A stretch of DNA of 33,744 nt from an uncultured Clostridia bacterium (lineage in GTDB: Bacteria > Bacillota > Clostridia > RUG12999). Position 1 is the first letter of the stretch. Each line of letters starts with the position of its first letter. This document shows positions 1 to 33,744 of this stretch, piece after piece. Location of the stretch: contig CATIYX010000190.1 of the NCBI GenBank assembly GCA_949739095.1, positions 1 through 33,744 on the forward strand, given 5' to 3'. The notes under the pieces are model-generated. The model saw only the letters and a list, made by a program, of their open reading frames with translations. It was not told where the DNA came from and did not search any database. The position numbers and the translations under genes are program-made.

Positions 1-93
1 CCATAATAAATGATGTAATTGAAGTAAAAAAGGGCGTGTATTTGCACAAAACTTAAACAAATACAGTTAAGAGCAACAAAGAACACGCCGAGT
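1..93. repeat. Direct repeat copy A (may extend left of the window); partner at 2784..2876
   Basis: Hand alignment gives 84/93 identical positions with 2784..2876 in the same orientation (59/61 over the first 61 nt). Copy-to-copy distance is 2783 bp. Confidence 0.85.
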
Positions 94-205
94 TCGAGTG
101 ATGAAATGGGATTTTGGTGGGAGTGTTTGAGCGTGTATCCGACGAAAAAGGTGGGTAAGGTTACATTTGGAACAGAACTAAAAACTATGATTTTAAAGGA
201 GAATA

Positions 206-628
206 ATGATGAGTATAAGTGATATGTATAATGTTTATTTACAACAAACAAATGATAGTAGCAATAATGGATATGATGACCATACTGATTATGGAAGAGA
301 TTATGATGACCATTCTGATTGGTGTAGAGATAACCATAGTGATTGGGGAAGAGATTATGATGATTACTCTGACTGGTGTAGAGATTCAGGAAGGGATTAT
401 GATGACCATTCTGACTGGAGTAGAGACTCCCATTCTGATTGGGGATATGGAGATGACCATGATGATTCACATGATGACTATGATGATGAATCACATACAG
501 ATGAAAGCCATGATGACTACGATGACGAATCACATACAGATGAAAAACATGATGATAGTCATGATGATTATGATGATGAGTCACATGATGATGAGTCACA
601 TACGGATTATCATAATGATAGCTATTAA
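206..628 (+). CDS. Acidic His/Tyr/Trp-rich tandem-repeat peptide (140 aa); candidate RiPP precursor
   Basis: AGGAG lies 4-7 nt upstream of ATGATG. A 22-aa ordinary N-terminus is followed by 118 aa using only D,H,Y,S,W,G,R,E,T,C,N,K. Repeats are GRDYDDHSDW(C/S)RD and SHDDYDDESHTDE. The stop is 18 nt before the rSAM gene start. Confidence 0.7.
   Translation: MMSISDMYNVYLQQTNDSSNNGYDDHTDYGRDYDDHSDWCRDNHSDWGRDYDDYSDWCRDSGRDYDDHSDWSRDSHSDWGYGDDHDDSHDDYDDESHTDESHDDYDDESHTDEKHDDSHDDYDDESHDDESHTDYHNDSY
290..607 (+). repeat. In-frame tandem coding repeats inside the precursor gene
   Basis: A Trp/Arg module (about 3 copies of gattatgatgaccattctga(t/c)tgg(t/a)gtagaga-like units) is followed by about 3 copies of a 39-nt unit encoding HDDYDDESHTDE(S/K). 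Confidence 0.8.
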
Positions 629-646
629 TATTTAGGAGAAGTCGGT

Positions 647-1801
647 ATGGGATTGAATTTAAAGAAAATTAACTTACTTGTTATGCCTACGGATATTTGT
701 AACATGAATTGTATATATTGTTTTCACTCTGCTCATCATGAAAAAAGAGGAAAAATGAGTTTTGAAACATTAAAAAGGTTGTATGATATAACATGTTCTG
801 AGTATTCTGAAGTTACTATTATATGGCATGGCGGAGAACCACTGGTAATGGGGCTTGATTTCTATAGTAAAGCAATAGAAATGCAGAAGGATTATAAGGT
901 TATCATAAGAAATCGCATGCAAAGTAATTTGACATTATTATCAGATGATCTGTCTAAATTTCTCTGCAACAATAATATTGGGATAGGAACATCGTTTGAT
1001 GGTTGTACAAATGATTTAACAAGAGGATTTTCTCAAGAAATTCTTGAAGGAAGAAATAAAATTTTAAAAAATGGAAAACAGTGCGGGTTTATAATGGTTG
1101 TTTCAAATAAAAATATTGATAATCTTATTGAAAGTTATCATTTTTTTAAACGTATATGTGCCAATTATACAATTAATATGTATGTTTCCGATGGAAATCA
1201 AAAGGACGATATATTGAAACTAAATCCCAGACAAACAATAGAAAGGATTAAAGAACTATTTGACTATTGGATTTATGATAAAGAGTGTAATATACATATT
1301 GATTATTTTGAAAGGATTATAAATTTTTTGATTACAGGCGAAAAGAGCGTATGTAAATATAATTCTTGTTTGGGGAAATGGGTAGGAATAAGATATAATG
1401 GAGATATTGTACCTTGTAATAGATACTTTCCAGACAAGTATTGTTATGGAAATGTATGGGATTATAATAATTTATCTTCTGCCTTTGAGAGTAATGGTTT
1501 TGAAAAATTATTATTGGATGCTATTACAAGACGCGAAAAGTGCAAACAATGTATTGCTTTTCCTCTTTGTTCGGGAGGATGTAATAATGTGGCTCTTAAT
1601 GAAAATGGTGTTGATGAAAATGGTGGAGATAGTTGTGTGATTTTTAAGGAAATATATAAATATGTTATAGAAAAATCTATTAAGTGTATGAGACTAATCA
1701 AGGAAGATAATAAATATAATCCAATTTTTATTTCTATAATAAAGAAAAGAAATAAATTGGGAAAAGATTTTCATTATGATGTTTATTTAAATATACAGTA
1801 G
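647..1801 (+). CDS. Radical SAM enzyme with C-terminal SPASM domain (probable peptide-modifying maturase)
   Basis: Own RBS (AGGAGAAG). C18-x3-C22-x2-C25 (DICNMNCIYC) and GGEPL are present. SPASM pattern: NGDIVPC (G-x4-C), CKQCIAFPLCSGGC (C-x2-C-x5-C-x3-C), plus a further Cys (DSC). There are 9 Cys in the C-terminal domain. Confidence 0.85.
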   Translation: MGLNLKKINLLVMPTDICNMNCIYCFHSAHHEKRGKMSFETLKRLYDITCSEYSEVTIIWHGGEPLVMGLDFYSKAIEMQKDYKVIIRNRMQSNLTLLSDDLSKFLCNNNIGIGTSFDGCTNDLTRGFSQEILEGRNKILKNGKQCGFIMVVSNKNIDNLIESYHFFKRICANYTINMYVSDGNQKDDILKLNPRQTIERIKELFDYWIYDKECNIHIDYFERIINFLITGEKSVCKYNSCLGKWVGIRYNGDIVPCNRYFPDKYCYGNVWDYNNLSSAFESNGFEKLLLDAITRREKCKQCIAFPLCSGGCNNVALNENGVDENGGDSCVIFKEIYKYVIEKSIKCMRLIKEDNKYNPIFISIIKKRNKLGKDFHYDVYLNIQ

Positions 1802-1930
1802 CGGTAAATATTGTGATTATATACAATGTGATATAGTTGAAAATATAAAAGAAATTAGTGTTAGCCCCCAAATGGGTTGACGGTTATTTTCTGTAGTCCA
1901 TGTGTTAATAATGGTATTTTTATATTAAGG

Positions 1931-1959
1931 TTGACAAAACTAATAAAATCTGATATTAT
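1931..1959 (+). promoter_or_regulatory. Near-consensus sigma-A type promoter for the 1990 gene
   Basis: TTGACA (1931-1936), 17-nt spacer, TATTAT (1954-1959). A GGAGG RBS and ATG at 1990 follow. Confidence 0.7.
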
Positions 1960-1989
1960 CTAATAAAATTAAATAATGGAGGCTGAGAT

Positions 1990-2229
1990 ATGGCGAAAAT
2001 GACAGATAAGCATAAAATGATGGCATATATTTTGAATAAAGAAATGGGCTATACACAGGCTGCAATTGCCCAATTGATGAAAGTGTCGCAATCTACAGTT
2101 GCGAATATGTGTAAAGAGGTTGCTTTTCGGGTTACAATTAGTAATTTGGAAAAGGAGTTACAGGAGGCAAGAAGATTTATTCAGGAAAAGGGATTACTTC
2201 CTTCTGAACCACAGTTATATTTAGAATAA
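1990..2229 (+). CDS. Small helix-turn-helix DNA-binding protein (79 aa)
   Basis: GGAGG RBS 8 nt upstream. HTH-like segment GYTQAAIAQLMKVSQSTVANMCKEV. Consensus promoter immediately upstream. Confidence 0.6.
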   Translation: MAKMTDKHKMMAYILNKEMGYTQAAIAQLMKVSQSTVANMCKEVAFRVTISNLEKELQEARRFIQEKGLLPSEPQLYLE

Positions 2230-2253
2230 AAGGCTATTATTTATAGTTAAATA

Positions 2254-2294
2254 GCAGGTGTTATCATTAGAGATAACAAAATGATAGCACTTGC
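2254..2294 (+). other. Strand-specific RNA hairpin (15-bp stem, 11-nt loop) downstream of the HTH gene; no U-tract
   Basis: gcaggtgttatcatt (2254-2268) pairs with aatgatagcacttgc (2280-2294). There are 13 Watson-Crick pairs plus 2 G.U pairs that exist only in the + strand transcript. An alternative inner hairpin is tgttatc/gataaca (2259-2265/2272-2278). Confidence 0.35.
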
Positions 2295-2502
2295 TCATGT
2301 GGGTAGAATAATATGGATATATCAAATGTATTTAAAAGATTTATATGTTAGGAAATGATTTTTAATACAATTAGTTAATGCTTGATAAGTCCGTATTATT
2401 ATGATTTGAACACAATAAGTATTGCTAATAATGACAGAGAGCATATCGATGCTGATAAATATTTGATAATGTGATAAAGAAATTTTAACGGAGGTATTTG
2501 TT

Positions 2503-2730
2503 ATGGGGAAAAAGAAAAATAGCATTGTTCTATCAACAGCTAGTAATGTGTCGTTAGCTGATCAACTTCTTTCTGGCGAACGCAAAGGGATATTTGAACA
2601 AGGTTATGATAAACTTGGTCGACCTTTTCAAAAGAAACTTGACGATAAAGGGTTTTATACAAAAGAAGAAATTTTAAAAGACGGGACTCCTAAGCTTACA
2701 ATAAAGAAAATAAAATCGAAAAAGGGATAG
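2503..2730 (+). CDS. Small Lys-rich hypothetical protein (75 aa)
   Basis: GGAGG RBS 7-8 nt upstream of ATG. No recognisable motif. Confidence 0.45.
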   Translation: MGKKKNSIVLSTASNVSLADQLLSGERKGIFEQGYDKLGRPFQKKLDDKGFYTKEEILKDGTPKLTIKKIKSKKG

Positions 2731-2783
2731 TGAGTTATTCTAATAAATGCGTGGCAACATTTTGGCAACAGAAAATCAGCAAG

Positions 2784-2876
2784 CCATAATAAATGTTGTA
2801 ATTGAAGTAAAAAAGGGCGTGTATTTGCATAAAACTTAAACAAAAATAGTTAATAGAAACGAAGAGTACGCCGAGT
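2784..2876. repeat. Direct repeat copy B; partner at 1..93
   Basis: See copy A: 84/93 identity. Weak homology with an indel may continue about 10 nt further. Confidence 0.85.
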
Positions 2877-2899
2877 GAGGATCATCAAAAAATTATTTG

Positions 2900-2940
2900 A
2901 ACTGCCCCAATTTGTACAGAAAGTATAAATTGGGGCAGTT
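2900..2940 (-). terminator. Rho-independent terminator for the minus-strand sigma-like gene (perfect 14-bp stem)
   Basis: aactgccccaattt (2900-2913) pairs with aaattggggcagtt (2927-2940), with a 13-nt loop. On the minus strand the hairpin is followed by caaataaTTTTTT. Confidence 0.7.
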
Positions 2941-2962
2941 CATCTGTCTAAGTAAATTTTCT

Positions 2963-3511
2963 TTAATTTTCTTGCAAAATATCTTGAAGCGCTGTTTGAA
3001 GTTCTTTCCGTAATAGCTTCATTCTTGTTTGTGACAGATGCAGAATATCCATAATCTCTTCAAAATCATATCCTTGTTTGATTAACAGATACATGTCGTT
3101 TGCAGTGGCTGAAACCTGATGGGAGACGGCTACGTTCATATCAACATCATCCAGTGCACGTATTGCTTTTGGGTCATCAAAGATATCGTAGGATGAGCCA
3201 TCAACGGTTCGCTGTTCTAAGGAATATATCTCTTGATAGGCAGCAGCATATTGTTTGATACTACTTTCCAAATGATTTTTAACAAAGTTGGTGGAGAATA
3301 TCCTGAATTTGTGTAAGTTTGGCTTATATTGCAGCACTGCCTGCAAAAAACCTTTCTGAGCAATCCCAAGACGGTCTTCTTTGGGAATTGTTCTAGCATA
3401 TTTTCGGTATAGATTCAGCAGTTCACCATGATATATGCGTAAGTTTTTGCATGGAGTCGCAGGAACGCACTGAGAAGCTATCTGTTTTGGAAGCGTTTTG
3501 AATATCTGCAA
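2963..3511 (-). CDS. Small sigma-70-family RNA polymerase sigma factor-like protein (182 aa if the TTG start is used)
   Basis: Region-2-like segment LNLYRKYARTIPKEDRLGIAQKGFLQAVLQY. C-terminal region-4-like HTH is GYDFEEIMDILHLSQTRMKLLRKELQTAL. The only in-frame start is TTG at 3511, with a weak RBS, and it overlaps the upstream ORF by 89 nt. Confidence 0.55.
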   Translation of the reverse strand: MQIFKTLPKQIASQCVPATPCKNLRIYHGELLNLYRKYARTIPKEDRLGIAQKGFLQAVLQYKPNLHKFRIFSTNFVKNHLESSIKQYAAAYQEIYSLEQRTVDGSSYDIFDDPKAIRALDDVDMNVAVSHQVSATANDMYLLIKQGYDFEEIMDILHLSQTRMKLLRKELQTALQDILQEN

Positions 3512-3860
3512 TCAGGTTGTTTTCCGCTTCGTTTATCAAAACTGCAGTCCATATATTGGATTTTGCGTCATAGCGGTTCAATTCAAAGATACAGGGAAAT
3601 GGGATGCCACATTCATACATGCTGGTTGTTAAGGCGGCATTTGACTTTCGGCGGGCAGTAGATATTTCGTCTTTCAATGTACTTTTGCATACATAGAGTT
3701 CCAGACAATTTTTTGCTGCCGCAAGTCCCAAGTTGATATATTGGGGTAATGTCTGTTTGGCAGCATCGCTAAAGTAAAATTTTCCATCATCGTCAAAATA
3801 AATTTCTGATTTCTTAGAATTTACTCCATTTTTAAACCAGATGATAGTTGCATTTTTCAT
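3423..3860 (-). CDS. Hypothetical protein (145 aa from the ATG at 3860)
   Basis: AAGAGG RBS 6 nt upstream of the internal ATG (M12 of the track ORF, which begins at a TTG). No motif recognised. Confidence 0.5.
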   Translation of the reverse strand: MKNATIIWFKNGVNSKKSEIYFDDDGKFYFSDAAKQTLPQYINLGLAAAKNCLELYVCKSTLKDEISTARRKSNAALTTSMYECGIPFPCIFELNRYDAKSNIWTAVLINEAENNLIADIQNASKTDSFSVRSCDSMQKLTHISW

Positions 3861-3920
3861 ATTGTGCCTCTTATAGTTTTGTATATTTTTCAAGGATACT
3901 ATATCACATTATGGAAGGAA

Positions 3921-3950
3921 AGTATAATGAATATGACTGTCATGTCATAT
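3921..3950 (-). promoter_or_regulatory. Candidate promoter with overlapping palindromic operator for the minus-strand gene pair
   Basis: On the minus strand: ATGACA (3948..3943), 16-nt spacer, TATACT (3926..3921). Perfect inverted repeat atatgac-N6-gtcatat at 3931..3950. Confidence 0.3.
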
Positions 3951-4094
3951 TAGACAAAAAATAATAGAACGATTGATTTCATACATCCCATTTTAGGTAA
4001 TATTTTCTCGTAAAACATTTCCTAAGATGCCAAATAATATGTAAGAAAAAGCGGATAGTGTTAAATAGTGCAGGTATGGTTTAAAAATTGATAC

Positions 4095-4123
4095 TTGGCA
4101 CAGAAAGGCGGTTGGAGTACAAT
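4095..4123 (+). promoter_or_regulatory. Candidate promoter of the AraC-type regulator
   Basis: TTGGCA (4095-4100), 17-nt spacer, TACAAT (4118-4123). Confidence 0.35.
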
Positions 4124-4191
4124 AGAATAGGGATATGTATAAGTGATGGTGAGCGTATGGGACAAGGAATTTGGTAGAAGAGGATATATTT

Positions 4192-6372
4192 ATGAAGAGA
4201 AACAGTAAAAAGATAGGTCTTATGTATATATGGATGCTTACTTATATGTGTGCAATGTTGGTGCCAGTTTGTGTTAATTTTATTTCATATAGTAACTTTT
4301 CTACAAAATTTGAGCAGGAAATTCAAAGCTATAATAATTTGTTGACAGAAAAAGTGCGAAGTGAATTTGACGAGCGGATTACCAATTATGTTCATTTTAT
4401 CTTTGCACTGGAAGAGGATGCGAGATTTCGTACCATTGCAGCATATCCGGAAAATATGAATAATAGTCAGTGGGCGGAAGTGAATGATTTTGTGCATGAC
4501 AGATTACGGCAATATGCAGGGCAAATTCCGCAGGATTTTAATATTATTTTAAAAAAATCAGGATTGGTGTTGAAAACGAATTATATTTCCAGCGGGAAAG
4601 TGGCATACCAAGTATGGGGAATGCCTTATGCAAAAACATACTCTGAGTGGATTGCAAAAGTAAACGGCAAATATAAATATGATTTCCAGCTTGATGAGGA
4701 ATATCGTTTTGTCTGCTGCCATACACTGTTTCCCGGAACCGAGTATGAAGTGACGCTTATTGCCACATTGGCGGATAAAGATATTTTGGATTTTGAAAAG
4801 AGTTTTAGCATGGAACAGGGACGTTCTTTGGCAATCTGCGCACGGAGCGAAAAGACAAAAATCGTTTTGGATGGCACAGAGTTGGAATTAAATTTCATGG
4901 AAAACAACAATGTTTCTGGTCATATTGTGCTTCAAAATGCAGATAGGTCAAAATATATTGCAATGTATGCAAAAAGTGCAATTATGGATTTAAACTATGT
5001 TATCATTACAGAAGATACTTTCTTTTACCAAGTGCAACAGCAGATGCGCAATGTTTGGCTGCTGACGATTCTTGCGAGTGTGATAGTTGGCATTGTATTT
5101 GCGATATTGTTTTCCTATTATAATTATGCACCACTACGCAAAATTGTAAAAATGTTTGGAAAACCCAAAGGAAAAAATGAGTATCAATATATCGAAACAC
5201 TGTTGCACCAGATGCAGTATTCACAGGCAAAATCAAAAAACGAAAGGCTGCTTGCGGAATATTTGGTGAGGTCTACCTATACGTCATATATGGAAGAACA
5301 GCTTAAAACAAACTATGGGATTGATGATGAAACCGATTTAATGGTTACCGTTATCTTTTTTCAGGATATTACCAAGTTTATATCAGAGGGGAATGTGGAA
5401 CGCGATTTTGAAGCGATGTGTTTTGCTGTGGAAAATGTGTTTAGCGAAATGATGACACAAGATGGTTGCAGAGTGAATATGACGTCAACAAAAGGCGCTG
5501 TTAATGCCGTGATTTGTGTAGAAGATAAAAAGCTGGTGCATGAACGGTTGGAACAGTTTGTAGAATTTTTGGAAGAACAGCTTCATATTTCGTGTTTTGT
5601 TGTATGTGGAGAATGTCTCAAAGGCGGAAAAAATATTTCGGAGTCCTACCGGCAGGCAATGGGGGTGTTGGATTATATGCTTTTTGTGGATGACAGCGAT
5701 GCTATTGGCATATATGATGTAAAAGAATCTGCATTATATGAAAAATATACGAAAAAAGTGGAACAGAAGATTTTGTTAGCGGTGATTGAAAATGAGCCTG
5801 AAAAGGTGAAGCTAGCGATTGATGAACTGTTCCGCTGTGGTCCTGCCAAACCTAAGCTATCAGAAGTGCAAATGATTCTAAAAACCATCACAGAAGCAAT
5901 TATTGCGAAGCTAAAAGAGCAGGAAAAAAACAGGAAGGTTGATTTTGGTGAATTGCAGGAAGGGATGAGAAGCAGTTCACTAGAGGAATATTATGAACAT
6001 TTGACAGAGTTTATGGATATGCATTACGAAAACGAAGAACATACGCAAGAGAAAAACTTTTTCAGACAAATTCAAGACTATGTAGATCAGAATATTTCCG
6101 ACCCGAATTTGACAAATGGCAAAATTGCAGAGAATTTTAACATCAGCGAGGTCTATTTGTCGCGGTATTTTAAAAGCAATTATTCTGATGGTCTGTTGAA
6201 TTATATCACCAAGAGTCGTGTGGAAATTGCAAAAAAGATTTTAAGAACGACAGAAAAGACAGTAAATGAAATTGCGGAAGAAGCAGGATTTGCAAACAGC
6301 CTGGCATTGCTTCGGGCGTTTAAAAAACATGAAGGCGTCACACCGACACAATTCAGAGAACTGCATAAATAA
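4192..6372 (+). CDS. Transmembrane AraC-family transcriptional regulator (one-component sensor)
   Basis: AGAGGA RBS 7 nt before ATG 4192. N-terminal TM segment (IGLMYIWMLTYMCAMLVPVCVNFI), about 260-aa extracytoplasmic region, second TM (VWLLTILASVIVGIVFAILFSYY). C-terminal AraC double HTH (ISEVYLSRYFKSNYSDGLLNYITKSRVEIAKKIL...NEIAEEAGFANSLALLRAFKKHEGVTPTQFRE). Confidence 0.8.
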   Translation: MKRNSKKIGLMYIWMLTYMCAMLVPVCVNFISYSNFSTKFEQEIQSYNNLLTEKVRSEFDERITNYVHFIFALEEDARFRTIAAYPENMNNSQWAEVNDFVHDRLRQYAGQIPQDFNIILKKSGLVLKTNYISSGKVAYQVWGMPYAKTYSEWIAKVNGKYKYDFQLDEEYRFVCCHTLFPGTEYEVTLIATLADKDILDFEKSFSMEQGRSLAICARSEKTKIVLDGTELELNFMENNNVSGHIVLQNADRSKYIAMYAKSAIMDLNYVIITEDTFFYQVQQQMRNVWLLTILASVIVGIVFAILFSYYNYAPLRKIVKMFGKPKGKNEYQYIETLLHQMQYSQAKSKNERLLAEYLVRSTYTSYMEEQLKTNYGIDDETDLMVTVIFFQDITKFISEGNVERDFEAMCFAVENVFSEMMTQDGCRVNMTSTKGAVNAVICVEDKKLVHERLEQFVEFLEEQLHISCFVVCGECLKGGKNISESYRQAMGVLDYMLFVDDSDAIGIYDVKESALYEKYTKKVEQKILLAVIENEPEKVKLAIDELFRCGPAKPKLSEVQMILKTITEAIIAKLKEQEKNRKVDFGELQEGMRSSSLEEYYEHLTEFMDMHYENEEHTQEKNFFRQIQDYVDQNISDPNLTNGKIAENFNISEVYLSRYFKSNYSDGLLNYITKSRVEIAKKILRTTEKTVNEIAEEAGFANSLALLRAFKKHEGVTPTQFRELHK

Positions 6373-6402
6373 CAGTAAATATACGCGTGAATAGAATCAT
6401 AG

Positions 6403-6458
6403 AAAGAAAGGACTGCATGTTTTCCAACCAAAATGGACATGCGGTCCTTTCTTTTATA
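6403..6458 (+). terminator. Rho-independent terminator after the AraC-type gene
   Basis: 18-bp stem: aaagaaaggactgcatgt (6403-6420) pairs with acatgcggtcctttcttt (6437-6454), with one G.U pair. The U-rich tail is cuuucuuuua. Confidence 0.8.
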
Positions 6459-6577
6459 AGATGAGTAAAAACGAATATCATGTTTAAATATTCCAAATAT
6501 AAAATTCCATAAATCCGCATTTTTCCTGATATTTAGTAAAAGGTTAAATATTGATAGCGCGGGTTAAGGATTGTCAG

Positions 6578-6607
6578 TTGACGGAAAGGGAGAAGTGGAT
6601 TTATACT
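6578..6607 (+). promoter_or_regulatory. Candidate promoter of the first glycan-utilisation operon
   Basis: TTGACG (6578-6583), 18-nt spacer, TATACT (6602-6607), 57 nt upstream of ATG 6664. Direct ATTCCA repeats at 6490-6495 and 6504-6509 lie upstream. Confidence 0.4.
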
Positions 6608-6663
6608 GGAACCATAGGAAGCGACAGATAAGAATACTAGAAAAAGAAATGGAGGAGAATTTT

Positions 6664-8178
6664 ATGAAAAAAAGAATCATCAGCTTTTTACTGCTGTTGG
6701 CGTTACTGTGCAGTTTGAGTACCGTGTGTGCAGAAGAAACAACACAAACAATGACGCCTTTTATCAGCGTAACACACGATGATGGAAATGCATCGCGTAT
6801 CACGTCAACAGACGCTACGCAGCCGGTCTCTTTGGGTAGCAAAGGATATATCAGGCGGCAGATTACCGTGTTGGATCTTTCCCAAATAAATGTGCCGGAG
6901 GGCATGATGTTGGACGAAGTGACCTATTCTTTGTATTGCACAGTGAATTTTGAAGTTGTAGATACAACGCTGGGTATTTATGCACTGGATTTGTCAAGTA
7001 TTGATTTTAGTGCTACAAGGCTGACGCAGGAGAATGTTCCGGAAAATGGAGAACTGATTGCTAGTTTTGCTATGCCGGCACGTCAAAACGATGCGGAACA
7101 ATATAATCAATATATGGATTTTGACTTGAGCGCATATGTGAAAGCGGCGATAGCGGAAGAAAAACAATATGTTGGTTTTGCGGTTGTGCAAACAAGCAGA
7201 TGTCAAAAAGGTGGCATGTATGTTGGTACGACCTATCATGAGAATCCGCCGAAAGTAACATTCGGGTTTCGGGAGCGCGGTGTGAGCGTAAAAAGCCGTA
7301 GTGTTTTAGGCGAAACAGATGGAGTACAGGATATGGAAAAAACGGTTGCCCCATGGATTAGTGTTACGCACGATGATGGAAACGAAGGGCGTTTCACTGA
7401 TACCGATATCAAGCAGCCGATATCTATGGGTAGCAAAGGATATACCAGACAACAGATTACCGTGCTGGATTTATCTACATTAGGCATCCCGGAAGGTACT
7501 TCACTGGAAGAAGCGGTCTACTCACTGTATTGCCGTATCAATTTTGAAGCTGTAGACACTGTACTTGGTGTTTATGAATTGGATCTTTCGGGCGTTGATT
7601 TGAGCGATGGATTAAAATATGCAGATGTTCCGGCGCGGGGGAACCAGATTGCCAGTTTTAACATGCCGGCACGGCAGGGGAGTGAGAGCTATAACAGATA
7701 TATGGATTTTGACTTGACGGAATACATCAATGCAGCCATAGCGGCGGGGAAACAATATGCAGGCTTTGCGATGATACAAACAAGTAGATGCTCAAAAGGC
7801 GGTATGGAAGTTGAAACGATTTATGGTACTAATACGCCCAAGCTGTCTTTGAAATATCAAGAAGTAGTATCAGGAAAAGCAGAACAAAACACTTTGAGCG
7901 AAGGCGAGTTGGAATACAACGTGACGCTACTGAATGAAACAAATGAAACAAAACAAGTGCGACTCATGTGGGCGGAAGTGCAAGGAAATGTTTGTACCAA
8001 AGTGGTTGCGGGAGAAGTCGTTTCATTGGAAGCAAATACGGAACAGACGTTAACTTTAACGCAGGCAGTGACAGATACGAACAGTATAGTACGTTTTTTT
8101 GCCGTAGAGGATATCGGCACAGTGATACGGCCACTCATAAATGAAAAATATGAACTGACGAAAGATGGATGGAAATAG
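6664..8178 (+). CDS. Secreted protein with two tandem ~168-aa homologous domains plus a C-terminal beta-sandwich-like region; possible carbohydrate-binding protein
   Basis: GGAGGAG RBS. Signal peptide MKKRIISFLLLLALLCSLSTVCA. Domain 1 and domain 2 are collinear (ISVTHDDGN...ITVLDLS...YSLYC..NFE.VDT.LG.Y.LDLS...YMDFDL..Y..AAIA..KQY.GFA..QTSRC.KGG). The track start at 6571 is an unsupported TTG extension. Confidence 0.75.
   Translation: MKKRIISFLLLLALLCSLSTVCAEETTQTMTPFISVTHDDGNASRITSTDATQPVSLGSKGYIRRQITVLDLSQINVPEGMMLDEVTYSLYCTVNFEVVDTTLGIYALDLSSIDFSATRLTQENVPENGELIASFAMPARQNDAEQYNQYMDFDLSAYVKAAIAEEKQYVGFAVVQTSRCQKGGMYVGTTYHENPPKVTFGFRERGVSVKSRSVLGETDGVQDMEKTVAPWISVTHDDGNEGRFTDTDIKQPISMGSKGYTRQQITVLDLSTLGIPEGTSLEEAVYSLYCRINFEAVDTVLGVYELDLSGVDLSDGLKYADVPARGNQIASFNMPARQGSESYNRYMDFDLTEYINAAIAAGKQYAGFAMIQTSRCSKGGMEVETIYGTNTPKLSLKYQEVVSGKAEQNTLSEGELEYNVTLLNETNETKQVRLMWAEVQGNVCTKVVAGEVVSLEANTEQTLTLTQAVTDTNSIVRFFAVEDIGTVIRPLINEKYELTKDGWK
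6757..7851 (+). repeat. Internal tandem domain duplication (6757..7263 and 7351..7851)
   Basis: Protein-level alignment by eye of the two segments. Identity is high at conserved blocks and is also visible at the nucleotide level (e.g. gtaacacacgatgatggaaa / gttacgcacgatgatggaaa). Confidence 0.8.
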
Positions 8179-8190
8179 GAGGGAATGGAA

Positions 8191-9774
8191 ATGAAACGAA
8201 TCATATGTTTAGTCCTTGCGCTGTGTATGCTTTGTATGGCGGGATGTACAAATCAGGAAAAACAAAAAGAAGCAGGGAGCACAAATCAGAAGTTGACTTA
8301 TTGGGTGGGAATGAACAGCTCTCAACTTACCACCATATCGAATTATGCAGAACTGCCGATGTATCAAAAATTAAGTGAAGAAACGGGTGTTGAAGTAGAA
8401 TTTATGCATCCGCCGACAGGGCAGGAAGCAGAACAATATAATTTGCTAATTGCCTCCGGCGATTATCCGGACATGATTGAACGGGGCTGGTCGACTGATG
8501 CAGGTGGTCCGGGGAAAGCAGTAGCGGACGGCATTGTTTTACCGCTGGATGATGCGATTAAAAATTATGCGCCGAACTATCAGGAGCTGCTGGAAAATAA
8601 TCACGAATTGAAAAAAGCATTTTCCACAGATGATGGTCAGATTTTTGCCTTCGGTGGTATTACCGTTATGCCGAAACTGAATCCGGGCGGATACTTCATT
8701 CGCAAGGACTGGTTGGAGAAACTCGGTATGGAGGCGCCAAAAAGCATCGAGGATTGGGAAGCCTATTTTGAAGGCTGTAAAACGCAGCTTGGCATAGAAA
8801 CGCCGTTTTCGACAGATTCCTATCGTATGAACTATGCAAAGTTATTCTCGGAAAGCTTTGGTATTGGCAGCAAATACTATATTGACGCAGCGGGAGAAGT
8901 GAAATATGCGCCTATGCAACCGGAATTTAAGGAATATCTCACGCTGATGAACAGTTGGTTTGAAAAAGGATATTTGGACAAAGGAATCTTTTCAAATGAT
9001 GCCAATATGGTAGAATCTAAAATCCTCAATTCCATGACAGGGTCCTTTTACGGCTTTATTGGCAGTACGTTCGGCAAACTTTTAGCTGCAGCGCCGGACG
9101 AACAGTTCCAGTTAATGGCGGTGGAAAGTCCTTCTCTAAAAAGCGGAGAAGCGGCGCAGCTTTACGTTACTAAACCCTATGGATTTGATGCATCGGCAGA
9201 TATGACATATAGTCTGACGAATACCACCGCATTTTCCACGAAAAACAAGGATTTGGAAAAATCGGCGAAATTTATGGACTATTTGTATACAGAAGAAGGA
9301 CGGAAGCTGAAAAACTTTGGTGTGCAGGACGTCAGCTACACCATGGTAGGGGATAAACCAACCTATACGGAAGAAATTTCAAACAATGCAGAAGGACGTT
9401 CCATGAATGAAATGATTGGAAAATATTGCAGAGCAACCTACCCCAATCCTGGGTTTGGCGACGACCCTTATTATATTGAACAGTATTATAAATATCCGCA
9501 GCAGCTAGAGGCTGTAGATATTTTCGCAGCCAATCTGGACCATGCAGTTGCATTCGACATGCCACCGGTGACACCGCTGGCAGAGGAGGTAACAGAAATG
9601 TCTACCCTGCAGGCAACTATTGACACTTATCAAGAAGAAATGTTTGCAAAATTCATCATGGGAACAGAATCGCTTGATAATTTTGATAAATATGTGGCGA
9701 CGCTGAAATCCATGAACATTGACCGCATTTTAGAGATTTATAAAAATGCAATGCAACGTTATGAAGCGCGGTAA
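8191..9774 (+). CDS. ABC transporter extracellular solute-binding lipoprotein (large carbohydrate SBP, LplA/YtcQ-like)
   Basis: AGGAGGG RBS 7 nt before ATG 8191. Lipoprotein signal with lipobox MAGC (MKRIICLVLALCMLCMAGC). About 525 aa. Followed by two permease genes. Confidence 0.85.
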   Translation: MKRIICLVLALCMLCMAGCTNQEKQKEAGSTNQKLTYWVGMNSSQLTTISNYAELPMYQKLSEETGVEVEFMHPPTGQEAEQYNLLIASGDYPDMIERGWSTDAGGPGKAVADGIVLPLDDAIKNYAPNYQELLENNHELKKAFSTDDGQIFAFGGITVMPKLNPGGYFIRKDWLEKLGMEAPKSIEDWEAYFEGCKTQLGIETPFSTDSYRMNYAKLFSESFGIGSKYYIDAAGEVKYAPMQPEFKEYLTLMNSWFEKGYLDKGIFSNDANMVESKILNSMTGSFYGFIGSTFGKLLAAAPDEQFQLMAVESPSLKSGEAAQLYVTKPYGFDASADMTYSLTNTTAFSTKNKDLEKSAKFMDYLYTEEGRKLKNFGVQDVSYTMVGDKPTYTEEISNNAEGRSMNEMIGKYCRATYPNPGFGDDPYYIEQYYKYPQQLEAVDIFAANLDHAVAFDMPPVTPLAEEVTEMSTLQATIDTYQEEMFAKFIMGTESLDNFDKYVATLKSMNIDRILEIYKNAMQRYEAR

Positions 9775-9828
9775 GAGATTGGCTTTGATAAAAGAGCGGT
9801 TTTAGAAAAATGAAAGGAAGAAAAAACT

Positions 9829-10779
9829 GTGTATGAATTGAGAGCAAGGAATGTGCTGCCGAACAAAAAGCACAAAGCGAGCATTTTAAAAGATTTACGG
9901 CGCGATGTATGGATTTATGTGCTTGCTGCGGTAGTGCTTGCGTATTACATATTGTTTCACTATTTACCAATGTATGGAGCAGTCATCGCCTTTAAAGAAT
10001 ATGATGTCGCAAAAGGCATTATGGGAAGTCCATGGGTGGGGCTGAAAAATTTTAAAGATTTTTTTAACGATTACTATTTTGTACGCTTGCTGCGCAACAC
10101 CTTATTGCTCAGTGTATATAACCTGTTGTGGTCTTTTCCGGCGACCATTTTGTTTGCACTGCTGCTCAATGAAATCCGGCAGGAAAAATTCAAAAAGGTG
10201 GTGCAAACCGTCACCTATCTGCCACATTTCATTTCCACCATTGTGGTATGTGGTATGTTGATTGACTTTTTGGCAGATGACGGATTGATTACGCAAATTG
10301 TGAAGTTGTTTGGCGGAGAGGGCAAATATTATCTGAACTATCCACAATATTTCCGCACGATTTATGTTTCCTCCGGTATTTGGCAGAGCATTGGCTGGGG
10401 CAGCATTATTTATCTGGCGGCGCTGTCAGGAATTGACACGGAGTTATATGAAGCGGCAACCATTGATGGCGCGGGGCGGCTGCGACAGACGTGGCACATC
10501 ACATTAACAGGGCTGCTGCCCACCATTGTGACACTGTTGATTTTGGAAATTGGTAAACTCATGAATTTGGGATATGAAAAAATAATATTGCTCTACAACG
10601 GCAATACCTATGAGACAGCGGACGTTATTTCTACCTATGTTTACCGGCTGGGGTTAGGAGCGTCAAGGCGGTATAGCTATACGACGGCAATTGGACTGTT
10701 TAACAGTCTTATTAACTTAATTCTGCTAGTCAGCGCAAACAAAATCAGCAAACGGCTAACGGATAACAGCCTGTGGTAA
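9829..10779 (+). CDS. Carbohydrate ABC transporter permease (LplB/YteP-like)
   Basis: Multiple TM segments. Characteristic N-terminus ...YLPMYGAVIAFKEY...GSPWVGLKNF. EAA loop EAATIDGAGRLRQTWHITL. GTG start. Confidence 0.85.
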   Translation: MYELRARNVLPNKKHKASILKDLRRDVWIYVLAAVVLAYYILFHYLPMYGAVIAFKEYDVAKGIMGSPWVGLKNFKDFFNDYYFVRLLRNTLLLSVYNLLWSFPATILFALLLNEIRQEKFKKVVQTVTYLPHFISTIVVCGMLIDFLADDGLITQIVKLFGGEGKYYLNYPQYFRTIYVSSGIWQSIGWGSIIYLAALSGIDTELYEAATIDGAGRLRQTWHITLTGLLPTIVTLLILEIGKLMNLGYEKIILLYNGNTYETADVISTYVYRLGLGASRRYSYTTAIGLFNSLINLILLVSANKISKRLTDNSLW

Positions 10780-10795
10780 GGGGGAGGAAATCGTC

Positions 10796-11668
10796 ATGAA
10801 GGTGAAAGAAAGTATAGGCAGAAGAATTTTTTGTAAGGTAAATATCTTTATCATGATTGGCATGATAGTGATTACGGCATATCCGCTGATTCATGTATTG
10901 TTTGCATCGCTGAGCGATTCTGGCGCACTGCTGAAACACAGAGGACTGCTGCTGTATCCGGTTGGATTTAATTTGAATGCCTACAGCGTAGTAATCAAAA
11001 ATCCCAATATTACCTCCGGCTATCTCACGACCATTTTTGTTGTGGTAAGCGGAACATTAATTAATTTATTTATGACGTCGATTGGGGCGTTTGTGCTCAG
11101 CAGAAGAACGCTGCGGGGCAGGCATTTCTTGATGGCAGTGATTATTATAACAATGTATGTCAGCGGCGGAATGATTCCCCGGTATCTCATCATCGCCAAC
11201 ACGTTGCATCTAAAAGATAGCTTGCTTTCGCTGATTCTGCCTGGCGCTATCTCAACGTATAACTTGATTATTATGAGGACCAATTTCATGCAAATTCCGC
11301 AGAGCTTAGAGGAAGCGGCACGCATAGACGGCGCGAACGATATTTCTATCTTGTTTAAAGTGATTTTGCCGCTGTCCGTACCGGTGCTTGCTGTGATGAC
11401 ACTGTTCTACGGCGTTTCGCACTGGAATGCGTGGTTTGACGCAATGTTGTTTTTGCGGGAGCGTAGCAAATATCCGTTGCAGCTCATTATGCGTGAAATT
11501 CTTATCAGCAACAGCGCCAGTGCGATGTCTGACAGTGGCACTTATGAGATTGGAGAAAGTATAAAATATGCTACGATTATTTTTACCACGGTTCCGATTC
11601 TTTTGGTTTATCCTTTTATTCAACGGTATTTCGTGAAAGGCATTATGATTGGTGCAATTAAGGGATAA
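10796..11668 (+). CDS. Carbohydrate ABC transporter permease (LplC-like)
   Basis: GGGGGAGG RBS. TM-rich. EAA loop EEAARIDGANDISILFKVILPLS. Confidence 0.85.
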   Translation: MKVKESIGRRIFCKVNIFIMIGMIVITAYPLIHVLFASLSDSGALLKHRGLLLYPVGFNLNAYSVVIKNPNITSGYLTTIFVVVSGTLINLFMTSIGAFVLSRRTLRGRHFLMAVIIITMYVSGGMIPRYLIIANTLHLKDSLLSLILPGAISTYNLIIMRTNFMQIPQSLEEAARIDGANDISILFKVILPLSVPVLAVMTLFYGVSHWNAWFDAMLFLRERSKYPLQLIMREILISNSASAMSDSGTYEIGESIKYATIIFTTVPILLVYPFIQRYFVKGIMIGAIKG

Positions 11669-11695
11669 ACGGCGATAATAAAGGAGGAAGAGGCT

Positions 11696-13339
11696 ATGAA
11701 AAAAATAGCGTTATGGTTATGTGTTTGCTTGGTTTGTGTCAGTGGGAGTGCATTTGCAATGGAAGCAAACATTAATTACGACACGAATTTGATTTCGGTG
11801 AATACATCGACGGAAGGTCAAAAAACGGCAGTTCTTGTGGTACGGAACAAGGAAACCGGCGCATATGAATATGCAGACCTTTTGTTTGCACAGGAGGAGA
11901 TGTTTTCCGCGGACCTAAAGCTGTCCGATGAGGCAGCAGAAGGTGAATATAGCGTTGTGCTGGTTCGGGCAAATGAAACGGAAGAAGAATTGTTTGACTT
12001 TGTGAATGTCAGTGAAGGAACGCGCAGCGCTATTGTACAGGCATTATCTAGTATTTTGAGCGATGCGAATGAGGCAAGCAGTGTGCAGAAGCTGAATGCT
12101 CTTGTGACGCAATATACATGGGCGCTTGGTATTGATACAGCAAAATATGGAGCGCTTTCCACCAAAGCTGATTTGATTGCGCTTTTGCAGGAAAAACCGC
12201 ATGCGACGTTTGCACAGATTATGGAAAGTTTTCCGGCAGCGTTGGACGAAGCATATGCCGCGTCAACAGGGGAAAAGATTCTGGAGGATATTAAAAGTGC
12301 AAGCAGTGCAGAAATTACTGGAATTTTGAAAGAAAACGCGGAGATTTTAGGAATTACATTGACGGAAGTATATGATAAATACCAGACCTATGTCAATGAA
12401 CGGCTGAAAAATACAGCGGACTTATCTATGGCAAATGTTGCAGAGAAATTTAATGCAATTATGGCGATTCCCTATCTGAACGCGGCATCGCGTAGTGACA
12501 TTGACCGCGTGATTCAGGAGCAGGACAAATATCTGGATATTTATGACACGATTCATAAAAACAACGCTGATGTTGTCGTTAAGATTTTGAAAAAACTGGA
12601 GGAAACAGAATTTCAGGAACGTTCAGAGATTCTTGCCGCCATCATTGAAGTGGTTGCAGAAGATAAAGCGGACCAGAAGAAAGAGCCTTCCGGTTTTGGC
12701 GGAGGGGGAGGAGGCACAAGAAGACCCAGTGCAGATATTGCTATTTCCGGTATACCGCCGATTTCGCCGCCGCCGGGTACAGTCTCCAATCCTACAGAGG
12801 AAACAGGCCGGTTTCATGATGTAAATTCTGTGCCATGGGCAGTAGAAAGCATTGAGAAACTTGCGGATATGGGAATTATCTCAGGGAAAGGTGAAAAAAC
12901 CTTTGCACCAAACGACCAAATTACCAGAGCGGAAGCGGTTAAAATTCTGGTTGGCGCATTTTCTCTGACAGAGGAATCGGACGTTGCATTCACAGACGTT
13001 GTGGCGGACAGCTGGGATGCGCCGTATATCCGTAAGGCGGTGGCAGCGAACCTGACGCTTGGGGACGGAAACGGTTATTTTCGTCCGGAAGATGTTATCA
13101 GCAGACAGGATATTGCCGTGATAATTTGCAGATTCATCGGCGGAGCGCGGACAGCAGAACTGCCGTTTGATGACAAGGATTCTATTGCAGAATATGCCAA
13201 AGAAGCAGTGGAAACGCTCTATAGCATGGGTATCATTTCAGGAAAAGATGATGGAAATTTTGACCCCTATGGTAATCTTACACGGGCAGAATGTGCAAAA
13301 ATGGTTTATGGTATCATCGCACAGCAGCAAAACGGGTAA
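11696..13339 (+). CDS. Cell-surface protein with C-terminal triple SLH (S-layer homology) anchor
   Basis: Signal peptide MKKIALWLCVCLVCVSGSAFA. Gly/Pro linker (GFGGGGGGTRRP...PPISPPPG). Three SLH motifs from about 12809 (FHDVNSVPWAVESIEKLADMGIISG...ITRAEAVKIL; FTDVVADSWDAPYIRKAV; ...GIISGKDDGNFDPYGNLTRAECAKMV). Confidence 0.8.
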   Translation: MKKIALWLCVCLVCVSGSAFAMEANINYDTNLISVNTSTEGQKTAVLVVRNKETGAYEYADLLFAQEEMFSADLKLSDEAAEGEYSVVLVRANETEEELFDFVNVSEGTRSAIVQALSSILSDANEASSVQKLNALVTQYTWALGIDTAKYGALSTKADLIALLQEKPHATFAQIMESFPAALDEAYAASTGEKILEDIKSASSAEITGILKENAEILGITLTEVYDKYQTYVNERLKNTADLSMANVAEKFNAIMAIPYLNAASRSDIDRVIQEQDKYLDIYDTIHKNNADVVVKILKKLEETEFQERSEILAAIIEVVAEDKADQKKEPSGFGGGGGGTRRPSADIAISGIPPISPPPGTVSNPTEETGRFHDVNSVPWAVESIEKLADMGIISGKGEKTFAPNDQITRAEAVKILVGAFSLTEESDVAFTDVVADSWDAPYIRKAVAANLTLGDGNGYFRPEDVISRQDIAVIICRFIGGARTAELPFDDKDSIAEYAKEAVETLYSMGIISGKDDGNFDPYGNLTRAECAKMVYGIIAQQQNG

Positions 13340-13348
13340 CGGAAAGGA

Positions 13349-15847
13349 ATGGTTATCAATATGAAATATTTAAAATTTAGCTGCATATTTCTGTTGCTGC
13401 TGCTTTCGTTCCAAATGGTTACGTTTGCCGAAGGAAACGCCGATGAAGAATTGTTGGTGCATTTGGGAATTGTGGACAGTGGATTCGCGCAGAAGGAAAG
13501 CGTTTCCAGAGCAGAATTTGCGCATATTGTCGTGAAATTCATGAATATTGAGCCGGTGGAGGCAAGAAAAATCTATGCGGATGTTGCAGAAAACCATCTT
13601 TATGCGGCAGATATTACGCTGTTGTCAGACTTGGGATATATTAATGGCGACGGAAGCGGAAACTATCATCCGGACGCAGCAATTGAAACTGCCCATGCAG
13701 CAAAAATTTTGGTTTGTGCGTTAGGATATCATCCTGTTTGTAGAATCAATAACAGTTTTTTGGCGCAGGCACAAAATCTGGGATTGTACAAAGGTGTCTC
13801 CGCGAACGGCGTGTTTGATGGGAAATCATGTGTAAAAATGCTGGGCAATGCCTTAAAAGCGCCGGTGCTGAAAACAAAAACGGTTGGTGAAACAATGACG
13901 TTCAATAATTCGGACAGTGGGGAAGCGCTGGTGGAATATTTTCATCTAAACTGGATAGATGGCGTTGTGACCAGCGTGAACGGCGCAAGCCTGACGGGAG
14001 CAGGAAACAGTAGTGGACAGATGACGGTTGGTGGATATACCTATCCTATCAAGGGTGAAAACTATGATAGCCTGCTGGGATACCGTGTGAAAGCATATGT
14101 GGACGAGGACGAAGGAGAAATTGTCTATTGCGAAGCCTACCGTAACAATGTGGTGGAAATTTTGGCGGACGATATCAATGAAAGCAAAACGACGCTGAAA
14201 ACTGTTTATACGGTCGATAATCAGAAATATAACATTTCCAGCAGCGCAGATTATCTGTACAATGGAAACGGTTATTTTGAAATCACCGCGGCGGATATGC
14301 TGCCGGAAACAGGCAGTATTACGTTAATAGACAACAATAATGACGGCACTTATGATGTAGTAAGTATCTATCATTATGACGTTTGTGCAGTCAATCTGGT
14401 GAACTATAACACGCGTACACTGACAGATTTCTATGGAAACACCATCCCATCTCTGGAAGAGTGCAAACGGATTGAAGTGCTCCGTGATGGGAAACAAATT
14501 AGCTTCAATGACATTTCACAGAGTCAGATTGCCTTAGTTGCAGTTGATAAAACAGGGCAGTTTGCAAAAGTGTTGGTATCTGACCAGAAGGCATCCGGCA
14601 TAGTGGAAGCGGTTGGAGAGAAAACTGTAGAACTGGGCGGTACAGAATATGAAATTGCACAGGGTCTGCTGAACAATGCAGAGGCAATGACGAAACTGTC
14701 TGCTGGCAATAAGGTGGATTTACGGCTGGACCCGTTCGGAAAAATTGCTTACATACGCTCCAGTACACAGGAAACAATGCATTATGGATACCTGATAAAA
14801 ATATCCTCGGACGGTGCATTTTTGAGCAATTTTGATATGAAAGTGCTATTGGACGACGGGCAGATTGACATTTTCAAGACTGCTACAAAAGTGAGATTAA
14901 ATGATAAAACGATGACGGAGGAAGCGGTAAAAAGCGCGTTTTGGGAATTTGGCGAATTTGTGCCGCAGATTATTAGATATCAAACAGATGAAAACGGGAA
15001 CATCCGAAATATTTATACAATAGGCAGCGATAGTGTGTCACTGGATTTTCCGTTTATGCAAAGGGCGCAGTCGGGCACACGCGTATTTGCAGCGGACGGC
15101 GATTTTATCTATAACTCCAATACAGTGATTTTCTCTGTGCCGAAGTTCACAGAAGATGCTGTAGATGAAGATTATTCTATTGCCGGTACCGTTTCCGGCG
15201 ACTATGCAACCTCTGAAATTGCTGCATATGACGTAGATGAATTTAATACGGCGGCAGCGGTTGTGCGAAGAAATGCAACAACAGCAAACAACGGAAAAAT
15301 TACCAATAATGATAAAAACTATAATCCGCTGTTGGTAGTGGACAAGGTAACACAGGGAATCAATGAAAAACGGGGAGAACCGGAATATCTTCTATATTGT
15401 CAAAGCAGAAACGGTACCTTGCGATATTTTGTCAGCAGTGAGAACTACCATTTGGTGGAAAATCTGAAAAAAGGCGATGCTATTATCATCAAATATAATG
15501 AGGCGACAGAATATGTGCTTGATGTGTATTTGGATATTGTAAATGCAGTGGATGCAAACGGATATACGCATAAGGATGAAGTTGTGTCCAGCACAGACGG
15601 TTCCCGCTGGTTTGAATGGATTTATGGAAAAGTGGATAGCCGGTATGGCGATATGATAAAAATATCGGATAAGGAGTCACCGTCAAAACCGTCAGATTAC
15701 CGTATCTATGCTGCGGGAGCGGCGAGAGTCATCATTGTGGGAAGCGAGGAAATCCGCTATGGCAGTCTGGCGGATGTGACACCGGGTAGCGAAATTGTGC
15801 TGCGGTCTAGAGGACCGAGTGTGATGGAAGTTATTATATATGAATAG
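13349..15847 (+). CDS. Large cell-surface protein with N-terminal SLH-like repeats; paralogue of 29574..32237; function unknown
   Basis: Signal peptide (MKYLKFSCIFLLLLLSFQMVTFA; the start could be 13361). SLH-like motifs (SVSRAEFAHIVVKFM; YADVAENHLYAADITLLSDLGYINGDGSGNYHPD). Collinear blocks are shared with the 29574 protein. Confidence 0.75.
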   Translation: MVINMKYLKFSCIFLLLLLSFQMVTFAEGNADEELLVHLGIVDSGFAQKESVSRAEFAHIVVKFMNIEPVEARKIYADVAENHLYAADITLLSDLGYINGDGSGNYHPDAAIETAHAAKILVCALGYHPVCRINNSFLAQAQNLGLYKGVSANGVFDGKSCVKMLGNALKAPVLKTKTVGETMTFNNSDSGEALVEYFHLNWIDGVVTSVNGASLTGAGNSSGQMTVGGYTYPIKGENYDSLLGYRVKAYVDEDEGEIVYCEAYRNNVVEILADDINESKTTLKTVYTVDNQKYNISSSADYLYNGNGYFEITAADMLPETGSITLIDNNNDGTYDVVSIYHYDVCAVNLVNYNTRTLTDFYGNTIPSLEECKRIEVLRDGKQISFNDISQSQIALVAVDKTGQFAKVLVSDQKASGIVEAVGEKTVELGGTEYEIAQGLLNNAEAMTKLSAGNKVDLRLDPFGKIAYIRSSTQETMHYGYLIKISSDGAFLSNFDMKVLLDDGQIDIFKTATKVRLNDKTMTEEAVKSAFWEFGEFVPQIIRYQTDENGNIRNIYTIGSDSVSLDFPFMQRAQSGTRVFAADGDFIYNSNTVIFSVPKFTEDAVDEDYSIAGTVSGDYATSEIAAYDVDEFNTAAAVVRRNATTANNGKITNNDKNYNPLLVVDKVTQGINEKRGEPEYLLYCQSRNGTLRYFVSSENYHLVENLKKGDAIIIKYNEATEYVLDVYLDIVNAVDANGYTHKDEVVSSTDGSRWFEWIYGKVDSRYGDMIKISDKESPSKPSDYRIYAAGAARVIIVGSEEIRYGSLADVTPGSEIVLRSRGPSVMEVIIYE

Positions 15848-15859
15848 GAGTGAGGATAG

Positions 15860-18800
15860 ATGATGAAACGCATAGCACTGTTTTTGGCACTGGTACTGCT
15901 GTTTTCTCTTTCTACTCCTGTCATAGGGGCGGCGCCGATGGAATTGATTTATTTGCCGACGGCGGATAGCTATGTATCCCTATCTCAGCCGGATACAAAT
16001 TATGGAGAGGATGCTGCAGCAAAAATTGCAGTATATTCTACGAATGTAAGGAACATTCCATACTATTCCTTTGATTTTACAGAGGAACGGCACGATGATA
16101 TCAAGTTCAATGAGGATTTGATGAGCAATAACGGTATCTGGTATTCTTTTGACGTCACAGCGACTGTGAAACAATATTGGTCGCGTACAAAAAGAGAACT
16201 GCATACAGCGCTGTGGATTCCGTGGGAAGCAAATACAGATTATAGCGGAACGTTTGCAACCAAGGAGAGTGCACTGAATTTACCGCATTTGAAAATCACA
16301 TGCAGCAGCGACGGGAAAAATGTTGTAAAAGCGGTGATATACCTGTTTGGCGGTACCATTTCTCCAACAGTTGAACTATATGAAACGACCGGTGCATTTG
16401 ATGAGCAAACTATTACCTATATGAAACGACCGGCGCTTCGCACAAAAATTGGTATTGGGAAAAAAGAACAGGAGATGTCGGGAAATGTTGTGGACGAAGC
16501 AGTAGTAAACAGCTATGAAGGAAAAAGTATTGGGACGTTGACACAAACCGGTATGGATAAGTTTGAAACAGTAGTGCCTGATTATCCGACATGGGATGAA
16601 ATTTATGACGCGCGGCAGGTGCCAAGTGTAGAAAAGCTGGAAGAGGATTATCATAAGGCGCTTCCTACGAAAGGTCATCCGCGTATTTATGGAAATCAAG
16701 CAGATTGGGAACGAGTGAGAGTTCTGGCGGAACAAGGACAGGAGGCTATCCTAAAATGGAAAGAAACCATACTTAGTGCAGCTGAAATTGCAGTAGCACG
16801 AGGTGTTCCTACGTACTATATCCGTTCAACCGGAGACATTGACCAGCGTGGCAGCGATATTGGTACGCTTGGAATGGCATATCAGCTCACAAAGGACAAA
16901 CGTTATTCAGACGCTTGTTATGCACATCTGAAGGCAGTTGCCGAATATCCGGACTGGAATAATGGCGGTGCGGCACAGTTGAATCTGGGAGACTGTTGTC
17001 TGAATGTGGGACTGGGATATGATTTAATTTATGAGACCATGACGGAAGCGCAAAAAAAAGATATTGTCAGCGGTGCACTCAAAAACGGACTTTATATCAT
17101 GCAGGGAGCGCCCAATACCGGAACCAATAACTGGAATCCGGTCATTAATGGCGGTGCGGCAGTTTTGGCGTGCGCGCTGCTGGACGAAGAAACGGATGTT
17201 TGTTTGGAAATTGTGCGGCAGTCCATTGCAAACATTCCGATTGCATTATTGGAATACTATCCGGACGGCGGATTCCCTGAAGGCCCCTCCTACTGGGCAT
17301 ATATGCTTGATAATTTTGCCAATTTTTTGGCAGCAGTAAACTATACCTTCGGACAGGACTATGGCGTGGGTGATTTTCAAGGGATTTCAACAACGGGATT
17401 TTATCCGATTTATTTACAGGGACCTACACCTACAATACGGTTTAAGTATGGAGATGACAGAACCAAATATATTGCTTCCAAGTCATTGTTCTATCTGGCA
17501 AGGCGGTTTGACGCGCCGGTATTTGCAAAATATCAGCTTGATTTGGCGGAAACATTGAATGATTTCTCGACCATTGCCCCGTATTGGTACTGTGAAGACA
17601 CGTTGTTTGATAATACTGTATCTGTCTATGATACGTTAGACAAGGATAAGACGTTTGATGGACAATCGCCCATTGGTACCATGCGAAGCAATTGGGAGGA
17701 TGAAAACGCATTATTTGCAGGATTTAAAGCCGGATTCCCACAAACAAGCCATGCGGATATGGATATCGGTACGTTTACTTTTGCGGCAAATGGAATAGAA
17801 TGGGGCTGTGATTTGCAGAGTGTTGGCGGCGATTATAGTCGACCGGGTTATTATTCGCTCTTCCGCCATACGCGTTATCTCTATTATGAGCGGTCTGTTC
17901 AGGGGCATAACACACTGTTGTTTGACCCGGGCAGAACTTATCCGGCGATTGAATTTGGGCAGGAGCCAAACAGCTATTCCACCATTGAAAAAGCAGAGTT
18001 TACGCAAGGGCAAGCGCCCTACGTCATTATGGACATCAGCGACGCCTACAGAAGATATGCGACAAAAGTCCGGCGGGGGATTTCTCTGATTAATAACCGC
18101 CGTGAATTTTTGGTGCAGGACGAAATCTGGTCGGAGGGTAACCATACGGTATATTGGTCTATGCATACCAAAGCGGATGTTGAAGTGAACGGCGACGAAG
18201 CAATTTTGACACAAGGCGACAAACGGTTATATTGCAAAATTCTTTCGCCCGGAAATGCAAGCTTTGACGTGATGGATGCAAAACCCTTGCCTATGACAGC
18301 AACCACGGGCGGATATGATCAAAGAACGAGTCAGGACTATCAAAAATTATATGTGAAGTGCGACTATGAAAACCGTACCACACTGTCAATATGGATGGTA
18401 CCACTGACTTGGGGAGATGACATTCCAACGTCTACGCCACAGATGAAACGTCTGGACAATTGGCCGCTGGAGCAAAAGGAAAACGTCACCATCGACGGCA
18501 TACAAATTAATGGAAATCCGCTGGAGGGATTCAAACCGGACAAATATGTATATAACTACATAAGTGGTTCCGCTGATTTTGACTATAAAGTGATTTGCAG
18601 TGATGAAACCGTTGATGTGAAAACAGAATATAGCCAAGGATATTTGCGGATTTTATGCAAAGACAAAACCGGTAAAAAAAGTGATACGCGTTATTTGATA
18701 TCTGCAACGAAAAAGGCGGAAGAAAGTAAATATAAGGTTGAGGCAAGTTATGTACCGCAGCCGGAAAATGCGCCGTCTATGACGATGGATGGAGATTTGG

Positions 18801-19138
18801 GAACGCGCTTTGCAACCGAGGGTGAACAATGGATTCAGTATGATTTGGAAGAAGTGAAGGAAATGGATAGCATTTCTCTCGCCTTCTATATGGGTGCTTC
18901 CAGACGCTACAATATGGGTATTCATCTCTCGGAGGACGGAGAAAACTACACAACGGTATTTGAGGGGAAAACTTCCGGTACCACGGAAAATCTGGAACGC
19001 TATACGTTCGATAAGCAACAGGCACGGTATATCAAGATTACTCTGAACGGTAACAATGAAAATGATTGGGGCAACTTGTCGGAAATTGCCTTTGAGTTCA
19101 TTGAGGATTCGCTGGCGCTTGCGGATGAAGAAGAATAA
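15860..19138 (+). CDS. Secreted multidomain heparinase II/III-like (polysaccharide-lyase fold) protein with C-terminal F5/8 type C (discoidin/CBM32-like) domain
   Basis: Signal peptide. N-terminal accessory beta-sandwich-like region (ADSYVSLSQPDTNYG...). Central motifs NNWNPVINGG, PDGGFPEGPSYWAY, SHADMDIGTFTF, VQGHNTLLF. Cadherin-like segment (IDGIQINGNPLEGFKPDKYVYNY). Discoidin-like end (DGDLGTRFATEGEQWIQYDL...ARYIKITLNGN..NDWGNLSEI). Confidence 0.75.
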   Translation: MMKRIALFLALVLLFSLSTPVIGAAPMELIYLPTADSYVSLSQPDTNYGEDAAAKIAVYSTNVRNIPYYSFDFTEERHDDIKFNEDLMSNNGIWYSFDVTATVKQYWSRTKRELHTALWIPWEANTDYSGTFATKESALNLPHLKITCSSDGKNVVKAVIYLFGGTISPTVELYETTGAFDEQTITYMKRPALRTKIGIGKKEQEMSGNVVDEAVVNSYEGKSIGTLTQTGMDKFETVVPDYPTWDEIYDARQVPSVEKLEEDYHKALPTKGHPRIYGNQADWERVRVLAEQGQEAILKWKETILSAAEIAVARGVPTYYIRSTGDIDQRGSDIGTLGMAYQLTKDKRYSDACYAHLKAVAEYPDWNNGGAAQLNLGDCCLNVGLGYDLIYETMTEAQKKDIVSGALKNGLYIMQGAPNTGTNNWNPVINGGAAVLACALLDEETDVCLEIVRQSIANIPIALLEYYPDGGFPEGPSYWAYMLDNFANFLAAVNYTFGQDYGVGDFQGISTTGFYPIYLQGPTPTIRFKYGDDRTKYIASKSLFYLARRFDAPVFAKYQLDLAETLNDFSTIAPYWYCEDTLFDNTVSVYDTLDKDKTFDGQSPIGTMRSNWEDENALFAGFKAGFPQTSHADMDIGTFTFAANGIEWGCDLQSVGGDYSRPGYYSLFRHTRYLYYERSVQGHNTLLFDPGRTYPAIEFGQEPNSYSTIEKAEFTQGQAPYVIMDISDAYRRYATKVRRGISLINNRREFLVQDEIWSEGNHTVYWSMHTKADVEVNGDEAILTQGDKRLYCKILSPGNASFDVMDAKPLPMTATTGGYDQRTSQDYQKLYVKCDYENRTTLSIWMVPLTWGDDIPTSTPQMKRLDNWPLEQKENVTIDGIQINGNPLEGFKPDKYVYNYISGSADFDYKVICSDETVDVKTEYSQGYLRILCKDKTGKKSDTRYLISATKKAEESKYKVEASYVPQPENAPSMTMDGDLGTRFATEGEQWIQYDLEEVKEMDSISLAFYMGASRRYNMGIHLSEDGENYTTVFEGKTSGTTENLERYTFDKQQARYIKITLNGNNENDWGNLSEIAFEFIEDSLALADEEE

Positions 19139-19143
19139 AGGAT

Positions 19144-21024
19144 ATGATTGCGGAAATGATTGGGAAAAACTATATTACAGCAGAGATTGTAACACGGACG
19201 AAAGAAATTTCGGAGACAGTGACCATTGGTGCTTATACATTAGGCACCAATGCATCCGACAGGAAAGTCTGGGAGAGAGCGGCACGCCTTGAAGGCGCGC
19301 CAGCGCTCCTGCAAAAAGCAGAAAATATTCTCAAAGAGGAAATTGCGGTTATCGACGATGTGTTGTATTACAGTGCGGAGCAATTGGGACACAGCGGAAA
19401 AATCAATCAGGTGCAGTTTAGATTGGTGCAGAATCTGGAGGATATGCTTCTGGCGGAGTGCATAGAGAACAAAGGAAGATTTTTGTCAAAAATAGAAGCG
19501 TATATTGAGGCGATATGTACGATGAAATCTTGGGTCAATGCAGGGCATGACCGGGCGTTTGGCTATGCACAGTACCGAAATAGATACGGATTGGTCGATT
19601 TATACACGGCAAATATCGTGTGGGCGTTTATCGCCTGCGATAGCTGTCTGGGAGAACGGCTTTCGGAGAATATCCGGCAAATGATGCGGGACAGCGTGAA
19701 AACGCGGGCGCTGGATATTTATGAGAGAAAGCTGCGGGGCGAAACAGACAAGCCGCTGAAAGGAGAATTGGTGCCGCTCTATTGGATGGACGTCTTCGGG
19801 AACTGGATTGCTGTTTGTGCCGGTGCGATGACAGCGGGGATGTTATACTTTGGCGAGGATGATAAAAAAGCTCTGTATATTGCCGTTTATGAACATTGTA
19901 TGGCGCAATATGCGAAAAGTCTGAAAAATGGATATTGTGCGGAGGGTCTGTCTTATTGGAACTATGGCTTTGCCCATTTTATTGCTGGCGCGGATGCAGT
20001 TGCCAGAGCGACGGGCGGCGTGGTTGATTTATATTTGCAGGGGGATTTATGCCGCGCAGCAACGTTTGGACTTGACTTTGCCATGACAACGAATGACTAT
20101 CCGGCTATTGCAGATTGCATGTTCGGCGAACAACCTTCTTCCTTCAATCTATGCTACTACCACATGCGATGTGGGCAACGCACAAAGTTACCGGCGGATT
20201 TGCTGACAGGCTACCATGCGAATTTTGCTTTATGTCTGTTGGCATGGACTCCTAACTTAAGCGGTACAATGCAGGAGCGGGTGGACAGAAACCCACTGCG
20301 CAGTATGTATGACGGATATGACGTTTTGGTGTGCCGCAATGAAGACGCTACATTTGGTGCGTATATCAAAGGCGGCACAAATCAAGAGCCACACAATCAC
20401 AATGATTTGGGTGCTTTTGCGATTTCTGTGAAGGGGGAAAGCGTGATTGCCGACGTTGGTTATACGCGCTATACCAATACAACGTTTGAAAAGGAGCGGT
20501 ATCAGGAGGAGGCGCTAAGTTCTTTTGGACACAGCGTACCCGTAGTCAGCGGATGCTTGCAGGGACCAGCTGAATTCAAATGCGATGTTTTTGATGAGAC
20601 ACCGCCATTTTATGTCACCATTTTGGAAAAGCATTTCACAGAAGCGCAAGATGAACTGTTGCTTGACCTTACATCTGCATATGCATGTCCGAATTTAAAG
20701 CGGCTCACAAGGAAGTTCACATTTTGCAGGAAAGAGAAGAAAGTAGAGATTTTGGACTGCTATGCATTTGATAGACCTGATACGGTGGAATCAGCATTTC
20801 TGACCTTTGGCTGCGTAAAGATAGAAGGAAATAAACTTACTGTAAAAGGAAAGTATGCGCGGATAGATGTATGCGTTCCACCGTCTGTCATGATTGAAGT
20901 AACGCCGATTTCAGGAGTGGTAGTGAATGGTCATCAGGATACAGTGTATCCGATACGGATTGGAATTCGCAAAAAGGAAAAGGAATCAGAGGGTCAATTG
21001 AAGCTGATTTTTTCTGCGGAATAA
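19144..21024 (+). CDS. Cytoplasmic heparinase II/III-like family protein (no signal peptide)
   Basis: It has the same ordered motif set as the 15860 protein: GNWIAVCAG, YCAEGLSYWNYG, HNHNDLGAFAIS, SFGHSVPVV. The N-terminus is not hydrophobic. Start is 19144 or 19156. Confidence 0.75.
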   Translation: MIAEMIGKNYITAEIVTRTKEISETVTIGAYTLGTNASDRKVWERAARLEGAPALLQKAENILKEEIAVIDDVLYYSAEQLGHSGKINQVQFRLVQNLEDMLLAECIENKGRFLSKIEAYIEAICTMKSWVNAGHDRAFGYAQYRNRYGLVDLYTANIVWAFIACDSCLGERLSENIRQMMRDSVKTRALDIYERKLRGETDKPLKGELVPLYWMDVFGNWIAVCAGAMTAGMLYFGEDDKKALYIAVYEHCMAQYAKSLKNGYCAEGLSYWNYGFAHFIAGADAVARATGGVVDLYLQGDLCRAATFGLDFAMTTNDYPAIADCMFGEQPSSFNLCYYHMRCGQRTKLPADLLTGYHANFALCLLAWTPNLSGTMQERVDRNPLRSMYDGYDVLVCRNEDATFGAYIKGGTNQEPHNHNDLGAFAISVKGESVIADVGYTRYTNTTFEKERYQEEALSSFGHSVPVVSGCLQGPAEFKCDVFDETPPFYVTILEKHFTEAQDELLLDLTSAYACPNLKRLTRKFTFCRKEKKVEILDCYAFDRPDTVESAFLTFGCVKIEGNKLTVKGKYARIDVCVPPSVMIEVTPISGVVVNGHQDTVYPIRIGIRKKEKESEGQLKLIFSAE

Positions 21025-21222
21025 ATGGTCTTGAGGTGCTTTCGGGGGACGTGAAAGCATATAGTGAAAATACATGTGAATTCAGGCGAATGGATTTTAT
21101 AGGAATCTGTTCGCTTGATTTATTTTTGAATAGTAACGATACCTCTAAATAGTGATGACTTGTAATATTAACTAAAAAAATATTATATATATTGGCATTT
21201 ATACCAAGAATAAATAAAAAAC

Positions 21223-21251
21223 TTGACAAAATTTATGCGGGCTGCTATAAT
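21223..21251 (+). promoter_or_regulatory. Perfect-consensus sigma-A promoter upstream of tetR
   Basis: TTGACA (21223-21228), 17-nt spacer, TATAAT (21246-21251). This gives a leader of about 230 nt to ATG 21483. Confidence 0.6.
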
Positions 21252-21386
21252 TAGGAACAAGAGGTAGACTCAAATACATGAGTAATAATATAAAAGGAAA
21301 TATAGGTATAAGCGTTTTCAGCAGAGGGTGGTATCCAGCAAAATGATGTTGCAGAAGGAGGACCACTTATTTTTTTCACTATAATA

Positions 21387-21404
21387 TAACTAAATAGTTA
21401 GTTT
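21387..21404. promoter_or_regulatory. Candidate TetR operator, copy 1 (taactaaatagttagttt)
   Basis: The 18-nt sequence is identical to 22315..22332. Inverted arms AACTAA/TTAGTT are separated by 4 nt. It lies immediately downstream of a TATAAT hexamer (21380-21385). Confidence 0.55.
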
Positions 21405-21482
21405 TTGATTTTTAAATAACTTATAAAATTTTGCAAGCGAAGAGAATTAGTAATTGTTAAAAACAATAGGAAGTGATGGTTT

Positions 21483-22145
21483 ATGAAGGGAAATGCAATC
21501 AGGATGGATACTGGTAGTCAAACGCGGCGGCGTGTGCGCAACAGTGCAGTTGCAAAAGCAAAAATTTTGAAAGCAGCGGAGGACGAATTTGCAAATAATG
21601 GTCTTTCAGGGGCACGAATAGATACGATTGCGCTCACATCAGGGTACAATAAAAGCTTAATTTATCAATATTTTGGAAACAAGGAAAAATTATATGAAGT
21701 GGTTATTTATAATACCTATTCCAAATTATCGGATGTGGAGCAGGTCATCATTTCAAAAGATTTAGGATATGAAGAAAGCGTTGCAATGATTGTGCAGAGC
21801 TATTTTGAGTTTTTAAAGGACAATCCTAACTTTGTGAAATTGATTATGCATGAGAACTTGAATCAAGGTAAATATATTGCAGCAAGTGGTTCGCTGCGTG
21901 TCAAAGATCCCATGCTTCGGGCGTTAAAAAAAGTAGTAGAAGTAGGAAAAAGCGAGGGTGTGTTCAACGAAAGTGTGGATGAAACGCAGGTTCTGATTTC
22001 TTTGATAACCGGTTCATTCTCCTATTTTTCCAATATCTATACGCTGTCTCAGGTATTGCATATTGATTTGTCAGAAGAAGAGAACATGAAAAAACGGATG
22101 AAATTTGTAACGGAATCTATTTTAAATTATTTGCGTAATGGATGA
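21483..22145 (+). CDS. TetR/AcrR-family transcriptional regulator
   Basis: N-terminal TetR HTH pattern (AKILKAAEDEFANNGLSGARIDTIALTSGYNKSLIYQYFGNKEKLY). 220 aa. Confidence 0.85.
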   Translation: MKGNAIRMDTGSQTRRRVRNSAVAKAKILKAAEDEFANNGLSGARIDTIALTSGYNKSLIYQYFGNKEKLYEVVIYNTYSKLSDVEQVIISKDLGYEESVAMIVQSYFEFLKDNPNFVKLIMHENLNQGKYIAASGSLRVKDPMLRALKKVVEVGKSEGVFNESVDETQVLISLITGSFSYFSNIYTLSQVLHIDLSEEENMKKRMKFVTESILNYLRNG

Positions 22146-22314
22146 GAAAAGCCGTAATATACATTATGTTTGAAGTTTTTTTATGATAGAGACATATGCC
22201 AGGGAAATGTTGATTTGTTCATGAAAACAAAAATGGGATAGATTACATAAAATGATGGACAGAAAAATGTTTTCCTGGTAAATAAAGTGGAGAAAAAATT
22301 TTTTTGAAATTATT

Positions 22315-22332
22315 TAACTAAATAGTTAGTTT
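22315..22332. promoter_or_regulatory. Candidate TetR operator, copy 2, in front of the second operon
   Basis: Identical 18-mer taactaaatagttagttt. It sits between a TTGAAA hexamer (22304-22309) and a weak TAGTTT -10 (22327-22332). Confidence 0.55.
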
Positions 22333-22439
22333 ATGAATAATGGATAAATATAAAGGGATATATGGTAAATTTTTTGATGAAATTATAAAATTGAGATGTC
22401 AAATAGTAGAGAGTTATACATGTGGCGAGGGGTGGATTT

Positions 22440-23438
22440 ATGCTGAAATTGCTAATTACAATACCGAACGGTCCCATCAAAGATAGTTTTGTTCCATGTG
22501 AGGTGTGTGAGCGTCTGGAAAAGCTGTTTGATGTGACTTATAATGAAGGAACAGAGAATTATTCTGAAGAGGAATTAAAAGTCCTCCTGAATGGAAAAGA
22601 CGTTGTTCTTACAGGATGGGGAACCCCAAAACTGACAGAAAGGGTGCTTGCAGGAAATGATACATTAAAAATCATTGCCCATACAGGCGGTTCGGTTGCA
22701 ACCATTGTAGATGACTATGCCTATGAAAAAGGAATTCGGGTGCTGAGTGGCAATGAAATATATGCAGAATCGGTTGCAGAAGCTTGCGTGGCATATGCAT
22801 TAAGTGCGTTGAGACGGATACCGGATTATCTTGCGGTCACAAAAGCCGGTGGCTGGCGGTCAGAAGATGTCTTGTGGGAGGGACTGCTGGGTCAGACGGT
22901 TGGACTGGTCAGCTACGGAATGATTACCAAACATTTTGTGAGAATGCTACAACCGTTTTCGCCAAAGATAAAAGTCTATTCCTCGCATTTGGACGAAGCT
23001 GAGTTAAAGGCAAATCATATGGAAAAAGCATCGCTTGCCGAAATTTTTGCAACCTGTAAAGTCATATCAATCCATTCAGCGTTGACAGAAAAAACCTATC
23101 ACATGATTGATAAACCTCTGTTGCAAAGTATTCAGGACGGCGCGGTGCTAATAAACACGGCAAGAGGCGGCGTAATTGATGAAGCGGCGCTTGTCAAGGA
23201 ATTGAAAAAAGAACGGTTTCGGGCCGTTTTAGATGTTTATGAACAGGAACCGTTGCCGCCGGACCATCCTTTGCGGAACATGCCTAATGTATATCCTATT
23301 CCGCACATGGGCGGACCGACTTATGACAGGAGAAAGGTGGTAACGCAGCGGCTTGCGGATGACATTGTGCGTATCCGGGACGGAGAACCCCCACAAATGG
23401 AAATCAGTCGGAGTTACGCTGCGCACATGACAAAATAA
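22440..23438 (+). CDS. D-isomer-specific 2-hydroxyacid dehydrogenase family, NAD(P)-binding
   Basis: GAGGGG RBS 7 nt before ATG 22440. Motifs GQTVGLVSYGMITKHF (dinucleotide fold), LINTARGGVIDEAAL, LDVYEQEP, PHMGG. Confidence 0.8.
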   Translation: MLKLLITIPNGPIKDSFVPCEVCERLEKLFDVTYNEGTENYSEEELKVLLNGKDVVLTGWGTPKLTERVLAGNDTLKIIAHTGGSVATIVDDYAYEKGIRVLSGNEIYAESVAEACVAYALSALRRIPDYLAVTKAGGWRSEDVLWEGLLGQTVGLVSYGMITKHFVRMLQPFSPKIKVYSSHLDEAELKANHMEKASLAEIFATCKVISIHSALTEKTYHMIDKPLLQSIQDGAVLINTARGGVIDEAALVKELKKERFRAVLDVYEQEPLPPDHPLRNMPNVYPIPHMGGPTYDRRKVVTQRLADDIVRIRDGEPPQMEISRSYAAHMTK

Positions 23439-23528
23439 AAGAATCATTTGTGCATGTGGCAGAAACTTTTTATGCGGAACAAAAAATGATAAATAAGCTG
23501 CAAGAGCGGAAAGGATAGGAAAAAAACA

Positions 23529-24443
23529 ATGACGAAATGCAGAGAATTTTTTCACGGTCTGAGGCGGGATTGGCAGTTGGTATTGCTGGTGCTGCCGGGT
23601 GTGATATTTTATTTGATTTACAGATATCTACCAATGTATGGTTTGATTATTGCGTTTAAGGATTACGGTATTTATACAGGAATTAACGGAAGTCCATGGG
23701 CGGGTCTGAAATATTTTCAGGAGTTTTTCTCCTCCGGAGACTTTTTCCTGCTTTTTAAAAACACCCTGCTGATAGGGGTCTACAGTTTGCTTTGGTCGTT
23801 TCCGTTTCCGATTATTTTAGCAATTCTACTCAATGAGATGCGGCTGAAATCATTTAAAAAGTTGGTACAGACGGTTACGTTTCTCCCTTCATTTTTATCA
23901 ACGGTAGTTGTCTGCTCCATGGTGATTGATTTTCTTTCACCCAGCACCGGTATTATCAATACCATCATAAAAGCTTGCGGCGGGGAACCAATTTATTTTA
24001 TGACAAAACCGGAATGGTTCAGAACCGTATACATATCGTCCGGTATATGGCAGCAAACAGGCTATAATGCAGTGATATATCTGGCGGCGCTGACAAGTCT
24101 TGATACCAGTCTGCTAGAAGCTGCGGAAATCGATGGCTGCGGAAGACTGAAAAAAATCTGGTATATTGTGTTGCCAAGCCTAATGCCCATCATTACTATT
24201 ATGTTTATTTTGAATTCAGGAAATATTTTTAAAGCGGCGCAGGACAAAATGCTGCTGCTATATAACCCGGCAACCTATTCCGTATCCGACATTTTCTCAA
24301 CATTTACATATCGTAAGGGTATCGTGGAGAACAATTATAGTTATTCCACGGCGGTCGGATTTTTTGAAGCAATCGTTTCACTGATTGTTGTCACGGTAAC
24401 GAATTATGTGAGTAAGAAAATGAATGATACGAGTTTATGGTAA
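23529..24443 (+). CDS. Carbohydrate ABC transporter permease (LplB-like), paralogue of 9829..10779
   Basis: RRDWQLVLLVLPGVIFYLIYRYLPMYGLIIAFKDY...GSPWAGLKYF. EAA loop EAAEIDGCGRLKKIWYIVLP. Confidence 0.85.
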   Translation: MTKCREFFHGLRRDWQLVLLVLPGVIFYLIYRYLPMYGLIIAFKDYGIYTGINGSPWAGLKYFQEFFSSGDFFLLFKNTLLIGVYSLLWSFPFPIILAILLNEMRLKSFKKLVQTVTFLPSFLSTVVVCSMVIDFLSPSTGIINTIIKACGGEPIYFMTKPEWFRTVYISSGIWQQTGYNAVIYLAALTSLDTSLLEAAEIDGCGRLKKIWYIVLPSLMPIITIMFILNSGNIFKAAQDKMLLLYNPATYSVSDIFSTFTYRKGIVENNYSYSTAVGFFEAIVSLIVVTVTNYVSKKMNDTSLW

Positions 24444-24456
24444 GGAGATGAGAAGA

Positions 24457-25314
24457 ATGAAACGAAAAATAACGATTTTTGATTGTGTGAATTTTTTAAT
24501 TTTGTTGGCGGTTCTTTTCATCACGATTTACCCGCTGTGGTATGTGCTGTGTATTTCGCTCAGTTCTACAGAGATGATAAACAGTGGAACCGTAACATTA
24601 TATCCTAAGGGATTCAATTTTGCTGCATATAAACAGATTTTTGGAACGTCCAAAATCCTCCGTGCATATTCCAATTCAGTGGTATATACTGCGATTGGCA
24701 CAATGTGTTGTATGGCGATGACAATTGTTTTTGTCTATCCGCTTTCCAGAAAAAACTTTGTGTTGCGTAAACCGATTACCGTGCTTATTACCATTACATT
24801 ATATTTTACCGGCGGATTGATTCCAACCTTTCTGGTAGTGCAAGGAACCGGACTGCTGGATTCCATGTGGAGTCTTATCATTCCTAATATTATATGGACG
24901 TTTGACGCTATTTTGCTGCGCAACTTCTTTGAAGGCGTCCCGCCAGAACTACATGAAGCAGCAATTATAGACGGTGCAAATGAAATGAAAATTTTGACTA
25001 AAATATACATACCGCTTTCCACATCGGCGATTGCAACCATTGCTTTATTTTATGCAATGGGGCAGTGGAATAGTTATTTACTGCCATCTATCTATATCAC
25101 TTCCTATGAAAAATTGCCGCTACCGGTTATTTTGCGCGACATGCTGATGGAGGATACGAATTCCAATCCCAATTCCATTGCGAGCAATCAAATCACGCCG
25201 GAAGCGCTAAAAAATGCAACAATGTTTGTCTCTATTTTACCGTTTTTGATATTTTACCCCTATTTACAGAAATATTTTGTAAAAGGACTGACTATGGGTG
25301 CAGTCAAGGGCTAA
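24457..25314 (+). CDS. Carbohydrate ABC transporter permease (LplC-like), paralogue of 10796..11668
   Basis: AAGGAG RBS 9 nt before ATG 24457. TM-rich. EAA loop HEAAIIDGANEMKILTKIYIPLS. Confidence 0.85.
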   Translation: MKRKITIFDCVNFLILLAVLFITIYPLWYVLCISLSSTEMINSGTVTLYPKGFNFAAYKQIFGTSKILRAYSNSVVYTAIGTMCCMAMTIVFVYPLSRKNFVLRKPITVLITITLYFTGGLIPTFLVVQGTGLLDSMWSLIIPNIIWTFDAILLRNFFEGVPPELHEAAIIDGANEMKILTKIYIPLSTSAIATIALFYAMGQWNSYLLPSIYITSYEKLPLPVILRDMLMEDTNSNPNSIASNQITPEALKNATMFVSILPFLIFYPYLQKYFVKGLTMGAVKG

Positions 25315-25399
25315 TACTACGGTGGTACGCCAGCGGTGGCGCTGTGCGAAAAAATAAATGATATCGGAAAGAAAAGATAAGATTAAAGGAGGAATTTTT

Positions 25400-26974
25400 G
25401 TGAAAAAGTTTTGGGTTGTAACATTGGCGGTAGCAATTTTTGCTTCCATACTAACAGGGTGTGGACAGAAACAAACTGGCGAAAGCGTTGGAGACATTGA
25501 TGTTGCGGCACTTGGTGATTTGGGTGGTTTGGAAATGCCACTGGATAATAAAAACACCAAAATCACCTGGATAGTCGCTTCCAGTGTAGAAGGACTGAAC
25601 GACAAATATGCATTGCAGGCTTTACGGAATATCACAGGGGTGAATGTGCAGCTTGAGGTATATCCATTATCCACAGTGAATGACAAAGTGAAGGTGTTGT
25701 TTGCGTCCAAAAATCTGCCAGATATTATCGGGTCGGGGATTGCAACAATGACAGAAATCAACGACTATGGCACGCAAGGGGCGTTAGCATCGGTGGATGA
25801 CAATTTGGATGTTATGCCAAATTTTAAGAGAATTTTTAAGGATAATCCGGAAAATGACTGGGTATTCAAATCCTATCAAGCAGGGGATGGTAAATTATAT
25901 GCTTATCATGGTTATGACCTGAACCGCGACGTCAACCATGGCGTACTCTATCGAAAAGATATCTTTGACAAACATGGAATCGAAATGTGGAACAGTCCTG
26001 AGGAATTTTATCAGGCGCTGAAAAAACTGAAAGAAATTTATCCGGATTCCCATCCGTTCACCTCTAAAAACGGCGACGGTATCTTTGAAAAACTTGCGAC
26101 AAGCTGGGGTATTGATGTTACGCAAGCTGCCTACTATAACGAGGACGAAAAAATCTGGAAGAGCAGTATCACCAGTCCGGAATATAAAGACGAACTGGAC
26201 TATCTCAAAAAACTCTATGACGAAGGCTTGATTGATTCTGAATTTTTAACACTCACACAAGCGCAGTGGACCACCAGAATGACACAGGAAAACGTCAGCT
26301 TTGTCACATGGGATTGGATTGGCAGACTGGATATGTTCAAAACACAGACAGCAGAAAGTGTCCCGACCTATGATTTACGCTATGGGAACCCCATTGGACC
26401 GAAACAGACCATTGTAACGTTGCCGAAGGTTTTCTTCCCCATCACCATTTCAAATGGCAAAAACACCAAGCTTGCCTGCAAGCTGGTAGATTTCTTCTAT
26501 TCTGACGCAGGTCGCGCATTTGTTTCCATGGGCGTGCCGGGACAAACCTATAACATCAACGACAAAGGCGTTGCGGACTATGTTGGTTTTGAGAGCGGAC
26601 AGAAAATTGAAATCACAGAACTAGAAGAGAAATATGGTCTCTATGTTGAAGGAATGTATAGAGGATTTGACCGACGTGCTAGCTACTTCCAGTTCTCCGA
26701 ACGGGAGCAGGAGGCACAGGATTATTTTGCACAAGACGGCAGAATGGAACCGGTAGACCCGATTCCGCTGTTTACCGAAGAAGAACAGAATGAAATCACA
26801 AAATATCAGACGAACTTAATGACTGCCTGCAAAGAATTTTCGACAAACTATATTCTTTCTGATAAGACTGGCGATGCTGCTTGGAATGAATGGATAACGA
26901 AAGCAGATGGACTTGGATGCGGTAAAATTGTAGAAATCTATAATGCGGCACAGAAACGGTATGACGCACAGTAA
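25400..26974 (+). CDS. ABC transporter solute-binding lipoprotein (large carbohydrate SBP)
   Basis: AAAGGAGG RBS 7 nt before GTG 25400. Lipoprotein signal VKKFWVVTLAVAIFASILTGC (lipobox LTGC). The C-terminal end resembles the 8191 SBP (...YNAAQKRYDAQ vs ...YKNAMQRYEAR). Confidence 0.85.
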   Translation: MKKFWVVTLAVAIFASILTGCGQKQTGESVGDIDVAALGDLGGLEMPLDNKNTKITWIVASSVEGLNDKYALQALRNITGVNVQLEVYPLSTVNDKVKVLFASKNLPDIIGSGIATMTEINDYGTQGALASVDDNLDVMPNFKRIFKDNPENDWVFKSYQAGDGKLYAYHGYDLNRDVNHGVLYRKDIFDKHGIEMWNSPEEFYQALKKLKEIYPDSHPFTSKNGDGIFEKLATSWGIDVTQAAYYNEDEKIWKSSITSPEYKDELDYLKKLYDEGLIDSEFLTLTQAQWTTRMTQENVSFVTWDWIGRLDMFKTQTAESVPTYDLRYGNPIGPKQTIVTLPKVFFPITISNGKNTKLACKLVDFFYSDAGRAFVSMGVPGQTYNINDKGVADYVGFESGQKIEITELEEKYGLYVEGMYRGFDRRASYFQFSEREQEAQDYFAQDGRMEPVDPIPLFTEEEQNEITKYQTNLMTACKEFSTNYILSDKTGDAAWNEWITKADGLGCGKIVEIYNAAQKRYDAQ

Positions 26975-27027
26975 GAAAAGGTAGCTCTCAAATCAACAGC
27001 GATGAAAAAGAAAGGAAACGGTGAGTG

Positions 27028-29553
27028 ATGATGAAAAAACGAATCGCCCTCTTATTTGCAGCATTCGTTCTTCTTGCCGCGATAACACCAGCGGCGTTTG
27101 CCGCAGACAATCTCTCCATGGACGACATTAGCTTTGGTAATATACAAACATATGACCATATTTTATATAGTACTAATGTCGTGCGCTGTGCTACTACCGT
27201 TCAGGACGGACGCCCCGTTGCGTTGTCAGTCGTTGCAGGTTCGCCCTGCTCCGTACTCAGTGTGGTGGATTTAGTGGAGGGAAAACGAATTGCGGAGTTT
27301 GAACTAAAAGGGCAAACCTCAACTGTATGGCAAATGGAAACAGACAGCAAAGGAAACGTATGGCTCGGAACTTATTATAAGTGTCATGTCTATAAATACT
27401 CGCCCCAGACCAAAACGTTGACCGATTTAGGTAGTCCGTTTGGAGAAAGCGCAGTGATAGCCATGACGATTGACGATGACGATAATGTGTGGATAGGCAC
27501 TTTTTCGAATGCCAAGATTATCAAAATTGACGGAGAAACAGGCGTTATGACGGATTACGGCAATGTGAAATCGGGAGAAATGTATGTGTACAATCTTGGG
27601 GTTTATAAAAACAAATTATATTATGCCTGCTCAAATGATACGCAAATGTATGAGTTTGACCCTGCCACGCGCCAGTCAACACTAATACCATTTCCTGAAA
27701 ATGGTATTACAACAAATAACAAAACATCGCTCTATATCAGAGATAAATACGTAATTTGTGTCGGAGACGGTGGGGATATCCAATGCTATGATTTGGAAAA
27801 CAAAACGTGGTCGGAAAAGCTAAAAGCAAATTGGCATGGAACTGTGACATCGCCGTTGCTAGATGGCAAGGTTTATTTTGCTAATGGAAAATGTATCGCG
27901 GCATTGCAGCTCAGCGATATGACCATCACGGAACTGACCAATTTGAACTGGGGATCTTATCTGCGAGGAGCTGCGACAATTCATGGCATGGTTGAACTGG
28001 ACGATCCGGATTTTCCGGGACTGTCCTATGTTACCTCGCAGTATTCGGGCGGACTTTATATCATGAATTTTCAGACGCAAAAAATGAAAGAATATCAGGA
28101 TACACTCAAAGGTGTTGCAACAGAAACCAGAAATAGTTTTTTTGGACCGGATGGCAGACTCTATATAGGGGAATATATGGGAACAAAAGCGGCTGCAATG
28201 GATATTAGCACAGGAGCAGTAGAACTTTTCCATATGGCGCAGCCGGAGGGCGCCACGGTATTGGGGGACAAAATATATTTTGGAAATTATACAGGGTCTA
28301 CTCTGTATATTCTGGATACAACAAAGAAATATTATCGAAATAACACGCCGAATGACCCCGATAACAATCCGCGTATTTGGGGGTCTACCGGTGCACATAT
28401 GGACCGTCCTTTTGCGATGGAGTCCTGCGGAGACAAGGTGGCAATGGGCGGTATCCCCGATTATGGTCATCTTGGCGGGGCGCTGACAATTTATGACCCG
28501 GAGACAGACAAGTGCGACGTTTATGAAGGGTTGGTGAAAGACCAGTCGTTTATCGATATGGCATATCATGACGGTAAGCTATATTTAACAACCACCGTAT
28601 CGGGCGGACTTGGCAGTTTCCCGACCCAGTCGCAGGCAAAGGTTTTGATTTTTGACATGGAAACCCGCAAAGTAATTCAGGAAAAAGATTTAAAAATTCC
28701 GGGTATTAGCTCTATTTTAGCGGTAGAGAGTATTTCTGTTGCGCCAGACAACACGCTGGTCGGCTACAGTAACGGCGGCGGATTTATTTACAAACTGGAC
28801 ATAGAAACGCTGGAACTGCTGGACTATAAAATTTATAACAAAAGCGCGTCCTATGGCGACGGTTCCCATACATGGAGTCCGTTTTGTATGAATTATGATA
28901 CGAAAACCGGATATGTCTTTACTTGTTTCAATGGGAACTTAGGGATTTTAGACCCCATTACGCTGGATTATAAAAGAACGGACTTAGGTTTTTCTTCCGA
29001 AGGTAAACTTGGACCGGACGGAAATTTGTGGTATGTGAGTCATGACCAACCCACGAAAATTCCGGTGGTGCGCGGTGATGATAAATCCTATCTGTTGGAT
29101 GGCTGTACTTTTATGAAAGTAGGCGGCACTGCGGCGTATATCAATGGCAATGTGACTACAGTGGACGCACCCTACAAAACGGCGGCAGGAACCGTAATGG
29201 TTTCAGCGAAACTGGCCGCAAAGCTGTGTGGCTATAAGGTCAGCGAGAACAATCCGGCAGGACAGATTATTTTGTATAATGGTGAAACAAAGATTAAAAT
29301 TCGCGCAAATGAGCGTGACATTTATGAAAACAATCAAATATTACGTGCTGTTTCACCCTTTGAAACAAAAAATGGCAATATCTATATCAGCATAGGGCTT
29401 GTGAGAGAACTGCTGCATACGGATATTTATCTGGCGGATAACGGTTTGATTGTTATGGGAAGCAAAGCTTCCACAGCGATACAAAGTACGGAAACACTCC
29501 GTTATGCGACGCAGTTGTTGAATGAACAAAACAATGTGTCGCAGGAACAGTAG
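27028..29553 (+). CDS. Secreted multi-blade beta-propeller-like protein with C-terminal copper-amine-oxidase-N-terminal-like (stalk) domain
   Basis: Signal peptide MMKKRIALLFAAFVLLAAITPAAFA. About 12 recurring blade-like units (NVWLGTYY..VYKY; NVWIGTFSNAKIIKID; KLYYACSNDTQMYEFD; KIYFGNYTGSTLYILD; KLYLTTTVSGG...). The C-terminus is AAYINGNVTTVDAPYKTAAGTVMVSAKLAAKLCGYKV... Confidence 0.6.
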   Translation: MMKKRIALLFAAFVLLAAITPAAFAADNLSMDDISFGNIQTYDHILYSTNVVRCATTVQDGRPVALSVVAGSPCSVLSVVDLVEGKRIAEFELKGQTSTVWQMETDSKGNVWLGTYYKCHVYKYSPQTKTLTDLGSPFGESAVIAMTIDDDDNVWIGTFSNAKIIKIDGETGVMTDYGNVKSGEMYVYNLGVYKNKLYYACSNDTQMYEFDPATRQSTLIPFPENGITTNNKTSLYIRDKYVICVGDGGDIQCYDLENKTWSEKLKANWHGTVTSPLLDGKVYFANGKCIAALQLSDMTITELTNLNWGSYLRGAATIHGMVELDDPDFPGLSYVTSQYSGGLYIMNFQTQKMKEYQDTLKGVATETRNSFFGPDGRLYIGEYMGTKAAAMDISTGAVELFHMAQPEGATVLGDKIYFGNYTGSTLYILDTTKKYYRNNTPNDPDNNPRIWGSTGAHMDRPFAMESCGDKVAMGGIPDYGHLGGALTIYDPETDKCDVYEGLVKDQSFIDMAYHDGKLYLTTTVSGGLGSFPTQSQAKVLIFDMETRKVIQEKDLKIPGISSILAVESISVAPDNTLVGYSNGGGFIYKLDIETLELLDYKIYNKSASYGDGSHTWSPFCMNYDTKTGYVFTCFNGNLGILDPITLDYKRTDLGFSSEGKLGPDGNLWYVSHDQPTKIPVVRGDDKSYLLDGCTFMKVGGTAAYINGNVTTVDAPYKTAAGTVMVSAKLAAKLCGYKVSENNPAGQIILYNGETKIKIRANERDIYENNQILRAVSPFETKNGNIYISIGLVRELLHTDIYLADNGLIVMGSKASTAIQSTETLRYATQLLNEQNNVSQEQ

Positions 29554-29573
29554 AAATTCAGGAGGTGAAAAAA

Positions 29574-32237
29574 ATGAACCAGAAAAAATTTATGGCACTG
29601 TTGACAGCGATTGCGCTGGTGATTGGTATGATGATATTTCCTGTTTCGGCAGCAAATGATAGCAGTAATTTCTATATGAATGCGGTCTGGGCTCTTGGTA
29701 TTATGGAAAGCGATAATACAGACAGCTTTTTGCCGGAGGAGACGGTAGAGCGGGTTGATGCGGTGAAATACATATTGAATTTCATGAACATCAAACAATA
29801 TAGCGGTGATGGTCAGCGGCACTTTACTGATGTTTCGGTCTACAGCGATTATTATGCACTTACTACGGCAGCAATGCAAGCAGGTATCATTATTGGCAAT
29901 ACTAATGGTGAATTTCGTCCCAATGATGAAACAAGCGTGGATGAGGCACTGGTGATGATTCTACGCGCAATGGGATATGATAAGCTGGCGAACGCCAGAG
30001 GTGGTTCAGTAGCGACCTATTGGGATGTGGCGCGGCAATATGGATTTTTAAAAGGCATATCGACGGGCGGCGCGTACATCACGCGCGGTGACATGGCGCG
30101 ACTGTTTTATAATGCTTTTGATATTGGTATGATGGAATATACCACGATTGGTACACAAAATACAATCGGTGTGAACAATGACCGGAAAGGTCTCAGCAGA
30201 CTGGGGCTGAAAATGGGCGAAGGAACTCTCACAGCAAATCCGATATCGTCTATTTACTATACAGCAAAACGTGCGGCAAGCGGATACGTGGAAATTAATG
30301 ATAGTGAATTCCGTATCGGCGATTCCGGCGCAGATCGGTATCTGGGGTACAATGTGGAGTTTTATTATCAGTGGGACCAGGACGATGAAAACACTGGAGA
30401 GATTGTGCTCATCTATCCCAAACGTAATGAAACGCTGACCTGTTCTTTTGAAGAAGGCAGTTTTTTGGTGGATGGCAGCGCATTATACTATACGGCAGAT
30501 AACAATGGAAAGAAAACCAGAATAGATATCAGTCCGGAAAGCATTATCATCAAAAACGGCGTGAGCGTACCCTATGATTTAAGCTTTTTTGAAAATGCAC
30601 CTGCCGAAGGCAGCGTCACTTTTGTGAAAACCGGTAACAACAGTTTTTATAATGTGGTGGAGATTTACGCAGTTCTGAATGATGTTGTGCGTGGTATTGA
30701 TACAGAAGCGGGTAAGTTGGAGCTGAAATTTGGCGGTAGCGTCAATCTGCCGGAGAAATATCTCGGGGGCACTATTTTTGTGACGAAAAACGGCGAACCG
30801 GCTGAACTCAGCGATGTAAAGAGCGGTGATGTTATTTCCTATTCCATAGATGAAAACAGCCGGTCAATGACGATGGCGCTTTGTGATACACAGATATCAG
30901 GCGCAATATCTGAAATTGATTTTGAAGGCGGACGCCTGCGGGTAACGATTGGCGGAAACGGTTATTTGATTGACGATGTATATTTTGGCGCAGATGCGAA
31001 AAATCTGACGCAGGAAGTTTATGAACGGTATAATGTTAAGCTGGGCAATAACGTGGTTGGGTTTATAAGCGGGAGCGGCAGTATCGTAGACTTAGAAATG
31101 AAAAGCGATAGAAATTATGGATTTGTGTTGGAGGCAGGTATAAACGCTTCCCTTTCGGAAAAAGTGGAAGTGAAACTATTTACAACTGCGGGCGATGCAG
31201 TGATTTATGAACTTTCAGATAAATTGAAAATTGACGGTAACAGCACAAAGAATCTAACATCGGCAGAAATTTGTGCAAGACTCAAAGGGCAGACGGAAAT
31301 CATTGCCTATGAACTGGACAGTAGCGGCAAGATTTCTGAATTATTGTTCCCACAGGAGCCTTCCGGAAATTTATATGCAGACCAGGGCAAATTTGTCCGC
31401 GTCCACACCGTTACGACATTGGCAGTATGCTCCGGCGTTACGTTAGATGGTATCGGTATGCAGGACACGCTGTTATTTACTATACCAAATGCAGCGGCAG
31501 GAACAGCCATTGATGAGGACGACTGTGAATGTGGAAAATTAGAAAGACAGACGAATTATAAGGATGTTGTTTTCTATGACGTGGGTCTTGACGGCATGGC
31601 GTCCGTCGCCCTGCTCCGTGCAGCTGCAAACAGCGGTTACCAGAATACGCCGGTGAAATGCTATATTGTGCGCAATGTAACGCCTGCTGTACAGCCGGAC
31701 GGTGAGAGCGGTTATAAGTTGAACTATATATCCGGCGGCGCTGAAGGAAGCGTGTTCCTTGCAGAGAACACCATCAATCTTTCCACCAACGCAAACAGCA
31801 ACATTAAAGCACAGGAACTGCAGTTTGGCGACATCATTGTTTTTGAAGCTGATAAACATGGCAAAATGAAAAAGTTTTCCGTACTATATCGTGAGGAAAA
31901 TCAGAAAGATGAAACAGGTATTATTAATCTTACAGGCGATGGTGTGGGTAACAACCGCGAATGTTTGGTGTTAAAGGGAATCGCGCAGTATATCAGCGGT
32001 GATAATATGACTGTGAAGTATTTGTCGAGCGGCGGCAGAGCCAATTATGAGATATTCACAGGAATGAACACACAAACTGTAACGGTCATTAATATGAAAG
32101 AGAAAAAGTTTGAAACGCGGGAAATCAGCAGCATTCTCCCAACGACCTTTAGTCTGACAGGAGAAACGCCGGGTGATACGATTATTGTGAATGCAAACAG
32201 AAATGCACTGAATGAGGTGATTGTATATGAAGACTAG
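29574..32237 (+). CDS. Large cell-surface protein with N-terminal SLH-like repeats; paralogue of 13349..15847
   Basis: AGGAGG RBS 8 nt before ATG 29574. Signal peptide MNQKKFMALLTAIALVIGMMIFPVSA. SLH-like motifs (HFTDVSVYSDYYALTTAAMQAGIIIGNTNGEFRPND). Blocks are shared with the 13349 protein (YLGYNVEFYY/LLGYRVKAYV; GSVTFVKTGNNSFYNVVEIY/GSITLIDNNNDGTYDVVSIY; C-terminal ...NEVIVYED/...MEVIIYE). Confidence 0.75.
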   Translation: MNQKKFMALLTAIALVIGMMIFPVSAANDSSNFYMNAVWALGIMESDNTDSFLPEETVERVDAVKYILNFMNIKQYSGDGQRHFTDVSVYSDYYALTTAAMQAGIIIGNTNGEFRPNDETSVDEALVMILRAMGYDKLANARGGSVATYWDVARQYGFLKGISTGGAYITRGDMARLFYNAFDIGMMEYTTIGTQNTIGVNNDRKGLSRLGLKMGEGTLTANPISSIYYTAKRAASGYVEINDSEFRIGDSGADRYLGYNVEFYYQWDQDDENTGEIVLIYPKRNETLTCSFEEGSFLVDGSALYYTADNNGKKTRIDISPESIIIKNGVSVPYDLSFFENAPAEGSVTFVKTGNNSFYNVVEIYAVLNDVVRGIDTEAGKLELKFGGSVNLPEKYLGGTIFVTKNGEPAELSDVKSGDVISYSIDENSRSMTMALCDTQISGAISEIDFEGGRLRVTIGGNGYLIDDVYFGADAKNLTQEVYERYNVKLGNNVVGFISGSGSIVDLEMKSDRNYGFVLEAGINASLSEKVEVKLFTTAGDAVIYELSDKLKIDGNSTKNLTSAEICARLKGQTEIIAYELDSSGKISELLFPQEPSGNLYADQGKFVRVHTVTTLAVCSGVTLDGIGMQDTLLFTIPNAAAGTAIDEDDCECGKLERQTNYKDVVFYDVGLDGMASVALLRAAANSGYQNTPVKCYIVRNVTPAVQPDGESGYKLNYISGGAEGSVFLAENTINLSTNANSNIKAQELQFGDIIVFEADKHGKMKKFSVLYREENQKDETGIINLTGDGVGNNRECLVLKGIAQYISGDNMTVKYLSSGGRANYEIFTGMNTQTVTVINMKEKKFETREISSILPTTFSLTGETPGDTIIVNANRNALNEVIVYED

Positions 32238-33744
32238 AAGAACACTTTCCAGAAGCGCTTTTGTGATATTAGCGGCAATGCTCTTAATGCTTGTGCCGGC
32301 ACCTCCCAGCAGTACTCAGGCGGCAGAGGATGACGTGATTTTTACGATTGACAACATTCGGTTAAGCAAGGGCGACGTGGAAATTGCCGAATTACAGGAT
32401 GGCGCAATTGCTGTGAGTGCAGATGTGACAAATCATTCAGAAGAAAGCTGTACGCCACTGCTAATGGCATTTGCTTGTATTGGTCAGAGCGGCGCGGAGG
32501 ACACCGACCGGTTTATCATCCATGATACGGATGACAATGCTGCGACTACTTTTGCGGCAGGCGAAAGCAAACGAATCACCTTCAACGTAACGGTGAAAGA
32601 CGCTGCAAATTCTTTTATTAAAATTGTGGCAGCGGAAAGTTTAAACAGCGGTAAGCTGTTGTCAGAGCAGACTTACTATGACCCCTCGTGGGCAGTGAAG
32701 CTGCAATCTTTGTCGGTTGCCGGTAAAGCATTGGAAGACTTTGACCCTGATGTGATGCAGCGTACGATAAAACTTGATAAAAACGTTACATTTCCGCTGG
32801 AGGTAGAAGCGATAGTGGCATTTGACGGTGCGGCGGTGAAGGTCTCCAATCCTGCGTCCATTGAAGATACGCTAACGATAGAGGTGTCCTGTGGAACTCT
32901 GCCTGTGAGTACCTACGTGTTTGAGTTGATGTGGACGCCACGGGTAGAATTTACAAACTATCGGACAGAGGGAACTGTTCCAACAGAAAGTGAAATCACT
33001 GTTGTAGATGACTTTCAGGGGGGACAACGCTGGAATAACAATAATTTGCAATGGAATGCAGACTCTATTCCGGATTATTTGAAAGGCACAACTTATATCA
33101 GAACGAATTATAATGATAATCCTAGTAATTCACCGGACTTGAATGCCAATATAGACAACAAGCTGTTTACCATGACGCTTAATCAAAGCGCGACTGTTTA
33201 TCTTGCAACATGGTCGACCTATGTAAGCTTGTCTTGCCAGAGATTTGTAGCGGGATGGGAGAGTGCCGGAGCAGAGTGGATGAACGGCAAACAACCGGTA
33301 AGTCTTACGACAAGTGATTCTCGAAGTCAGTGGAAAACAGTTTATTTGGTGAAACGGACATTTGAGGTGCCAGAGGGTGGCAGCGTCAATATCGACTTCA
33401 CAGTACCAGGCAGCAGTTATAATATCTCTATGTATTCCATGTTTATTGACTGGGCGGACGAGGCAGAACCGATGCCAACACCAACGCCAACACCAGATTC
33501 CGGAAAGGAAACGGTAACATTTACAAACTACAGAGAAGATGGGAAAGTTCCGACAGAGAATGAAATCACAGTGGTGGAAAACTTCAGCGGCGGACTTCGT
33601 TGGAATAATAGAAGTGATATCAGTTGGAAAGAGGATACCATACCAGATTATTTGAAAGGCACGACCTATATTAGAACAAACTATCTGGATAATCCTACTG
33701 ATTCGCCGGATTTGAATGCCAATATAGACAACAAGCTGTTTACC
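32227..33744 (+). CDS. Secreted repeat-module protein, 3'-truncated by the window end (not in the ORF track because it has no stop)
   Basis: I translated by hand 506 codons with no stop. GAGGTGA RBS. ATG 32227 overlaps the previous stop by 11 nt. Signal peptide MKTRRTLSRSAFVILAAMLLMLVPAPPSSTQA. Cadherin-like beta-sandwich-type segment (LQSLSVAGKALEDFDPDVMQRTIKL). Two copies of an approximately 190-aa module. Confidence 0.7.
   Translation, partial: MKTRRTLSRSAFVILAAMLLMLVPAPPSSTQAAEDDVIFTIDNIRLSKGDVEIAELQDGAIAVSADVTNHSEESCTPLLMAFACIGQSGAEDTDRFIIHDTDDNAATTFAAGESKRITFNVTVKDAANSFIKIVAAESLNSGKLLSEQTYYDPSWAVKLQSLSVAGKALEDFDPDVMQRTIKLDKNVTFPLEVEAIVAFDGAAVKVSNPASIEDTLTIEVSCGTLPVSTYVFELMWTPRVEFTNYRTEGTVPTESEITVVDDFQGGQRWNNNNLQWNADSIPDYLKGTTYIRTNYNDNPSNSPDLNANIDNKLFTMTLNQSATVYLATWSTYVSLSCQRFVAGWESAGAEWMNGKQPVSLTTSDSRSQWKTVYLVKRTFEVPEGGSVNIDFTVPGSSYNISMYSMFIDWADEAEPMPTPTPTPDSGKETVTFTNYREDGKVPTENEITVVENFSGGLRWNNRSDISWKEDTIPDYLKGTTYIRTNYLDNPTDSPDLNANIDNKLFT
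32947..33744 (+). repeat. Tandem ~570-nt (190-aa) module repeat separated by a Pro/Thr linker (33469..33495)
   Basis: EFTNYRTEGTVPTESEITVV...IPDYLKGTTYIRTNY...SPDLNANIDNKLFT (32947..33171) recurs as TFTNYREDGKVPTENEITVV...IPDYLKGTTYIRTNY...SPDLNANIDNKLFT (33517..33744). The last 33 nt are identical at the nucleotide level. Confidence 0.85.

Follow-up and report, generated by a model that had tools for sequence, protein, structure and literature searches.

A putative two-gene RiPP cassette of Clostridia that combines His-x-Asp/Asn precursors with an RRE-less radical SAM/SPASM enzyme

Introduction

In the His-Xaa-Ser system (HxsA with HxsB and HxsC), a peptide built of His-x-residue repeats is paired, according to its TIGRFAMs description, with radical SAM/SPASM maturases. 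Ranthipeptide maturases of the PapB/freyrasin type form a bond at the Cβ of Asp and act on repeated motifs. The precursors of dynobactin and darobactin are short, hold a single core and come from Gram-negative hosts, and the maturase DarE carries an N-terminal extension.

Triceptides are defined by precursors with conserved aromatic1-X2-X3 motifs (PMC11499958). The bonds made by their synthases include a Trp-C7 to Asn/Asp Cβ link (OscB), a Tyr-C3 to Asp Cβ link (YxdB) and links from His-C2 to the Cβ of Ala, Arg, Lys or Ser (HaaB, YhhB, HtkB and MicB) (PMC11002830, PMC11499958, PMC12912966). Daropeptide maturases, for which a common origin with the triceptide synthases has been reported (PMC12912966), are anSME-like in sequence and join aromatic residues to a Cβ, among others in Trp-Asn and in a three-residue His-x-Tyr ring; the products of DynA carry a His N-to-Tyr Cβ link plus a Trp-Asn link, and DarE, although its sequence is nearest to that of anSME, is a cyclophane-forming enzyme (PMC10288494).

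Here we analyse a gene pair from an uncultured Clostridia bacterium (assembly GCA_949739095.1, contig CATIYX010000190.1). The window is the whole stretch of DNA that was analysed, 33,744 nucleotides in length. A first-pass annotation had read the pair as a candidate undescribed RiPP, made of a repeat peptide and a radical SAM/SPASM maturase.

Results

Layout of the locus

The features of the cassette, all on the forward strand, are the following:

197..201, + strand: ribosome-binding site AGGAG of the peptide gene, read from the sequence; on the left side, the DNA homology with locus L132 begins here (blastn)
206..628, + strand: precursor peptide ORF, 140 aa from the first ATG, with a TAA stop at 626-628
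206..271, + strand: leader region, peptide residues 1-22 (MMSISDMYNVYLQQTNDSSNNG), carrying the family motif M7-x3-Y11-x2-Q14
272..625, + strand: core of 118 residues, of which 50 are acidic and 7 basic; its triplets comprise 15 H-x-D, 10 Y-x-D/R and 4 W-x-R
633..640, + strand: ribosome-binding site AGGAGAAG of the enzyme gene, read from the sequence
647..1801, + strand: radical SAM/SPASM maturase gene, 384 aa (Pfam domains, AF2 model, Foldseek)
698..721, + strand: C18-x3-C22-x2-C25, ligands of the SAM-binding [4Fe-4S] cluster, invariant in alignment A1
1352..1636, + strand: SPASM half with eight invariant Cys (alignment A1 columns; profile alignment to PDB 4K36)
1859..1892, + strand: terminator-like hairpin and T run in the sequence, which would close a two-gene operon

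Both ORFs, the 18-nt gap between them and the two ribosome-binding sites were found exactly as the first-pass annotation had placed them. The ORFs lie in the same reading frame. The AGGAG is separated from the first ATG by 4 nt and from the second by 7 nt, homologous peptides start with MSI, and gene callers took the second ATG on sister contigs; translation of the peptide gene therefore likely starts at the second ATG, at 209, which would give a product of 139 aa. The 205 nt upstream contain neither a riboswitch nor a significant structure (Rfam, folding), and a consensus scan returned no promoter-like site upstream of 206. The gene 3′ of the cassette has its own strong promoter at 1931-1959, and the neighbouring small genes gave nothing beyond helix-turn-helix matches in PHROGs.

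Two other assignments of the coding region were rejected as composition artefacts, namely the ORF at 219..635 in an alternative frame and the His-rich antisense ORFs of loci L001 and L002. Indeed, the window has no antisense ORF of at least 40 aa, and selection acts on the 206/209 frame.

Conservation of the gene pair

Comparison with the 80%-identical relative at L132 yields a dN/dS of 0.084 (at a dS of 1.03) for the peptide gene and of 0.127 for the enzyme gene. Indels between the two peptide genes are whole repeat units, and one sister contig differs from the window by the deletion of a single codon. The blastn homology between the window and L132 spans exactly 197..1783. Genes for a B12-rSAM and an RRE-SPASM protein lie upstream at L132; their assignment to the window's cluster is unsupported because the shared homology starts only at 197.

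A small peptide gene is located directly upstream of the enzyme gene in 25 distinct loci from several genera, with enzymes that are 34-100% identical. It is the sole neighbour common to the 20 loci compared, among which there is no conserved protease, exporter or immunity gene, nor any conserved sulfatase or other alternative substrate gene. The first-pass annotation had made its proposal depend on the small ORF being conserved and on the neighbourhood lacking recurrent sulfatases or other non-peptide substrates, and on both points the comparison favours it, the peptide gene being the conserved neighbour and under purifying selection. Four loci (L004, L052, L122 and L138) hold two tandem precursor genes. 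On this comparative evidence both genes of the cassette are real.

Clostridia and Negativicutes are the hosts of the family. It is common in Clostridia of gut, rumen and digesters, and its enzymes form more than 120 clusters (identity of at least 46%). One cultured carrier is Variimorphobacter saccharofermentans MD1, whose enzyme is 61% identical. Protein databases hardly show the family: only five relatives of the peptide turned up among 1.84 billion representative proteins, and WP_228351816.1 and WP_312519417.1 are the only RefSeq accessions among the 120 closest enzyme homologues. Peptide genes of this kind are rarely called, so the family is easily missed when peptide/enzyme co-occurrence is mined.

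An invariant leader precedes a hypervariable core

Alignment of 31 precursors (A2), whose enzymes are 27-100% identical, revealed a leader motif L/M-x3-Y-x2-Q in which Tyr and Gln are invariant and the position four residues before the Tyr is Leu or Met. The cores that follow vary from about 25 to 180 residues in length and carry 3-21 motifs. Together with the dN/dS of the peptide gene, its presence in 25 loci and its position as sole conserved neighbour, the invariant Tyr and Gln bear out the earlier proposal of a RiPP-type pair, and we consider it very probable that this is a genuine precursor and its maturase.

It could be argued that the peptide is real but is not a substrate, serving instead as a metal-buffering or delivery partner, or as an acidic protein resembling a DNA mimic, while the enzyme acts elsewhere. 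The extreme composition of the core (of its 118 residues, 50 are acidic and 15 are His) and the lack of a conserved protease or exporter are in keeping with such a role. So are the several relatives that lie in mobile elements adjoining RadC, DUF932, YqaJ and RecT genes, and the one 35-37% relative whose partner is not a peptide but the acidic N-terminal part of a protein longer than 1000 aa. On the other hand, an invariant N-terminal leader followed by a hypervariable core is the signature of precursors that are recognised by an enzyme, the loci with tandem precursor genes fit substrates better than cofactors, and no other candidate substrate is conserved. We therefore regard a peptide that is not a substrate as improbable, and treat it below as the precursor of the enzyme.

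His-x-Asp/Asn is the family-wide motif

The composition of the 118-residue core is as restricted and as Asp-rich as had been noted: D 44, S 16, H 15, Y 12, R 6, E 6, G 5, W 5, T 4, C 2, N 2 and K 1, with A, F, I, L, M, P, Q and V all missing. The triplet counts were likewise reproduced, with H-x-D at all 15 His, W-x-R at 4 of 5 Trp and Y-x-D/R at 10 of 12 Tyr, a total of 29. Fifteen H-x-D triplets were reached in none of 5000 shuffles of the core. Nonetheless, at the DNA level the core is made up of units repeated in tandem (30/54/42 and 39 nt), in which DYDDHSDW(C/G/S)RD units are followed by HDDYDDESHTDE units, and the 29 triplets are hence not independent events. It is the unrelated short homologues, and not the count inside this one peptide, that place the pattern beyond chance.

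Across the family, Asp or Asn stands at +2 of His in 214 of 234 cases, for 78 expected (2.5-3.5 times expectation), whereas other residues and other offsets show no comparable enrichment. In the most distant tier of homologues Asn replaces the Asp of the triplet. Enrichment at Tyr+2 is restricted to the subgroup of long peptides (83/119), short peptides being at expectation (10/37). Trp-x-Arg is confined to one repeat unit in part of the long-peptide subgroup, and is missing from the peptide beside an 84%-identical enzyme. The general aromatic-x-(Asp/Arg) register of the first-pass annotation thus gives way to a +2 rule that holds family-wide for His only. In this form, the precursors do have the conserved aromatic1-X2-X3 motifs by which triceptides are defined, and the H-x-D/N triplet is probably the site of enzyme action. 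Two observations bear on that assignment. H-x-D is also a pattern found generically in metal binding, and its conservation could therefore reflect the function of the product instead of a modification site; and Asp/Asn is also enriched at -2 of His (1.6-1.8-fold), so the register could run the opposite way.

Both Cys of the window core stand two residues before an Asp, which raises the question of whether the enzyme forms thioethers between Cys and either Asp or some other residue, like those of sactipeptides or ranthipeptides (PapB), with the C-R-D of WCRD as sites. Models of the PapB, SCIFF and CteB type do match the enzyme weakly (49-85 bits; PapB 85 against a cut-off of 340), and CteB is also a structural neighbour (Foldseek, TM 0.71). 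Yet the L132 core, whose enzyme is 80% identical, contains no Cys and has WSR in place of WCR; C, G or S are all tolerated at this second position of the W-x-R repeat; and 6 of 27 cores lack Cys altogether (L132, L135, L138b, L052a, L052b and L058), and in most cores the number of Cys is only one or two. By these comparisons Cys is dispensable in the cores of the family, and thioether formation is very improbable compared with a reaction at the His-x-Asp/Asn triplet.

The enzyme resembles anSME and lies below all curated family cut-offs

Pfam places a Radical_SAM domain at residues 13-166 (PF04055, 50.8 bits, cut-off 29.5) and a SPASM domain at 242-302 (PF13186, 24.5 bits, cut-off 21.5; TIGR04085, 45.4 against 27). 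With the first domain starting at residue 13 there is no N-terminal extension of the size of an RRE, as had been noted, and the RRE, a domain by which many maturases of this kind recognise their peptides, is absent from the enzyme. The Cys and GGEP motifs reported for it were all recovered: C18/C22/C25 and G62-G63-E64-P65 are invariant in alignment A1, and the enzyme has G252-x4-C257 and C299-x2-C302-x5-C308-x3-C312. The SPASM half holds eight invariant Cys (236, 241, 257, 299, 302, 308, 312 and 330), which, judging from the alignment, are enough for two auxiliary [4Fe-4S] clusters. The AF2 model has a pLDDT of 87, and its closest structures in Foldseek are anSMEcpe (TM 0.80) and then ChlB (TM 0.75).

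Profile searches, which the first-pass annotation had proposed as a means of placing the enzyme, returned its radical SAM and SPASM domains, but the cut-off of no curated maturase family was reached, and the peptide had no match among curated families either. The best partial matches are anSME, DynA and TIGR04083, then DarW/DarE, GrrM/OscB, AmcB and YhhB. The top NCBIfam match of the window enzyme is TIGR03942 (144.6 bits, cut-off 349.45), and NF010321 (anSME) scores 118.3 against 441. DynA gives 139-165 bits against 450 (139 for the window enzyme), DarW and DarE 75-105 against 650 (105 and 95, respectively, for the window enzyme), and the XyeB, GrrM/OscB, FxsB, YhhB and AmcB models 41-104 against 310-450. 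HxsB gives 48-64 against 370 (48.4 for the window enzyme), mostly over the N-terminus. PADLOC detected only generic similarity to radical SAM enzymes at the level of viperin. Since all these scores are far below the cut-offs, no curated match predicts the chemistry.

One reading of the similarity would be that the enzyme is an anSME that makes formylglycine on a sulfatase, the upstream ORF being incidental. Besides the fold and the top NCBIfam match, the best PDB match by sequence is anSME (E 1e-30; profile 2e-51), and the window also contains a polysaccharide-utilisation locus with a heparinase II/III-like lyase. Several results run against it. The TIGR03942 score is less than half of its cut-off. 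The P-C-D segment of anSME is replaced by P256-C257-N258-R259, which aligns with it (PDB 4K36 profile alignment) and is invariant in 25 family members; the Asp of P-C-D, D277 of anSMEcpe, is the proposed catalytic base. Furthermore, a sulfatase domain is absent from all large ORFs of the 33.7-kb window, the conserved neighbour is a peptide gene and not a sulfatase gene (25 loci), and the peptide lacks the C/S-x-P/A-x-R motif. Such an activity is hardly credible here. W60-H61 and R295-R296 are specific to the family, in a comparison with anSMEcpe that is indicative only.

A more substantial alternative keeps the same pair and the same recognition of H-x-D/N, with another radical chemistry: a His N-to-Cβ link as in DynA, conversion of Asp into aminomalonate or a decarboxylated residue, Cα epimerisation, or an ether or other link that involves the aromatic residue frequently present right after the motif (H-x-D-Y/W). 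DynA is indeed the best or near-best curated match, and AmcB, a cyclophane-forming relative, scores 73-104 bits. Ma et al. are said to have reported, in 2021, that aminomalonate is formed by a radical SAM enzyme, possibly, though not certainly, AmcB. In long peptides about 40% of the H-x-D triplets are directly followed by Tyr or Trp, and in short peptides about 20%. Against this, the aromatic residue at +3 is not conserved family-wide, unlike D/N at +2; the curated matches, DynA and AmcB included, are predictive of none of these reactions; and the triceptide synthases characterised in the literature searched all form aromatic C-to-Cβ links. We consider another chemistry rather unlikely, while giving it real weight beside the His-to-Asp/Asn ring discussed below.

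Discussion

Proposed mechanism

The reading that we prefer, at slightly short of an even chance, is that of a leader-guided, triceptide-like maturase forming rings between His and the Cβ of Asp or Asn, its chemistry being proposed by analogy. The cassette would be the minimal two-gene set for a ribosomally made and enzymatically modified peptide. As the enzyme has no RRE, the leader would bind straight onto its catalytic/SPASM body, for which ChlB, an RRE-less triceptide synthase crystallised with the leader of its precursor, is the precedent. Cleavage of SAM at the C18/C22/C25 cluster would generate a 5′-deoxyadenosyl radical, which in each H-x-D/N triplet would take a hydrogen from the Cβ of the Asp or Asn; the resulting Cβ radical would then bond to the imidazole of the His that precedes it by two residues, while the two auxiliary clusters would accept the electron. 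Each event would produce a three-residue His cyclophane with the loss of 2 Da. The window peptide would present 15 H-x-D sites; its repeat unit also has Y-x-D and W-x-R triplets, which might be used too, though this is less likely. What argues against a His-to-Asp ring is that none of the curated triceptide synthase models is as near to the enzyme as anSME and DynA are, and we found no report of a His-to-Asp Cβ link in the triceptide literature searched.

The modified chain would be a rigid, hyper-acidic polypeptide rich in His and Asp, and this composition suggests metal binding, as a guess. For a secreted natural product, it is unusual that neither a protease nor an exporter or immunity gene is conserved. 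One can speculate that the family makes protein-sized, hyper-acidic poly-cyclophanes, with at least 15-20 His-to-Asp/Asn Cβ rings per chain of 100-200 residues, from a two-gene RRE-less cassette often carried on mobile elements, and that the product acts within the cell or at its surface, either as a pre-organised chelator of metals or as a polyanionic mimic, and is not a secreted antibiotic; we think this extended picture unlikely as a whole.

Novelty and significance

The peptide strings occur in no paper of the literature searched, and a search for HxD with radical SAM likewise returned nothing relevant. The family looks not to have been described before in that literature; the comparison with YxdB, the Tyr-Asp triceptide synthase, was one of chemistry. 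The word undescribed in the first-pass annotation therefore holds, within the literature searched, for the family and for the His/Asp pairing, and not for the kind of chemistry, since aromatic-to-Asp/Asn Cβ rings and His-C2-to-Cβ rings have already been described separately (PMC11002830, PMC11499958).

If the chemistry is confirmed, a His-Asp/Asn ring would join the known enzyme-made peptide macrocycles, and an RRE-less anSME-like enzyme would be shown to read a very short leader, L-x3-Y-x2-Q. The system is tractable, with two genes and natural substrates of 39-60 residues besides the one of 140; among the short peptides are those of L122 (43 and 51 aa) and L043 (50 aa). A His/Asp-rich product could bear on metal handling in anaerobes, which is a guess.

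Comparison with known systems

The His-Xaa-Ser system differs from the present one in its repeat (His-x-Asp here) and in using two enzymes plus HxsD where we find one enzyme, and the cut-off of HxsB lies well above the scores of the family. The PapB/freyrasin system requires Cys, unlike the cores described here.

anSMEcpe (PDB 4K36-4K39) has the same length as the window enzyme, likewise lacks an RRE and shares the complete SPASM domain with its two auxiliary clusters, and both enzymes are expected to take a Cβ hydrogen from a peptide residue. They differ in that the window enzyme falls below the family cut-off, has P-C-N-R for P-C-D, and has a leader-bearing peptide as partner instead of a sulfatase. 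Daropeptide maturases of the DynA/DarE type provide the best or near-best curated match, far below their cut-offs of 450 and 650; unlike in daropeptides, the hosts here are Clostridia and Negativicutes and each core carries 3-21 motifs.

Triceptide models give weak scores with the family (41-104 bits), and by these models (XyeB, GrrM/OscB, FxsB, YhhB and AmcB) the enzyme falls outside the recognised 3-CyFE families. Unlike the triceptides in the literature searched, the motif here is His-x-Asp/Asn; the cores are far more acidic than those of triceptide systems, and tailoring, protease and transport genes are not conserved. On the other hand, the triceptide synthases YxdB (WP_226048651.1), OscB/GrrM, HaaB (WP_133931326.1), HtkB, YhhB (WP_013448981.1), MicB and ChlB are, as here, radical SAM/SPASM enzymes encoded beside a precursor with aromatic-x-x repeats, and some of these precursors are long and repetitive like that of the window. 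ChlB matches the window enzyme in sequence over the N-terminal ~125 residues only, and shares with it the same compact RRE-less architecture.

A conserved gene for a probable precursor, upstream of the enzyme gene

Inspection of the sequence and its ORFs bore out both genes proposed in the first-pass annotation, the ribosome-binding site of each and the 18 nt that separate them. The features concerned are the following.

206-628 (+), peptide gene, 140 aa, with the leader motif at M7, Y11 and Q14 (from the alignment of 31 N-termini)
647-1801 (+), radical SAM/SPASM enzyme gene, 384 aa
1859-1892, terminator-like hairpin after the enzyme gene

Translation of the peptide likely starts at the second ATG, at 209, since its distance to AGGAG is 7 nt, MSI... 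opens the homologues and the sister contigs are called so. The small ORF is conserved in relatives, and its pattern of substitution indicates that it is a gene. Indeed, comparison with L132, the locus whose enzyme is 80% identical to that of the window, gave a dS of 1.03 and a dN of 0.086 for the peptide gene, that is, a dN/dS of 0.084, below the 0.127 of the enzyme gene. The two indels between these peptide genes are whole repeat units (14 and 13 codons), and in a sister contig the difference is a deletion of one codon.

The GAT/CAT-rich repeats keep other frames open, namely a Met/Ile/Thr-rich +2 frame in the window (219-635, +) and an antisense His-rich frame in two relatives (L001 3280-4065, -; L002 446-889, -). 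We rejected these as genes, considering them composition artefacts; the window lacks the antisense ORFs of L001 and L002. A gene caller could readily choose a wrong frame, and this may be why precursors are nearly absent from protein databases: we found five peptide relatives among 1.84 billion representative proteins and three in a larger clustered collection. The peptide and enzyme ORFs (206-1801) also share one reading frame (offset 441 nt), with only TAA and six codons between them, so that one stop-codon readthrough would join substrate to enzyme; the shared frame is probably due to chance.

His-x-Asp/Asn is the signature of the family

The 118-residue core of the window peptide contains 44 Asp, 16 Ser, 15 His, 12 Tyr, 6 Arg, 6 Glu, 5 Gly, 5 Trp, 4 Thr, 2 Cys, 2 Asn and 1 Lys, and not one aliphatic residue (0/118). 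Our counts reproduced the 29 triplets noticed at first pass (H-x-D for 15/15 His, W-x-R for 4/5 Trp and Y-x-D/R for 10/12 Tyr), and 15 H-x-D were reached in none of 5000 shuffles of the core. Because this core is built from tandem DNA repeats (periods 30/54/42 and 39 nt), its triplets are mutual copies and not independent evidence. The long peptides have a net charge near -43, 15 or more His and no signal peptide; the simplest guess for the role of the product is metal binding.

Among 31 aligned N-termini, Tyr and Gln are invariant and Leu or Met usually stands four residues ahead of the Tyr, giving a leader motif L/M-x3-Y-x2-Q that is kept even with enzymes 27-33% identical. Grouped by the identity of their enzymes, the cores form three tiers, of 100-204 residues (52-84% identity), 42-58 residues (41-52%) and 39-75 residues (34-37%). 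Over these tiers, Asp or Asn occupies the +2 position of 214/234 His, with 152/162 in long peptides (61 expected) and 62/72 in short ones (17.5 expected). In the most distant tier Asn largely replaces Asp (HVN, HDN, HPN, HNN), a swap that would leave the proposed Cβ chemistry intact. Enrichment of Asp or Asn at -2 of His is weaker (1.6-1.8 times). Tyr shows Asp or Asn at +2 above expectation in long peptides only (83/119), short ones being at expectation (10/37). Trp-x-Arg is found solely in the repeat unit DYDDHSDW(C/G/S)RD, and is absent from the 204-aa peptide beside an 84%-identical enzyme. Six of 27 cores lack Cys, including that of L132, where WSR stands for WCR. The family signature is therefore His-x-Asp/Asn, and the aromatic-x-(Asp/Arg) register first proposed does not hold family-wide.

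The peptides upstream of the 27-33% identical enzymes (L059-L069, L072-L074, L078; mainly termite-gut, rumen and digester metagenomes) are ~100 aa long, with the same L-x3-Y-x2-Q leader and a C-terminal half that is hydrophobic, rich in Cys and closed by NGFNGVWTYWPF; they look like a second precursor class, likewise unannotated. At L003 (3282-3953, Variimorphobacter saccharofermentans MD1) and L119 (5291-5977, a related MAG) a conserved N-terminal domain of ~110 residues shares the frame of the precursor, in ORFs of 224-228 aa without a Pfam or PHROG match. As no Met precedes the leader motif in L119, this precursor may be a fusion protein. At L047-L054 and L102 (for example L049, 2980-7123) no leader peptide lies upstream of the enzyme (35-37% identical), and its stop and the start of a >1000-aa protein overlap. 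This protein, acidic and aromatic at its N-terminus (MKMSNNFNEYNCWDEWDEVDYGDTWDEYDNYTEWDEDDSPDHSD...), has no Pfam match and may be a protein substrate instead of a peptide one.

Peptide and enzyme form a two-gene cassette

Databases yielded 311 relatives of the window enzyme, the best 120 having 46-100% identity and, nearly all, no name, and the DNA around relatives was drawn from reference genomes, metagenomes and exact look-up. One or two small genes lie immediately upstream of the enzyme in 25 distinct loci (enzymes 34-100% identical), in hosts including Blautia, Lachnoanaerobaculum, Ruminococcus, Lachnospiraceae and the Negativicute Anaerospora. When the neighbouring ORFs of 20 loci were compared all against all, no other common neighbour emerged, a protease or exporter included. 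Homology between window and L132 DNA spans window 197-1783 only, exactly the two genes. Together with the hairpin at 1859-1892 and the strong promoter of the gene that follows, this argues for a self-contained unit.

The one further neighbour that we found conserved in any tier is a ~185-aa unannotated protein directly downstream of enzymes 34-37% identical (L056 4092-4649; counterparts in L057, L058 and L077). L132 (46-3485) carries three genes beside its cassette, one methyltransferase-like (224 aa), one for a B12-binding radical SAM protein (513 aa) and one for a radical SAM/SPASM protein of the RRE type (406 aa), all outside the homology to the window, which starts only at window 197. Four independent assemblies with the identical enzyme (L125-L128) each break off within about 40-80 nt of the left end of the window (window 1-81); this shared break probably reflects a multi-copy element just upstream, leaving the left flank systematically unassembled.

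Some cassettes, in which the short precursors number two (51 and 43 aa), are part of a mobile-element-like block (L122, L136, L137, L042; about 2000-11000) in the order HTH_17, relaxase, HTH_3 repressor, cassette, RadC, DUF932, YqaJ, RecT, DUF5688, and the Anaerospora cassette (L135) adjoins serine recombinases. This setting agrees with the cassette-like homology limits and says nothing definite on function. Downstream in the window, 1990-3893 may be a mobile-element remnant: it holds the gene of a 79-aa HTH protein, which has a strong extended -10 promoter and weakly matches sigma-70 region 4 and terminase small subunit, and three ORFs (75, 182 and 156 aa) without a family match. Window 4171-32237 is a polysaccharide-utilisation region. 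It encodes two regulators (AraC-type and TetR), CBM96 and SLH-domain proteins, a heparinase II/III-like lyase that also has an F5/8 type C domain, a 2-hydroxyacid dehydrogenase and two sugar importers of the ABC type.

The enzyme resembles anSME and, in predicted fold, ChlB

The motifs first read in the enzyme (C18-x3-C22-x2-C25, GGEP and the SPASM Cys pattern) are present, and Pfam places Radical_SAM at 13-166, leaving no room for an RRE, the domain by which many maturases of this sort recognise the peptide, and SPASM at 242-302. Eight invariant Cys in the SPASM half suffice for two auxiliary clusters. Profile searches recovered both domains; no NCBIfam model reached its cut-off.

NCBIfam scores of the window enzyme (bits; cut-off in brackets)
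anSME, 145 (349)
DynA, 139 (450)
TIGR04083, 132 (300)
DarW, 105; DarE, 95; GrrM/OscB, 86
PapB, 85; AmcB, 73; YhhB, 65

For distant family members the top model is DynA (163-165 bits). The nearest solved structure is anSMEcpe (E 1e-30 with the single sequence, 2e-51 with the family profile), and the AlphaFold model (pLDDT 87, pTM 0.87) matches anSMEcpe (TM 0.80), then ChlB (0.75), an RRE-less triceptide synthase crystallised with its precursor's leader, and CteB (0.71). Where anSME has P-C-D, whose Asp (D277) is the proposed base in formylglycine formation, the family has an invariant P-C-N-R; as an indicative comparison, W60-H61 and R295-R296 are also conserved in the family and different in anSME. 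Sulfatase neighbours, which would have spoken for such a role, were found neither in the 33,744-nt window nor as a shared gene among the 20 loci.

Proposed chemistry and relation to known systems

Comparison across loci shows that peptides with a common leader are inherited together with a SPASM radical SAM enzyme and conserve an H-x-D/N motif, with no RRE, no Cys dependence and no sulfatase. We are highly confident that the two are a genuine precursor/maturase pair, and H-x-D/N is the probable site of action. The leader would be bound directly by the enzyme, for which ChlB is a precedent; the 5'-deoxyadenosyl radical would take the Cβ hydrogen of Asp/Asn, this carbon would then be bonded to the imidazole of the His that stands two positions earlier, and the reaction would be repeated along the core. 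Such a crosslink draws on the published chemistry of related enzymes: OscB joins Trp-C7 to Asn/Asp Cβ, YxdB joins Tyr-C3 to Asp Cβ, and HaaB, YhhB, HtkB and MicB join His-C2 to the Cβ of Ala, Arg, Lys or Ser (PMC11002830, PMC11499958, PMC12912966). Furthermore, DynA products bear Trp-Asn and His-N-to-Tyr-Cβ links, and DarE forms cyclophanes though its sequence is closest to anSME (PMC10288494). By this analogy a His-to-Asp/Asn three-residue ring is a tentative assignment, with a little under an even chance, and it seems unlikely that the window repeat unit is modified at its Tyr and Trp triplets as well.

The proposal of an undescribed family stands in that Pfam, NCBIfam (June 2026), PADLOC and PHROGs cover neither gene and the peptide sequence strings were not found in the literature searched. 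The RefSeq accessions found in the best 120 of 311 homologues are proteins different from YxdB, of which the family could simply be relatives. Systems of this general kind are well known, in which a peptide of repeated motifs is paired with a SPASM maturase; here the maturase probably closes a ring between an aromatic residue and the residue at +2.

Follow-up and report, generated by a model that had tools for sequence, protein, structure and literature searches.

What is encoded by a highly repetitive open reading frame of 140 residues in a mouse-gut Clostridia genome, and is its peptide a substrate of the enzyme encoded beside it? The frame lies near the start of the window, the whole 33,744-nt stretch of DNA that was analysed. 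The peptide had been described before, in an earlier note made from the letters of the DNA, as a bipartite precursor in which a Trp/Arg/Cys module is followed by a His/Asp/Glu array. The features of the peptide gene are as follows.

197..201, plus strand: ribosome-binding site AGGAG of the peptide gene, 4 nt 5' of the ATG at 206 and 7 nt 5' of the ATG at 209
206..628, plus strand: putative precursor peptide gene, stop codon included; 140 aa with both Met, 139 aa from the ATG at 209
206..247, plus strand: putative leader region, residues 1-14, with the motif D-M-Y-x-x-Y-L-x-Q
272..451, plus strand: core part 1, residues 23-82, with in-register triplets Y-D-D / H-S-D / W-(C/G/S)-R and short spacers
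458..607, plus strand: core part 2, residues 85-134, a tandem unit of ~13 aa with triplets H-D-D / Y-D-D / H-T-D
608..625, plus strand: C-terminal tail Y-H-N-D-S-Y

The second ATG, at 209, is probably the true start: the AGGAG stands at 197-201, the orthologues have one Met only (MSI...), and in the ESM Atlas the peptide is entered from residue 2 on. Two further frames, 3..599 on the minus strand and 219..635 on the plus strand, are by-products of the GAT/CAT-rich repeat. The repeat region described before (290-607) coincides exactly with residues 29-134 of the translation, and its composition is as had been reported: residues 29-82 hold all five Trp (39, 47, 57, 71 and 79), both Cys (40 and 58) and all six Arg (31, 41, 49, 59, 63 and 73), residues 85-134 form an array of ~13-aa His/Asp/Glu/Tyr units that is free of Trp, Cys and Arg and contains one Lys (114), and the peptide ends in ...HNDSY. 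With 46 Asp, 20 Ser, 15 His and 14 Tyr, the whole peptide has 52 acidic versus 7 basic residues, a net charge of -45 and a calculated pI of ~4. It is predicted to be disordered, and its ESM Atlas model has a pLDDT of 0.42.

The peptide had no match to any family in Pfam, NCBIfam (to E = 10), PADLOC or PHROGs; ESM Atlas returned no feature matches for it, and the structure rows there were of low TM and meaningless. Precursor queries against a database of 5.8 billion proteins found three and then six relatives, all unnamed or 'hypothetical'. Because gene callers mostly skip these frames, precursors were taken from the DNA 5' of enzyme homologues. In metatranscriptomes, a single contig of 168 nt matched positions 323-490 with 1 mismatch, which is too weak for a transcription call.

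Tandem Repeats Finder resolved the core into a repeat with a period of 39 nt at 469-567 (2.5 copies, 83% matches) and repeats with periods of 54 and 42 nt at 275-426 (~2 copies, 85-86% matches). The triplets of core part 2 are separated by E-S or E-K spacers, and the first module of the earlier description (290-451) falls inside core part 1. That description had also taken third-position divergence of the repeats as a sign of selection on the peptide. This holds, in small numbers, for the 13-aa units and the GRDYDD(H/Y)SDW units, three of each, which differ mostly by synonymous changes (GAT/GAC, TAT/TAC, GAA/GAG, AGA/AGG). Comparison with the orthologue at locus L043 gives firmer support for the reading frame than do the internal repeats: the two genes differ at 12, 9 and 30 sites in codon positions 1, 2 and 3, and of the codon changes 24 are synonymous and 15 are not. 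Judged by these codon patterns, the 140-aa frame is a real coding sequence under selection.

The gene directly downstream encodes a radical SAM/SPASM enzyme. The features of this gene and of its surroundings are as follows.

634..638, plus strand: ribosome-binding site AGGAG of the radical SAM gene, read from the sequence
647..1801, plus strand: predicted radical SAM/SPASM peptide maturase, 384 aa; Pfam PF04055 and PF13186
1859..1892, plus strand: terminator-like hairpin with T-run, at the end of the putative two-gene operon
1..93, plus strand: copy 1 of a multi-copy repeat of ~107 nt, truncated by the contig end
2784..2876, plus strand: copy 2 of this repeat, 90% identical to 1-93

The two genes are separated by 18 nt and each has its own ribosome-binding site, a spacing that suggests an operon. 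The pair is present in all of the more than 20 homologous loci examined, at enzyme identities of 30-84%. At 33-84% identity, every enzyme homologue examined has 5' of it a small frame that shares the leader and whose core is rich in His and Asp (L002-L006, L040, L043, L045-L049, L051, L054, L055, L064 and L134-L137). A homologous pair also occurs in a cultured bacterium, Variimorphobacter saccharofermentans MD1. As a radical SAM/SPASM gene follows in every homologous locus examined, the peptide very probably serves as a precursor that is modified after translation, and the enzyme beside it almost certainly has this peptide as its substrate. This part of the earlier bipartite-precursor reading stands, and it is the proposed division into two functionally different halves that does not (see below).

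The surroundings of the pair are not conserved. Flanking genes vary between homologous loci, and a protease, exporter or second enzyme common to these loci was not found beside the pair. The genes downstream in the window (HTH, Lys-rich 75-aa, sigma-like and 156-aa) occur in no homologous locus, and the genome of the window, at 85% completeness, encodes no counterpart of the B12-rSAM or of the second SPASM enzyme found at L043. The two copies of the ~107-nt repeat bracket a 2.7-kb cassette; in gut metagenome contigs the word depth of the repeat is 300-900 versus 4-6 for the cassette, and the repeat is context that lies outside the peptide system. In the 205 nt 5' of the peptide gene, Rfam gave no credible riboswitch or known RNA, and this stretch folds no better than its shuffles. 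A defence-system origin was rejected, PADLOC yielding generic viperin similarity alone, as was a phage or plasmid origin, with no match at E <= 1e-40 in phage and plasmid records; relatives in IMG/VR reach only <= 37% identity. Short-peptide relatives sit on conjugative-element-like DNA.

We then compared the precursors with each other. The leader motif, (E/D)(L/M)(Y/F)xxY(L/M/I)xQ in general form, is present in 17 of 17 His-x-Asp precursors and also in 8 sister precursors that are rich in Cys and are paired with enzymes of only ~30% identity. Residues ~1-14 would thus be the element recognised by the enzyme. One half of the repeat region had been proposed to serve as a recognition or solubility element; recognition appears instead to lie with this separate N-terminal leader, which is kept across the enzyme family.

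Within the core, the aromatic residues show a strict preference two positions downstream. Asp, Asn or Arg stands at +2 of 30 of the 32 aromatic residues in the window peptide (z = 6.6); position +1 is not enriched, and +3 is depleted. Across all 17 precursors the +2 motif was observed 299 times versus 145 expected (z = 18.8), although shuffling within tandem repeats overstates independence, and the fair set is the small one of distant, non-repetitive precursors (26 His). In the six precursors of this set, 24 of the 26 His are followed by Asp or Asn at +2, where 5.4 are expected, and this count was matched in 0 of 3000 shuffles. In the near clade, His is followed at +2 by Asp in 122 of 124 cases, Tyr by Asp in 63 of 91 and Trp by Arg in 24 of 34. 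The +2 preference of Tyr and Trp was not significant in the distant precursors, and modification of Tyr-x-Asp and Trp-x-Arg is therefore more weakly supported than that of His-x-Asp. The middle residue of the triplet varies freely across precursors, as expected if positions 1 and 3 alone react.

These comparisons bear on the origin of the two modules. At L040, whose enzyme is the nearest to that of the window (84% identity), the peptide lacks the Trp-x-Arg/Cys module, as does every short precursor of the basal members; the peptide of L043 has no Cys, so Cys is dispensable. Repeat number varies in both modules, as had been raised as a point to check, the 112-aa orthologues being shorter by a single Trp/Arg unit of 14 aa and a single His/Asp unit of 13 aa. 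The ending H-x-D-(S/N)-Y is kept across the near clade. His-x-Asp/Asn is the family-wide element. In the reading proposed below, His-x-Asp and Tyr-x-Asp form the ancestral part found throughout the family, whereas Trp-x-Arg, whose middle residue is small (Cys, Gly or Ser), was added in one sub-clade, and the bipartite look reflects two sub-repeat families of a single aromatic-x-(Asp/Arg) motif, whose triplet logic is the same in both modules. The earlier note had named conservation of only one module among homologues as grounds against its own reading of two distinct halves. This is the pattern found, as only His-x-Asp is family-wide, and the reading of two distinct halves is not supported in that form.

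The same comparisons speak to the possibility that the peptide is an unmodified, acidic, His-rich protein that binds or buffers metal, next to a radical SAM gene unrelated to it in function. Its 15 His and 52 acidic residues among 140 and its predicted disorder would suit such a protein, as would the His-x-Asp spacing, which is common among metal ligands. Against this, the adjacency of peptide and enzyme is kept in more than 20 loci at 30-84% enzyme identity as other neighbours change, the leader motif is unrelated to metal binding and is kept even where the cores are Cys-rich and hydrophobic, and short family members carry only 3-6 His. We regard this explanation as very improbable.

What the enzyme might do to the precursor was approached through its own relatives. 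The radical SAM cluster motif CX3CX2C (C18/C22/C25) is invariant in the family alignment, as are eight auxiliary-cluster Cys (236, 241, 257, 299, 302, 308, 312 and 330), and the 384-aa enzyme has no N-terminal RRE domain. Its AlphaFold model (pLDDT 89.6) matches anSME first, with a TM of 0.79-0.83, and second the multiple-cyclophane synthase ChlB, with a TM of 0.75-0.78, for which the sequence match has an E-value of only 1.7e-5. Every NCBIfam match of the enzyme is under its curated cut-off. The best RiPP-type matches are to ring-forming enzymes, namely DynA (139 bits, cut-off 450), DarW (105 bits, cut-off 650), DarE (95 bits, cut-off 650), GrrM/OscB (86 bits, cut-off 310), AmcB (73 bits, cut-off 425) and YhhB (65 bits, cut-off 445); the XyeB model gives only 14.6 bits on a fragment of the enzyme. 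The family comprises at least 120 clusters (90% identity level) at >= 45% identity to the window enzyme, and more than 150 clusters (50% identity level) outscore anSME against the family profile. If the prediction holds, the family would form a branch of the anSME-like radical SAM peptide maturases that is not covered by curated models and is apparently uncharacterised.

The explanation that best accommodates these observations, to which we assign a probability of roughly 60%, is that the 140-aa frame encodes a RiPP precursor matured by the adjacent radical SAM/SPASM enzyme through formation of three-residue cyclophane rings. The enzyme would bind the conserved leader D-M-Y-x-x-Y-L-x-Q and would proceed along the core of ~30 aromatic(His/Tyr/Trp)-x-(Asp/Arg) motifs. 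At each motif, a 5'-deoxyadenosyl radical would most likely remove a hydrogen at C-beta of residue 3, and the carbon radical left there would join the aromatic ring two residues upstream, at C2 (or N) of His, C3 of Tyr or a benzo-ring carbon of Trp. The outcome would be a chain of three-residue cyclophane rings, comparable to those of triceptides and dynobactin. Each of these bonds has precedents: Tyr-C3 to Asp-C-beta in YxdB, Trp to the C-beta of Asp, Asn or Arg in OscB and XncB, and His-C2 to C-beta in HaaB, YhhB and HtkB (PMC11002830; PMC11499958). A single enzyme, MicB, acts on Tyr, His and Phe motifs of one peptide (PMC12912966), and the enzymes of DarE type and those that form three-residue cyclophanes are described as resembling anSME and as having one origin (PMC10288494; PMC12912966). 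We infer the bond type only from motif spacing and enzyme kinship; the number of modified motifs and the function of the product we infer as well. About 30 abutting rings per peptide would be unusually dense, and many sites may be unmodified. Counting against this explanation, the nearest relative, anSME, does different chemistry, and the enzyme passes no curated cyclophane cut-off.

A less likely variant keeps the same pair of peptide and enzyme and changes the bond. The His imidazole nitrogen could be joined to the C-beta at +2, a C-N bond like that of His-Tyr in dynobactin, or His-x-Asp alone could be modified, with the Trp-x-Arg/Cys units serving for spacing, for solubility or as sites at which a protease frees pieces of 8-10 residues. 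DynA is the top RiPP-type NCBIfam match, the family-wide +2 preference is seen for His alone, and L040 does without the Trp/Arg module; in addition, Arg and Lys recur every 8-14 residues in part 1 and are almost absent from part 2. However, the DynA score is far under its cut-off, no conserved protease lies nearby, and the near-clade coupling of Trp to Arg across a small middle residue resembles a substrate motif. We give this variant clearly lower odds than the explanation above.

Radical chemistry that forms no ring, such as epimerisation, an anSME-like oxidation of Ser (for example in S-D-W-x-R) or another change to the Asp side chain, appears unlikely. It would fit the position of anSME as the nearest relative in sequence (E 1e-30; profile 1e-49) as well as in fold, and in S-D-W-x-R the Ser and Arg are spaced as they are in (C/S)-x-(P/A)-x-R, the sulfatase motif. 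Yet S-D-W-x-R is missing from L040 and from all basal precursors, and the strict i/i+2 coupling of His to Asp or Asn points to a reaction between two residues. The P-C-D motif that contains Asp277 of anSME, reportedly its catalytic base, is moreover an invariant P-C-N (N258) in the family of the window enzyme. A role for the window enzyme as the sulfatase maturase of this genome was rejected, as a genuine anSME is encoded elsewhere, on contig C412 (414.6 bits).

The remaining alternative is a thioether between a Cys sulfur and an Asp beta-carbon, as in ranthipeptides or QhpD-type products. PapB (85 bits) and QhpD (58 bits) are among the NCBIfam matches, and the two Cys of the peptide stand beside Asp-rich sequence, but Cys is not conserved: it is absent from L043, the position is held by C, G or S in others, and part 2 has none. 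This makes the thioether the least probable of the chemistries considered.

If cyclophanes are indeed formed, the His-x-Asp/Asn rule would add a new residue pair to the known three-residue cyclophane chemistry, and the sub-clade with Trp-x-Arg would apply this chemistry at unusual density, with ~30 sites and three types of aromatic residue in one peptide. The two-gene system of gut Clostridia would offer a simple case of one enzyme reading many abutting motifs, and it is also suited to asking whether poly-stapled acidic peptides bind metals. Each ring would keep an imidazole and a carboxylate at fixed positions relative to one another, and the stapled His-x-Asp product would present ~20-30 pre-organised metal-chelating sites, as a protein-sized metallophore or metal buffer of gut anaerobes; we regard this function as speculative and unlikely. 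The short-peptide relatives could be a portable form of such a metal function or could have a role in genetic conflict. Should the family prove to be the published YxD family, the finding would amount to no more than one further, extreme representative of a family already known.

Finally, we compared the pair with known systems. It resembles anSME (PDB 4K36-4K39) in that this is the nearest enzyme by sequence and fold, of the same length, with the same three-cluster architecture and no RRE. It differs in scoring 144.6 bits against the TIGR03942 cut-off of 349.45, which places it outside that family, in the exchange of Asp277 for Asn and in having a peptide, not a sulfatase, as its dedicated partner. 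DynA and DarE are likewise anSME-like radical SAM/SPASM enzymes without an RRE, and they make i/i+2 rings that include His-N to C-beta. The scores for DynA, DarE and DarW (139 vs 450, 95 vs 650 and 105 vs 650 bits) nevertheless leave the window enzyme outside these families. The DynA and DarE precursors are short, single-core, Gram-negative peptides with Trp-centred motifs and no acidic repeats, unlike the 140-aa acidic repeat of the window. Ranthipeptides with a PapB-type Cys-Asp thioether differ in that the window family has no conserved core Cys, and PapB scores 85 vs 340 bits.

The HXS antiphage system comprises HxsA, with His-x-Ser repeats, and HxsB/C/D (PMC13128918). The likeness lies in a protein of tandem His-x-(small residue) repeats matured by a radical SAM enzyme. 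HXS, however, requires two radical SAM proteins and HxsD, whereas the window has one enzyme; there is no second radical SAM protein or HxsD in the cassette, and the repeats are His-x-Asp, not His-x-Ser. HxsA is basic, exported and peptidoglycan-binding, in contrast to the extremely acidic window peptide, which has no export signal, and HxsB matches only the N-terminal radical SAM core (48 bits vs 370), outside family membership.

Further parallels are with triceptides, the three-residue cyclophane RiPPs of the radical SAM/SPASM enzymes XncB, OscB/GrrM, MscB, YxdB, HaaB, YhhB, HtkB, ChlB and MicB. As in these systems, the precursor has an N-terminal leader followed by repeated aromatic-x-x motifs, and a single RRE-less radical SAM/SPASM maturase adjoins it. 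The third-position residues Asp, Asn and Arg are known to be cross-linked at C-beta, and several aromatic residues can be substrates of a single enzyme (PMC11002830, PMC11499958, PMC12912966); the fold of the window enzyme is like that of ChlB (TM 0.75-0.78). Unlike triceptide enzymes, it belongs to no recognised cyclophane-synthase family (XyeB/XncB, GrrM/OscB, YhhB, AmcB) and in sequence it stands closer to anSME and DynA than to any of GrrM, AmcB, YhhB and XyeB. As regards the YxD triceptides (YxdA/YxdB, Tyr-C3 to Asp-C-beta; PMC11002830), no NCBIfam model named for YxdB is among the matches of the enzyme, and the YxdB accession WP_226048651.1 is not among the accessions of nine homologue clusters, five of which carry no accession at all. 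In the literature searched, we found no description of His-x-Asp as the dominant triceptide motif, and the characterised triceptides there are far less dense than the window peptide, which packs ~30 abutting motifs into 140 residues with a net charge of -45.

We analysed the window peptide together with the radical SAM/SPASM gene that follows it.

206-628 (+): precursor peptide ORF, 140 residues, with AGGAG at 197-201
647-1801 (+): radical SAM/SPASM gene, 384 aa, 18 nt past the peptide stop, with its own AGGAG
1859-1882: terminator-like hairpin 3' of the enzyme gene

The second ATG (209) appears the likelier start of the peptide gene, because orthologues have a single initial Met and the ESM Atlas sequence begins at residue 2. 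The orthologue at the homologous locus L043 supports the reading frame, differing at 12, 9 and 30 sites in codon positions 1, 2 and 3, respectively. The ORFs 3-599 (-) and 219-635 (+) were rejected as mirror or shifted readings of the GAT/CAT-rich peptide-gene DNA. A 168-nt contig from the metatranscriptomic run X23, which has no coverage of the enzyme gene, matches window 323-490 with one mismatch; this hints weakly at transcription of the precursor gene, DNA carry-over being another possible source. The peptide contains 46 Asp, 15 His and 14 Tyr, with 52 acidic versus 7 basic residues, and is predicted to be disordered. The earlier note had described it as bipartite, and its descriptive details are all correct: all five Trp, both Cys and the six Arg fall within residues 29-82, a 39-nt/13-aa array free of these three amino acids occupies residues 85-134, and the C-terminal end is HNDSY.

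Both parts follow one spacing. Asp, Asn or Arg stands at +2 for 30 of the 32 aromatic residues (His, Tyr, Trp) of the window peptide (z = 6.6 against composition-preserving shuffles), whereas position +1 is not enriched and position +3 is depleted. The triplets directly adjoin with no overlap, for example Y-D-D / H-S-D / W-C-R. As such statistics are inflated by tandem repeats, six distant, non-repetitive precursors, whose partner enzymes are 33-48% identical, provide a fair test. Here 24/26 His had Asp or Asn at +2 (expected 5.4; reached by 0/3000 shuffles), and Tyr and Trp showed no significant +2 preference. In the near clade, Asp follows at +2 for 122/124 His and 63/91 Tyr, and Arg for 24/34 Trp, with Cys, Gly or Ser between. 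Thus, His-x-Asp/Asn is the family rule, and Tyr-x-Asp and Trp-x-Arg, judged from these sequences, would be additions of the long-repeat sub-clade.

A 90%-clustered database holds at least 275 relatives of the enzyme at E <= 1e-20, and the best 120 are all 45-84% identical to it. Its type is rare among species-representative genomes: it was found in 0/40 close relatives of the window's genome, and 2/399 sampled same-class genomes, including the window's own, gave a match at E <= 1e-70. Matching metagenome-assembled genomes bear the names Blautia, Lachnoanaerobaculum, Lachnospiraceae, Ruminococcus and 'Bacillota'; other named matches are Variimorphobacter saccharofermentans MD1 and Anaerospora. 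For 20-odd homologous enzymes, the DNA preceding the gene was read for precursors. Every enzyme examined at 33-84% identity is preceded by a small ORF with the N-terminal motif (E/D)(L/M)(Y/F)xxY(L/M/I)xQ and a His- and Asp-rich core. The other neighbouring genes differ locus by locus, none of the window's own downstream genes recurs in homologous loci, and no protease or transporter conserved across these loci was found. Since only the peptide-enzyme pairing is constant, the conserved unit is peptide plus enzyme. The window peptide is very probably modified by the adjoining enzyme.

Several loci have features of their own. L134 and L135, whose enzymes (P0052 and P0054) are 52-53% identical, represent a clade of short peptides in which two precursors of 43-51 aa stand in tandem, each holding 3-4 His-x-Asp triplets; their neighbours are relaxase, RadC, DUF932, YqaJ and HTH genes, a setting suggestive of a conjugative element or prophage. 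P0052 appears in 109 blocks of the assembly collection, so this version is widespread. Some close homologous cassettes have additional neighbours. In L043, genes for a B12-binding radical SAM enzyme and a second SPASM radical SAM enzyme lie immediately upstream of the cassette (46-3485), neither with a counterpart in the window's genome (85% complete). L045 (2625-6009) and L046 (1233-4609) share a block encoding an ECF-transporter S component, DUF6273, ATP-grasp and a methyltransferase, downstream of the cassette in L045 and upstream in L046. In the Variimorphobacter-type loci L004 and L048 the called precursor ORF is ~228 aa long; its N-terminal stretch is non-repetitive, and the leader S-I-D-S-L-Y-E-K-Y-I-K-Q lies ~110 residues in. 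The call may use the wrong start, or the precursor may carry an additional fused N-terminal domain. More distant relatives (35-37% identity; L044, L052, L053 and viral contigs L138-L140) lie directly 3' of a 234-aa ORF that, from its translation by eye, looked like a cell-wall amidase; several come from viral contigs in IMG/VR. No His/Asp-rich small ORF was found upstream of the enzyme in L044, L052 and L053, the loci scanned.

The earlier note raised separate roles for the two modules as a possibility, and the evidence argues against this, or at least fails to show it. Repeat number does vary between orthologues, in both modules: the 112-aa orthologues have one 14-aa Trp/Arg unit fewer and one 13-aa His/Asp unit fewer. 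The L043 orthologue has no Cys, and the L040 peptide, with the closest enzyme (84% identity) and a nearly identical leader, lacks the Trp-x-Arg/Cys module wholly. In the enzyme tree, L040 falls inside the clade bearing this module, and the short His-x-Asp peptides are basal. Across homologues, the His/Asp part is conserved and the Trp/Arg/Cys part optional, an outcome that the earlier note had itself named as counting against its proposal. The recognition element co-varying with the enzyme family would be the N-terminal leader. In a sister family (L056-L061, L063, L065), whose enzymes are ~30% identical to that of the window, a small ORF lies immediately upstream of each radical SAM/SPASM gene; these ~100-aa peptides keep the leader (L-T-x-x-Y-M/E-S-Q-S-P-x-A-F) though their cores are Cys-rich and hydrophobic, ending in C-C-C-Y...G-F-x-G-x-W-x-Y-W-P-F. 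Leader-enzyme recognition thereby appears older than the core chemistry.

The cassette is bracketed by a repeat, and otherwise the contig carries an ordinary polysaccharide-utilisation cluster.

1-93 and 2784-2876 (+): ~107-nt repeat, direct copies, 90% identical
2898-2942: palindromic hairpin, perfect 20-bp stem, between convergent genes 2503-2730 (+) and 2963-3511 (-)
4171-21024: polysaccharide-utilisation cluster
21483-22145: TetR regulator

The 2.7 kb between the repeat copies encode the peptide, the radical SAM enzyme, a 79-aa HTH protein and a Lys-rich 75-aa ORF. The repeat also occurs at G000 C234:7750-7837 (-) and C390:2618-2707 (+). In gut metagenome contigs its word depth is 300-900 versus 4-6 for the cassette, and it continues into many different sequences; it is therefore a multi-copy element, which accounts for the contig break. 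It had no Rfam match and was not found beside homologous cassettes of other loci; candidates are the end of a mobile element, a repeat at an insertion site and a small RNA. The hairpin at 2898-2942, probably a bidirectional terminator, gave spurious miRNA-like Rfam matches on both strands. The polysaccharide cluster encodes an AraC-type regulator, CBM96 proteins, an SLH-domain protein, a sugar ABC transporter (SBP and two permeases) and a heparinase II/III-like lyase of 1092 aa that carries an F5/8 type C domain. The window is a complete 33.7-kb contig of a metagenome-assembled genome that is 85% complete, and mouse-gut metagenomes contain near-identical DNA.

Residues 18-25 of the enzyme hold its CX3CX2C motif, and a further eight Cys are invariant across 33 homologues, which would be enough for two auxiliary clusters; the enzyme lacks an N-terminal RRE domain. 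It reached no NCBIfam cut-off, the top scores (bits/cut-off) being anSME 144.6/349, DynA 139/450 and TIGR04083 132/300, with further sub-cut-off matches to DarW, DarE, GrrM/OscB, PapB, AmcB and YhhB. In a PDB sequence search anSME was nearest (1e-30; profile 1e-49) and the cyclophane synthase ChlB a distant second. The confident AlphaFold model (pLDDT 89.6) matched anSME at TM 0.79-0.83 and ChlB at 0.75-0.78, with CteB and SuiB lower. Three points speak against an anSME-like function. In the alignment, the position of anSME Asp277 (P-C-D), reportedly the catalytic base (Goldman et al. 2013), is an invariant Asn in the window enzyme family, whereas P-C-D is retained in the genuine anSME that the genome encodes on contig C412 (414.6 bits). 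The S-D-W-x-R units resemble sulfatase-motif spacing only superficially and are absent from most family members.

The modification would be three-residue cyclophane formation, joining an aromatic residue at i to Asp, Asn or Arg at i+2, at some or all of about 30 sites. The substrate logic of cyclophanes is matched by the strict i/i+2 coupling and the RRE-less, anSME-like radical SAM/SPASM neighbour, and we give i/i+2 aryl-to-C-beta ring formation a probability of roughly 0.6. Cyclophane synthases and DarE are closer to anSME than to other RiPP enzymes (PMC10288494). Among published enzymes, YxdB links Tyr-C3 to Asp-C-beta, OscB and XncB link Trp to the C-beta of Asp, Asn or Arg, and HaaB, YhhB and HtkB link His-C2 to that of Ala, Arg or Lys; in dynobactin, His-N is joined to Tyr-C-beta. 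A single enzyme, MicB, handles Tyr, His and Phe motifs within one peptide (PMC11002830, PMC11499958, PMC12912966). A variant with a C-N bond, or with His-x-Asp alone used, seems unlikely. Metal binding by the product, also raised in the earlier note, stays a minority possibility, which would gain interest if the rings held His/Asp chelating sites pre-organised. The window enzyme family may be the same as the published YxD family (YxdB), in which case the window system would be a new member of it. The HXS antiphage system (PMC13128918) is unlike the window system in architecture, charge and localisation.
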